From assembly GCA_002427165.1 (NCBI GenBank), contig DIQB01000129.1:1-53041 (forward strand): DNA of 53,041 bases, read 5' to 3'. Origin of the DNA: Firmicutes bacterium UBA5473. Lineage in GTDB: Bacteria > Bacillota > DTU084. This document shows, piece by piece, positions 1-53,041 of the stretch. A program made the position numbers and the translations under genes. The notes under the pieces were generated by a model. The model was not told where the DNA came from. It searched no databases and saw nothing but the letters and a program-made list of their open reading frames with translations. Position 1 is the first letter of the stretch. Each line of letters begins with the position of its first letter.

Positions 1-210
1 ACAGTCCCTGCTACTTGATTAGCTCAGCCATTGATGTGCGGAAGACACGGCATTTTGAAGGGGAATTTCAGCTCACCAAGGATATCATAAAACTGCTTGA
101 AAGAGTTACTTTTTTATTTGTTTGTCATTGAAAACTTTTGACTGTCGTGTTATTTATTAGTAGGGAATATTGTATTTAGGGAAAGGAAGTAGATTCCACA
201 CAATCAGAGA

Positions 211-1690
211 TTTATTAGCTGAGCGGTAACAAGTAGTTATTGTATAGCTCTTCAATAAAAGAGCAATAGATAATTGAAAAACGGAGGGACAACGATGAAA
301 TTAGCGTTAAGGCAGTATCGTTTTATAGTGTTTATATTCCTATTATTAGCAATACCAAGCGTGTCATTTGCAGCTAATCTCCTGAAAAATGGGGATTTAG
401 AAGGTGCTGATATAAGTGAATTCACACGGACGTACGGTTCTATTGCTACTGTTACAGTAATTTTGGAAGAAAGTGGAAACCAATGCGCTAAACTTGTGAT
501 AAATCAACTTTATAAGCCGGAGCCAACCCCGGAGGTTAGTACATCTTTGTTAATAGGTGGTGCTAAAGGTTATTATGGAGAGAATGGAAGCAATGCTATC
601 CGGGTAAAACCTAATACAACTTATGAGTTTGCTTTTGATATCAAAGGAGATATTGATACCAATGAACATATTGGTTTGTTAAGATCACCAATGTTATGGG
701 TTTGGGAAAGGGGTAAAGAAAAGGAAAGGGCTGGGAGAACAGAGCTTCAAACATCTTTTGGGAAGACGAATATTGAGGTAACAAGAGAGTGGGTGCGATA
801 TGAGGGGGAAGTGACTACCAATGCCACTGCCCATACCGCCTGCTTGAGATTTCCTGTTTATTATGTAAAAGATGATGCCCGAAATTTTGATTTTGATAAG
901 GGCTATTTATTGGTAGATAACGTTGTCTTTAGGGAAAAAAAGTAAATTTTATACAGCTAGCAGGTTTATTAGCTGAACGATAACAATTGTTTTGGGATAG
1001 CTCGTTAAATAAAAAAGTAAAAGAAAAATGGAGGGGCAATGATGAGATTACCATTAAGAAAGTATTGTTTTATAGTGTTTATATTCTTACTAGTAACAAT
1101 ACCAAGCGTGTCATTTGCAGCTAGTCTTCTAAAAAACGGGAATTTAGAAGGTGATGATATAAGTGAATTCACACGGACGTACGGGTCTACTGCTACTGTT
1201 TCGCTATTTTCGGAAGAAAGTGGAAACCGATGTGCTAAACTCGTGATAAACAAACTTTATAAGCAGGAGCCAAACCCGGAGGTTAGTACATCTTTGCTAA
1301 TAGGTGGTATTACAGGTTATTCTGGAGAGGATGGAAGTAATGCGATACGGGTAAAACCTAATACAACTTATGAGTTTGCTTTTGATATCAAAGGAGATAT
1401 TGATACCAATGAACATATTGGTTTGTTAAGGTCACCAATGTTGTGGGTTTGGGAAACAGGTAATGAAAGTGTATCGGCTGGGAGAAAAGAGATTGCAACA
1501 ACTTTGGGAACGAATATTGAGGTAACAAGTGAGTGGGTGCGATATAAGGGAGAAGTGACTACCAATGCCACTGCCTCTAGAGCTGGCTTGAGACTTCCTA
1601 TTTATTATACAAAAGATGATGCACGAAATTTTAGTTTTAGTAGATGTTATTTATTAGTAGATAACGTTGATTTTAGGGAAAAGAAAGAGA
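211..1690 (+). repeat. Tandem duplication in a ~754-nt register. It covers the upstream leader, RBS, signal peptide and CBM-like module of two adjacent genes.
   Basis: TTTATTAGCTGAGCGGTAACAA at 211 recurs as TTTATTAGCTGAACGATAACAA at 965. The encoded proteins are collinear from the signal peptide (IPSVSFAA) to LLVDNV.FREKK. Confidence 0.75.
295..945 (+). CDS. Secreted stand-alone CBM4/9/22-like beta-sandwich protein, paralogous to the N-terminal modules of the 1039 and 10935 genes
   Basis: GGAGGG RBS precedes the ATG at 295 (the track ORF starts at a TTG at 274). Signal peptide FIFLLLAIPSVSFA. Contains NLLKNGDLEG...IRVKPNTTYEFAFDIKG, shared with the two paralogs. Confidence 0.65.
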   Translation: MKLALRQYRFIVFIFLLLAIPSVSFAANLLKNGDLEGADISEFTRTYGSIATVTVILEESGNQCAKLVINQLYKPEPTPEVSTSLLIGGAKGYYGENGSNAIRVKPNTTYEFAFDIKGDIDTNEHIGLLRSPMLWVWERGKEKERAGRTELQTSFGKTNIEVTREWVRYEGEVTTNATAHTACLRFPVYYVKDDARNFDFDKGYLLVDNVVFREKK

Positions 1691-3138
1691 TTCCTCCCAC
1701 GCCAGATGGTTTTACTGCTATTCGCAATAGTGGTTCAAGCAATGTAACTTTATCCTGGAATACAACCCAGGATGCTGAAAACTATTGCATTTATCGCGAT
1801 TCTGTGTTGCATTATGAGGTGGATGCTAACGCTACCTCTTGGGTTGATGAAACAGCCGAGCCAGATAGCACATATAGTTATTCGATATCTGCTAAAAACT
1901 ATAAAGGAGAAAGTGCCCCTACAGAAGAAATTTTAGCGAAAAGAATGAGGATGGTAAGAGGAATAATCAAAGGGGAAAAAGAAGGCGTCACTAATATTCT
2001 TCCAGGAGCGGAAGTAAGAGTTTTAGCTTCCCAACTAAATCCAGTGTATAGCGATGGAAATGGTATTTTTCAATTAGGACCTTTGGTTGAAGGCGAATAT
2101 CAATTTGAAATTAGGAAGTTTCAATATAGTAGACAAACAATTCCCAAAGGGATCAGTGTTGCTGATCCATATGAGTATGAGTTCGATTTAGGTGAATTGA
2201 TACTCCCCTGGGACGATAAAGCTCCTAATCCGCCTACCTTTATTTTAGCAGATGCAGCTAGGCATGTGGGGATTATTGTACTAGAGTGGGAACCGCCCGC
2301 AATTGAACCGGAAGATGTGGAAAGATATAATATCTATCGTTCCAAAACAGAAAATATTGATATCAATAGTGTAACTCCTATAGACACTGTAAGTGCAGAG
2401 ACTTTGATTTATTATGATAGATTTGATGCAAAAGATTTTGGCTGTACATTTTATTATCGAATTCAATCCGAGGATGGTGGAGGAAACAAAGAGGGAGCTT
2501 CAAACGAACTTTCAGAAACTGTAATCGCACCGCCCATACCTATACCTCTTGAGCCCCAAGGAGGTGCTTTGGTAGCTGAGTTTCCAATGACTTTTTCATG
2601 GCAAAAAGTCGAGAATGTTGATTTTAGTAAGTACTCCATACAATTAAGCAGTTCTCCCGATTTCCCAAATGATGAACGTACACAATTATTACCCTGTAAC
2701 TCTTCTCCAACCTTTACCTTGAACTCGCCATTAATTCAGGGAACATGGTATTGGCGAGTAAATGCAATATATGAAAGAGATGTTGAAAGCGCTTGGTCTG
2801 AAGCAGTAGAATTTATTACAATAACAACAGATGACAATCCTTACCTGGTTCCATATTTAAAAATTACTCCACAAGTCTTAAGGCAAGGAAATGTTGATAT
2901 AAGTTATTATTTAACCACAGGAGCCAATGTGTTTATAAGAGTATTTAATCTTAAGGGCCAGCATGTTGTAACCTTGGATACAGAAGACAAGCCTGCCGGT
3001 TTATATACTATTAGCTGGAATGGAAGAGATTCTCACGGCAAAGAACTCCAAAATGGACTTGTTTTGGTGCAGTTAAAACTTAAAACACCTGAAAAAGGGG
3101 AAAAGATATTTACAAAGAAAGTGCTCATAAATCGTTAA
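1039..3138 (+). CDS. Secreted multidomain surface protein: CBM-like module, FN3, carboxypeptidase-regulatory-like domain, FN3, an Ig-like domain, and a C-terminal FlgD-Ig/Por-tail-like domain
   Basis: Signal peptide. FN3 patterns (VTLSWN..YCIYRD; LEWEPP..YNIYRS). GAEVRVL...DGNGIFQLGPLVEGEYQFEI is CarboxypepD_reg-like. The C-terminus NLKGQHVVTLDTEDKPAGLYTISWNGRDSHGKELQNGLVLVQL is typical of FlgD_ig / T9SS-type tails. Confidence 0.7.
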   Translation: MMRLPLRKYCFIVFIFLLVTIPSVSFAASLLKNGNLEGDDISEFTRTYGSTATVSLFSEESGNRCAKLVINKLYKQEPNPEVSTSLLIGGITGYSGEDGSNAIRVKPNTTYEFAFDIKGDIDTNEHIGLLRSPMLWVWETGNESVSAGRKEIATTLGTNIEVTSEWVRYKGEVTTNATASRAGLRLPIYYTKDDARNFSFSRCYLLVDNVDFREKKEIPPTPDGFTAIRNSGSSNVTLSWNTTQDAENYCIYRDSVLHYEVDANATSWVDETAEPDSTYSYSISAKNYKGESAPTEEILAKRMRMVRGIIKGEKEGVTNILPGAEVRVLASQLNPVYSDGNGIFQLGPLVEGEYQFEIRKFQYSRQTIPKGISVADPYEYEFDLGELILPWDDKAPNPPTFILADAARHVGIIVLEWEPPAIEPEDVERYNIYRSKTENIDINSVTPIDTVSAETLIYYDRFDAKDFGCTFYYRIQSEDGGGNKEGASNELSETVIAPPIPIPLEPQGGALVAEFPMTFSWQKVENVDFSKYSIQLSSSPDFPNDERTQLLPCNSSPTFTLNSPLIQGTWYWRVNAIYERDVESAWSEAVEFITITTDDNPYLVPYLKITPQVLRQGNVDISYYLTTGANVFIRVFNLKGQHVVTLDTEDKPAGLYTISWNGRDSHGKELQNGLVLVQLKLKTPEKGEKIFTKKVLINR

Positions 3139-3253
3139 TGTAGATTGTGCGGCAACGATAAAGAGAGGGGGGAAAGGAAGACGAATTTGGGTTAATCAAA
3201 ATCATTAACAAGCACTGAGCTCTTGCCCTTACGGTCTTGGCGCAGATCCTCTG

Positions 3254-3318
3254 GCCGCATGTTATTAAGGCTTAGAGGTCAGACAATATGGTGGCCTAAC
3301 ATAACATGCGGTCTTTTC
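3254..3318 (+). terminator. Imperfect long hairpin followed by TCTTTT; possible terminator of the 1039 gene
   Basis: CCGCATGTTAT (3256-3266) pairs with ATAACATGCGG (3301-3311), extended by TAAGG/CCTAA with a bulge. A T-run follows. It lies about 115 nt after the stop codon. Confidence 0.3.
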
Positions 3319-3389
3319 CAAGATCAAGATCGAACGGCATCTTTCCTAGTGTAAAAAAATGGAGCTATTTGACTGGCTCTCATATCAGA

Positions 3390-3650
3390 AAGCCTTTATC
3401 TTTAAGATCGATTACATGCTTGGGAAGCCTATTATCGTGATTTAGATGGCATCGGCGGGGCCTCTTGTTTTCCGCGCGTAGGAACTAATCCCTTCAATCA
3501 GGTATAAATGTTTAAGGGAGGAACTTGATGACATTCAGTATATGTCAAATTGAAGTTCTTTACATAGCCTTGCAAAGAACTACCAGAATATAACGTAACG
3601 CAAGAGGTAGAGGTTTTTTGATGTAGTTATTAATTCCTCGCACTAAAGAG
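3390..3650 (+). pseudogene. Decayed remnant of the 3' end of a DUF4091/GH123-like gene, homologous to about 12790-13140 of the intact gene at 10935-13205
   Basis: Nucleotide collinearity is visible by eye. For example, GGGGCCTCTTGTTT..AATCCC.TCAAT.AGGTAT.AATGTTT.AGGGAGG.ACTTGATGA and ACCAGAA.ATAAC.TAACGCAAGAGGTAGAGG occur in both. There are internal deletions and no open frame. Confidence 0.65.
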
Positions 3651-3668
3651 TATATAGTGAAAGGATGA

Positions 3669-4502
3669 ATGTACATGTCTACCCGACAGTTCGGGAAACG
3701 TCTTTTAGCTTTGTTATTGGTATTGTGCGCTTTGGCTATACAAGCCTTTACTGCTGTACGCAGCGAAGTTGCGACTCACCAAAGCACAGTCCTCAATACA
3801 ACAAAAGATTTCTATCTATTTTATCCCAATAAATATAACCCAGACAAGACATATCCGGTTCTCTATCTGCTCCATGGTGCAGGTGGTAGTTACCGGTCTT
3901 GGTCATCACAAGGTGTATTGGCCCAGAGTCTAGAAGAGTTTGAAATGTTTGTGGTCTTGCCTGACGGGGATAAATTTAGTTGGTACTTGGACAGTCCCCT
4001 TTCAGGATCAAAATATGAGACTTATCTAATTGAAGAGTTGATCCCCTTTGTGGATAGAAATTATCCTACAAAAGCCAATTGTAAAGCTAGGGCAATCAGT
4101 GGTCTGAGCATGGGCGGACATGGGGCTGTAACTTTGGCAATTAAGCATCCTGATCTGTTTGGTTCTGCCTCGTCGCTGAGCGGAATTTTGGACATTGTTC
4201 GTCATCCCAATGATTGGCAGCTTGATCAGAGGTTAGGTAAGCAAGAGGAAAACATGGCCCTTTGGGAAGCGAATAGTGCCCTTTTCTTGAGTCCGAAACT
4301 TAAAAACCTTGAGCTTGCTCTTTTCATCTCCTGCGGTCTTGATGATTTTGCCCTTAAGGAGAATCGCGATTTTCACAGGAAGCTTCAGGAACTAAGGATT
4401 CCCCATCTTTATGTGGAGCACCCAGGTGCCCATAATCTTGACTACTGGTTAGGCAATCTAGGGGAGCATTTGCTGTTTCATAACTATATCTTTACTGAGT
4501 AA
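3669..4502 (+). CDS. Secreted esterase of the esterase D / putative-esterase (CE1-like) alpha/beta hydrolase family
   Basis: Signal peptide LLALLLVLCALAIQA. YPVLYLLHG, the nucleophile elbow GLSMGGHGA, and C-terminal HPGAHNLDYW. Confidence 0.75.
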   Translation: MYMSTRQFGKRLLALLLVLCALAIQAFTAVRSEVATHQSTVLNTTKDFYLFYPNKYNPDKTYPVLYLLHGAGGSYRSWSSQGVLAQSLEEFEMFVVLPDGDKFSWYLDSPLSGSKYETYLIEELIPFVDRNYPTKANCKARAISGLSMGGHGAVTLAIKHPDLFGSASSLSGILDIVRHPNDWQLDQRLGKQEENMALWEANSALFLSPKLKNLELALFISCGLDDFALKENRDFHRKLQELRIPHLYVEHPGAHNLDYWLGNLGEHLLFHNYIFTE

Positions 4503-4749
4503 TTTATAAAAAATTTCAATGAGACTGATTCCTGAAGGGTTATAAAGATGTCAAAACTTCCACTCTCTTTTCCCATTTGATTCGAAAAGCGACAATTTAG
4601 ACCCAGAGAAATGTAGGAATGGTTAAAAGCCAACACGTGAAAACAAGATGGTTTTTTTAACCGAACACACATGCACTTGTGATAGTATAAACACCGACTT
4701 GCTCATTAGAGTAGTAAGATTATTATAGGGAAAAAGGAGAATTTTGTCT

Positions 4750-5667
4750 ATGAACTCGAAAGCAGATAGGTTTTTCAACAGCAAGAGTTCTTTTATCATT
4801 ATAAGTCTTGCTCCGCTATTATTATTTTATACTCTCTTTTTGGTAGTCCCCAAGATAACATCGTTCTATTATCCTTTTACAGAGTATGATGGGATTAGCG
4901 CTCCAGTGCGGATTGGACTTAGGAACTTCGCCACGATTGCAAAAGATGCAGATCTTTGGGCGGCGATGAAAAATAACTTTTTCTATTGGATTATTGCTAC
5001 CCCTATCAATTTTTTTGCAGCGTTGATTGTAGCATTTTTGCTTGTGAAAAAACCATATCGTGAGAGTAAGTTTTATCGAATCTTGTACTACTTCCCGGCA
5101 ATTTTGCCCAGTGTAATCACAGCTTTGATGTGGCAGTTTGCCTTTCACGGCCGCTATGGAATTTTCAATGCCCTCCTCAATGCATTAGGGATGAATGTTG
5201 GTGAGTTTTATTGGCTTACCAATACTACAGCTGTTCGCTGGGCGATGATTATTCCTATGGTATGGGGAGGTTGGGCTGGAAATATGCTGATCTTTATGGG
5301 TGCTATTCAATCTGTTCCAGCAAGTTTATATGAGTCTGCAGAGCTTGATGGTGCCTCAGATCCACAGAAGCTTTTCTTAATTACAGTGCCTGTAATCTGG
5401 GAGACGATGAAGACAATGATTTTCTTCAGTATTATTGGGCTTTTTGGTGCTTTTGAGATGATCTTAATTATGACCAATGGTGGGCCTGCAGGTGCTACAG
5501 AGGTTGTGGGTACGTATATGTACAAAATTGCCTTTGGTGCCGAAGGAGTTGCTGCCTTTGGTTATGCAGCAGCAATAGGGCTTATCCTATTCGTAATTCT
5601 AAGCGTGATTAGTATTATTGCCTTCCGGTTTATGGATCGGGGCGAAGCAATTGAGATGGCGGGTTAA
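4750..5667 (+). CDS. Carbohydrate ABC transporter permease (MalF/UgpA-like)
   Basis: Multi-pass membrane protein with the EAA-type loop SLYESAELDGASDPQKLFLITVP. AAGGAG RBS before the ATG at 4750. Confidence 0.85.
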   Translation: MNSKADRFFNSKSSFIIISLAPLLLFYTLFLVVPKITSFYYPFTEYDGISAPVRIGLRNFATIAKDADLWAAMKNNFFYWIIATPINFFAALIVAFLLVKKPYRESKFYRILYYFPAILPSVITALMWQFAFHGRYGIFNALLNALGMNVGEFYWLTNTTAVRWAMIIPMVWGGWAGNMLIFMGAIQSVPASLYESAELDGASDPQKLFLITVPVIWETMKTMIFFSIIGLFGAFEMILIMTNGGPAGATEVVGTYMYKIAFGAEGVAAFGYAAAIGLILFVILSVISIIAFRFMDRGEAIEMAG

Positions 5668-5694
5668 ACCAAGACTTAGACTGGAGGAATTCAA

Positions 5695-6561
5695 ATGGCT
5701 GAAGCTGCATACAAAGATTCTGGGGTGGTGAAGCGCCTTGAGGTGAGGGATGTAGTGATCAGGGTTCTCTTGGCCCTGTGGGCACTTGCGATCATCTTGC
5801 CGCTGATTTGGGTGGTTTATACTTCCCTAAAAACAAACCAGGAGTTTTTCATGGGCGCCTGGCAATTGCCAAAGAGTATGCAATGGAATAACTATTATCG
5901 GGCCTGGACGCAGCTTGGTATAGGGCAGAGCTTTGTAAACACCATTATTCTTATAACAGGTGCGATGCTGCTTAACACTTTTATAGTGGGACTGGGGTGC
6001 TATACCTTAGCTAGGTTTGATTTCAAAGGCAGAGATATTATTTACTGGTATATTATTGGCAGCTATTTTATCACCGGTCTCAATACCATGGTTACAGGTT
6101 ATATTTTGATGAGGAAACTGGGTCTACTCAATAGTTTATTTGGATTAATTATTAATTATGGGGCAGCCCCGATAGTCTTCAATACCTTAATCCTTAATGC
6201 CTTTATGAAAGGGCAGCCTAAAGAACTGGAAGAGGCTGCATATATAGATGGTGCATCATACTGGCAAACTTTTTGGTATCTAGGAATACCTCTGGCGAGA
6301 CCGGCCCTACTTACAATAAATGTTTTTAATTTCATGGGGTATTATAATAATTTTATAAAACCATTACTATATATTCGGGATCCGGAAAAATATCCTTTGT
6401 CTGTGGCTATTTATTCTATGGCACAGGCTATGACCTATAGAGCTGATTGGGTGACGCTGTTTGCAGGGTTTGTGATTATGATGATCCCGACTATTTTAAT
6501 TTATAGCATATTCCAGAATCAAATTATTCAGAACCTGAACATTGGTGCTTTGAAAGGTTAA
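5695..6561 (+). CDS. Carbohydrate ABC transporter permease (MalG/UgpE-like)
   Basis: EEAAYIDGASYWQTFWYLGIPLARP loop, six predicted TM segments, and adjacency to the partner permease. Confidence 0.85.
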   Translation: MAEAAYKDSGVVKRLEVRDVVIRVLLALWALAIILPLIWVVYTSLKTNQEFFMGAWQLPKSMQWNNYYRAWTQLGIGQSFVNTIILITGAMLLNTFIVGLGCYTLARFDFKGRDIIYWYIIGSYFITGLNTMVTGYILMRKLGLLNSLFGLIINYGAAPIVFNTLILNAFMKGQPKELEEAAYIDGASYWQTFWYLGIPLARPALLTINVFNFMGYYNNFIKPLLYIRDPEKYPLSVAIYSMAQAMTYRADWVTLFAGFVIMMIPTILIYSIFQNQIIQNLNIGALKG

Positions 6562-6589
6562 AATAAATAATTTCGGAGGGGTGATCGAG

Positions 6590-8011
6590 ATGCTACGGAG
6601 TAAGAGACACTATGCAGTAATCGTTTTGATCCTAGTGGCGCTTGTGTTGTTTTTCGGCGGTTGTGGGAAGAAAAAGGAAGTATCAGAAGAGAGAGTATAT
6701 AGTGGAGAAGTGTATCCGGAAAACGGACTTCCAAAAGATAAAAAAGTGACGATCTCGGCGATTTACCCGGTTGCGGGTTGTGGTAAAGAGTATTTTGAGT
6801 ATGCTGTTGAAACCTTTCAAGAGAAATTTAAAAACGTAAAAATTAATGTTCGTTACATTGAGGAAGGTGTTACGACATATAATCAAATAATACAAGCGAT
6901 GATACAAAGTGGCAATGATGATGATATGTATGATTGGATTTATATCTCTTATGATGTGTCTTTGATGCAACAAGAAAAGCTAGAATCTCAAGACGAGTTA
7001 TGGGAACGAACATTATACGATCGGCCTGATACGAAGGTTAAGGATGTTATTATGTCGGACAAATCATCCGTTTTTGCTTATTTTGGACATATGTGGGCGG
7101 CGCCCACCAATTATAAAATATATGGTCTTTATTATAATAAAAAGTGGTTTAAAGATTTGGGGCTATCCGAACAGCCAAAAGACTGGTATGAATTTTTGTC
7201 ACTATGCAAAAAAATTAAAGCAAAAGGTGTATACCCCATGGTAATGGCAGGGAAGTATGCAAGTTCTTATTTTGATTATGGGTGGGGAACAATTCCTTAT
7301 GCGGTTGATGGTAGTGATAAATATAGTGAAGATGAGTATAATTATCGACCAGATCTTTATATATCTAAACCGCATGTAACAATGCTCAAAAGGTTAGAGG
7401 AATTTGTTGCTAAAGGGTATTTACATCCTGGAACTGCAAGTTTCGATCATACGCAATCCCAAATGGAATTTGTTCAAGGGAAAGCTGCAATGATTACTAA
7501 CGGAACATGGGTAGCTAATGAAATGAAAAATGTTGTCCCTGATGATTTCGAATGGGGATTTATGGTTTTTCCTGGTAACGATCCGAACAAAAAACAAGTT
7601 ATTTTAACTCAAACGGGTATGTCTGGATTTATTTGGAAAAACCGTCCGGAATTAAATAAGAAATGGGTTAAGGAATTTAATTTATGGTTATTAAACCTAG
7701 ATATTCAACAGAAGTACGCGCAAAGCGGTGGAGTCCCAACCCGAAAAGATTTTAAGCTTGGGGAAGAACAGACAAAGACTATTTCTCCGTCTGTGGTAGA
7801 AGCGTTAAAAGCAATCAGGAGAAGGGGTATTGCACTTGTTGACAATAAACCACGTGTAGAGGTGATAACCAATAGCGAGTTTGCAAAGTTCGGCAAGGTT
7901 AAAGGTGATGGGTATATCGCTTTGATTACAGGGGGAAAATCGGCTGAGCAGGTTGCTAAAGACATTAATAAACAATATATGAAGGGGCTCGAAGCAGATA
8001 AAAGAAAATAG
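6590..8011 (+). CDS. Extracellular solute-binding lipoprotein of the sugar ABC transporter
   Basis: Lipobox LFFGGCGKK. Family-1 SBP size. GGAGGGG RBS before the ATG at 6590. No ATPase gene in this operon, as is usual for MsmX-sharing systems. Confidence 0.75.
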   Translation: MLRSKRHYAVIVLILVALVLFFGGCGKKKEVSEERVYSGEVYPENGLPKDKKVTISAIYPVAGCGKEYFEYAVETFQEKFKNVKINVRYIEEGVTTYNQIIQAMIQSGNDDDMYDWIYISYDVSLMQQEKLESQDELWERTLYDRPDTKVKDVIMSDKSSVFAYFGHMWAAPTNYKIYGLYYNKKWFKDLGLSEQPKDWYEFLSLCKKIKAKGVYPMVMAGKYASSYFDYGWGTIPYAVDGSDKYSEDEYNYRPDLYISKPHVTMLKRLEEFVAKGYLHPGTASFDHTQSQMEFVQGKAAMITNGTWVANEMKNVVPDDFEWGFMVFPGNDPNKKQVILTQTGMSGFIWKNRPELNKKWVKEFNLWLLNLDIQQKYAQSGGVPTRKDFKLGEEQTKTISPSVVEALKAIRRRGIALVDNKPRVEVITNSEFAKFGKVKGDGYIALITGGKSAEQVAKDINKQYMKGLEADKRK

Positions 8012-8064
8012 GTTGAAACAAGAAAGGAAATAAAAGGCGGTTCGCTCAGTGATAGAATCTTCTG

Positions 8065-8086
8065 CGCCAACAAGGGTTTGTTGGCG
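8065..8086 (+). terminator. 9-bp perfect hairpin after the SBP gene, with a weak T-tract
   Basis: CGCCAACAA-GGGT-TTGTTGGCG, followed by TCTGTCTG. Confidence 0.3.
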
Positions 8087-8339
8087 TCTGTCTGACAGCG
8101 AGCCTTAGTAGAATAATTCAGACTGCTTCCGGTTTAGGAATAGATGATTCTGAATAACTATGATGACCATTCAGCATCTGTGGGGTAACATGGCAAGGAA
8201 GGTGGATCCCTATTAATAGAGGGAGCATTACTATTAAGTTATAAATGGCTTGCTATGAAATCGGTGGATAGATATCTTTGGATTAGTGCCAACAAGATCC
8301 ATTGCTATATAAGCTAAGCATTTGGGGGAGATTCTGAAA

Positions 8340-9377
8340 ATGGTACGATTTGGAGTTGTAGGGTGTGGTACCATCGGGAAAATACATGCAGGGATCATAA
8401 ACAGCATCTCGGGGGCTATCCTGGTAGGGGTTTCGGATATGAATCCTACTTTATGCGGAAGTCTCGCAGAAAGTTTGGGCTGTTCTTTCTACGAGAATTA
8501 CACAGAGCTGATAGAAAGAGATGATATTGATGCAGTAGCAGTTTGTTTGCCTTCTGGGATGCATTATGAGGCAGCTGTAGCAGCTGCCAAGGCCGGCAAG
8601 CATGTAATTGTGGAAAAACCTATGGAAGTTCAACTTGATAAGGCCGAAAAAATGATAGATGTTTGCAAAGAAAATGGGGTCAAGTTGAGTGTAATAATGC
8701 AGCACAGGTTTGATGATGCAATACAGGCGCTGAAAAAGGCTGTGGATTATGGCGATATGGGCAAATTATTCATGGGTTCTTCTCGAACTATTTGGTACAG
8801 GGAACCCGAGTATTACATTGGGAACTCATGGAGGGGGACGTGGAAGCTTGATGGAGGAGGGGCTCTTATCAACCAATCAATCCACTACATAGATCTGCTT
8901 CTGTACATCATGGGGCCAGTTGAAAGCGTAAACGGTAAATGTAGAACTCTTTTCCATAAAAGTATTGAAGTAGAGGACACAGGTATCGCAACCCTCCAGT
9001 TTAAAAGTGGAGCGATAGGCACAATTGAAGGTACGACAATTGCATATCCCGGGTTATTTACTGAGCTGAGTATATACGGGGAAAAGGGAACGGTAGTTAT
9101 TCAAAATGATCAACTTAACTTTTGCCAATTCAAGGAAGGCGAAAACCTTGAATTAGGAAAGCTTTTAAGTAGAAAGAGCTCAGTAAAGACAGGGCAATCA
9201 AAGGCTGAAGAACTTGATACTAGTTCTCATAAAAAACAGTATGTTGATTTCATTAATGCAATAAAGAGCAACAGAAAGCCTCTTATCACCGGAGAGCAAG
9301 GGATTAGATCACTTGCTGTTATAAAGGCAATTTATGAGTCGTCAAAAAATAAAAGAGAGGTAACCGTTGGTATATGA
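8340..9377 (+). CDS. Gfo/Idh/MocA family NAD(P)-dependent oxidoreductase
   Basis: N-terminal Rossmann motif VRFGVVGCGTIGKIHA and the conserved VIVEKPM motif. The likely true start is the ATG at 8340, not the TTG at 8322. Confidence 0.85.
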   Translation: MVRFGVVGCGTIGKIHAGIINSISGAILVGVSDMNPTLCGSLAESLGCSFYENYTELIERDDIDAVAVCLPSGMHYEAAVAAAKAGKHVIVEKPMEVQLDKAEKMIDVCKENGVKLSVIMQHRFDDAIQALKKAVDYGDMGKLFMGSSRTIWYREPEYYIGNSWRGTWKLDGGGALINQSIHYIDLLLYIMGPVESVNGKCRTLFHKSIEVEDTGIATLQFKSGAIGTIEGTTIAYPGLFTELSIYGEKGTVVIQNDQLNFCQFKEGENLELGKLLSRKSSVKTGQSKAEELDTSSHKKQYVDFINAIKSNRKPLITGEQGIRSLAVIKAIYESSKNKREVTVGI

Positions 9378-9518
9378 CTTAGGATTAAAATAGATCAGCA
9401 CCAACGGAAATACCATCAATCCTGAGTAACCTGCGTAATGGCATTAAAGTACTAAAAATGGGTATAATCAAGACTTGCTGTTTTGGCAATCTTTACGCGA
9501 GAGGAATGGTTATAAATC

Positions 9519-10523
9519 ATGAAAGCAGAAAGAGTAGCATTCACTGAAAAAGGAATTGTATGTGTTGAGGAATATGAGATCGGAGAGGTTAATAAGGATG
9601 ATGTGCTGGTACAAACCTTATATAGTGCAATTTCTCCCGGTACCGAACTCGCCTTTTTACATCAGATGGAGAATACAGTGAAGGAATATCCTTTCTACCC
9701 AGGTTATAGCGCCTGTTGTAAGGTGTTGAAAATAGGAGAAAACGTAAAAAAATTTAAGGTCGGAGATACCATAGTCTGCATAGGCCAGCATATGTCTAGG
9801 CAGGTAATCAGCTCTGATCTTTGTACTTTGCTCCCTTCTAACGTATCAGAGAAGGATGCTTCTGTCTATTGTCTGGCATCTATCGCTTTGCAGGGTGTTC
9901 GGAAGGCGAAAATCCAAATTGGTGACGAGGTTGCCGTCATTGGTTTAGGACCCATCGGCAACTTTGCGGCACAGATTGCCAATGTGGCCGGAGCTACTGT
10001 TGTTACTGGGTTTGACTTTATTAAGTGGAAAGGTCAGCTTGCTACACAGTGTGGAGTCAACGAGGTTGAGTACACAACTGAGAAGGAGGAGTTGCAGAAT
10101 AAATTTGATGTAGTTATCGAAGCTACTGGTTCCCCAAAGGCTATTCTTTCAGCTTTTAAAATAGCAAAACCGTTTGGCCGGGTTATTTTGCTCGGATCGT
10201 CGAGAGGCAACACTGAAAATGTCAATTTCTACGAAGATGTTCATAAAAAAGGGATCACCATTGTCGGCGCTCATACGAAATGTCGGGCGAAAGCAGACAA
10301 CTTCGGATCTATCAAGACGCTTTCAAAGGATAATGAAACTATCATGGCCTTGCTAGGTCAAAGAAGGATTCGTTCGGACCTACTCATCAGTGAGGTTACC
10401 ACTATCAACCATGCACAGGAAGTTTATGATCGGCTGTTGAAAAAAGAAGAGGGACTTATGATTGCCCTTTTTGATTGGACAAAAAAGAAAAGTGAAATCG
10501 GTGCATTTCAGCAGGGGCAGTAG
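9519..10523 (+). CDS. Medium-chain dehydrogenase/reductase (zinc-type alcohol dehydrogenase-like) protein
   Basis: GroES-like N-terminus (ISPGTE), Rossmann motif VIGLGPIGNFAAQIA, and typical length. Confidence 0.75.
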   Translation: MKAERVAFTEKGIVCVEEYEIGEVNKDDVLVQTLYSAISPGTELAFLHQMENTVKEYPFYPGYSACCKVLKIGENVKKFKVGDTIVCIGQHMSRQVISSDLCTLLPSNVSEKDASVYCLASIALQGVRKAKIQIGDEVAVIGLGPIGNFAAQIANVAGATVVTGFDFIKWKGQLATQCGVNEVEYTTEKEELQNKFDVVIEATGSPKAILSAFKIAKPFGRVILLGSSRGNTENVNFYEDVHKKGITIVGAHTKCRAKADNFGSIKTLSKDNETIMALLGQRRIRSDLLISEVTTINHAQEVYDRLLKKEEGLMIALFDWTKKKSEIGAFQQGQ

Positions 10524-10639
10524 ATACATTGTTCTGGGAATCCACTGGATCGGTATATAAAATCCTTTGAAGAATCATTTTTAAGTAACCAGTTTCAAAA
10601 GCTAAATAATCCTAGAAATGGAATTAAGTCTAAATGCTA

Positions 10640-10905
10640 TTATAACAACGGTTCTATCGCAATGGGCCATTTTGATTTTCCTTTCAGCGAGGGTGCGAAA
10701 TTCAAAAAGTATTGCAATTTTAAGGGCCAGCATCTTGAAACCTTAGATACAGGAGATAACCCTACTGGTTTATGTTTTATGATCTGGAATGGAAAAGATT
10801 TTCGCGGCAAAGAACCCCAAAAGAGGTTTGTTTTGTCGCAGTTAAAAGTTATAACTCCTGAAAAAGGAAAAAGATACTTACAAAGAAAGTGCTCATGAAT
10901 CGTTA
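10640..10905 (+). pseudogene. Remnant of the 3' end of a FlgD-Ig-tail gene, homologous to about 2870-3138 of the 1039 gene
   Basis: TTAAGGGCCAGCAT.TTG.AACCTT.GATACAG.AGA.AA.CCT.C.GGTTTAT... is collinear with 2950-3138. It translates to NFKGQHLETLDTGDNPTGL..WNGKDFRGKE. A frameshift near the end and the absence of a 5' part mark it as decayed. Confidence 0.7.
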
Positions 10906-10934
10906 GGATAAAACACAGAAAAAGGGGAGCTACC

Positions 10935-13205
10935 ATGATTAGGAAAAGAATCAAGTTTACAATGTTATTTCTTTTAGCCATGCCATTGCTATTTGCTCAA
11001 ACAGACTATTTTGTTAACGCAGGTGAGAACCTCTTGAAAAACGGGGATCTTCAAGGAGCAGAGATAAGTGAATTTACATTTATGAAAAGTGAGGGCTCCT
11101 ATGATTTTTCCATATATACAGAAGACAGAAGTTGGAATAAATGTGCCAAACTAGAAATAATTGACTATGGATTGTCAGGAGGAGTAAAAGTTGTTAATAC
11201 GTCTATGTTAATAGGCGGTGCTAGAGACAATGGAGGAGATGGAAGCAGGGCAATACGGGTAAAACCTAATACAACATACGAATTCTCGTTTGATATGAAG
11301 GGGACAGTTAATTACACTAGTCCAATTGTCGCATTTACATGGCCTAAGGATGCTAAAGGGCAAGCAGGGAGAGAGCAGATAAATACCAGTTTAGCAGGCA
11401 CAATAAAGGTTCAACCAAATTGGGCACAGTATAAAGGAACTTTTATCACTGGCCCCAATGCAGATACTGCTGTTTTGCGGATACCAATTTGGTGTAGTGA
11501 GTCTAATTCTGCTGGGTTAAGAGAAAAGCCAGGTTCATATATTTTAGTTGATAATGTTTCAATATCAGAGAGAGTTGTTGATCAGGATTTACCATCTGAT
11601 TTTTTAGTAAGTACAGTTAGTCCAACATCTGATTTTAGTATACCATTGTCCCTTCCAAGTCATGAAATGTTAGAAAAAATCGAGGTGTTCGCATCCATTA
11701 ACGAATATGAGTCTCTGCCGATTATTATTACTAACCTAACGGACTCTACAGAGGCTTATCGAGTCATTATTTTTGGTGAAGAAAAAAGCGGTATTGAACA
11801 AAAAAACTTAATAGGTTGGGATGGTGATTTTTTCTCCGGTGATGCCATTATAATGAGGGAAGCGATCAGGGTTAAAGAGAGCGATTCGCCGGGATACGGT
11901 TTAAGATTTGATCCCTTACCTTTAATAAATTCAGGCCATACTATTACAGTACCAGCTCATGATTCCAGTATAATATGGGTAACTTTTGATTGTAAGAACG
12001 CAAAACCGGGCGATTACTATGGATTTTTGAGAGTGATTCCTTTAAGCCAACCTGCAGAATATAAGGTGGATTACTCCGGACCGATGCAGGATATACTGCT
12101 TGACTTAACCATATGGCCTATAGAATTACCCCAAGAGCCTCCTATTCCGTTAAGTTTATTGCATAGGGCTGATAATAATCTTTTTTTCAAAGATAAGTTT
12201 GAACATGGTATAAGGTATTTTCAAGTCAACCCTTGGGGAGCAACAGCAAATTTTAACGATGATGGTTCGATCAAAAAACCAGTTTTAATGCCTGATCTTC
12301 ACGATCACCTTAAACAGTTGGATTGGTTTCCTGAAGGGTCAGACATAAAAATTTGGGTGGGGTATAATCTTTATCCTGTTTTTGAGCATTACTCTAGAAA
12401 CCGTTTTGTTTTTGGGAGTGACACTTGGAAAAACGCATGGGCTTCGTGGTTGAAAGAAGTGGATGCTGTCTTGCATGAGCATGGATTATCATATAATGAT
12501 TACATAGTTGAGATGTTTGATGAGCCAAATTTGGAAAAGGATCTGGAAAAGGTACTACTTGTATGCAAAGTAGCGAAAGAAGCAATACCGCAAATGCAGA
12601 TCCAACTTATAATTGGTTGGCATTGGAGCTCTCCTGATATATGTGAACCTCTTCTTCCATATGTTGATAACTGGTGTTTTATAGATAATTATTGGTACAC
12701 TGAAGAAAATGCAACCTATTTTAAAAAGCTTCAAGAGCAAGGTGAAAAGGTATGGTTTTATACTTGCCAATCAAACATGCGACAAAATCTTTATAGTTAT
12801 TATCGGTTACATGCTTGGAAAGCTTATGATCGTAATTTAGATGGCATGGCAATGTGGAAGTACATTCTTGGTCCGGGAGGAGATGTTGGACCTGCAACTT
12901 GGAAGATTGCTTCAGCGGGGCCTCTTGTTTATCGCTCATATGAGGAATCAATCCCCTCAATTAGGTATGAATGTTTGAGGGAGGGACTTGATGATATTAA
13001 ATATCAGAGCAAATTGAAGCATTTACATTGCCTTGCCAAGAAAGAAATACCAGAACATAACTTAACGCAAGAGGTAGAGGCTTTTTTAAATTATGTTTCT
13101 GAAGATGTAGTCATTAATTATGCCCATGATACTACTTTTGCTGATCAGGTACGACATAAAGCGGCTAATTATATCATTAAACTAAAAGAACTACTAGATG
13201 ATTGA
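10935..13205 (+). CDS. Secreted CBM-like module fused to a DUF4091/GH123-like glycoside hydrolase domain
   Basis: Signal peptide. The N-terminal module is paralogous to 295 and 1039 (LLKNGDLQG..IRVKPNTTYEFSFDMKG). MFDEPN (DEP at 12519-12527) and C-terminal YECLREGLDDIKY are shared with the 19628 and 22499 genes. Confidence 0.7.
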   Translation: MIRKRIKFTMLFLLAMPLLFAQTDYFVNAGENLLKNGDLQGAEISEFTFMKSEGSYDFSIYTEDRSWNKCAKLEIIDYGLSGGVKVVNTSMLIGGARDNGGDGSRAIRVKPNTTYEFSFDMKGTVNYTSPIVAFTWPKDAKGQAGREQINTSLAGTIKVQPNWAQYKGTFITGPNADTAVLRIPIWCSESNSAGLREKPGSYILVDNVSISERVVDQDLPSDFLVSTVSPTSDFSIPLSLPSHEMLEKIEVFASINEYESLPIIITNLTDSTEAYRVIIFGEEKSGIEQKNLIGWDGDFFSGDAIIMREAIRVKESDSPGYGLRFDPLPLINSGHTITVPAHDSSIIWVTFDCKNAKPGDYYGFLRVIPLSQPAEYKVDYSGPMQDILLDLTIWPIELPQEPPIPLSLLHRADNNLFFKDKFEHGIRYFQVNPWGATANFNDDGSIKKPVLMPDLHDHLKQLDWFPEGSDIKIWVGYNLYPVFEHYSRNRFVFGSDTWKNAWASWLKEVDAVLHEHGLSYNDYIVEMFDEPNLEKDLEKVLLVCKVAKEAIPQMQIQLIIGWHWSSPDICEPLLPYVDNWCFIDNYWYTEENATYFKKLQEQGEKVWFYTCQSNMRQNLYSYYRLHAWKAYDRNLDGMAMWKYILGPGGDVGPATWKIASAGPLVYRSYEESIPSIRYECLREGLDDIKYQSKLKHLHCLAKKEIPEHNLTQEVEAFLNYVSEDVVINYAHDTTFADQVRHKAANYIIKLKELLDD

Positions 13206-13224
13206 TGATAAAGCAAAATAAAAA

Positions 13225-13261
13225 AGGAGTGTCTTAGGAATTAGTGCGCCTAGGCACTCCT
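13225..13261 (+). terminator. Hairpin after the 10935 gene (AGGAGTG..CTTAGG / CCTAGG..CACTCCT), without an adjacent T-run
   Basis: Stem of about 13 bp with one mismatch, 20 nt after the stop codon. Confidence 0.3.
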
Positions 13262-13891
13262 AACCCAACTTTTGGAAATTGGGCAGCTTGTCGTCTTGTT
13301 TTCGTTTCTTTTGTTGTTGTGCTTGCATTTCTTGACAGTAAGCTGCATCTGTAATGGGATTCTCGCCAATTTTCGTTAGGCTCTACCTAACTATGGGTTA
13401 TCGCTTGCTCTTTTTAGTTGAACATTTTGTGTTTCTCATTGAGTGTCGGCGCTTTGCTCATTTTCAATTATTTTTGACGAATACTCATCTATATGCTAGA
13501 CAGCTTCTTGGCATATACTGGATGATGACTAGTTCGCCCAACCGGTAATTATTTGATTCAAACTGCGAAGAAGGTGTTTTTGAGAGACGGTTCTAGCCTT
13601 ATCTGCGTAATTTCCATTCAGGAAAGTCAAGGCGAGAATTATTGTATACGAAAGGCTTTATCAGAGATGAAAGTACCGAAGCGAAAAGCTAAATCAGGGG
13701 GTGTAGCGGAAAATTATAACCGTTCCCCCCGTTAATACCCCCCCACCATTACCTTCCTACCTGCCAATGTGGTGCAATGCCTATGACCGTTTTCGTTTTC
13801 AAATTTGGACATTTTAATTTGTTAGACCTACTCTATATAGACAAAAATTTGATCAGTTTTAATGGATGGCGGGTGAAAAGGAGAGAAAAGG

Positions 13892-16354
13892 ATGCAGAAA
13901 GTTACCCTGAATGGTGCTTGGGAGCTTTTTAAAAAGGGGGAAAACCAGGCTATAGAGGCCATAGTCCCTGGGTGTGTTCACCTGGATTTGCTCTCAGCTG
14001 GGAAAATCCCAGATCCCTATTGGCGAGATAATGAACTAGCAATGATGTGGGTTGGTGAAACAGACTGGCTCTATCAACGCACTATCAATCTTTCTAGTGA
14101 TTTTTTGGCACATGAACAGATTAAACTATCCTGCATGGGTCTTGATACCCTAGCCACCATTGTCGTCAATGGAAAAGAGATCGCTACCACAGCAAACATG
14201 TTTTGTAGTTGGGAATTTGATTTGAAACCTGTGCTTTTTGAGGGAGAGAATACCATCCAAATTTTCTTTGCCTCTCCAATAGGGTTTTTGCAGGGAAAAG
14301 GCATTGAATTCAATTCTCCTACAAAAGCAATATTGCTTAATTCTAGTTGGATTCGTAAAGAACCATGTAATTTCGGTTGGGATTGGGGCCCTAAGCTAGT
14401 GACTTGTGGAATCTGGCGTGATATAGAGCTAATTGCCTATGACCTAACTAAGATACAGGATATTAATATTAACCAGGATCACTCCCAGCCCAACGGGGTG
14501 GGTCTTTTTATTCAAACAGAAGTGGAAGAGCATCTTCCTGGATTAGCAGCAAACGTAAGTGTGTCATTGGCGGGAGAAGTGTGCGCTCGAAGTTCCTACC
14601 CCATTGTGGGGAATAAAGGGGAGGTTCAACTTGCGATTAGTGATCCTAAACTATGGTGGCCTCGTGGCATGGGAAAACAACCCCTCTATGAGGTAAAGGT
14701 GGAACTTTATAACTCCCAAGGTGAGGTCATAGATAGTAAAACCAAAAGAATTGGTCTTAGGACCCTAAGACTAATTCGTGAGCAAGACGAATGGGGTGAG
14801 TCGTTCTATTTTAGCATCAATGGAATTCCATTTTTTGCTAAAGGGGCTAACTGGATTCCTGCAGATACGTTCGCACCACGAATTAAGCAGGCTGATTATG
14901 CTCGCTTAGTGCAGGACGCAGCAGCAGCAAATATGAATATGCTGCGCGTTTGGGGTGGGGGCTTTTACGAGGATGATATTTTCTATGATCTATGTGATGA
15001 ATTGGGGATCTGCGTCTGGCAAGATTTCATGTTTGCCTGTTCAGCTTATCCGGCCTTTGATGAAACTTTCATGGGGCAGGTGAAAGAGGAAGCAATCCAA
15101 AATGTAAAACGGCTTAGGCACCATGCTTGTTTAGCCCTTTGGTGTGGGAATAATGAATTAGAACAGGGGTTTATTAGGGATACACGGACAGAAAGGCATA
15201 TGAGCTGGGAGGAATATATAAAACTTTTCGATCAGTTGCTTGCTGAAATTGTTAATGACTTAGACCCCCAAAGGGACTATTGGCCCGCTAGTCCACATAG
15301 TCCTCTAGGGGATCGGACAGATCCCAATAACCCTAATTGTGGGGATGCTCATCTATGGGAGGTTTGGCACCGTAATAAACCTTTTGAATGGTATCGTTCT
15401 TGTACACACCGTTTCAATAGCGAGTTTGGTTTTCAGTCCTTTCCACAGCCGCGTACAATAGAAAGTTATACTTTGCCGGAGGATCGCAATATTACGTCCT
15501 ATGTTATGGAACACCATCAGCGCAGTGGCATTGGTAATACCACTATTATGCAATACATGCTCTCCTGGTTCCGTCTGCCCACATCTTTCGACATGGTAAT
15601 TTGGCTTAGCCAGATCCTGCAAGGCGTGGCGATGAAATATGCAGTTGAGCATTGGCGACGTTCTATTCCCAGGGGAATGGGTACTCTCTATTGGCAGCTA
15701 AATGACTGCTGGCCAGTAGCTAGTTGGTCTTCTATTGATTACGCTGGCCGTTGGAAGGCTCTTCATTATCTGGCCAAGGAGTTTTATGCTCCGCTTCTGA
15801 TCTCGCCCTTAGAGGCTCTAGGAGAGGGGGCAGTGGAACTTCATGTTACAAGCGATCTCCTAGAACCCCAATTAGGGGAAGTAAGCTGGTCTCTGACAGA
15901 TATTGAAGGAAATCTGATTGAGGAGGAGAGCCAAAAAGTAGATATTTTCCCGCGTCAGGATAGCTGTGTTCAAACTATTGATCTTAAACCCTACTTCAAG
16001 GCTTATGGAGAACGAAACCTTCTTTTGTGGCTGGAATTGAAGGTGGATAGTAATACTGTTTCTACAAACTTACTTTCCCTTGTCCGGCCTAAGCATCTGG
16101 AACTGCTTCAGCCCGAAATTACAGCGCTGGTCCAGGAAGAACGAACGTTTTTCCTGGTGACTTTGACTGCGAAAAAACCAGCTCTTTGGGTTTGGCTGGA
16201 GCTTACGGATTCAGATGCCAGCTACTCCAATAATTTCTTTCACCTAGTACCTGGCAAAGAGGTAACTATAACTGTGGAACCGAAACAATCTTTAACAAAG
16301 GTAGAGTTTGAGCAACAACTAAAGTTACATTCGCTGTTCGATACGTATCATTAG
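13892..16354 (+). CDS. GH2 beta-mannosidase-like glycoside hydrolase (cytoplasmic, no signal peptide)
   Basis: [10 protein letters not shown], the acid/base region WCGNNELEQ, and the nucleophile region [10 protein letters not shown]. Length of about 820 aa is typical of bacterial beta-mannosidases. Confidence 0.8.
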
Positions 16355-16670
16355 AAATAGAAAGAAACGAAGGCCAAATAGAAAATACCTCAAACTAAAA
16401 GCATTCCTTCAGCCAAAGTTTAGCATCAAAGTAGCGGGAATTCTCATTACCGTTGTCTTATAATCTATTTGTTTCACGCTCACTTTCATGGGTTTTACCG
16501 GTTCGAAACCACAAAGATAGAATTTCTCCACAGGGGGAGCAATGAGTCGCATAGAGAAGGAATAACGATAATGTCATTCTATGACAGAATACATCCATGA
16601 GATAGTCGATTTAGTCAAGGAATTTAGGAAGTTCCTTTTGGTTTTAACAAGATTAAGGTGTGATAATAAA

Positions 16671-19226
16671 ATGAAAGTATTATTAAACGAGAATTGGAAA
16701 TTAACAAGTATGGAACCACAAGTAGGGATTCAGGAAAAGATCAACAAGCCATGCTTGGAAGCAGAAAACTGGATAAACGTGAATGTCCCGGGTGATGTAA
16801 ACGACGCACTGTTGAAATCTGGGATAATTTCGGATCCACATTACGACACTCAGGCTAGAGAATGTTACTGGGTATCATCCAAAGAATGGTGGTACGTTTT
16901 AGAGTTTGATTCAACAGCAATAGCTGCCAGAACTGCAGATTTATGCATGACAAATGTTGATGGGTATACGGATATATGGCTTAATGGTTTTTACCTGGGT
17001 GAGACAAAAAATGCTTTTCGACTTTTTCGATTTAACGTAAAAGATCACCTGAAAGAGAAACAAAATGTATTGATGATAAGGTTTAAATCTATCGACCAAC
17101 TACTTGGTGGACCCCGCATTCATGAACTCGAAGGTTGGAAGGGGAGAAGAGCTTATTTAAGAAAGCCACAGTTTTCATTTGGATGGGATTGGGCACTTCC
17201 ACTACCATCTGACGGGCTCTCTGGGAATGTGTGGCTGGAATTGGATAATGATTTGAGATTGACTGATCTGGCGATTGAGCCCTTCAAATCAGGAAGAGTT
17301 GATTTTTCCTTCGAAGTAACAGGTGCTACAAAGCAAGAGGGGTACGAAATAGCAATTAGACTATGGGGACACGGTAACGATATACGACGCGTTTTAAGTC
17401 GAGATACCCATAGATCATATGTAAGTGTGCAATTAGATAACCCAGAGCTCTGGTTCCCGAATGGATATGGTGAACAGCCATTATACAATTACAGTGTCGA
17501 GCTTATCGTTAACAGGCAGATTATCGATTCTCGTGAAGGAAAAATAGGCCTGCGTGAAGCCAAGATCGTAGAGAAGCCGTTTACGGAGGATGCTGGTCCC
17601 GGCTACTCTTTCTGGATTGAAATAAATGATATGCCCGTATTTTGTAAGGGTGGAAATTGGGTTCCCTTAGAGATATGGCCAGGGACTATAAAGCCGGATC
17701 AATACGAATTTTATATCCGGAAGGCAAAAGAGGCAAACTTCAACATGCTTCGTGTATGGGGCGGCGGTATCTATGAACCTGATACCTTCTATGAGCTTTG
17801 TGATAAACATGGAATTATGGTCTGGCAAGATTTCATGTTTGCCAGTACGGGCTATCCAGTTTCTGCTTTGAGAGATGAAATTATAGCTGAAGCCGATTAC
17901 CAGATACGAAGGCTTCGTAACCATTCATGCATCGTTTTATGGTGTGGTTGCAATGAAGATATCTTTTCTTGGAAATACGAGCAGGACTGTGCGGTAGCAG
18001 AACAGCAGGATGCCGGAGTTTATTCAGAGATTGAGGACGCGAGAAGTATTGACAGGCTAAGGGATGATCCTCAAATATATACTATGATTTTAAGGGGAAT
18101 GGTAGGGAAGCTTGGACTGGGAGTACCTTATATTGAGTCCAGCCCCCAGTCAAGGGACGACTATGGTAATATGCCCAATTCAGGTAACTCCCATATTTCT
18201 TGCTGGAAATTCTCACTGTTTCAGAGCGGCGGTAAATATGATACCTTTCGCAAACATTTTGAAAAGGTATGCTCTTTTAATTCGGAGTTTTGCATCCAAG
18301 GGCCCAGCAGCATAAAAATGATCAAAAGCTTTTTAAAGCCTGAAAATCATTGGCCTCCGAATGACGCTTGGGTTTATCATATACAAAGGGGCCATGCAAA
18401 CCTACCCCATTATGAGCAGACCATGAGTATTGCTGGTTCTTTGTTCGGTGAAATTGACAATCTTGAAAAGTACGTCAAATATGGTCAAGCAACTCATGTG
18501 GAGATGATGCGGGCTGAATTTGAAAGCGCACGTAGGGACTACCCGAATAACGGCGGGACAATGGTGTGGATGTATAATGATTGCTGGCCTACTTCCAACT
18601 GGTCTATCATAGATTATTCGAGAGATCCCAAACCTTCGTATTTTGCTGCCAAACGTGCCTGTGCACCACTATTGCCCATCATTTTCGAAAGGAATGGTAG
18701 AGTTGAGTTTCTCTTTAGTAATCATACACAAAGGGACGTTAAGGTAGAGCTTAATTATGGGCAGGAGACCTTACAAGGTGAGGCAGTTTGGTGTAGTAGT
18801 TATAAACATATCATAAAGGCAAATGATTCTGTTGTTTTTGACTGCTTGCAAAGAAAAGGACTGGATATCCCCAAAGGAGATTTTCTTTACATTAATGCCT
18901 GTGTGGATGGGATAAAGCTTAACCGGGTGATTTATTTTCCAGATGGATGGAAGAATATTGAGTGGCCATGGCCCAACATTATAACGGAGTTAATAGATCA
19001 AAAGTTTCTACAGGAGGAATGGCTAACGCATTTAAAAGTGAAGACAGATGCTTTTGCAAGACTTTGTCATATCATCTATAGGGGAGAAGATACCGATATA
19101 TTTCTCTCGGATAATTATTTTGATTTGTCTGCGGGAGCCGAACATGAGTTGTATATCAGGTCCGGGAGGAAGATAGGTTTAAATAATATACAGACAGGGC
19201 ATTGGCTTACTAGTTGGCAAACATGA
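16671..19226 (+). CDS. Second, divergent GH2 beta-mannosidase / exo-beta-glycosidase-like protein
   Basis: FSFGWDWALPLP, WCGCNEDIF and NSEFCIQGP. The start is chosen at MKVLLNENWKL (ATG 16671 with an upstream AAGGTG), because the 30-aa extension from 16581 has no counterpart in the paralog. Confidence 0.75.
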   Translation: MKVLLNENWKLTSMEPQVGIQEKINKPCLEAENWINVNVPGDVNDALLKSGIISDPHYDTQARECYWVSSKEWWYVLEFDSTAIAARTADLCMTNVDGYTDIWLNGFYLGETKNAFRLFRFNVKDHLKEKQNVLMIRFKSIDQLLGGPRIHELEGWKGRRAYLRKPQFSFGWDWALPLPSDGLSGNVWLELDNDLRLTDLAIEPFKSGRVDFSFEVTGATKQEGYEIAIRLWGHGNDIRRVLSRDTHRSYVSVQLDNPELWFPNGYGEQPLYNYSVELIVNRQIIDSREGKIGLREAKIVEKPFTEDAGPGYSFWIEINDMPVFCKGGNWVPLEIWPGTIKPDQYEFYIRKAKEANFNMLRVWGGGIYEPDTFYELCDKHGIMVWQDFMFASTGYPVSALRDEIIAEADYQIRRLRNHSCIVLWCGCNEDIFSWKYEQDCAVAEQQDAGVYSEIEDARSIDRLRDDPQIYTMILRGMVGKLGLGVPYIESSPQSRDDYGNMPNSGNSHISCWKFSLFQSGGKYDTFRKHFEKVCSFNSEFCIQGPSSIKMIKSFLKPENHWPPNDAWVYHIQRGHANLPHYEQTMSIAGSLFGEIDNLEKYVKYGQATHVEMMRAEFESARRDYPNNGGTMVWMYNDCWPTSNWSIIDYSRDPKPSYFAAKRACAPLLPIIFERNGRVEFLFSNHTQRDVKVELNYGQETLQGEAVWCSSYKHIIKANDSVVFDCLQRKGLDIPKGDFLYINACVDGIKLNRVIYFPDGWKNIEWPWPNIITELIDQKFLQEEWLTHLKVKTDAFARLCHIIYRGEDTDIFLSDNYFDLSAGAEHELYIRSGRKIGLNNIQTGHWLTSWQT

Positions 19227-19627
19227 GGGGATACCATGATTCCCTTCTTGTTAGCTCGGATGAACTAATAGGAAGGGAAATTAAAGGTTTAAGCCAAGGC
19301 TCTTTGCCTAAAGATCGTTATGTGGGTACAAAGATCAGCCTCTTTGGAATCGTGAAACAAATTATTAGGTACATGGTGAATATGTTGCTGATGCGTATTG
19401 TTCCTCTTCTTTTCGTCAAGAGGTTTTGTATCGATACGATCTTATGGTCTGTATAGTTCGTTTACAGATGATAAGCAAGAGCACTGATTGACAAAAGAGC
19501 CATTGTTCTGATTCCCTTTTGATGAGGATCATTCACAATGGAATAATGTGAACAACCTGGCAAAAAAGCATCAATTCTTTTTACGGGAATTCGGGTTATA
19601 TAGCAAAGCTTCCAAGGGGGAATTGAG

Positions 19628-22120
19628 TTGTATAAGAAATTATCTTTTTTGACTTTATTGACCCTCTTATTAATAGCTGCTAATAGACCCTGTCTATTAG
19701 CAAATGAAGGGGATAATATTGCTCTCGGGAAACAATATTCTTTTTCTGCGAACCCAAACTATGCTCTATGCACTGATAATGAGGATATTTTACAATTAAC
19801 AGATGGCGAATATGTAGAAGGTTATTTTTGGACACAAAGGGGAACTGTTGGTTGGACACGCGAAAAACTAATTTCAATAACTATCGATCTGGGCAAAGTA
19901 GAACCTGTTAAAGGAATATCTTTTAATACGGCTGCTGGAAGAGCTAGCTTTTTTTGGCCTAAGGCTATCTATATCTTTACTAGTGATGATGGAACTAACT
20001 TTTATTATGCTGGCGAATTAATTCATCTTCACGAGAAGGATTTACCTTCGCCCATGGAATATGCAGTATATCGATATAAGACCTGTAGACTTGAGACAAA
20101 AGGGCGATATGTTAGGTTAACAGTAATGCCCACTTGTGATTACATGGTTGTTGATGAAATTGAAATCTATCGAGGGCCCAATGATTTCCTCGGTCGTAGC
20201 CCAGGACGTAAAGTAGATGATTTAAATAAATTTTTAAAGGAAAATCTAGTTAAGGCTGCAGTTTTAAAGCGTATACGGCGGGACATTGCCCAAATAAGAA
20301 GGGACATTAATGCCTCTTCCATTCTTTTAACAACAAAACAAAGTTTGATTGCAGAACTTGATATCTTAGAAGCCGAAAGGTTAAGGTTAATAGTAGATGT
20401 GGGAGAAGATTTCAGAGCGACAATCCCACTTAATCCCTTACACGAGCGAGTATTTAAAATTAATGCTAAGCTTCGGAAAGCTCAGGGAGCAGAGAAGTTG
20501 GTTGTTTGGAAGAATAATCGTTGGGATATGTTATCGCCTACAGAGATTCCACCTGAAAGCAGTGGCATCTTACCTGAGTTAGAAATCGCTATGTTATCAA
20601 ATGAGTACAGAGCAGAGGCGTTTAATATAACAAACAGCTCAGAAGAGAAGTTAGCAGTAAAGCTAAAGATTGAAGGACTACCTGGTGGTTCTAACCCAGG
20701 CTACATAAAAGTTCACCAGGTGGAATTCGTCGATACTAGAGAAGAAATTGTTATTGCGGATGCCTTGCCTTTAGCAAGGCTTGTTAGCGGGGGGGTTGAA
20801 CTTGATATACCAGCTGGAATGACCCGACAGGTTTGGTTTACATTCAACCCACACGATGTTGAGCCAGGAACTTATCGGGGCCAAGTTGTCCTTGAGCCTG
20901 GTCATGAGATGGAGGCAATTAATCTACCATTATCTTTCAGGCTCTCTGCAATAAGTTTTCCTGATAGCCCCTCACTATCGTTGACCATGTGGGATTATGT
21001 AGATTATTTAACACGTGATTTGACCGAGGGTGTTCGTGTTCAGGCTATTGAAGATATGAGGGAACATTTTGTGGATTCACCATGGGCTTCAAGCATAACC
21101 GCTCCTTGGCCATCCTCAATCCAGAAAGTTGGAGATATAGTAGTTGGTATGGAAATGGATTTTACTAGATTTGACAACTGGGTTTCCGATTGGCATGGTG
21201 CAAGAAACTATATGATATATTTCGGCGATAAATCTACCTTTGGACCCGAAGGCGAAAGAGTACCGTATAATGATCCTCGATTTGAAGAGTTAGTTAGTTT
21301 TTGGGTCGCTGAGTGGGCTAAACATGTGAAAGAGATCGGTCTTGCTCCTTCACAAATAAACTTATGTTTGGTTGATGAACCCAGGACTGAAGAGCAAGAT
21401 TTGAAAGTCATTGCGTGGGGAAAAGCTATTAAAGCAGGTGCTCCTGAGTTTGTTATTTGGGAAAACCCACTTCATTCAGAACCGTGGAAGGCTAATCAGG
21501 AACTATTTAATGTATGTGATGTTATTTGCCCGAATTTGGCCTCGTATATAGATGGTGGGATAAGAAGTGCGAACTTCTATAGATCTTTGCGCGATGCAGG
21601 TAAAAACTTGTGGGTATACGAATGTAGGGTTGGTCGTGTTGGGGCCCCCTATTCTTATCATAGACTGCAAAAATGGATGGCTTGGGAGATGGGAGCGGTA
21701 GGCTCTGGATTTTGGACATATTCATCTGGAGGCGGAACATCTCCGTGGAATGACTATCTGGATATGGGTGGTCGTGTAAGTTACAGCCCTCTTTATTTCG
21801 ATAATGTTTCAATAACAACTGGCAAGCATTGGGAAGCGGTTCGGGAGGGAGTTGAGGACTATGAATATCTAAAAATCCTAAGCGATATGGTAGAAACGCT
21901 TGAAAAAGAAGGTTGTGATCAAGAGATATTAAATGAGGCAAGGCTCTTACTGATCGAAGCTCCCAAGCATGTATGGGAAAACTGGACTAGATCTTCTATA
22001 TGGTGGTGGATTTCCGATGAATTAGAGGATGCAGATGTTGCGGACATAGAGAGAATAAAGATATTGAATATGATAGAATCATTGTCAGATCTTATAGAGT
22101 CGGTTAGCGTGAAAAAATAA
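19628..22120 (+). CDS. Secreted F5/8-type-C (discoidin/CBM32-like) module fused to a DUF4091/GH123-like domain
   Basis: TTG start after AAGGGGG. Signal peptide. GRYVRLTV..VVDEIEIYRG is the end of a discoidin domain. LVDEPR (DEP at 21374-21382) and WEAVREGVEDYEY. Confidence 0.7.
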   Translation: MYKKLSFLTLLTLLLIAANRPCLLANEGDNIALGKQYSFSANPNYALCTDNEDILQLTDGEYVEGYFWTQRGTVGWTREKLISITIDLGKVEPVKGISFNTAAGRASFFWPKAIYIFTSDDGTNFYYAGELIHLHEKDLPSPMEYAVYRYKTCRLETKGRYVRLTVMPTCDYMVVDEIEIYRGPNDFLGRSPGRKVDDLNKFLKENLVKAAVLKRIRRDIAQIRRDINASSILLTTKQSLIAELDILEAERLRLIVDVGEDFRATIPLNPLHERVFKINAKLRKAQGAEKLVVWKNNRWDMLSPTEIPPESSGILPELEIAMLSNEYRAEAFNITNSSEEKLAVKLKIEGLPGGSNPGYIKVHQVEFVDTREEIVIADALPLARLVSGGVELDIPAGMTRQVWFTFNPHDVEPGTYRGQVVLEPGHEMEAINLPLSFRLSAISFPDSPSLSLTMWDYVDYLTRDLTEGVRVQAIEDMREHFVDSPWASSITAPWPSSIQKVGDIVVGMEMDFTRFDNWVSDWHGARNYMIYFGDKSTFGPEGERVPYNDPRFEELVSFWVAEWAKHVKEIGLAPSQINLCLVDEPRTEEQDLKVIAWGKAIKAGAPEFVIWENPLHSEPWKANQELFNVCDVICPNLASYIDGGIRSANFYRSLRDAGKNLWVYECRVGRVGAPYSYHRLQKWMAWEMGAVGSGFWTYSSGGGTSPWNDYLDMGGRVSYSPLYFDNVSITTGKHWEAVREGVEDYEYLKILSDMVETLEKEGCDQEILNEARLLLIEAPKHVWENWTRSSIWWWISDELEDADVADIERIKILNMIESLSDLIESVSVKK

Positions 22121-22498
22121 CATGCTTTGGGGTGAAAAGAGGAGTACTAAACCAAGGCCTTTAAAAGACCCAATAAATTCCATATTATTTGTGCCGCCAG
22201 CGTAGCGGCGGAATGGAGGTTTTTATGAGGCTTCTTTTACTGAACTGTGGCGTAGGTATAAAAACGCGGGAGCCTAGGTAGCATATTAGCTTGTAGAAGG
22301 ATAGTCTTAAAGCGAAGTTACCAAAAGCAAAATTAAAATATGCTTTTTTGTTGGTACTCAGCCAAACATGTTATTATTTATGAAATTTTAGGTTATAGGT
22401 AGGGGGTGATAGCATTTAAGTTTTTCGTGGGTTTTACTCATTAGGATAATCATATTAAGGCTAAGAGCAGCATGAGATTTTAAAATGGAGGTATCGAA

Positions 22499-24775
22499 AT
22501 GAAAGGGAAGAGTAAAGTTTTTTTGATAATGTTTGTACTTATGATAATGAATACTTGCTGGGTAGCAGCGGAAACAAAAATTACGCAAGCTGTTTTTTTC
22601 CCACAATATACTAAAGACAAACTTAGTATGTCTAAAAGTCTTGATGCGATTTGGCAAAAGGCGCCACAAGTTGAACTGAAGGATTATAAAACAGGTGAAC
22701 AACCGAAGAAAAAAACGGTGGTAAGGACACTATATGATAACGATTTCCTTTATATTGTGTTTGAATGTGAAGAACCAGAGCCAAAGAAATTGAAAGTAGA
22801 ATGCACAGAACGAGATCAGGCAGTTTGGCGAGACGATTGCGTTGAAGTATTTCTTTCTAGTTTTCAGCAGGGGACCCCTTATGCGCATTTTATTGTTTCA
22901 GCGGCTGGTGTGATATGCGATTTGTGGGACAGAAATAGTGGTTGGAACCCGGATTATGAAGTTGTAGCTTGGTCGGGGACTCAAGACTGGTGGGTAAAAT
23001 TAAAAATACCTTTTAAGCTTTTTGAAACAACACCACAGACAGCCCCGATTTGGAAAGCGAACTTTTGTCGTGAAGAAAAGGGTCTTGGAGAACTTACTTC
23101 TTGGCGAAAAGCAGCTAATGGATTTAATGATCCTACATCCTTTGGGGACCTAGCTTTTATTACACCAGAAGAATATGCTAGCAGCCAAAAAATCGTTAAC
23201 CCTAAAGTGCCTTTAAATGAATCAGGTTATGTAATTTGGAAGGAAAGCCCTTTGAAGACCTCATTTGTAGACTCGAAACCGGAAGATTTGTTCAATGATT
23301 GTAAATCTCTACAAGTAAAAGTTTGCCAGAATCAGAAGACATGTGCGAAAGTAATGGTGACAAATTTAAGTGAAGTTTCATTAACATTTCGTGTTGAACC
23401 GTTTGAGATAAAGCAGCTAGATAAAAAAAGTACTGAATATGATTTTCATAGACTCTTTACTTTTAAGGAGGCAATACCTCGACATAATAGTCATTATCAA
23501 AGACAGCTAGATCCGCTTTGCCGACTCAACGAAGGCAATATTATTTCTATTCCTGCCTTTGAAACTAGAGCCCTTTGGATTGATATAAAGGGTCAGCTTC
23601 CGCCAGGACAGTATCAAAGTACGATTGCTTTTATACCGGTAGATAATAATAAACCCTCAAAAAAGGTTACACTCAATGTGAACATTCTTGATTTTAAGTT
23701 CCCCGAAGTACTACCTGTTGATACCTTTCTTTGGGGGCCTGCGGTCACCAGTAACGGAACATGGCCGAATAACCGGGTAATTGGTAAGGAAGAAGCATAT
23801 TATGGGGTAGCATCTGAGTATCATTTAAAGTATCTACATGCTATTTTTCCTACTTCCGCTATTGAGGGAGGCCCCAATGGACCGGTAATAAATAAAGGAC
23901 GAGAACATTATCTGAACGACGCTCTATTAGCTGCAAAAAAGAACGGCAAAATTATATATAGTTCTGCAGGCTTTTTCATGGATTTCGATAAAAGAATCAG
24001 GGCGAGAGGATTTAGTGGTCCTATTTTTGAGGAACAATGGGTTGAGTTGTTTACAGAATGGATAAATACATGGTTTGGATATTTGAAAGAAGTTGGCTTA
24101 ACCTTCGATGATTTTATGATCCAAATCATAGATGAACCGAGAGCTGATGATATTGAGGGAGTATATCGCTGTGGCAAACTTCTTAAAGAAATAGCACCGG
24201 AATTAAGAATTATGTGTGATATAGCTGCCTGGTCAACAATTGAGGAAATCAAACGATTAGATCCGGTAATTGATTTTTGGGTACCTTATGAACAACGTTT
24301 ACATTCAGTTCCGACAGCCGAGGAAGAATTAAAATTCTTCCAAAGTACAGGGAAGCCATTTGCTCCGTATTTGTGTTCAGTACGTAATGATGTGCAGCCC
24401 TTGCTCGGTTACTATCGTTTTCGCGGAATCCGTTCATGGCTATTAGGAGCTAGTGGAATTTTTATGTGGCCATTTAATTATTGGAGAGGGAACTCTTGGG
24501 ATCCGTCGGATGTGATAAAGGACAGTGGTGCCAAAGATGAAGGAATCTTCTACCATGGCGATTATGGTCCAATCCCTAGCGTTCGCGGAGAAGCTTTGCG
24601 GGAAGGAATTGAAGATTATTACTTAATATCGATTGCCAATGAAAAATTAAAAGCGGGAACACTTCCTGCAGAGGCAGCTATGCTTATCTCTGAAGAATAC
24701 CTTAAAAAATTAATGAGCAATAATAACCCGGATGAGGTTGAAGAATGGCAAAATCTATTAGCCTCATACCTATAG
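22499..24775 (+). CDS. Secreted CBM9/DOMON-like module fused to a DUF4091/GH123-like domain
   Basis: Signal peptide. TLYDNDFLYIVFECEE...VWRDDCVEVFLS...WKANFCRE is CBM9-like. IIDEPR (DEP at 24131-24139) and GEALREGIEDYYL. Confidence 0.7.
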   Translation: MKGKSKVFLIMFVLMIMNTCWVAAETKITQAVFFPQYTKDKLSMSKSLDAIWQKAPQVELKDYKTGEQPKKKTVVRTLYDNDFLYIVFECEEPEPKKLKVECTERDQAVWRDDCVEVFLSSFQQGTPYAHFIVSAAGVICDLWDRNSGWNPDYEVVAWSGTQDWWVKLKIPFKLFETTPQTAPIWKANFCREEKGLGELTSWRKAANGFNDPTSFGDLAFITPEEYASSQKIVNPKVPLNESGYVIWKESPLKTSFVDSKPEDLFNDCKSLQVKVCQNQKTCAKVMVTNLSEVSLTFRVEPFEIKQLDKKSTEYDFHRLFTFKEAIPRHNSHYQRQLDPLCRLNEGNIISIPAFETRALWIDIKGQLPPGQYQSTIAFIPVDNNKPSKKVTLNVNILDFKFPEVLPVDTFLWGPAVTSNGTWPNNRVIGKEEAYYGVASEYHLKYLHAIFPTSAIEGGPNGPVINKGREHYLNDALLAAKKNGKIIYSSAGFFMDFDKRIRARGFSGPIFEEQWVELFTEWINTWFGYLKEVGLTFDDFMIQIIDEPRADDIEGVYRCGKLLKEIAPELRIMCDIAAWSTIEEIKRLDPVIDFWVPYEQRLHSVPTAEEELKFFQSTGKPFAPYLCSVRNDVQPLLGYYRFRGIRSWLLGASGIFMWPFNYWRGNSWDPSDVIKDSGAKDEGIFYHGDYGPIPSVRGEALREGIEDYYLISIANEKLKAGTLPAEAAMLISEEYLKKLMSNNNPDEVEEWQNLLASYL

Positions 24776-25087
24776 CCTTTCTTGAATTCTTAGCGGGAAG
24801 GTATCAAGGGAAAAAATTCAAATCATTGCAAACGTTAAGGTCAAGTTAGTATAAAAATGACCATAGGTTATTGGCAGATAGCATTTGTATGAAGAGAGGT
24901 AATATCTTGATCTAAAAAAATTTAGGAGTATTCCACTAAAGGCATTCATAAATTGTTTCTGCTAATTCTGTGCAACTAAGGTTAGGGAACAGTTTAATAA
25001 TTTTTTGAATCTCTTTGATCTTGCCCAACCAACGACCTACGAATAAAACTTTATTTTAGCACGAATTAGTTCCTTTTCTTTACTAAT

Positions 25088-25124
25088 GATAACATGCTTT
25101 GGTTCTTGGCCAAAGCATGTTATC
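25088..25124. repeat. Perfect 15-bp inverted repeat with a 7-nt loop, in a 727-bp non-coding spacer
   Basis: GATAACATGCTTTGG-ttcttgg-CCAAAGCATGTTATC. Confidence 0.8.
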
Positions 25125-25472
25125 TCATTTGGCCGAAATTTGAATTATCCACTTTACGAACTTGTATTTCATAAAGGTCATGTTTGGTAAACTCCTACTG
25201 GACAAATCGCCCTTGGTAATGGTTTTCGTCAAAAGATTATATTTGAGATATTAAGCAGCCGTTTCCGGGATTTTCAAGCCATGCGTCTGAAATATTTTTT
25301 ATGATACAATGCTGTTTTCGGTCAATTATAGCTAATAAGTATTGGACAAGAGCCGATACCTGGGGGTTGTCCAGCACTTTTGAAAAATTAATAATCATTA
25401 AATGCCTAAGGGGTTGAGTAGTAACAATTATATTCTGGGGAGGAATTTCTAAAAACATGTTGAATATATTAA

Positions 25473-25484
25473 TTACACGTGTAA
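25473..25484. promoter_or_regulatory. Perfect 12-bp palindrome TTACACGTGTAA, 19 nt upstream of the LacI-family gene; candidate operator
   Basis: The palindrome is read directly from the sequence. A near-identical 14/16 palindrome lies at 28685-28698. Confidence 0.4.
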
Positions 25485-25502
25485 CTTGATTGTGGTGATA
25501 AA

Positions 25503-26588
25503 ATGAGTAAGCAAATTACGAGCGAAATGGTTGCTAAAAAAGCTGGCGTATCAAGGGCGACAGTCTCACTTATTCTGAATGGCCACCTTAACAGAGTGGG
25601 TGATGAAACTCGCAAAAGAGTTTTAAAAGTTATGGATGAGCTTGAATATAGACCTAACTTGCTAGCTAGAACAATGAAAACCAAACGTTCTCAAATAATA
25701 GGAATTATCGTTGAAGGTATTGCTGAAGGATGGTTTACCAAAATCTTTTTTGGAGCTGAAGAGGAATTACGCAAAAAAGGTTATCAGCTTCTATTATCTA
25801 GTCTTCTTTTTCAAAAAAGCTCAGATAAAAATTTATGTGATGCTGTTGAATTATTACTCTCAAGGCAGGTTGATGGAATAATCCTTATTACGAGCTCCAT
25901 AGATAGAGAAATCACACCACTGAAAAGTATTATTAGTTCAGAAATACCATTGATCTTGGTAAATTTTTATCCAACAAAGGAAGTTCAAGTACCAAAAATT
26001 TACCTTGACTATGTGGAAGCTGGGAAAATTTCAATACAGCATTTTCATTCTCTAGGGAAAAGGAAAATTGCATATATTGGCACAGATAATCTGGCAAACC
26101 TGAGCTCGAATATGCGCAAAGAGGTGTTAAGAGGCTATAAAAAGGGCTTAAAAGAATTTGGTTTACCCTATATTCCGGAGTTTATAAAAATAAAAGAGGT
26201 AAATATTGACAGTTCTCCTCGCGAAAGATTAAAGTTTTCGAAGGGGAGACTAAGTTGTGAGATGGGCAAGAAAGCTATGGAAGAAATCCTTACCTTATCT
26301 GAACGACCAGATGCTGTTTATTGCATGCATGATCATATAGCTTATGGCGCAATAGCTGCTATACAAGCGGAGGGTTTGAAGATTCCAGAAGAAGTAGCAG
26401 TAATTGGTAATAACAATTTAGAACCCTCGGAATTTATAGTTCCAGGTTTGACTAGTATTGATATGCAATTAGATAGATGTGGATATTTAGCAGCAAGATC
26501 TATGTTGAAGTTACTTGAGGGTGAAGAAGTAGAAATGGAAGTATTAGGCCCGGTTTCTTTAGTGGTTCGTTCGTCTACTGTGATTTAG
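25503..26588 (+). CDS. LacI/GalR-family transcriptional regulator
   Basis: N-terminal HTH (ITSEMVAKKAGVSRATVSLILNG) followed by a periplasmic-binding-protein-like sugar-binding core. Confidence 0.9.
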   Translation: MSKQITSEMVAKKAGVSRATVSLILNGHLNRVGDETRKRVLKVMDELEYRPNLLARTMKTKRSQIIGIIVEGIAEGWFTKIFFGAEEELRKKGYQLLLSSLLFQKSSDKNLCDAVELLLSRQVDGIILITSSIDREITPLKSIISSEIPLILVNFYPTKEVQVPKIYLDYVEAGKISIQHFHSLGKRKIAYIGTDNLANLSSNMRKEVLRGYKKGLKEFGLPYIPEFIKIKEVNIDSSPRERLKFSKGRLSCEMGKKAMEEILTLSERPDAVYCMHDHIAYGAIAAIQAEGLKIPEEVAVIGNNNLEPSEFIVPGLTSIDMQLDRCGYLAARSMLKLLEGEEVEMEVLGPVSLVVRSSTVI

Positions 26589-26626
26589 AGGAGAACTGTA
26601 ATTTTAATTTAGGATTTAAATTATAT

Positions 26627-28243
26627 ATTGCGATAAGGAGGATATTTTTTTATAAAAACGGGAGCGATAATCTTGCATTCTCGATGTTTTTACCCCCGTT
26701 TGGTAAGTCAATCTCGATTAAACCAATCTTATTTAATTCATTTAGTATTTTACAAGCTGATTTGTTTACTTTTTTCCCTTGAGCAATGTATTCGATTGCG
26801 ATTGTTACGAAGTAGGCTAAAACACAAATATAAATATGACCTTTTACTCTTTCTTCTTTTCAATGATACATCGGCCTAATATCTATGTTGTTTTTTATAG
26901 TCCGAAATGCGGTTTCCATTGCATTGAGATCTTTAAAAATCTTGACTAGTTTTTCACCTTCGAAATCAGGATGATCAGTCTGGATAACAAAAGTACCATC
27001 TAATCGTTTGTCTGATTCAATCTTAGTTTCATCAGTGGTATATTCCAACACAAATCCCAAAGGGCAATTTAAATCATCTTTGGTGTTTACCTTAAAATAA
27101 TTTCCGGTTTTTTTGCTTTTCAAGATACCTCCTACTTTTTTAAGGATATCTTCCTTTGTTTTAAGCCGTTTTTGTTTACCTTTGATTAATGATGCGTTTA
27201 ATGCTTCAAGTTGCTCACAAATATCTTTTATACTTTGCTTTCTAAATTCTGTGTCTTCAGTTCGCTTTTCGGTATTCAAGTATCTAGCATTTGATTTTCA
27301 TTAATGTCTATACATCTCAAGTACTTCTTGCTCCAGGCCCGGGGGATTGTCATAATATATTGTTGCTTTTCTTCGAGAATAGCATCGATGTTCTTTTTGC
27401 TCAACATGCCTCTATCTCCCACAAAAATAAACTCCTCAATGGGGTAGTTAGCCCTGATTTCCTTGATAATATCAGAAACGGTTGTTTTATCAGCCGGTGA
27501 ACCTGGGTAAATATTACACTTTATAGGAAAACTCTGGTGTCGTTACAAGACCTATCACTAGTTGTTCGCGATCTTTTCGATGGTCGCGGGAATAGCCATA
27601 TTCCGCTCAAAATACATTTGTGGCTTTCAAAATAACTGCTGGTTATATCGTAATAAAGTTCTTGCATGTTCTGTTGAAAAAGTGATTGGGCCCATGTATA
27701 AAGGCTTGGTTCAACCAAAGAAAAATTATCCGTAAGAACCTCTAGAGAACGATAAATAGTTCGGAGATCATGTTCGGTTTTCCCTTCGCCTAAGAAGTGT
27801 GAAATAGGAGTTCCGTCTAGCCACTCAGTAAGGGCTAGTTTACTATCGGGTTGAATAATTCGTTGGAAAATCATGGCATTAATACATTTCAGAGCAGTAG
27901 GAACTGAAATATGGTCATCATTAGAAACAAAGGAGTCTCTAAATGTCGGGAACATGTCTAGATATTCAAAGATACTATTGATAAGATAGAAGGATCCGTA
28001 TGGCACAGCACTAGGAAATTCTACTTTATTGAGGTTGGTAAAGGAGTCAAAGTCTTTGGAATAAACGATTTTAAGCTTTTCAGCAGTCTCTTTGCCTACA
28101 CTGCCAAAATAATTAATTCTTCTATGTTTGACCTTGCCATCTTCGCGGTATGCTTCGACTAATTCGGCATAGTAATAAATCTTTTCACCTTTTGTACGTG
28201 GTGTAACTTTTACGAACAATGCTATCTCCTCCTGATTGGCAGA
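26627..28243 (-). mobile_element. Degenerate IS1634-like (IS4 superfamily) insertion sequence; boundaries are approximate
   Basis: It contains the broken transposase gene. Candidate terminal inverted repeats are TGCGATAAGGAGGATAT (about 26627-26643) and the reverse complement of about 28226-28243 (TGCCAATCAGGAGGAGAT). The right edge abuts the point where homology to the 40742 gene begins. Confidence 0.6.
26650..28219 (-). pseudogene. IS1634-family DDE transposase gene inactivated by at least two frameshifts and one in-frame TGA
   Basis: Four pieces are visible. The N-terminal piece is (TTG)FVKVTPRTKGEKIYYYAELVEAYRE..YYDITSSYFE. The middle piece is in another frame: EEFIFVGDRGMLSKKNIDAI. The third piece ends in FRTIKNNIDIRPMYH. 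An in-frame TGA then falls exactly where the family has Trp, followed by KEERVKGHIFICVLAYFVTIAIEY. Confidence 0.8.
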
Positions 28244-28605
28244 GGGCTTTCAGTTGGCAGCCGGCCCTCAGGGTCCAATAGTGCTTTCAGGCCGGGATGT
28301 GCGCAAGCTTCAACTTGCCAAAGGAGCGATCAGAGCAGGCATTGAGATTCTGCTTTCGGTGGGAGGCGTGGATTACCAAGAGCTGGATGAGATTATCCTG
28401 GCTGGAGCTTTTGGCAGCTTCCTCAGAAGGGAGAGTGCGCTGAAAATGGGGCTTTTGCCTCCAGTGGAGCCGGAGAAAGTGCAGAGCGTAGGCAATACTG
28501 CAGGAGAAGGAGCAAGCAGAGGAGCTGGCACAAAAGCTTGAGTATATAGAGCTTGCCGGTAGGGCTGATTCTCAGGAACGTTTCATGGAGGGGATGCTTT
28601 TTTAA
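28241..28605 (+). pseudogene. 5'-truncated, frameshifted, diverged copy of the 3' end of a 2Fe-2S/ASKHA (DUF4445, RACo-like) gene
   Basis: GFQLAAGPQGPIVLSGRDVRKLQLAKGAIRAGIEILLS..YQELDEIILAGAFGS compares with GFQVAVGPQGPIVLTGRDVRKLQLAKGAIRAGCEILLS..YQELDEIILAGAFGS of 40742-42280. An internal deletion of about 35 nt shifts the frame. The tail LEYIELAGR..ERFMEGML is still recognisable. Confidence 0.85.
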
Positions 28606-28684
28606 TACAAAACAAGTTTAAACTTCATAAAATTTTTTGTTAAGAAGGAAGGATTTTTATAGCAAACGTGGAATTATATATTTA

Positions 28685-28698
28685 GTTACACGTGTTAC
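28685..28698. promoter_or_regulatory. Near-palindrome GTTACACGTGTTAC sharing the ACACGTGT core with the site at 25473
   Basis: Read directly from the sequence. It sits in a 790-bp non-coding spacer. Confidence 0.3.
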
Positions 28699-29396
28699 TA
28701 GGCGGCTAGGTATAGTAAAGATTCTATGAAAAAGATCAATTTAGAAAGGGAGGTCAGGAGTTTAAAGGACAGTGGGCGATTACATGGAATGGAAATGTTT
28801 TAATAATAAAGAGAAAAGCTTATCACCTCGTTAAATAACATTTTTCACGGTAACATTTTGGAGACTTGTTTAAAAAAGATGTTCAGGATAAGGTAAGTAA
28901 AAAAATATAAAGCAGACAAAGATCATTACACTGGCATTAACTTTATTTATGCACATTTTAAAACATGTATAACGAACATATGAATAATCACCCTTGGTTA
29001 TCAGCAAATAAGAAGCATTATAACATATCTTGTGGATATAAAATATGATGTGCGGCTTGATAACCCTGAAAAGGAATTGTTAACTCATCCCCGAACAAGG
29101 TGGGGGTAAGATAAGTATTCTTGTACCTGGGACCTAGCCAGATATTGTTTTAATTGTTTTAGTTCTTTTTTTAGGGGAGATGGGTTTGACCGATAACTAT
29201 CTTTCAATATTGAGAACCATTTAAAGCTGAATAAAGCTTAGTTGGATTAAAAGGGAGAACAGTTATACAGAGATTAGCCGAAAACCCCGCCAGCTTGCTA
29301 CGGGGGATGAAGGTGTCACTTCTTGTGGCATGGAGAGCGTCAAGATTGCCTTGAAGGCGGGGCCCCTCCAAGGCAATCTCAAAAAATTATAAGGAG

Positions 29397-30164
29397 ATGG
29401 TTTTATTGTCGTCTATAGCAGCACAACTATATACCGTACATGATTTTATGCAAACTCCAGCAGATATTGCCAAAAGTTTAAAAAAGGTTTCAAAGATAGG
29501 TTATAAAGCTGTACAGGTTTCTGGTTTAGGACCCATAGACACTAAAGAATTAAAAAGCATTCTAGATGGTGAGGGACTAAAGGTATGCGCTACTCATGTT
29601 AAATTCGATAAGCTGAAGGAAAATATTAATGAAGTTATAGAATATCAAAGGATTCTGGATTGCGATTTTGTGGCTATCGGAAGCATGCCTGAAGAATATC
29701 GAAATTTAGAAGGCTTCACGAGATTTGCTAAGGCTATCAATCCTATTGCAAAACATCTTAGTGAGGCAGGATTGGTTTTTGGTTATCACAACCATAGTTT
29801 TGAACTTCAAATATATGGTAACAAAACTGGACTGGAAATCTTCTTTGAAGCATGCGATCCTAAATATGTTACCGCTGAGTTTGATACACATTGGCTACAA
29901 AACGCTGGTGCAGATCCTATTGCTTGGATCAGGGAGTTTAGAGGTCGTGTTCCTGTAATTCATCTAAAAGATATGACTATAGTAGATAACGTCCCAATTA
30001 TGGCCGAAGTCGGGGAAGGCAATATGAACTGGCAGGGCATATTAGATGAATGTAGGAAATCCGGTACAAAGTGGTATGCAGTTGAACAAGATATATGTCG
30101 GCGCGATCCATTCGAAAGTTTAGCCATAAGCCTCAGAAATTTAAGAGGGATGGGATTAAAGTAG
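29397..30164 (+). CDS. Sugar phosphate isomerase/epimerase (xylose isomerase-like TIM barrel) family protein
   Basis: Typical length, pattern YKAVQVSG...GYHNHSFE...EFDTHW...HLKD...EQD. The start could instead be the TTG at 29406. Confidence 0.7.
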   Translation: MVLLSSIAAQLYTVHDFMQTPADIAKSLKKVSKIGYKAVQVSGLGPIDTKELKSILDGEGLKVCATHVKFDKLKENINEVIEYQRILDCDFVAIGSMPEEYRNLEGFTRFAKAINPIAKHLSEAGLVFGYHNHSFELQIYGNKTGLEIFFEACDPKYVTAEFDTHWLQNAGADPIAWIREFRGRVPVIHLKDMTIVDNVPIMAEVGEGNMNWQGILDECRKSGTKWYAVEQDICRRDPFESLAISLRNLRGMGLK

Positions 30165-30255
30165 CGCTGAGCATTCTATTTGTATCCAATGTGGGTGGAT
30201 TATGTATCGTAATAAGAATAATGGTTTTGAACTCAACTTTCGCAGCCTGAAATAG

Positions 30256-30906
30256 TGCTCCAAAGCGCGTAGAGACTGTTATTATAAGGGATTTCGAATG
30301 CTGACTCTAGGCTGGTCTGACGGACATAGTTTTATTCCAGTTGATTTTGCGCTGCTTAGTTCGATTAAATCCCAATTAAACGGTATGGTAGCTAAAATTG
30401 ATAAAAGAACCTCTGGTTATAAAAGACGCGTAGAGTCCCTGCTTCCTGCTCCTACACTTGTTCCCGATATGGTCGATCGCGCTTTGTCAGCTGGAATTAG
30501 AGCTTTATATGTACTAAAGGATAGCTGGTTTACTCATGCGCCGCTAATAAGAGCTATTAAACAAAAAGGGCTAGATGTCATTGGCATGGTGAAAGCTGAC
30601 AACAAACGTTATCATGGTGGAGAAAACCGATTATCTTTAAACGAGCTATATTTTGCTGCTACAAGGGTTCAGGAAAAGAATAAGAACATAATCCGTTCCA
30701 TTCGGACTCAACTTTCGCCAGGAATTCCTGTACATATTGTTTTTGTCCGTCATCGCACAAATAAAAAGGACTGGGTAGCAATCCTATTAACTGATTTAAT
30801 CTTAACCGTAGAAGAAATAATCAGATCTATAGCATTCGTTGGGATAAAATACCGATATCGGCATTTTGTCCCTTATGCTGATATTCCAGTTATGCCGACA
30901 TTTTAA
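30256..30906 (+). pseudogene. IS4-like DDE transposase fragment, missing its N-terminus and broken at its C-terminus
   Basis: YKGFRMLTLGWSDGHSFIPVDFALLSS...YVLKDSWFTHAPLIRAIKQKGLDVIGMVK...TVEEIIR. The expected IY..RWD continues only after a frameshift near 30830, and homology stops near 30850. Confidence 0.6.
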
Positions 30907-31041
30907 TGAAGTTCCAATGTCTGCGTTCCATACGTATTAAATATCGGCATTTTCTGTTATGATGAGAAAAATCATAACAGGAGGTGCCACTATGGAACGA
31001 ACAATTTAAAATGTTATTGACGGCCTGATTCTGCAGATTAA

Positions 31042-31242
31042 AGAGTACGGGGCCACCTTGCCGAGTGGCTGGGGCACAGCAGACTTGAAACGACTAGAAT
31101 TAACGCATCAGCTACGACAGAAAGGAAGCGCAAAGCAGCCGAAAAGTTGGCACTCGATGAGAAATCCGTCTTCAAGAATGATGTGCCGTTTAAGTATGCT
31201 GATAATGATGAAATGTTGAAACGTCTTTGTGGACTGAAATAA
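31042..31242 (+). pseudogene. Possible C-terminal remnant of a tyrosine recombinase/integrase
   Basis: A start-less 66-codon open frame reads RVRGHLAEWLGHSRLETTRINAS..., resembling the LGHS..ETT..Y tail of phage-type integrases with Tyr replaced by Asn. It lies opposite the 100-aa track ORF at 31038-31340. Confidence 0.3.
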
Positions 31243-31465
31243 TTATCCCGATAAATATCAAGGGCATTGTGAAAAGGAGTGTTTCCGTAGCTGCCCATCG
31301 TAAAACCTGTTCGCCACTTTGCAAGTAAACATCTTACCAAGGCCTTCGTGAATACTTGCAGCTCCTAGTCTTCGTGCTATGTACGCTATGTCTTTGAGCT
31401 TTGATTCCAAGGCCCTATTGGAAAAGGTTATGGTCGCTTACCCCAAATTTTAAAGATCACGTTAT

Positions 31466-31491
31466 GAGGGCGCCTCTATCTTAGCGCCCTC
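31466..31491 (-). terminator. 8-bp GC-rich hairpin just downstream of the minus-strand esterase gene
   Basis: GAGGGCGC-ctctatctta-GCGCCCTC, 40 nt after the stop at 31531. The T-run is not adjacent. Confidence 0.3.
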
Positions 31492-31530
31492 GCTATTCCC
31501 GAATCTTTGTACCGCAAACACTTTGATAAG

Positions 31531-32307
31531 CTACTCCCTATTTATAAAACCTAATGATCCCAACCATTTACCACATAACTCTGTCCAGCTTGCCTCAAGC
31601 CCTTCTCCCAAACCTAAACCATGTCTTCCCTCAGGATAGATATGAAGAGCAAAAGGAACCTTCTTTTCCCGCAGCGCCCGTGCAAACAGAAGACTATTTT
31701 CCACAGGCACCGCCTCGTCATCTGCAGTATGCCAGATGAAACAGGGCGGTGTCTCTTTTGTTACCGAGTTTTCTAAAGATAACCTTTCCCTAAGATCCTC
31801 TGAAGGCTCCCCACCCAAAAGATTCACCATAGACCCTCGGTGCCCGTAAGGCCCAAAAGAGATCACAGGATAGCACAAAATCATAGCATCAGGCCGGGAA
31901 GAACACCTTTCAATAGGATCTTTTGCCGTGGAATCACCTGAGGTGAAAAACGTACCAGCCGAGGCCGCCAAGTGCCCACCTGCAGAAAAACCTAAAATCG
32001 CAATTTTATCAGGAAGAATATTAAACTCCGAAGCCTTCGCGCGCACAAGCTGAACCGCCCGCTGCGCATCTTCCAAAGGTGCCGGATGTTGCGCTAGTCT
32101 GTAGTGAAGCACGAAGGCAGAATAACCCAAACTATTTGCCCAGCGGGCAATAGGCTCACCTTCATGGGGCGCTAAATGCTCATAAGCTCCACCAGGGCAG
32201 ACGATTACCGCACCTCGTGGCTCCTCTGATTCTACTAAATACGGAATCAAGATCCCGGATTGCGTATTTTGGTTACTTACATTCAATTCAATTGGAGTTT
32301 GTCTCAC
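31531..32307 (-). CDS. Alpha/beta hydrolase (acetyl-esterase/BD-FAE-like) protein
   Basis: VIVCPGGAY (oxyanion HGG-like region), GFSAGGHLA nucleophile elbow, and C-terminal EGRHGLGL. Confidence 0.8.
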   Translation of the reverse strand: MRQTPIELNVSNQNTQSGILIPYLVESEEPRGAVIVCPGGAYEHLAPHEGEPIARWANSLGYSAFVLHYRLAQHPAPLEDAQRAVQLVRAKASEFNILPDKIAILGFSAGGHLAASAGTFFTSGDSTAKDPIERCSSRPDAMILCYPVISFGPYGHRGSMVNLLGGEPSEDLRERLSLENSVTKETPPCFIWHTADDEAVPVENSLLFARALREKKVPFALHIYPEGRHGLGLGEGLEASWTELCGKWLGSLGFINRE

Positions 32308-32499
32308 CGAAAAAGACCCCTCTCAAGATTGTTTAATACAATAATTCTTCAAAGGGTGGCTGCTTCCTGCTAATTGATTTTCACTTTGCAGGGTTTGTAG
32401 GGGCGAATAGAGAAATATAGAAGATACCAGGTTCTACCATTGTCAAAATCGGAGTGGGGGTGTGAGTAAAAATAATCACCACAAAAGAGGGGGAAAATT

Positions 32500-33489
32500 A
32501 TGATAATGGACGAAGAAATTTGGCGTGCGTACTTAGATTCACTCACAGAAAAAGAACTACGTAGCTTTGCCCGAAAGTTGGGCTTCAGGATCGATGGTTT
32601 TCGTAAAGATCACCAAAAAACACCCAGACCCGTCCTCATCAGTCACTTTGGAAAACATCCTGGTGTTGCAGCAATCATGCCAAGTTTGTTGTGGCTAAGG
32701 AAGAAAATGGAGGAGGAAACGGAAAATGAGGTTGAGGCAATTGAGGAACAACAGCAAGAACTCTTTGCAGAATACGGGGCAGTACCAATAATCGCAGCCT
32801 TAGCCTCAACTGAAGAAGATGAGCTTGTGGAGTTAGGAGAACTATGGTTCGACGCTTGGCTAGAGGAGAGCGAACAGCAAAAAGAAGAGGCAAAGGATCA
32901 AAAGGAGGAGAGCAAACTGGAAAGCCAAATTGTTGACCTCCAGGCTCAGATGAAGCAGCTTGAAAAGAAACTCAAGCGAGCGGAAAGAGATGAAAAGGAC
33001 TGGAAAAGCAAATATGAAACTTTAAAAACTAAAAACGAAAAAGATCGAGAACGTTGGAAGAAAAAAACAAACAGCTACGATGAGAAACTCGCGAAAAAAG
33101 AGGAGGAAGTCGCCCTATGGATAGAAAAATGCACACAACTGGAAGGTCAACTTGCGAAAATGGAGACAGAAAAAGCGAAACTGGAGCACGAATTAAATCA
33201 AAGCTGCCTCGAGATCCTAGTCGTAGGGACCCAGGAGCGACCAGGGGAGAGGAAACGCATCGGATCTGAACTTGTGAACCTGAGCTATATCGACAGCAAC
33301 AAACAAAATGGCCTCTCAGAGCTAGTTTTAGATAAAGATTACATCCTCCTTCAATCTGCAAGGCTATCGAATCCTTTGCGAGCTAACCTTTACACCTGGT
33401 GCCTGCGGGCAGGAAAACAGCCCCTGGAATTCTCAGGTGAAGAAGAACTAATGAAAAAACTAGAACGTGTTTTGGGGGCAGAAAAATGA
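32500..33489 (+). CDS. Highly charged coiled-coil protein of unknown function; first gene of the McrBC-like module
   Basis: AGAGGGGG RBS. A central segment of about 110 aa is E/K/Q-rich and heptad-like (KLESQIVDLQAQMKQLEKKLKRAERDEKDWKSKYETLKTKNEK...). The stop overlaps the next start (ATGA). Confidence 0.75.
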   Translation: MIMDEEIWRAYLDSLTEKELRSFARKLGFRIDGFRKDHQKTPRPVLISHFGKHPGVAAIMPSLLWLRKKMEEETENEVEAIEEQQQELFAEYGAVPIIAALASTEEDELVELGELWFDAWLEESEQQKEEAKDQKEESKLESQIVDLQAQMKQLEKKLKRAERDEKDWKSKYETLKTKNEKDRERWKKKTNSYDEKLAKKEEEVALWIEKCTQLEGQLAKMETEKAKLEHELNQSCLEILVVGTQERPGERKRIGSELVNLSYIDSNKQNGLSELVLDKDYILLQSARLSNPLRANLYTWCLRAGKQPLEFSGEEELMKKLERVLGAEK

Positions 33490-35324
33490 CAAAAAGATGG
33501 GAATGCTTATTGGCCGGCAGACTGGCCCGAAAAGAAGAGATGTCCTATGGCCAGGAGCCGATTTTTGTAAATAATAATGACGCACTGCAGTTCTCAATTA
33601 AAGTGCAAAGCATCGGGCCTGAGGATTGCCCCACAGACGAACTATACTCTTGCTGGTGCAATAAAGTAGAGCAGTTTGGTTTCCATGATGATTCCCGAGA
33701 ATTTGAGGTTTTGCGGTTGGACAAATTGACTAAATTTCTTGAAGATAAGATCATCCTCTTCAAGCCCAGCATGAATCACGGTGGAGAGGGGAGAATCTTC
33801 TACACTGCAGAACCAAAAAGCCTCCTTCCCCGACCTGACGGAATCACTGGGGACACAAAATTGGTACCACTGCTCCTGGCTCGAGAGCAGGGAGAGGAGC
33901 TGGCAGAAGCATTAGCACTGGGAAGAGCTCTTGGTCGCTTTGAAAGCTACCCCAGAGAGATGCCCCAGCCTGTGGCAGTTGTGGATAGCACGCTTTCCGT
34001 TGCCTATGGCCCTGTGGCAGGCCTCGCCATCCGGCGAGATGAAATATCCGCCATTATCCAAGAACCCCCAAGATATGTTCCCTTGGAGGAAAAATTCTCA
34101 GACTCCTTTCTCTTCTACGAAAACCTGATCTTGGTAGACGAGGGAATAGCTAAAACTTTAGAGGAGGAACTAGCCGGGGGCCAGACTGTTACCATCCAAC
34201 CTCCTCAGGTGCAGCAAACAACAGGACATACATCCCCTGTGGAAATTAAATTCCTTGAGGATTTTCAAGCCCTCACCCGGGCAGAAGGGTTCTTGTATAG
34301 CAAAGAGGACATGGAAAACCTTCACCTCTCTTTTAAATGTGGGAGCCTGGTGCTCCTCGCTGGCATGACTGGCATCGGCAAAAGTCAGCTGGTGCGGCTT
34401 TATAGCAAAATGCTAGGTCTTAAGGAGAGATTTCTCATGCTCCCTGTAAGCCCAACCTGGCACGAAGACTCAGATCTCATTGGCTACCTGGATACTTTGA
34501 ACATGATCTATAGGCCTAGCACGGAACTTGTGGATCTTTTGCTTGCGGCCCAACTGAACCCAGATGAACTATATCTAGTCTGCTTCGATGAGATGAACCT
34601 AGCCCGACCAGAGCACTATTTTGCCCAGTTTCTCAGCGTCCTTGAATCACCGCAAAAAGAGCGCTACCTTACCCTCTACAACCCAAAGCTCCAAGAGAGG
34701 GTCTATAACTCGAACCTTTACCCCCCGCGGGTGAAAATTGGCAGCAACGTACTCTTTGCCGGCACAATTAACGTTGATGAATCAACCTATGCCTTCAGCG
34801 ATAAACTCCTAGATCGGGCCAATGTAATCAGGCTCAAACTGGACTCGTTTTCAGAGCTGGCAAGATTGGGAGCAGAGGAGCCACCCAGACTCTACCCTAT
34901 CTCCTTTGCAACCTACAGCGCCTGGCGGCACTATAATTGCCAAGGCCTGGCCCTCACCGACAACGAGCTGGCCTTTTTCGAGGAGCTCCAGGCAGAATTT
35001 GAGAAAGTGGATTTAGAGCGGGGCTTTGGCTATCGGGTCTTGCGACAAATAGACTGCTACGTGGGGAACCTCCCAGGGAGCGAAGGTTGGCTTACCAGGG
35101 GCGAGGCCATAGACCTGCAGGTGAGCCAGCGGATTCTCACCAAACTCAGAGGACCCAAAGAGCAATGGGAGAACCTGGTGGGCAGGATCAGAGGCGAAGA
35201 ATTGGAAGCAAGTTCCCTGGAGGAGGTTTTTAATAAATACCCCATGGTCAGTGACTTCTCTCGCTCCCGCATCGGTCTTAGACGCAAGGCAAAGGAGCTA
35301 GGCTGGTATGGGTATGCGTCGTAA
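33486..35324 (+). CDS. McrB-like AAA+ (AAA_5) GTPase with an unassigned N-terminal region of about 280 aa
   Basis: Walker A GMTGIGKS. Walker B LVCFDEMNLARPEHYFAQFLSVLE. TINVDEST..LLDRANVI parallels McrB MNTADRS..RRF. Confidence 0.8.
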   Translation: MTKRWECLLAGRLARKEEMSYGQEPIFVNNNDALQFSIKVQSIGPEDCPTDELYSCWCNKVEQFGFHDDSREFEVLRLDKLTKFLEDKIILFKPSMNHGGEGRIFYTAEPKSLLPRPDGITGDTKLVPLLLAREQGEELAEALALGRALGRFESYPREMPQPVAVVDSTLSVAYGPVAGLAIRRDEISAIIQEPPRYVPLEEKFSDSFLFYENLILVDEGIAKTLEEELAGGQTVTIQPPQVQQTTGHTSPVEIKFLEDFQALTRAEGFLYSKEDMENLHLSFKCGSLVLLAGMTGIGKSQLVRLYSKMLGLKERFLMLPVSPTWHEDSDLIGYLDTLNMIYRPSTELVDLLLAAQLNPDELYLVCFDEMNLARPEHYFAQFLSVLESPQKERYLTLYNPKLQERVYNSNLYPPRVKIGSNVLFAGTINVDESTYAFSDKLLDRANVIRLKLDSFSELARLGAEEPPRLYPISFATYSAWRHYNCQGLALTDNELAFFEELQAEFEKVDLERGFGYRVLRQIDCYVGNLPGSEGWLTRGEAIDLQVSQRILTKLRGPKEQWENLVGRIRGEELEASSLEEVFNKYPMVSDFSRSRIGLRRKAKELGWYGYAS

Positions 35325-36930
35325 TGATCTCCCCTTTGAGCTCCGCTTCTACCTCTACCGCAATGTGGAGGCTAGTCGCGACTGTTTTTTAACCATCATG
35401 GATGACTTTGTGGAAGAACCAAGTGAGGTGGATTCCAGCTACGTCCAAATGCGGGAGTTCGCCCAGGTAGAGGTGGAGCTGGTGGCCAAAGAACCTGGTC
35501 CCTGGCGTCTGTATCTGGCAGGCCTTGAGCGCAGCGATAGCCGCTATGTAGAAAGCGATGGTAAAGAGTCGTGGTTACCTCACGGCGCGCGCATTACCCT
35601 CAGCAGTCCCACAGAGGAGCCCTGGATCCCAGGCTACTACGATGTACAGGTCCGCTGTGGGGACAGGATCTATTATAACCTGCTCTACGTCTGTCCCAAA
35701 GGCATGACCACCCACCAGTTAGATCTCATGCGCCAGGAGATTGAGGATCTAGCTGCAGGCCTGGCCATGGACGTGGCAGGAGGAAGAGCTGGGGGGCTTT
35801 CTCCGGAGGCCCACTATCGCTACAGGCTTCTGTGGGACAACTTCCCCCAACTCTGCGCTGCAGTAACGGATATCCTGGAGCGTCCCTCCCAGCAGGTTAC
35901 TCGCAACTGGCAGGTTGTCCCCTCCAGTTGCGCCCGGAGGATCGACAGGCAAAGCATCACCTGGCTTAGCAAACACCCCCAGACCTTTGCAGGGGGCAAA
36001 CCCCAGCGCATCCTCTGGGGTAAAGGCACGGTCCTGTATGATCTGCCAGAAAACGTCTGGCTAGCTGGCGTCCTAGATCAGATCATCACCCTTTTAGGAG
36101 AGATCGCTCTGGCCGGGGAGGGAGAGCAGGCAAAGCGGGCCCTACATATGCAGGAACGGCTGCGGATCCTGCGGCAGCGGCCCCCTTTAGCAGAGCTTAT
36201 AGGAGGGAGCGTCAGTTGGTCCTTGGCCATGTTCAAGGACGGCAGATACAGGCTCCTCTACGAGCTCTGGCGGCAGCTGTTTAAGCCCCTATCTGTGTAT
36301 TTCCGCGGCGAGCTAGGCTGGAAACGCACAGATAAGCTCTTCGAATACTGGTGCTTTCTGCGCACCATCGTTGCCCTCGAGGAGTTAGGTTTCAGTCCCA
36401 CCGGCGGTACTTTGCTTGCAGGGCAGCTAGAAAAAGAGGGAGTGGTGGTTTCTCTCAGTGCAGGCACCAAAGTGGAGCTCAGCCGCGGAGAACGCTCCGT
36501 TGTGGTTACGTATGATGAGGTATTGCCCCATACTCTAGAGGAGGTTAGGGCTCGGGACCATTTTCTAATGGTGATCTCCCCCCATGATAAGCCAGACATT
36601 CGTTTAGATTTCTATGAAAACGGAGCGTATCAATATACCTCGATCATGGATGCTAAATACCGCCATCCCCTTTGGATCTGGGACCGGAGGGTTTTTGCTG
36701 GAGGGATAAAATGGCCCCAGGCTATGAACCAGATCTCCAACTATAAAAATTCCGTCTATAACATTAATCAATCAGATCTGCGTTGCGTCCGGGAGGCTGC
36801 TTTGATTTGCCCGCCTGTAGATGAACCACAGGTGGACTACGCCTCAGACTATCACCTAGCGCTTGTGATGGAGGCGCCAGGTGATGGCAAGGTGCTGCGG
36901 GAGTATTTGGAAAGCAAAGTAATTGCCTAG
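35308..36930 (+). CDS. McrC-like DUF2357/DUF524 (COG1700-type) PD-(D/E)xK nuclease
   Basis: LFEYWCFLRTIVALEELGF followed by KPDIRLDF...TSIMDAKYR (D-x17-D-x-K). A 17-nt overlap with the GTPase gene. Confidence 0.75.
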   Translation: MGMRRNDLPFELRFYLYRNVEASRDCFLTIMDDFVEEPSEVDSSYVQMREFAQVEVELVAKEPGPWRLYLAGLERSDSRYVESDGKESWLPHGARITLSSPTEEPWIPGYYDVQVRCGDRIYYNLLYVCPKGMTTHQLDLMRQEIEDLAAGLAMDVAGGRAGGLSPEAHYRYRLLWDNFPQLCAAVTDILERPSQQVTRNWQVVPSSCARRIDRQSITWLSKHPQTFAGGKPQRILWGKGTVLYDLPENVWLAGVLDQIITLLGEIALAGEGEQAKRALHMQERLRILRQRPPLAELIGGSVSWSLAMFKDGRYRLLYELWRQLFKPLSVYFRGELGWKRTDKLFEYWCFLRTIVALEELGFSPTGGTLLAGQLEKEGVVVSLSAGTKVELSRGERSVVVTYDEVLPHTLEEVRARDHFLMVISPHDKPDIRLDFYENGAYQYTSIMDAKYRHPLWIWDRRVFAGGIKWPQAMNQISNYKNSVYNINQSDLRCVREAALICPPVDEPQVDYASDYHLALVMEAPGDGKVLREYLESKVIA

Positions 36931-37646
36931 GAAAACCAGCAGAGCACAATCCCGGCTAAAGTTCCCACGGCAAAGGCAACTGTGGCAAGATACTCGTGGC
37001 TAAGCTCGTGGGCATCTGGGAGCATTTTCTCCACCACAATGCACAGCATAGCACCGCCTGCAAAGCCCAAAGAGCCTGAGAGGAGGCCCCCAGAGAGCCG
37101 CCCTACAAGGGCGCCGATGAGGGTCCCACCTGCCATGGGGAGGCCCGTGAGGATGGTGGCCAAAAGCACCTTGCCTCGCCTGACATTTGCCAGACGCATA
37201 GGGACGCCTATGGCCACCCCCTCTGGGATGTTGTGCACAGTCATCACAAAAGCCACGCCAAAGCCTAGGCTGGCTGCAGCAGAAAAGCCTGCTCCCACAG
37301 CCATCCCTTCAGCAAAGTCGTGCATAGCGACTCCCAGAGCTAAAAGGAGGCTAGTGGCCAGATGCTTGTTTTGTAAAAACTTTAGCTTGCGTAGAAAAGA
37401 GTCCAGAGCCAAGATTAGCACAAAGCCCAGGAGCATCCCTCCTAATCCCCACAGGAGGCCCCCAATATCGAAGGCAGCCGTGAGGAGATCGAAGGCAACC
37501 ACAGCAAACATCAGTCCCCCGGAAAAACCCAAGAGCCAACCTAAAATATTTTTACTCTGGTGGATAGTGATGGAAATGAGCCCACCCAGCCCTGTGCCCA
37601 CAATACCGCTGAGGAGTCCGATGGTGGTTGTAAAAAGTAAATTCAA
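36927..37646 (-). CDS. zupT: ZIP-family divalent metal (zinc) transporter
   Basis: Polytopic membrane protein with the ZIP signature HNIPEGVAIG and HDFAEGMAVG. Confidence 0.8.
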   Translation of the reverse strand: MNLLFTTTIGLLSGIVGTGLGGLISITIHQSKNILGWLLGFSGGLMFAVVAFDLLTAAFDIGGLLWGLGGMLLGFVLILALDSFLRKLKFLQNKHLATSLLLALGVAMHDFAEGMAVGAGFSAAASLGFGVAFVMTVHNIPEGVAIGVPMRLANVRRGKVLLATILTGLPMAGGTLIGALVGRLSGGLLSGSLGFAGGAMLCIVVEKMLPDAHELSHEYLATVAFAVGTLAGIVLCWFS

Positions 37647-37663
37647 TTGCCTACCTCCTGCGC

Positions 37664-37692
37664 TTTACGAAAGCCCTCTTAATATGCTAGAA
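37664..37692 (+). promoter_or_regulatory. Candidate sigma-70-type promoter for the paaK-ACT (and possibly downstream) genes
   Basis: TTACGA, then 17 nt ending in TGC, then TAGAAT (extended -10). It lies about 65 nt upstream of the ATG at 37755. Confidence 0.4.
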
Positions 37693-37754
37693 TATGGCTA
37701 TAGTATTATCAATTTATGATCGATGTGGATTATTTATGATTTGGCCAGGAGGGA

Positions 37755-39083
37755 ATGGAATTGGCAAAGAGAAGAGTTGAGAATCTCATCTGGAACAGAG
37801 CACGGGAGTGCATGGACCGAGAGGAGAAACAACAGCTACAGTTGGAGAAGCTACAGGAGACAGTAAGGCGGGTGTATCAGAAGGTACCCCATTACCGCAA
37901 TGCCTTGCAAGAGCGGGGGATTGGCCCCGATGATATCCGCTCTTTGGCAGATCTAACCCACCTGCCCTTTACAGCAAAACAAGATTTGCGGGATAACTAT
38001 CCGTTTGGCATGTTTGCCGTGCCTAAAAGCGAAATCGTACGCATTCATGCCTCATCAGGTACCACAGGCAAACCCACAGTTGTGGCCTACACCAGCCGGG
38101 ATCTAAATAACTGGGCAGAACTTGTGAGCAGATCCCTGGTTTGCGCAGGTGGCACCCATGAGGATACCATCCAGATTGCTTACGGCTACGGCCTCTTTAC
38201 AGGTGGCCTGGGCATTCACTATGGAGCAGAGCGCCTCGGAGCCACAGTGGTCCCCATCTCCGGTGGCAATTCAGAGAGGCAAGTGAACCTAATGCGGGAC
38301 TTCGGCACCACGATTCTCGCTTGCACCCCCTCCTATGCCCTTCATATTGCAGAGGTAGCCCGGGAGAGCGGGATCGATATTCGCGAGCTGCCTTTGCGTG
38401 CCGGTATTTTCGGGGCAGAGCCCTGGTCTGATAACATGCGCAAGAAACTGGAAGCAGAAACAGGAATCAGCGCTGTTGATATCTATGGTCTCAGTGAGGT
38501 TGTGGGTCCAGGTGTTGCCTGCATGTGCCAAGCTAAAGAGGGGCTCCACGTCTTCGATGATCATTTTATTCCTGAAATCGTGGATCCTGTAACAGGTGAG
38601 CCCCTGCCGCCAGGGGAGGAAGGGGAGCTTGTTTTCACCTCCATCTCCAAGGAGGCCTTCCCGATTATCCGCTACAGAACTCGGGATATCAGCTCCATCA
38701 TAGAGGAACCATGTGAATGTGGTCGTACTCACACCAGGATTCAAAGAATCTGTGGACGCACAGACGACATGCTCATTATCCGGGGTGTGAATGTCTTCCC
38801 ATCCCAGATCGAAAGCGTGCTACTTGAGATCGGCGAGACCGAGCCTCACTATCAGCTAATCGTAGATCGCAGAGGACAGATGGACGCCCTTGAGGTACTA
38901 GTGGAAGTTTCCGAACAAATGTTCTCCGATAAAGTCAGAGGCCTTGAGGAGCTAGGACAGAGGATTCAGCACAAGATTGTGAGTCTACTGGGCGTCTCTT
39001 GTAAAGTGAAACTGGTGGAGCCTAAAACAATTGAACGCACCAGTGGTAAGGCTAAACGCGTCATTGACAAACGTCAATTATAA
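37755..39083 (+). CDS. paaK: Phenylacetate-CoA ligase family (PaaK-like adenylate-forming) enzyme
   Basis: [41 protein letters not shown] is a close match to the PaaK family N-terminus. C-terminal [11 protein letters not shown]. Confidence 0.85.
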
Positions 39084-39096
39084 GGAGGGAGCAAGA

Positions 39097-39528
39097 ATGC
39101 AAGTCACTCAAATCTCAGTATTTTTGCAGAACACAGCTGGCAGGCTGGCAGGAGTCACAAAAACATTGGGTGAGGCGGGGATCAATATTCGTGCCCTATC
39201 CATCGCAGACACCAGTGATTTTGGAATTTTGCGCCTGATTGTGGACAAAAGCGAGGAAGCCCTAAAGGTTCTCAAAGATCGGGGCTACGCTGTGAGCAAG
39301 ACAGAGGTGATCGCGGTCCGCGTCCCAGATAAGCCTGGGGAACTTTCTACAATTTTATCCCTTCTAGAGGGAACAGGGATCAATATTGAGTATCTTTATG
39401 CTTTTGTGGGTCGCTCTGGGGGAGATGCAGTTGTGGTTTTCCGAGTCGAGGAGCCCCAAAGAGCTCGGGTCTTGTTATCCGAGAACAACATCGAATTTCT
39501 TGATGAAGATCAGATCAATAAGTTTTAG
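39097..39528 (+). CDS. ACT domain-containing (amino-acid-binding) protein
   Basis: AAGGAGGG RBS before the ATG at 39097. Two ACT-like repeats (ISVFLQNTAGRLAGVTKTLGEAGINI; VRVPDKPGELSTILSLLEGTGINI). This is a common PaaK partner. Confidence 0.8.
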   Translation: MQVTQISVFLQNTAGRLAGVTKTLGEAGINIRALSIADTSDFGILRLIVDKSEEALKVLKDRGYAVSKTEVIAVRVPDKPGELSTILSLLEGTGINIEYLYAFVGRSGGDAVVVFRVEEPQRARVLLSENNIEFLDEDQINKF

Positions 39529-39537
39529 GAGAGAGTT

Positions 39538-40680
39538 ATGAAGATCGTAATTGCACCTGATTCTTTTAAGGGCAGCGCCTCGGCCAAACAGGTGGCCGAG
39601 GCCATAGCCTCCGGCTGGCGCCGGATTTTCCCCGGGGCCCTCTGCGAGCTTGTGCCCATGGCAGATGGCGGCGAAGGCACTATGGAGGCCTTAGTAGATG
39701 CCACAGGTGGTGTTACCAAAACCATTCGCGTCCAAGATCCTCTTGGCCGCACTATCGAGGCAAGCTTTGGGGTTTTAGGCGATGGCAAAACTGCAGTGGT
39801 TGAGATGGCTGAAGCCTCAGGCCTGCCGCTGCTCGCGCCCTCTGAGCGCAATCCCCTTCTAACTACCACCTTCGGTACAGGGCAGCTGATCCGTGCCGCC
39901 CTAGAGGAGGGTATTGAGCGGCTTTTGATTGGCCTCGGCGGCAGCGCTACAGTTGATGCAGGCGCGGGTTTGGTCAGTGCGATGGGAGCTAAACTATTAG
40001 CTAAAAATGGCCAGGAGGTTGGCCCCGGTGGCGGGAGCCTCGGGAGCCTCGCCAAAATAGAATTAGGAGAGCTACCTAAGCTACTAGGCAAGGTTGAAGT
40101 CTTGGCAGCCTGCGATGTGGACAATCCCCTCACAGGGCCACAAGGCGCAGCTGCCGTCTTCGGACCTCAGAAGGGAGCCACTCCTCAAATGGTGGCCCAG
40201 CTAAATCGGAACCTGGCCCATTGGGCACAAATCGTTGCCCGGGACTTGAGGATAGAGGTGGATCATCTCCCTGGGGCCGGCGCTGCAGGGGGCCTGGGGG
40301 CGTGTCTTGTGGCCTTTTTGGGCGCCAAGCTAGTTCCAGGGATCGAGATGGTGATGTCCTCCTCAGGCCTTGAGGAGAAGCTCAAGAACTGCGATCTGGT
40401 GATCACAGGTGAGGGCAAGTTAGATGGACAAAGCGCCAGGGGTAAAACACCTATGGGTGTGGCCCAGTTGGCAGCCAAACATAAGATTCCAGTCCTGGCC
40501 ATAGGCGGCTCAATTGCAGAAGATGCATCTCTCCTCTATAACGAGGGAATCGGCGCCATGCTCAGCATCGCGCCAGGACCAATTTCGCTAAGTGAGGCAA
40601 TCGAAGAGGGACCCAAGCTGCTGGAGGAGACAGGGGAGCGAGCAGCGAGGATTTTTGCCCTGGCAGGTTGGAAGGATTAA
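39538..40680 (+). CDS. glxK: Glycerate kinase
   Basis: MKIVIAPDSFKGSASA N-terminus, GGSATVDAG and ITGEGKLDGQS motifs of the glycerate kinase family. Confidence 0.85.
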   Translation: MKIVIAPDSFKGSASAKQVAEAIASGWRRIFPGALCELVPMADGGEGTMEALVDATGGVTKTIRVQDPLGRTIEASFGVLGDGKTAVVEMAEASGLPLLAPSERNPLLTTTFGTGQLIRAALEEGIERLLIGLGGSATVDAGAGLVSAMGAKLLAKNGQEVGPGGGSLGSLAKIELGELPKLLGKVEVLAACDVDNPLTGPQGAAAVFGPQKGATPQMVAQLNRNLAHWAQIVARDLRIEVDHLPGAGAAGGLGACLVAFLGAKLVPGIEMVMSSSGLEEKLKNCDLVITGEGKLDGQSARGKTPMGVAQLAAKHKIPVLAIGGSIAEDASLLYNEGIGAMLSIAPGPISLSEAIEEGPKLLEETGERAARIFALAGWKD

Positions 40681-40741
40681 AACTACTAGCTAAAGAATGG
40701 GGGGAGAGAAATTCTCTCCCCCTTTTGCAAGGAGGGGGAAG

Positions 40742-42280
40742 ATGGTAACCATCCAGGTGGGGAAGAAGAAGATCCAAGGGGCGAGAGGGAGTAATCTGCG
40801 CGAGACTCTTCTGGCGGCAGGCGTTCCCCTGGATTCCCCCTGCGGCGGCCGCGGCAGCTGCGGCAAGTGCAAAGTTCGAGTATTAGGAGAGGTAGACCCA
40901 CCTTCTATAGCTGAGCGGGAGCTTTTAGACTCCGGCCTCAAGCTAGGGCTGCGCCTGGCCTGTAGGGTTACAATTCGGGGCCCCCTTGCAGTAGAACTAC
41001 TCTCCTCGGCAGAGGAGAGTGCTCCTTCAGAGGAAGTTATATCACGAGATATGCAGTTGGGCGCAGCTGTGGACATCGGCACCACCACCCTTGCCGGCTA
41101 CCTTGTGGATCTTCCATCTGGCAGCGTCTTGGCCACAGCCTCAAGATTAAATCCCCAGGCAAGTTATGGCGCAGATGTGATCTCGCGCCTGGCTTATGCC
41201 CAGGAGGGAGGCAGCCAGGATCTTACAGAGGCTGTGCGCAGGGGCGTAGCCGATCTTTTGGTTGATCTGGCAGGGAGCCTGGGGCAGATCCGCAAATTGG
41301 TTTTGGTTGGCAATTCCGCTATGCACCACCTGTGGTGGGGCATAGAGACAAGCAGCCTGGCTCAGGCTCCCTACAGACCAGCGTCTACCCAGCCCATTTC
41401 AGAGCCTGCCTCCACTTTAGGCCTTTCTCTCCACCCAGAAGCCCAGGTATATTTTTTGCCCCTTGTGGCAGGGTTTGTGGGAGCTGATACTGTGGCAGCA
41501 CTTCTTGCCACAGGGCTTGATGAGGGGCACGCCAGAAGGCTGCTTGTTGATATCGGCACCAATGGAGAAATGGTGCTGGCTGCAAATGGCAAGCTCCTTA
41601 CCTGCGCTGCAGCTGCAGGGCCGGCTCTGGAGGGGGCTGAGATTAGCTGCGGTATGCGGGGGATTCAAGGCGCGATTGAGGCAGTGAATCTTGATGATGG
41701 TATAAATTATAAAGTGATCGGAGATGTGGAGCCTTTGGGCATCTGCGGCTCGGGGCTTGTGGATCTGCTCTCAGAGCTCTTGCGCGTTGGTGCTGTGGAT
41801 CATACAGGACGGCTTTTGGGCCAAGCTGAGTTTTTGGCCCAAGGTGGGGCGGCTAAGCTAGCTTCCAACTTGCTTGAGGATGGCTTTCAAGTAGCGGTTG
41901 GGCCCCAGGGGCCAATTGTGCTTACAGGCCGGGATGTGCGCAAGCTTCAGCTTGCCAAAGGGGCAATTAGAGCAGGCTGTGAGATCTTGCTCTCTGCGGG
42001 GGGCATTGCATACCAAGAGCTAGATGAGATTATTCTCGCCGGTGCTTTTGGCAGTTACCTCAGCCCCAAAAGCGCCCTCAGGGTAGGGCTGTTGCCTCCA
42101 GTCGAACTCGAAAGGATCAAAAGCGCAGGGAATGCTGCAGGTGAGGGAGGAAAACTCGTGCTTGTGGGCGACCAGCAGAAGAAGCGGGCAGAGGAAATAG
42201 CGAGAAAGCTTGAGTATATAGAGCTTGCAGGTAGAGGAGATTTTCAAGAGCGCTTCATGGAAGGGATGCTGTTTGACTGA
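40742..42280 (+). CDS. 2Fe-2S ferredoxin domain fused to an ASKHA/DUF4445 ATPase (RACo-like corrinoid activation protein family)
   Basis: CGGRGSCGKCKV cluster motif. AVDIGTTT and LVDIGTNGE phosphate-binding motifs. GGAGGGGG RBS before the ATG at 40742. Confidence 0.75.
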   Translation: MVTIQVGKKKIQGARGSNLRETLLAAGVPLDSPCGGRGSCGKCKVRVLGEVDPPSIAERELLDSGLKLGLRLACRVTIRGPLAVELLSSAEESAPSEEVISRDMQLGAAVDIGTTTLAGYLVDLPSGSVLATASRLNPQASYGADVISRLAYAQEGGSQDLTEAVRRGVADLLVDLAGSLGQIRKLVLVGNSAMHHLWWGIETSSLAQAPYRPASTQPISEPASTLGLSLHPEAQVYFLPLVAGFVGADTVAALLATGLDEGHARRLLVDIGTNGEMVLAANGKLLTCAAAAGPALEGAEISCGMRGIQGAIEAVNLDDGINYKVIGDVEPLGICGSGLVDLLSELLRVGAVDHTGRLLGQAEFLAQGGAAKLASNLLEDGFQVAVGPQGPIVLTGRDVRKLQLAKGAIRAGCEILLSAGGIAYQELDEIILAGAFGSYLSPKSALRVGLLPPVELERIKSAGNAAGEGGKLVLVGDQQKKRAEEIARKLEYIELAGRGDFQERFMEGMLFD

Positions 42281-42319
42281 TAAGATTCGCTCTTTGGATT
42301 TTTAAGGGAGGAAGTTATA

Positions 42320-43198
42320 ATGCGAAAGAAGCTTTTATTCTTTCTGCTGATGCCGTTGTTATTTATAGGTTGTAGCAAACCTGGAAAAAACATACCTCAG
42401 CCTCAGGGTAGTTTTCCCCTAACAATTACCGATGCCTTCGAGGAAGAAGTTACAATTGAGAAACCACCAGTGAGGATTATCTCTTTGGCCCCCAGCCATA
42501 CCGAGATTCTTTTTCAGCTGGGTTTGGAGGACAAGATTGTAGGTGTAACCAACTGGTGCAATTGGCCCGGGGAGGCCCAAAAGAAAACTCTGGTGGGAGA
42601 TATTAATCTTAACTTCGAAAAAATTGTCTCCCTCAAGCCGGATCTCATCGTGGGTATCCGCAGCATGCAGGAGGAGAACCTCAAACGTCTGGCCCAAATG
42701 GGATACAAAGTACTTAGCCTGGAGCCCGCAGGGATCGAGGGCACAATTAAAACTATCGAAACCCTGGGCCTGGTAACAGACCGCAGGGCAGAGGCTGGAA
42801 GGCTTATCGCGAAAATAAAAGAGCAGCTAGCTAGCATCAAACCCAAAACCACAAGGCCCAAAGTGCTGATGGTTTTAGATTTAGATCCCCTCTATACAGT
42901 GGGACCGGGTAGCTTGCAAGACGAACTATTAGTTCGCGCAGGTGGCGAAAACATCGCAGCTGAAACAAACACTCCTTGGCCGCAGCTTTCAGATGAGATT
43001 ATAATTGCCCAAGATCCCGATGTAATTTTGGTGACAGCGGATTTCCAGGAACGTATTTTGAATAAGGCTGCCTGGCGAAATCTCAAAGCAGTTAAAAAGG
43101 GGGCCATCTATTCTGTAGATCCGGATTTAATCTCAAGGCCTGGCCCCAGAATTGGTGAGGCTGCAGTGGAGATCGCCCAGGTGCTTGGAGAAAAGTAG
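42320..43198 (+). CDS. Cluster-A ABC substrate-binding lipoprotein (BtuF/FhuD-like, cobalamin or iron-chelate)
   Basis: Lipobox LLFIGCSK. RIISLAPSHTEILFQLGLEDKIVGV is typical of BtuF-like binding proteins. Confidence 0.75.
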   Translation: MRKKLLFFLLMPLLFIGCSKPGKNIPQPQGSFPLTITDAFEEEVTIEKPPVRIISLAPSHTEILFQLGLEDKIVGVTNWCNWPGEAQKKTLVGDINLNFEKIVSLKPDLIVGIRSMQEENLKRLAQMGYKVLSLEPAGIEGTIKTIETLGLVTDRRAEAGRLIAKIKEQLASIKPKTTRPKVLMVLDLDPLYTVGPGSLQDELLVRAGGENIAAETNTPWPQLSDEIIIAQDPDVILVTADFQERILNKAAWRNLKAVKKGAIYSVDPDLISRPGPRIGEAAVEIAQVLGEK

Positions 43199-43209
43199 GA
43201 GGGACGCAA

Positions 43210-44247
43210 TTGCAGGGGAAAGACCTGAGCTCTCAAGTTCGCGCCCAGCGCCATAGGTGGAGGCTTGTTAGCTTCTGCCTTTTTCTAGCGCTGGTGCTGG
43301 TGGTTATCCTGGCGCTATCCGTGGGAGCTGTGAAACTTAGCCCCGGGGACGTCTTGGGAGTATTCGCAAACAAACTCTTCGGATCCAAAGCGCCACCTGA
43401 GACTGCCCGGATCATAGTCTGGCAGCTACGCCTGCCCAGAATCCTTATGGCAGCCGCAGTTGGTGCAGCCCTATCTAGCTCTGGCGTGGCCCTCCAGGGC
43501 CTTTTTCGCAATTCGCTAGTAGACCCATATATCCTCGGCCTCTCCTCTGGTGCAGCTTTAGGCGCAGCTTTAGGGTTTAGCCTAAAGCTTTCCGGGTTTA
43601 TTCCCTTCTTTGCTTTTTTAGGCGCTCTTCTGGCGACCAGCATCGCTTATCTATTAGCTCAGGAACACGGGCGGGTGCCTCCCATGCGGCTCCTCCTCTC
43701 CGGCGTTGCCACCAGCGCTTTTCTTTCAGCGTTGGTCTCTATGCTAATGCTCAGGAGCCAGCAGAGCATGCAAACAATTTTTTTGTGGCTGATGGGTAGC
43801 TTTTCCGGTCGCAGCTGGCCTGAACTCGTGCTGGTCTTCCCCTACATGTTAGTTGGGCTCCTTCTGATCTTTTTCCATCTGCGGGAGCTCAACCTGCTAC
43901 TCTTGGGTGAGGAGGCAGCAAGCCAATTAGGGATGGAAGTGGAGCGAGCCAAACGCTTTCTGCTTCTGGGCGCCACCTTGGCTGCGGCAGCAAGCGTGGC
44001 CGGCAGCGGCACCATCGGCTTTGTGGGCCTTGTGGTGCCGCACCTGGTGCGGCTCGTCACAGGCTCTGACCACAGGCTCCTCTTTCCCCTCTCATTCCTT
44101 GTGGGGGCCTTATTTATGGTGCTAGCCGACACTTTAGCCCGCACCATAATGGCACCTGTAGAGCTGCCTGTTGGTATCATCACATCTTTAATTGGTGCTC
44201 CCTTCTTTCTCTATCTCCTCAAGAGAGGAGGGCGGAGATGGCAGTAG
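43210..44247 (+). CDS. FecCD/BtuC-family ABC permease
   Basis: RLPRILMAAAVGAALSSSGVALQGLFRNSLVDPYILGLSSGA and C-terminal GIITSLIGAPFFLYLL. Confidence 0.85.
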   Translation: MQGKDLSSQVRAQRHRWRLVSFCLFLALVLVVILALSVGAVKLSPGDVLGVFANKLFGSKAPPETARIIVWQLRLPRILMAAAVGAALSSSGVALQGLFRNSLVDPYILGLSSGAALGAALGFSLKLSGFIPFFAFLGALLATSIAYLLAQEHGRVPPMRLLLSGVATSAFLSALVSMLMLRSQQSMQTIFLWLMGSFSGRSWPELVLVFPYMLVGLLLIFFHLRELNLLLLGEEAASQLGMEVERAKRFLLLGATLAAAASVAGSGTIGFVGLVVPHLVRLVTGSDHRLLFPLSFLVGALFMVLADTLARTIMAPVELPVGIITSLIGAPFFLYLLKRGGRRWQ

Positions 44248-45491
44248 TATTCGATATTTGTGGCCTTACTTTCACATACGATAAAACCCCGATCCTCGAG
44301 GATCTGAAGCTTGAGATCGAAGAGGGCATGTTCGTTGGGATCATCGGTCCCAATGGCGCAGGTAAGTCCACTCTCTTGCGTCTTCTCTCCAAAGCCCTCT
44401 CCCCACAGAGGGGGGCTATTCTTCTGGAGAAGACTCCCCTCAACAAATGGTCCCGAGGTGAGCTTGCTCGTCACCTGGCTGTAATGGGGCAGGAAAGGCC
44501 GCAAGATCTGGAATTGACAGCCCTTGAGGTTGTGATGCTGGGGCGTGCTCCCCATCAGGGACGCTTTGGCGGTGAAACTCCCCAAGATTACCGGGTAGTG
44601 GAGGAGGCCATGGTTCTCACCCATGCTTGGGATTTGGCCCTGCGGCCTTTCTCTCAGCTCAGCGGTGGAGAACAGCAGCGGGTGATGCTGGCCCGGGCCC
44701 TGGCCCAGGAACCTGAGGTCTTGCTGCTGGATGAGCCCACAGCGCATCTGGATTTGAATTATCAGCTGGAGCTATTGTCTCAAGTTCAGACGCTGGTATT
44801 GCAAAAGGGGATTACAACCATAGCTGTGCTCCATGACCTAAACCTTGCTGCCAGCTTTTGTGACAAGCTGGTGCTGCTTTCCAGAAGAGGTGTGCTTGCA
44901 GCGGGGCTTGCGGGGGATGTGCTGACAACTGACCTTATTCGGGAAGCGTATGGGATCGGGGTGCAGGTGAGCACAAATCCCTTAACTGGTCGCCCGCAGG
45001 TTACGCCCCTGCCCCAGGGCAAGAGGCAGGATCGTTTTCGGGTGCATATAATTGGTGGTGGTGGCGCTGCAGCCTCGTTGTATTATCCGCTGCTGGAGGC
45101 TGGCTTTACTCTGTCTACTGGAGTGCTAAACCAGGGGGATACAGACTGGCAGGTGGCAAAAGATTTGGGGATAGAACTTGTGGAAATACCTGCCTTCAGT
45201 CCTATACCCGAAGAGGCACACCAGGCCAACCTTGCTTTAATTGGACAAGCAAGGGCAGTGGTGCTGGCAGATGTACCCTTTGGGCCGGGAAACTTGGGGA
45301 ATCTGAAGGCGGCATCAACCATTGGGCCCGGGCGGGATCTCTTATTGCTTCGGGGCAGGCCTCTTTCCCAAAGGGACTTTACAGGTGGGGTTGCTACTCA
45401 ATTATATACGGAGCTACTGGCAAGGGGAGAGATAGTGGAGGAAACGGATCTTGTTGGTCGGCTTATAGAGCTGGATAAAACAGGGAGCTGA
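44238..45491 (+). CDS. ABC ATPase (BtuD/FepC-like) with an extra C-terminal domain of about 155 aa
   Basis: GPNGAGKST, LSGGEQQRVMLARAL, LLLDEPTAHLD. The additional region starts near RFRVHIIGGGGAAASLYY. Confidence 0.8.
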   Translation: MAVVFDICGLTFTYDKTPILEDLKLEIEEGMFVGIIGPNGAGKSTLLRLLSKALSPQRGAILLEKTPLNKWSRGELARHLAVMGQERPQDLELTALEVVMLGRAPHQGRFGGETPQDYRVVEEAMVLTHAWDLALRPFSQLSGGEQQRVMLARALAQEPEVLLLDEPTAHLDLNYQLELLSQVQTLVLQKGITTIAVLHDLNLAASFCDKLVLLSRRGVLAAGLAGDVLTTDLIREAYGIGVQVSTNPLTGRPQVTPLPQGKRQDRFRVHIIGGGGAAASLYYPLLEAGFTLSTGVLNQGDTDWQVAKDLGIELVEIPAFSPIPEEAHQANLALIGQARAVVLADVPFGPGNLGNLKAASTIGPGRDLLLLRGRPLSQRDFTGGVATQLYTELLARGEIVEETDLVGRLIELDKTGS

Positions 45492-45506
45492 AAGGCTCCC
45501 TGTTTT
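45481..45506 (+). terminator. Rho-independent terminator of the ABC operon
   Basis: CAGGGAGC-tgaaag-GCTCCCTG followed by TTTT. The stop codon lies in the loop. A second hairpin with a T-run follows at about 45530-45568. Confidence 0.7.
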
Positions 45507-45671
45507 AACTATTAGATTATTTGGCAAAGGCTCAGTTAGCTTCTCCGGTAACTGGGCCTTTTCTTGAAAGGCAGTTTACAAAAGAAATTCAAGAGAACAA
45601 AAAATAATCCAAAGGTCCTCAGCTGGAGAATAGGGAATTATAGATAGAAGTAGTTTTTTAGGAGGGAACCG

Positions 45672-46859
45672 ATGGCAAGCTATCAGGAGCGATTAAATAA
45701 GCTAATTCTACAGCATAAAACCTTAGTCGAACGCAAAAATAGCATAGATGATAAATGGCAAAACGGAGTCTTCGAGCGTTACCGAAACCCGGTCCTCACC
45801 CGAAATCATACGCCTCTCTTTTGGCGCTATGATCTCAATCCCCAGACCAACCCCTACCTTCTAGAAAGATTGGGGATTAACGCAGTCTTCAACCCCGGCG
45901 CCATCGAACTAGACGGCAAGATTCACCTTGTCTGCCGCGTGGAAGGCTCCGATCGCAAATCCTTCTTTGCCATTGCAGAAAGCGACAATGGCATCGATAA
46001 CTTCCACTTCTTGGATCGGCCCATTCTCATGCCTCAAACCCAAGAGAGCGATGTGAATGTCTACGATATGCGCCTTACCAAACACGAAGATGGTTGGATC
46101 TATGGTTTGTTTTGCACAGAGCGCAAAGACCCCACAGCACCACCTTCCGATACCTCAAGTGCTGTTGCAGCTTGCGGCATTGCCCGTACCCGTGATCTTA
46201 AAAAATGGGAGCGGCTTGCTGATCTTAAATCAAATTCCCAGCAGCGCAATGTGGTGCTGCACCCTGAGTTTATTGATGGCAAATATGCCCTCTATACCCG
46301 GCCCCAAGATGGCTTCATTGACACAGGCTTCGGTGGCGGCATCGGCTGGAGTTTGGTAGAAAGCATGGAAAATGCCCAAATAGAAGCTGAGGAGATCATC
46401 CATAGCAGGCATTACCATACCATCTATGAAGTAAAGAACGGACAAGGTCCTGCACCCTTAAAAACCCCGGAGGGATGGCTCCATATCGCCCATGGGGTGA
46501 GAGGCACAGCTGCAGGCCTCAGGTATGTGCTCTATGCATTTTTCACAGATCTAAAAAAGCCAAACCGGGTTCTCTATACCCCGGGAGGATATTTCATGGC
46601 GCCAATAGGCTCCGAGCGGGTAGGGGATGTCTCGAACGTTTTATTTTGCAATGGTGCGGTTCTTAGGGACAACGGCCAGATTTTTATTTATTACGCCTCT
46701 TCAGACACCCGGATCCATGTAGCCACAACGGATCTGGAGCGGATGTTGGACTATGTAAAAAACACTCCCCCGGACCCCCTCAGATCTTTTGATTGCGTAG
46801 GGCAAAGATTTGAGCTGATTGAAAGCAATCTTGCTTTTTTGGGGGAGAGAAGTCTTTAA
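45672..46859 (+). CDS. GH130 beta-mannoside phosphorylase (4-O-beta-D-mannosyl-D-glucose / mannooligosaccharide phosphorylase-like)
   Basis: ERYRNPVLT..TPLFWRYDLNP..NAVFNPGAIELDGKIHLVCRVEG..DRKSFFAIAES and IYYASSDTRIHVATT resemble characterised GH130_1 enzymes. Confidence 0.8.
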   Translation: MASYQERLNKLILQHKTLVERKNSIDDKWQNGVFERYRNPVLTRNHTPLFWRYDLNPQTNPYLLERLGINAVFNPGAIELDGKIHLVCRVEGSDRKSFFAIAESDNGIDNFHFLDRPILMPQTQESDVNVYDMRLTKHEDGWIYGLFCTERKDPTAPPSDTSSAVAACGIARTRDLKKWERLADLKSNSQQRNVVLHPEFIDGKYALYTRPQDGFIDTGFGGGIGWSLVESMENAQIEAEEIIHSRHYHTIYEVKNGQGPAPLKTPEGWLHIAHGVRGTAAGLRYVLYAFFTDLKKPNRVLYTPGGYFMAPIGSERVGDVSNVLFCNGAVLRDNGQIFIYYASSDTRIHVATTDLERMLDYVKNTPPDPLRSFDCVGQRFELIESNLAFLGERSL

Positions 46860-47352
46860 GCTTTATTTGTTATAACATTGGGCAGCGTAATAGAACTAGC
46901 TCAAAAGCCTGCCAAATAGTACCATTTAGATTTTAAGCAGTGAGTACATTATCAAAATGAGAAATTAATAGCATGTCTTGCTATGGCAGAACAGGAAGAG
47001 AGATGAAACAAAATCCTAGGTCAATAGATATAGAGCAGATAAGGAAAGGTGCTTCTACGATCCCTTTGGGTCTTATGTTTGTGAGAAACAAAGATGTGGT
47101 TCAAGCAAGTATATAAGCATACCTATTTTCAGGGATAACTCAAACTATAAGGGCGTTGACAGGTCTCGATTCTGTTAATGCCTTTTTTATTGCTGGCGTT
47201 TCCCAATTGTTGCGAACTTGACTTAAAGGGGGCCAAGGAGGTAGTGGACAATATTTGGCGAATTTCTCAAAGGAAAGGTTCCAAACCTTGCTTGGTTTTT
47301 TATAAGCTATGAAATAAAGAACACCTTAGATACAACCTGGAGGGTGAGATTA

Positions 47353-48711
47353 ATGAATGGTCAAAGCAGCACCAAGATTCTTTACCAACTACGAACAGGC
47401 TTCGTCTTCCTAATTGTGCTAGTGGTTGGCCTGGGGATTTTAGCTACCACTAAAATTCGAGGTATTAGCCACAGCGTTCATGAGGTTAAAGAAAACTATA
47501 TTGTGATCGCTGAAATCGGCTCACTAATCGATGAGAACGTTTATGAATCTACGCAAGCTCTACAGCGCTATTTTGATACAGGTGTGGGCCTAGAAGAAGC
47601 AAAGCAAGCTGCAGGTGTAATTGATCGGATTTTAATTGGAGATCAACTACAAACAACATTGGGTAGGCTGCACGAACCTGAACTTGGAACGTCAATGAAG
47701 ATGCTGCAGCAGGCAACCCGCAGTTATGTTGAAAACATCACAATCCTTGAGCAGGAGGAAAATGTTTCTCATACCAGGCTGGATCGGTTAATGTTTCTGG
47801 AATCGAAAGTAGTGACTTTAGCAGGAATCGTAAAGAACCAAGCTTGGGAGCGGGCTAGCGCCAAGGTACAAGCAGCGGATCAACTTTCCCAAGATGCGGT
47901 ACTGATAATTTTAATTAGCGCACTAGTTGTTGCTGTGGCAGGGCTTGCTGTTGAGGGAGCCTCTTTTGTTTTGGTACGTGATTTTGCCTCGCAGCAAGAT
48001 GCATTATTAGAGCATTATCAGAAGGAAGCAGAGTTAGAGAGAAATCTTCGCGAAGCAGAGGTGAGAATTTTGCATTCGCAGATCAACCCCCACTTTCTGT
48101 TCAATACCCTCAATGTAATTTCAGCTATTGCTTTTGCTGAAGGGACAAAACGAATAACTAAAATTGTGAAAGCATTAGCAGACCTTCTCCGCTACGGCTT
48201 GAAATTTGCCGGTAAACTTGTGCCTCTCTCTGAAGAAATTGATGTAGTTGAGAAATATTTGCTCATCCAAAAAGAGCGTTTTGGGAAGCGCCTACGCTAT
48301 AGCATCCAGATCGAACCTGGGTTTACTGATTTAGAGCTTCCTGCTATGACCCTCCAGCCGTTGGTGGAAAATGCCTTAATTCATGGAATTGAGCCCCAGG
48401 GAAAAGGAGGTATTGTGAGGGTTGTGGCCTACGGGCAGGCCGGAGATGTGGTAATAGAAGTCACAGATAGTGGAAAGGGGGCAGAACCTGGTGCATTGGA
48501 GGATATTCTAGAGGGGAAAAAGGAAACGAATCATCTTGGTGTTGAGCTAGTTTACAGGCGGCTGCAGCATTTTTTTGGCAATAGGATACAAATGAGAGTT
48601 TTTACAAATCCCGGCAGAGGTTTCCGTGTGCAGATCAGAATCATGCCCATAAATAGTCGCCAGGAACAATTACAAGACCCATTTATGGTCCTTCCTATTT
48701 CTGAAGTATAG
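47353..48711 (+). CDS. Sensor histidine kinase of the YesM/LytS (His_kinase PF06580) type
   Basis: Two TM segments flank an extracellular region. LHSQINPHFLFNTLNVI is the H-box. LVENALIHG and DSGKG form the ATPase part. ATG at 47353 follows GGAGGG. Confidence 0.85.
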   Translation: MNGQSSTKILYQLRTGFVFLIVLVVGLGILATTKIRGISHSVHEVKENYIVIAEIGSLIDENVYESTQALQRYFDTGVGLEEAKQAAGVIDRILIGDQLQTTLGRLHEPELGTSMKMLQQATRSYVENITILEQEENVSHTRLDRLMFLESKVVTLAGIVKNQAWERASAKVQAADQLSQDAVLIILISALVVAVAGLAVEGASFVLVRDFASQQDALLEHYQKEAELERNLREAEVRILHSQINPHFLFNTLNVISAIAFAEGTKRITKIVKALADLLRYGLKFAGKLVPLSEEIDVVEKYLLIQKERFGKRLRYSIQIEPGFTDLELPAMTLQPLVENALIHGIEPQGKGGIVRVVAYGQAGDVVIEVTDSGKGAEPGALEDILEGKKETNHLGVELVYRRLQHFFGNRIQMRVFTNPGRGFRVQIRIMPINSRQEQLQDPFMVLPISEV

Positions 48712-48867
48712 GCACCTTTGATGTTAAGATAAATATATGTTTTTGTTAAAACAGTTAACCAATAAAACCATTTTAAAAGGAATAGAAAGATATTCCAAAG
48801 GTTTTCCCACATGAAAAGGAGAATTTTTTAATTGTGGTAACTATAAAGTTAAAAAAGAGGGTTGCCA

Positions 48868-50469
48868 ATGTATAAGTTACTCATTGTGGATGATGAAGAG
48901 CTAGATCGCAAGCTAGTCAGGCTTATGCTCGAAGGCGAGACCCAATTTGAGATTGTAGGTGAGGCAGAAGACGGGCTAGCTGCAATCAAGCTAGCACAAA
49001 AACTTGAGCCGGATATTATTTTGATGGATATCCGCATGCCCGATAAAAATGGCTTAGACGCAGCAAAAGAGATTAAAGCTTTTTTGGGAAAAGTAAAAAT
49101 AATTATGCTCACCGCCTATGATGATTTTCATTACGCGAGAGAAGCTATTTCGGGGAAGGCATCAGCATACTTGCTCAAACCCATCGATCAAGAAGAGCTA
49201 TTTGAGACACTTTCGCGTACAGCCCGAGAGTTGGAAGAAGAAAATATAGAAAAGCAAAAACAGGCGCAAGTGAAAGCGGAATTTGATGCCAATATCGATG
49301 TTATCCGTACAAGGTTTTTCAATGATCTGCTCGAGGGTAGCTGGAAAGACCATGGGATTTATGAGGATTTAGAGGAACGGCTGGCTCTCTTACAATTAGT
49401 CGTGCTCCCTAACGTGGTTGTAGTTTTCAAACTTGAAGAAGGATTAAATCGGCAAGGGAAAGCACCCTATGTTTTTTATGAATTACTAAGACACGAAATA
49501 TTTATCCATCTTAAAAACACCTTAAAAGAATATTTCTGGAACTCATTTTTGCTTTCCGACTCCTTCCGCTCTAACTATATTTTAGCGGCTGTCCCTGAAA
49601 ATAATGAAATTCAAAAAAAAGAACTCTTGCAGCTATTGTCCGATTGGCAGAGAAAAATACAGGAAGCATATTCAATCCCCATTGCTATCGGGATTGGCAG
49701 AACCTATGAGCGGATCTTTGAAATTGCCAAATCGTATGAAGAGGCGATGATCGCCATTAGCTCTAATATGGGAGAGGGTTCGCTAATTTGTTACGATGAC
49801 TTGGGTGAGGAAGGGAATATGACCTCCTATCCAAGCTATCTTGAAGAACAGCTGTTATTGGCGATTCGTACTGGCAACCTGAATGAATCCATGAAGCTTG
49901 TTGAGCACTTTTTATCTTTTTTTATCGATAAAGTTGATTTGGAAATGGGGAAACTGCTGGTGTCCGAAACCTTATTGAAAGCGATGAGAGTGGTCACAGT
50001 ATCCGGGGCAGCAGAGCTCAAAGCAATTGAAGATCAACTTGAGATAACAAAACAGCTGGTGGCTATGGATAACTGGGTTGAGCTGTCTTCATGGCTTAGG
50101 CATAAGATTCAAAATTTGGTTGAGCTTGTAGTTGCAGCAAAAGGAAGTAGAAAATATAAGCTTGTACAGAGGTCAGAGGAGTATCTGAAGGAGCATTATG
50201 GAAGAGATTTAAGTCTAGATGAAGTATCAAGCGATCTTCAAATCAGCTCCTGCTATTTTAGCAGTATTTTTAAAGAAGTAACAGGCAGTAGCTTCAGTGA
50301 TTATCTCCTCGATTTGCGTATTGCTAAAGCAAAGGAGCTACTTGGTAACCCTCTACTGACAATTTCTGAGGTAGGATACAAAGTTGGCTTTAACGACCCT
50401 GCATACTTCAGTCGCGTTTTCAAACGGATAGTGGGAGTTTCTCCCACCTTCTTTCGCGATGCTCAATGA
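48868..50469 (+). CDS. Response regulator with a C-terminal AraC-type HTH (YesN-like)
   Basis: YKLLIVDDEE...DIILMDIRMPDKNG receiver domain. C-terminal AraC HTH (ISEVGYKVGFNDPAYFSRVFKR). Confidence 0.9.
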   Translation: MYKLLIVDDEELDRKLVRLMLEGETQFEIVGEAEDGLAAIKLAQKLEPDIILMDIRMPDKNGLDAAKEIKAFLGKVKIIMLTAYDDFHYAREAISGKASAYLLKPIDQEELFETLSRTARELEEENIEKQKQAQVKAEFDANIDVIRTRFFNDLLEGSWKDHGIYEDLEERLALLQLVVLPNVVVVFKLEEGLNRQGKAPYVFYELLRHEIFIHLKNTLKEYFWNSFLLSDSFRSNYILAAVPENNEIQKKELLQLLSDWQRKIQEAYSIPIAIGIGRTYERIFEIAKSYEEAMIAISSNMGEGSLICYDDLGEEGNMTSYPSYLEEQLLLAIRTGNLNESMKLVEHFLSFFIDKVDLEMGKLLVSETLLKAMRVVTVSGAAELKAIEDQLEITKQLVAMDNWVELSSWLRHKIQNLVELVVAAKGSRKYKLVQRSEEYLKEHYGRDLSLDEVSSDLQISSCYFSSIFKEVTGSSFSDYLLDLRIAKAKELLGNPLLTISEVGYKVGFNDPAYFSRVFKRIVGVSPTFFRDAQ

Positions 50470-50499
50470 GAAACCCCTCAAATGTAATAAATACCGGGA

Positions 50500-51441
50500 G
50501 TGATCCTTTTGGAAAATAATAAATCCCTGGGGAAACAGATTTGGAAAAATAGATGGAACTATCTTTTTCTCGCTCCAACTATTATTTTATTTACTATGTT
50601 TACCATCTACCCTGTAATAGCCAGTTGGGTAATTTCCTTTTATAATTGGAATGGAATGGAGCCGTTAAATGACTTCGTTGGTGCTTCGAACTTCATTAAA
50701 GTTGCAACAGACCCCGGCTTTTGGAAGGCTTTTAAGAATAGTTTCATCTACATGCTAGGGGTTGTTCCTATTCAATTATCACTCTCTTTGATTGCTGCGA
50801 TTTTTCTAAATAACCCCAAACTTAAGGGAAGCACAGTTTATCGTACTTTGCTATTTCTGCCTGTGGTTACAACCACAGCTGTAGTTGGCATCATTATGGC
50901 TTTTATCTTTGGTACATATAACGGCGTTATCAATGAACTTTTACTGGCTACGCGCTTGATAAAGCAACCGGTGAATTGGCTCGGCTCTGCGAATACTGCA
51001 ATGGCTATTATTATCACCGTTGGGATCTGGAAAACTTTTGGCTATAACCTAATCTACTGGCTAGCAGGATTGCAATCAATTCCCGGTGAACTGTATGAGG
51101 CTGCAAAGGTAGACGGAGCCAGCAGCAGGCAGCAGTTCCGCTATATCACCGTTCCCCTTTTGAAGCCCATCGCAATTATAATCATATTGCTTGCAATTAT
51201 CGGGAGCTTAAATGTTTTTGATTTGGTGAAGGTAATGACAGGTGGCGGGCCCGCTTATGCTACCGATGTTGTTGCTACATATATTTATCGATATGCCTTC
51301 AGCACGGAAAAGGGCATTCCCAGACTCGGTTTTGCCAGTGCAGCAGGCGTCTTCTACGGTGTGACAACGATGTTGATTGCAATAATCCAGGGGGCTTTAA
51401 TGAAAAATGCCAATCGGGAACGTGCAGATTACCAATTATAG
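50500..51441 (+). CDS. Carbohydrate ABC transporter permease (MalF-like)
   Basis: ELYEAAKVDGASSRQQFRYITVP EAA loop and multiple TM segments. GTG start. Confidence 0.85.
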   Translation: MILLENNKSLGKQIWKNRWNYLFLAPTIILFTMFTIYPVIASWVISFYNWNGMEPLNDFVGASNFIKVATDPGFWKAFKNSFIYMLGVVPIQLSLSLIAAIFLNNPKLKGSTVYRTLLFLPVVTTTAVVGIIMAFIFGTYNGVINELLLATRLIKQPVNWLGSANTAMAIIITVGIWKTFGYNLIYWLAGLQSIPGELYEAAKVDGASSRQQFRYITVPLLKPIAIIIILLAIIGSLNVFDLVKVMTGGGPAYATDVVATYIYRYAFSTEKGIPRLGFASAAGVFYGVTTMLIAIIQGALMKNANRERADYQL

Positions 51442-51453
51442 GTGGGGAATGAG

Positions 51454-52287
51454 ATGAACAAACAGTCAAGATATTATGAGAAAATCACACACATTATTTT
51501 TACCATTATTTGTTTTGCTTGGGTTTACCCGTTTTTATGGATGGTCTTCACATCATTTAAAACTGAAGAGGAGATGTTCGCCGGCGGCTTGCGCCTTCTG
51601 CCTTCCCACTTTAACTTCGGCAATTTCATTCGTGCCTGGGAACAAGCAAATTTCAGCATTTACTTTTGGAACACAGTTATTGTTACTGTTGTGGGTGTCC
51701 TAATTACGATCTTTTTAACATCAACATCTGGCTATACACTAGGTAGATATAACTTTCCAGGAAAGAAATTCTTCATCGGAACTGTTATGGTGATGATGTT
51801 TATGCCTAAGGGATATACCATTATCCCCACTTTCGAACTGATAAGGCAGCTGGGCCTTTTAGACAGCCTTGCAGGTGTAATTTTAGCTCAGGTAGGTGGG
51901 GTTAATACCATGGGAGTTCTATTGTTTATGGGGGCTTTTTCGCAGATTCCGAAAGAATTAGAGGAGGTGGCAAAATTAGATGGAGCAAGTTACCCCAGGA
52001 TTTTCTGGCAGATAATGCTCCCCATGGTCAAGCCCATAATCGCCACAGTGAGCATTTTCCAATTTATGAGCTCATGGAATGACTTTTTTACACCGCTGGT
52101 TTTCACACTTGGCAAGCCAAATTTGAGGACACTTGGCGTAGGCATGTATTCGTTCATAGGCGAACATTCAACAGATTGGGTAGGGATGGCAGCGGCAGCT
52201 AGCATCTCCCTGATTCCCATTATCATCGTCTATATGTGTTTGCAGCGTTATTTTATTGAAGGCATTGCAGGCGCAGTTAAAGGATAA
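51454..52287 (+). CDS. Carbohydrate ABC transporter permease (MalG-like)
   Basis: ELEEVAKLDGASYPRIFWQIMLP. ATG at 51454 follows AGGTGGGG. Confidence 0.85.
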   Translation: MNKQSRYYEKITHIIFTIICFAWVYPFLWMVFTSFKTEEEMFAGGLRLLPSHFNFGNFIRAWEQANFSIYFWNTVIVTVVGVLITIFLTSTSGYTLGRYNFPGKKFFIGTVMVMMFMPKGYTIIPTFELIRQLGLLDSLAGVILAQVGGVNTMGVLLFMGAFSQIPKELEEVAKLDGASYPRIFWQIMLPMVKPIIATVSIFQFMSSWNDFFTPLVFTLGKPNLRTLGVGMYSFIGEHSTDWVGMAAAASISLIPIIIVYMCLQRYFIEGIAGAVKG

Positions 52288-52306
52288 AAGAGAGGAGAGG
52301 GTATTG

Positions 52307-53041
52307 ATGAAGAAATGGCCCTGGATAATCGGTATTTTAGTAGCTTTATTGGTAGTAGTTGTAACAACTCGCAAACCTGATAGGCAAGTAGCTACAGGAG
52401 AGCAGATAGTAGTGAAAGTCTGGGATTGGGGAGTATCACAACAGAAGATTTACGAGGAACAGTTTGCAAAGTTCATGGAGAAAAACCCTGATCTAAAAAT
52501 CGAACATCAAGTGATTCAAAGCGGACAATATGATAACCTTCTGCAGCTAGCGCACAAAAATAACAATGTTCCCGATATCTTCTGGCAACCCGGTTCCCTA
52601 AAAGTGGTAGAGCTTGTAGAAATGGGGTGGATCGAGCCCTTAACCGAGTATATCGGAAAGAACAAAGATAATTTTGCTCCCAATAGTTTCGTCTCCGGAA
52701 ACAACGTCATCGGTGGGGAAATATATACTTTCCCCGATATGGAGCCGCGCACAGGTGTCTATACCCCGCTGTATTGGAATAAAAAGTTATTCAAACAAGT
52801 GGGTCTTGAAGGCCCACCGAAGAATTGGACGGAACTTCGGGAATATGCTCGCAAAATTACGAAAGCAGGGAAAGGCAAGTTTTATGGTTTTATCTTAGGC
52901 GGAAAAGAAGATTTCTGCTGGGATATGAACATAACGGCCTTGGCCGGCGAAAATGGTGCTCCTACTGGTGGGTTAAACTACCAGCAGGGCAAATATGACT
53001 ATAATAAACCTGCTTTTATTGATGCTTATAAAATACTTAAA
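52307..53041 (+). CDS. Extracellular solute-binding protein, 3'-truncated by the window edge (not in the ORF track)
   Basis: Open frame from the ATG at 52307 (after GAGGAGAGGG) to the window end. It reads MKKWPWIIGILVALLVVVV...VVKVWDWG...NVPDIFWQPG, a family-1 SBP N-terminus. Confidence 0.75.
   Translation, partial: MKKWPWIIGILVALLVVVVTTRKPDRQVATGEQIVVKVWDWGVSQQKIYEEQFAKFMEKNPDLKIEHQVIQSGQYDNLLQLAHKNNNVPDIFWQPGSLKVVELVEMGWIEPLTEYIGKNKDNFAPNSFVSGNNVIGGEIYTFPDMEPRTGVYTPLYWNKKLFKQVGLEGPPKNWTELREYARKITKAGKGKFYGFILGGKEDFCWDMNITALAGENGAPTGGLNYQQGKYDYNKPAFIDAYKILK

What the first reader, a model, noticed from the sequence alone, without database searches (positions are those of the whole stretch)
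32500..36930. Translationally coupled module of a coiled-coil protein, a McrB-like GTPase and a McrC-like nuclease: candidate non-canonical type IV restriction / antiphage system
Three + strand genes overlap stop-to-start (ATGA at 33486-33489; 17-nt overlap at 35308-35324). They sit between a divergent esterase gene and a convergent ZIP transporter gene, so they look like a self-contained operon.

Gene 2 carries Walker A GMTGIGKS (34362-34385) and Walker B LVCFDEMN (34575-34598), followed by LARPEHYFAQFLSVLE. It also has TINVDEST...LLDRANVI, which parallels the MNTADRS...RRF segment of E. coli McrB. Gene 3 has the FEYWCF helix and a KPD-x17-MDAKY PD-(D/E)xK core (about 36589-36660), typical of McrC/COG1700 nucleases.

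Three things are unusual:
- The first gene is a 329-aa highly charged coiled-coil protein with no equivalent in classical McrBC.
- The roughly 280-aa N-terminal target-reader region of the GTPase matches no reader domain I can recognise.
- No methyltransferase, helicase or second nuclease is nearby.

Coiled-coil-associated McrBC derivatives have been catalogued by comparative genomics (CoCoNuT-type systems). I cannot tell from sequence alone whether this three-gene layout is one of those classes or a new one.
Basis: partly seen in the sequence, partly recalled or inferred. Interest (0 to 1): 0.85.

Follow-up and report, generated by a model that had tools for sequence, protein, structure and literature searches.

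The report
Type I-B CoCoNuT (CnuA-CnuB-CnuC) operon
The three overlapping genes are a divergent copy of a three-gene McrBC-like system already catalogued in 2024 as "Type I-B CoCoNuT". The finding is real, but the architecture has a name and nobody has yet tested what it does.

Summary

All three "unusual" features are the defining features of Type I-B CoCoNuT (Bell et al. 2024, eLife, PMC11090510):
- a separate coiled-coil protein, CnuA;
- a McrB-like GTPase, CnuB, with the shortened NxD signature (here N429-V-D431-E432, invariant across the family) and a beta-rich reader instead of a fused coiled coil;
- a DUF2357 + PD-(D/E)xK McrC homologue, CnuC.

Gene 1 has only a handful of close relatives. 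A profile of the ORFs directly upstream of CnuB homologues in other Bacillota still matches it end to end (hhalign 99.6 %, E 4e-24). Of 46 loci with a gene-2-like reader, 41 carry such an upstream ORF, and natural CnuA-CnuB fusions exist.

This copy is a deep, divergent branch. CnuA is shorter, the family's H-x-Y-A-H-G-G-F motif in the second reader domain is missing, and the operon sits at a fixed site among housekeeping genes in two related Clostridia lineages.

Verdict: new member of a known, experimentally uncharacterised kind. Interest is moderate to low.

The parts
32500..33489 (+). Gene 1 = CnuA-like coiled-coil protein (329 aa). Helical N-domain at about aa 1-105 (nt 32500-32814), carrying the family motif EEIW...G-F-R-K. 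One long helix at aa 106-235 (nt 32815-33204). Small alpha/beta C-domain at aa 237-324 (nt 33208-33471).
   Evidence: ORF. AF2 model: helices 5-101; helix 106-235 with pLDDT about 95; beta-alpha domain 237-324. A profile of 32 upstream ORFs from other Bacillota hits residues 1-238 at E 1e-29. hhalign gives 99.6 %, E 4e-24, over 319 columns including the C-domain. A Shine-Dalgarno-like GAGGGGG lies 7 nt upstream of the start codon.
33486..33489 (+). ATGA stop/start overlap between gene 1 and gene 2 (translational coupling inferred).
   Evidence: In the other loci the upstream ORF also abuts or overlaps the GTPase gene.
33486..35324 (+). Gene 2 = CnuB, a McrB-like AAA+ GTPase (612 aa). First beta-rich, OB-like domain at about aa 1-118 (nt 33486-33839). 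Second beta-rich domain at about aa 120-235 (nt 33843-34190). GTPase region at aa 250-612 (nt 34233-35321).
   Evidence: Pfam AAA_5 and PADLOC PDC-M26A at 1.1e-40. More than 361 homologues, many named 'McrB family protein'. The family profile's best PDB hits are E. coli McrB 6HZ4, 6UT6 and 7VSR. AF2 model of residues 1-262: pLDDT 90.8, no long helix.
34362..34385 (+). Walker A, GMTGIGKS (G293-S300).
   Evidence: G293, G296, G298 and K299 are invariant in 43 sequences.
34575..34598 (+). Walker B, LVCFDEMN (L364-N371).
   Evidence: F367, D368, E369, M370 and N371 are invariant.
34770..34781 (+). NxD(E) signature N429-V430-D431-E432. This is the shortened form of the McrB NxxD motif.
   Evidence: Translation. 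N429 and D431 are invariant and E432 is at least 90 % conserved. The paper defines the NxD clade.
35308..35324 (+). 17-nt overlap between gene 2 and gene 3, with AAGGAG at 35292-35297.
   Evidence: The same 17-nt overlap occurs in L001, L010, L011 and many other loci.
35308..36930 (+). Gene 3 = CnuC, a McrC homologue (540 aa). Extra N-terminal domain at aa 1-113 (nt 35308-35646). DUF2357 at aa 114-282 (nt 35647-36153). PD-(D/E)xK domain at aa 343-453 (nt 36334-36666).
   Evidence: Pfam DUF2357 (8.6e-8) and PDDEXK_7 (2.2e-8), both above their curated cut-offs. 21 of 23 family members carry both domains.
36595..36657 (+). Nuclease catalytic core: P429-D430 ... D448-A-K450.
   Evidence: P429, D430, D434, K450 and Y451 are invariant. 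D448 is conserved in at least 70 % of 72 homologues.
32308..32499 (.). 192-bp divergent intergenic region between the esterase gene and gene 1. It presumably holds the operon promoter.
   Evidence: Position only. The consensus scan found no convincing sigma-70 site here, so the promoter is inferred, not shown.

Best explanation
Identity. This is a divergent, vertically inherited Type I-B CoCoNuT operon, cnuA-cnuB-cnuC.

Shown here:
- CnuB is a McrB-family AAA+ NTPase of the NxD clade. In front of the ATPase core it carries two beta-rich domains, the first OB-like, and no coiled coil.
- CnuC is a DUF2357 + PD-(D/E)xK McrC homologue with an intact catalytic D...D-x-K.
- CnuA is a helical N-domain, a coiled-coil helix of about 130 residues, and a small alpha/beta domain. 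It is homologous to the protein encoded directly upstream of CnuB in other Bacillota.

Inferred by analogy with E. coli McrBC (Niu et al. 2020, as summarised in PMC11090510):
- CnuB forms a hexameric ring.
- CnuC inserts into the ring and stimulates GTP hydrolysis.
- The N-terminal reader domains bind a nucleic acid. The OB-like fold, and the arguments of Bell et al., favour RNA or single-stranded DNA.
- The CnuC nuclease then cuts it.

Inferred for CnuA: it dimerises through its coiled coil and bridges or regulates CnuBC assemblies. It would supply in trans what the coiled coil fused to CnuB supplies in Types I-A and I-C. The natural CnuA-CnuB fusions argue that the two proteins touch.

Biological role. 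Antiviral restriction or abortive infection is the likeliest role, but it is inferred and has not been shown for any CoCoNuT.
For: - Family profiles.
- The NxD(E) signature is invariant.
- The definition of Type I-B in PMC11090510 matches gene order and domain order. It reads: separate CnuA = helical domain + coiled coil + REC-like; CnuB without a fused coiled coil and with an N-terminal OB; CnuC = Ig-like + DUF2357 + PD-DxK; mainly Bacillota.
- The paper's domain boundaries match gene 1. It gives the N-domain as residues 1-142 and the REC-like domain as residues 266-352. Gene 1 has 1-105 and 237-329.
- Gene 1 versus the upstream-ORF family: hmmsearch 1e-29; hhalign 99.6 %, E 4e-24, end to end.
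- Co-occurrence: 41 of 46 loci with a gene-2-like reader have an abutting upstream ORF of 290-420 aa. Two of the five exceptions are cut by a contig end, and two are CnuA-CnuB fusions.
- Fusions: L041, L042, L083, P0151.
- Models: reader pLDDT 90.8, with repeated weak OB-fold matches to SSB, PriB, RPA and Rim1; CnuA architecture.
- Catalytic residues are conserved.
- The operon is intact and syntenic in a sister species. Amino-acid identities are 49.5 %, 74 % and 65 % for the three genes.
Against: - No YTH/EVE hit appeared, and the family's H-x-Y-A-H-G-G-F motif is absent in this clade.
- The CnuA end domains were not recovered as CARD/pyrin or REC. The best Foldseek matches were G-alpha/Ras-type alpha/beta domains at E about 5e-3. 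There is no Response_reg hit.
- I could not check accessions against the paper's Type I-B list, because the held copy of the sheet is truncated.
- My neighbour-joining tree is crude. It puts this clade on a deep branch next to Desulfosporosinus and Dialister-type loci, not inside the main Bacilli group.
- The operon sits among housekeeping genes, not in a defence island.
- No CoCoNuT has experimental support in the library searched.
Confidence: 0.78

Rival explanations
1. It is a DNA-targeting Type IV restriction enzyme of the classical kind. The reader domains would recognise modified double-stranded phage DNA. CnuBC would translocate and cut DNA as E. coli McrBC does. CnuA would be only an accessory scaffold.
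For: The PD-(D/E)xK core is intact. The profile's best PDB hit is E. coli McrB. Bell et al. allow that many CoCoNuTs also target DNA through McrC.
Against: The NxxD signature is shortened to NxD. No known DNA-reader domain was detected. The only fold signal is OB-like, which is typical of single-stranded nucleic-acid binders.
Confidence: 0.2
2. It is a domesticated derivative that no longer serves defence. It would act in an RNA-surveillance or stress response of the host, as Bell et al. proposed for Pseudo-Type I-B.
For: The site is the same in two species that have diverged to about 70 % nucleotide identity, lying between esterase, ZIP transporter, PaaK-like ligase, ACT and glycerate kinase genes. 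No other defence gene lies nearby. The putative ligand motif of the second reader domain is remodelled.
Against: CnuA is kept, whereas Pseudo-Type I-B lost it. CnuA evolves much faster than its neighbours: 49.5 % against 65-83 % amino-acid identity, dN 0.38 against 0.11-0.26. That pattern is common in conflict genes. All catalytic motifs are intact.
Confidence: 0.15
3. It is a new three-gene McrBC derivative that only resembles Type I-B and belongs to no described CoCoNuT subtype.
For: Only about 35-40 % identity to mainstream family members. A deep position in the crude tree. No YTH-like signal. PADLOC models miss genes 1 and 3.
Against: All three proteins align end to end with the mainstream family. 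Gene order, overlaps and the NxD(E) signature are identical.
Confidence: 0.05

Closest known systems
Type I-B CoCoNuT (CnuA-CnuB-CnuC; Bell, Sahakyan, Makarova, Wolf, Koonin 2024, eLife 13:RP94800)
   Same: - Three genes in the same order with overlapping reading frames.
- A separate CnuA built as helical domain + coiled coil + alpha/beta domain.
- A CnuB with the NxD(E) GTPase signature, N-terminal beta-rich reader domains and no fused coiled coil.
- A CnuC with an extra N-terminal domain, DUF2357 and an intact PD-(D/E)xK core.
- A Bacillota host.
   Different: - A deep, divergent branch at about 35-40 % identity for CnuB and 15-22 % for CnuA.
- CnuA is shorter: 329 aa against 350-390 aa.
- The second reader domain lacks the family's H-x-Y-A-H-G-G-F motif and gave no YTH/EVE structural hit.
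- The chromosomal site is stable and lies among housekeeping genes.
E. coli K-12 McrBC (classical Type IV restriction)
   Same: An AAA+ GTPase with Walker A/B and a sensor-1 Asn signature. A partner with a PD-(D/E)xK nuclease, encoded immediately downstream.
   Different: NxD instead of NxxD. No McrB-N DNA-reader domain. An extra N-terminal domain in the McrC homologue. A third, coiled-coil gene. No adjacent Type I R-M system.
Type I-C / I-A CoCoNuT, and the CnuA-CnuB fusion proteins found here (L041, L042, L083, P0151)
   Same: The same GTPase and McrC families, and the same coiled-coil element.
   Different: In those systems the coiled coil is part of the CnuB polypeptide. Here it is a separate protein.
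PADLOC candidate system PDC-M26 (model PDC-M26A)
   Same: Gene 2 matches PDC-M26A at 1.1e-40 over the GTPase core.
   Different: Only the core aligns: residues 261-405 of gene 2 to positions 307-448 of the 724-position model. Gene 3 matches no PADLOC model and gene 1 gives only coiled-coil noise. No description of PDC-M26 was found in the paper library.

Membership tests
Type I-B CoCoNuT | McrB-like AAA+ GTPase with Walker A and Walker B | tested here: met
   AAA_5 above its cut-off. Walker residues are invariant. E. coli McrB is the best PDB hit of the family profile.
Type I-B CoCoNuT | NxD signature, usually followed by E or D, instead of NxxD | tested here: met
   N429-V-D431-E432. N429 and D431 are invariant and E432 is at least 90 % conserved in 43 sequences. 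Definition.
Type I-B CoCoNuT | No coiled coil fused to CnuB | tested here: met
   The AF2 model of residues 1-262 (pLDDT 90.8) shows beta-rich domains and short helices only.
Type I-B CoCoNuT | Separate coiled-coil protein CnuA encoded next to CnuB | tested here: met
   Gene 1 has a helix at 106-235 with pLDDT about 95. It is homologous to the upstream ORFs of 32 other loci. 41 of 46 loci carry such an ORF.
Type I-B CoCoNuT | CnuA N-terminal pyrin/CARD-like helical domain | tested here: inconclusive
Type I-B CoCoNuT | CnuA C-terminal REC-like domain | tested here: inconclusive
   An alpha/beta domain at 237-324 aligns with the family C-domain. Foldseek recovers only generic Ras/G-alpha-type alpha/beta folds. 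There is no Response_reg hit. The strand YILLQS is not followed by an Asp, read directly from the sequence.
Type I-B CoCoNuT | CSD-like OB fold at the N-terminus of CnuB | tested here: inconclusive
   Repeated OB-fold hits (SSB, PriB, RPA, Rim1) with probability up to 0.82 and target TM-score 0.4-0.5, but the best E-value is 0.035.
Type I-B CoCoNuT | YTH-like domain between the OB fold and the GTPase (the paper says 'often', so it is not obligatory) | tested here: inconclusive
   The second beta-rich domain is present and collinear with the family. It lacks the H-x-Y-A-H-G-G-F motif, and no YTH/EVE structure appeared among the 50 listed matches of 376 with E up to 10.
Type I-B CoCoNuT | CnuC with DUF2357 and an active-looking PD-(D/E)xK | tested here: met
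Type I-B CoCoNuT | Ig-like beta-sandwich at the N-terminus of CnuC | not tested
   About 113 residues precede DUF2357 and contain conserved positions E50, Y69, G72, P108, G109 and Y111.
Type I-B CoCoNuT | GTPase domain falls in the Type I-B clade of the published tree | tested here: inconclusive
   A crude neighbour-joining tree of 79 GTPase domains groups the window with L008 and L030, both of which have CnuA and a gene-2-like reader. The branch is deep, beside the Desulfosporosinus and Dialister groups. The published accession list is truncated in the held copy.
Type I-B CoCoNuT | Mainly found in Bacillota | tested here: met
   The closest genome is 'Clostridia bacterium DTU084'. All 80 related loci come from Bacillota-type genomes.
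Classical McrBC (E. coli type) | NxxD GTPase signature | tested here: not met
   The signature here is N-V-D.
Classical McrBC (E. coli type) | Two-gene system with a known modified-DNA reader on McrB | tested here: not met
   The operon has three genes. No Pfam or NCBIfam reader domain was detected.
PADLOC PDC-M26 | All component models matched | tested here: inconclusive
   Only model A matches, and only to gene 2. Gene 3 has no PADLOC hit. The system's definition was not available.

The most novel reading that the evidence does not exclude
This Clostridia clade may be a remodelled Type I-B lineage. Its members are the window, L001/L007 and P0007-P0010, with the second reader domain resembling that of P0011-P0017, P0027 and L008. 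The pocket of the second reader domain has been rebuilt, with loss of H-x-Y-A-H-G-G-F. The operon has become a fixed chromosomal resident.

On this reading it recognises a different ligand from mainstream CoCoNuTs. It would act either as a new specificity class or as a host RNA-surveillance or stress module rather than as mobile anti-phage cargo.
Probability: 0.15. Interest if true: 0.55.

Novelty: new member of a known kind. Interest (0 to 1): 0.3.

Why it matters
No CoCoNuT of any type has been characterised experimentally in the literature I could search. A compact, self-contained three-gene Type I-B operon with all catalytic motifs intact is a practical candidate for the first biochemical test. 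The questions to test are whether these systems target RNA or DNA, what the NxD variant does to GTPase control, and what CnuA contributes.

Two by-products may help design such experiments: the natural CnuA-CnuB fusions, and a 1708-aa protein made only of tandem reader modules (P0139).

As a discovery, the finding adds one divergent member to a catalogued subtype.

Tried and rejected
- Single-sequence searches of genes 2 and 3 against PDB gave only noise.
- The gene 3 family profile against PDB gave no McrC hit.
- NCBIfam gave nothing specific for any gene.
- A profile search for CnuA in the 5.8-billion-protein database returned only 11 proteins, because coiled-coil words saturated the pre-filter.
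- Foldseek of CnuA gave only generic matches of a long helix plus an alpha/beta domain.
- The paper's Type I-B accession sheet is truncated in both held versions, so a direct accession check failed.
- No paper mentions PDC-M26.
- The promoter/terminator scan found no more sites than shuffled sequence.
- dN/dS against the sister species is unusable for the three genes because dS is saturated.
- I considered and rejected the idea that gene 1's similarity to the upstream ORFs is only coiled-coil bias. The N-domain alone (residues 1-115) hits the N-termini of 11 upstream ORFs besides the L007 orthologue, most of them collinearly. hhalign also extends through the C-domain.
Full report
**1. Observation**

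- One search lists + strand ORFs at 32500-33489 (329 aa), 33486-35324 (612 aa) and 35308-36930 (540 aa).
- The gene 1/gene 2 junction reads ATGA at 33486-33489.
- Gene 3 starts at ATG 35308, 17 nt before the gene 2 stop at TAA 35322-35324. AAGGAG lies 10 nt upstream of that start.
- Walker A (GMTGIGKS, residues 293-300), Walker B (LVCFDEMN, 364-371), TINVDEST (427-434) and KPD...MDAKYR (428-452 of gene 3) are all present. Their key residues are invariant across homologues.
- The flanking genes are a divergent BD-FAE/Abhydrolase_3 esterase and a convergent ZIP transporter.
- None of the 30 other large ORFs of the window scanned against Pfam is a methyltransferase, helicase or further nuclease.

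**2. What the three proteins are**

Gene 2:
- It passes the Pfam AAA_5 cut-off and matches the PADLOC candidate model PDC-M26A at 1.1e-40.
- It has more than 361 homologues. Many are full-length at about 35 % identity in Paenibacillus, Ectobacillus, Alicyclobacillus, Brevibacillus, Sporosarcina and Staphylococcus, and NCBI names them "McrB family protein".
- A profile of 43 family members finds E. coli McrB (6HZ4, 6UT6, 7VSR) as its best solved relatives.

Gene 3:
- It carries DUF2357 and PDDEXK_7, both above their cut-offs, as do 21 of 23 family members.
- P429, D430, D434, K450 and Y451 are invariant, and D448 is conserved in at least 70 % of 72 homologues. The nuclease looks active.

Gene 1:
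- It has no family hit beyond coiled-coil noise.
- It has only five relatives among 5.8 billion proteins by direct search.

**3. The named system it matches**

Bell et al. 2024 (PMC11090510) surveyed about 34,000 McrBC systems. They defined a branch in which the GTPase signature NxxD is shortened to NxD, usually followed by E or D.

Within that branch, Type I-B CoCoNuT is defined as follows:
- a separate coiled-coil protein, CnuA, built as a pyrin/CARD-like helical domain, a coiled coil and a REC-like domain;
- a CnuB with an OB fold (CSD) and often a YTH-like domain in front of the GTPase, with no fused coiled coil;
- a CnuC built as an Ig-like domain, DUF2357 and PD-(D/E)xK;
- a distribution mainly in Bacillota.

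Gene 2 reads N429-V-D431-E432, and N429 and D431 are invariant.

**4. Is gene 1 really CnuA?**

I fetched 80 genomic loci that encode gene 2 relatives and tabulated their neighbours.
- Of 46 loci whose GTPase carries a gene-2-like N-terminal region, 41 have an ORF of 290-420 aa abutting it upstream.
- Of the five exceptions, two are cut by the contig end and two are fusion proteins.
- Nearly all loci have the McrC homologue downstream, often with the same 17-nt overlap.
- A profile of 32 of these upstream ORFs hits gene 1 at 1e-29 over residues 1-238. It picks up a shared N-terminal motif, M-x-EEIW...G-F-R-K.
- The N-domain alone (residues 1-115) hits the N-termini of 11 upstream ORFs besides the L007 orthologue, most of them collinearly, so the signal is not coiled-coil bias.
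- Profile-profile comparison aligns the two families end to end, C-terminal domain included: 99.6 % probability, E 4e-24, 319 columns.
- The AF2 model of gene 1 shows a helical N-domain (5-101), one helix from 106 to 235 (pLDDT about 95) and a beta-alpha domain (237-324). The paper gives domain boundaries of 1-142 and 266-352, which fit.
- In L041, the CnuA N-domain plus coiled coil is fused directly to the GTPase. In L042, L083 and P0151 it is fused in front of a full CnuB. These are Rosetta-stone evidence that CnuA and CnuB act together.

**5.

- The AF2 model of residues 1-262 is confident (pLDDT 90.8, pTM 0.82). It shows two beta-rich domains, at about 1-118 and 120-235, followed by a linker.
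- Foldseek against PDB and BFVD found nothing below E 1e-3. The recurring weak matches are OB-fold single-strand binders (SSB, PriB, RPA, Rim1, LEF-3), with probability up to 0.82 and target TM-score 0.4-0.5.
- No YTH/EVE structure appeared.
- The motif H-x-Y-A-H-G-G-F, conserved in mainstream family members, is replaced in this clade.
The module is essentially private to CnuB.

**6. Context and evolution**

- The closest genome is the MAG "Clostridia bacterium DTU084" (L007). It is the same species as L001-L006.
- The block from esterase to glycerate kinase (window 31546-40683) is syntenic with that species at about 70 % nucleotide identity.
- Amino-acid identities across the block:

| Gene | aa identity (%) |
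|---|---|
| esterase | 68 |
| gene 1 | 49.5 |
| gene 2 | 74 |
| gene 3 | 65 |
| ZIP | 82 |
| PaaK-like | 83 |
| glycerate kinase | 77 |

- The operon has therefore been inherited vertically at a fixed site, and CnuA is its fastest-evolving part.
- This differs from the defence-island setting that is typical of such systems.
- A crude neighbour-joining tree of GTPase domains puts the window with L008 and L030, both with Type I-B architecture. The branch is deep and lies near the Desulfosporosinus and Dialister groups.

**7. Mechanism**

Shown here: the domain composition, the conserved catalytic and NTPase motifs, the co-conservation of the three genes, and the fusions.

Inferred from E. coli McrBC, as summarised in PMC11090510:
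- a CnuB hexamer;
- CnuC insertion into the ring, stimulating GTP hydrolysis;
- cleavage by the CnuC PD-(D/E)xK site.

Inferred from the OB-like fold and the arguments of Bell et al.: the ligand is RNA or single-stranded DNA.

Inferred from the fusions and from Types I-A and I-C, where the coiled coil is part of CnuB: CnuA is a dimeric adaptor or regulator of CnuBC.

An antiviral or abortive-infection role is the likeliest reading. No experimental study of any CoCoNuT turned up.

**8. Verdict**

- Domain-level calls for CARD-like, REC-like, OB and YTH-like folds remain inconclusive with the tools at hand. The Ig-like domain of CnuC was not tested.
- Novelty: new member of a known, catalogued but uncharacterised kind.
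- Interest: 0.3. The value lies in its use as a compact test case and in the remodelled second reader domain, not in a new architecture.

Noticed in passing
P0139 (from; sequence): A 1708-aa protein in which the search scored nine matched stretches of the CnuB N-terminal reader module and which lacks the family's GTPase motifs. It could be a decoy, an anti-defence protein or a sensor array. Its genomic context could not be looked up.
   Followed up: partly
L041:5089-7176; L042:2-2629; L083:5182-7794; P0151: Natural CnuA-CnuB fusions. In Savagea (L042), Metalysinibacillus (L083) and P0151 they precede a full CnuB, giving proteins of 870-906 aa.
   Followed up: partly
window 1-31000 and 46000-53041, versus 31000-46000: The block holding the operon is about 52 % GC, like the sister species throughout. 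Both flanks are 35-46 % GC (mostly about 40 %). They encode carbohydrate-utilisation loci: GH2, GH123, CBMs, GH130, ABC sugar transporters, LacI and a YesM/YesN-like two-component pair. They look horizontally acquired, or less likely reflect a chimeric assembly.
   Followed up: partly
window 30298-30906: A truncated DDE_5 transposase ORF (202 aa; it matches profile positions 115-220 of 272) sits at the GC and synteny break upstream of the esterase gene.
   Followed up: partly
L001:1-5999, also L003 and L004: In the sister species a 2152-aa protein with fused DEAD and UvrD helicase domains lies about 1 kb beyond the esterase gene on the opposite strand. It is absent from the window. In L004 it is interrupted by IS200/IS605-type genes (Y1_Tnp and OrfB_IS605/TnpB-like).
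   Followed up: no
window 36927-36930: The stop codons of gene 3 (+) and the ZIP transporter gene (-) overlap by 4 nt. There is no intergenic space for a terminator between the convergent genes.
   Followed up: no
window 32500-33489 versus L001:8001-8984: CnuA diverges far faster than its neighbours: 49.5 % amino-acid identity and dN 0.38, against 65-83 % and dN 0.11-0.26 for adjacent genes.
   Followed up: yes
P0005 (ENA contig): In one metagenome contig the C-terminal part of a gene 1 orthologue is fused in frame to the start of a gene 2 orthologue. This is probably an indel or assembly error at the ATGA junction.
   Followed up: no
window 36982-37719 (+): A 245-aa ORF lies antisense to the ZIP transporter gene. 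It is Pro/Arg-rich and looks like a shadow ORF rather than a gene.
   Followed up: no
window 40697-45491: Downstream of the syntenic block lie a RACo-type corrinoid activator and a periplasmic-binding/FecCD/ABC transporter set. The sister species has a URO-D gene at this position instead.
   Followed up: no
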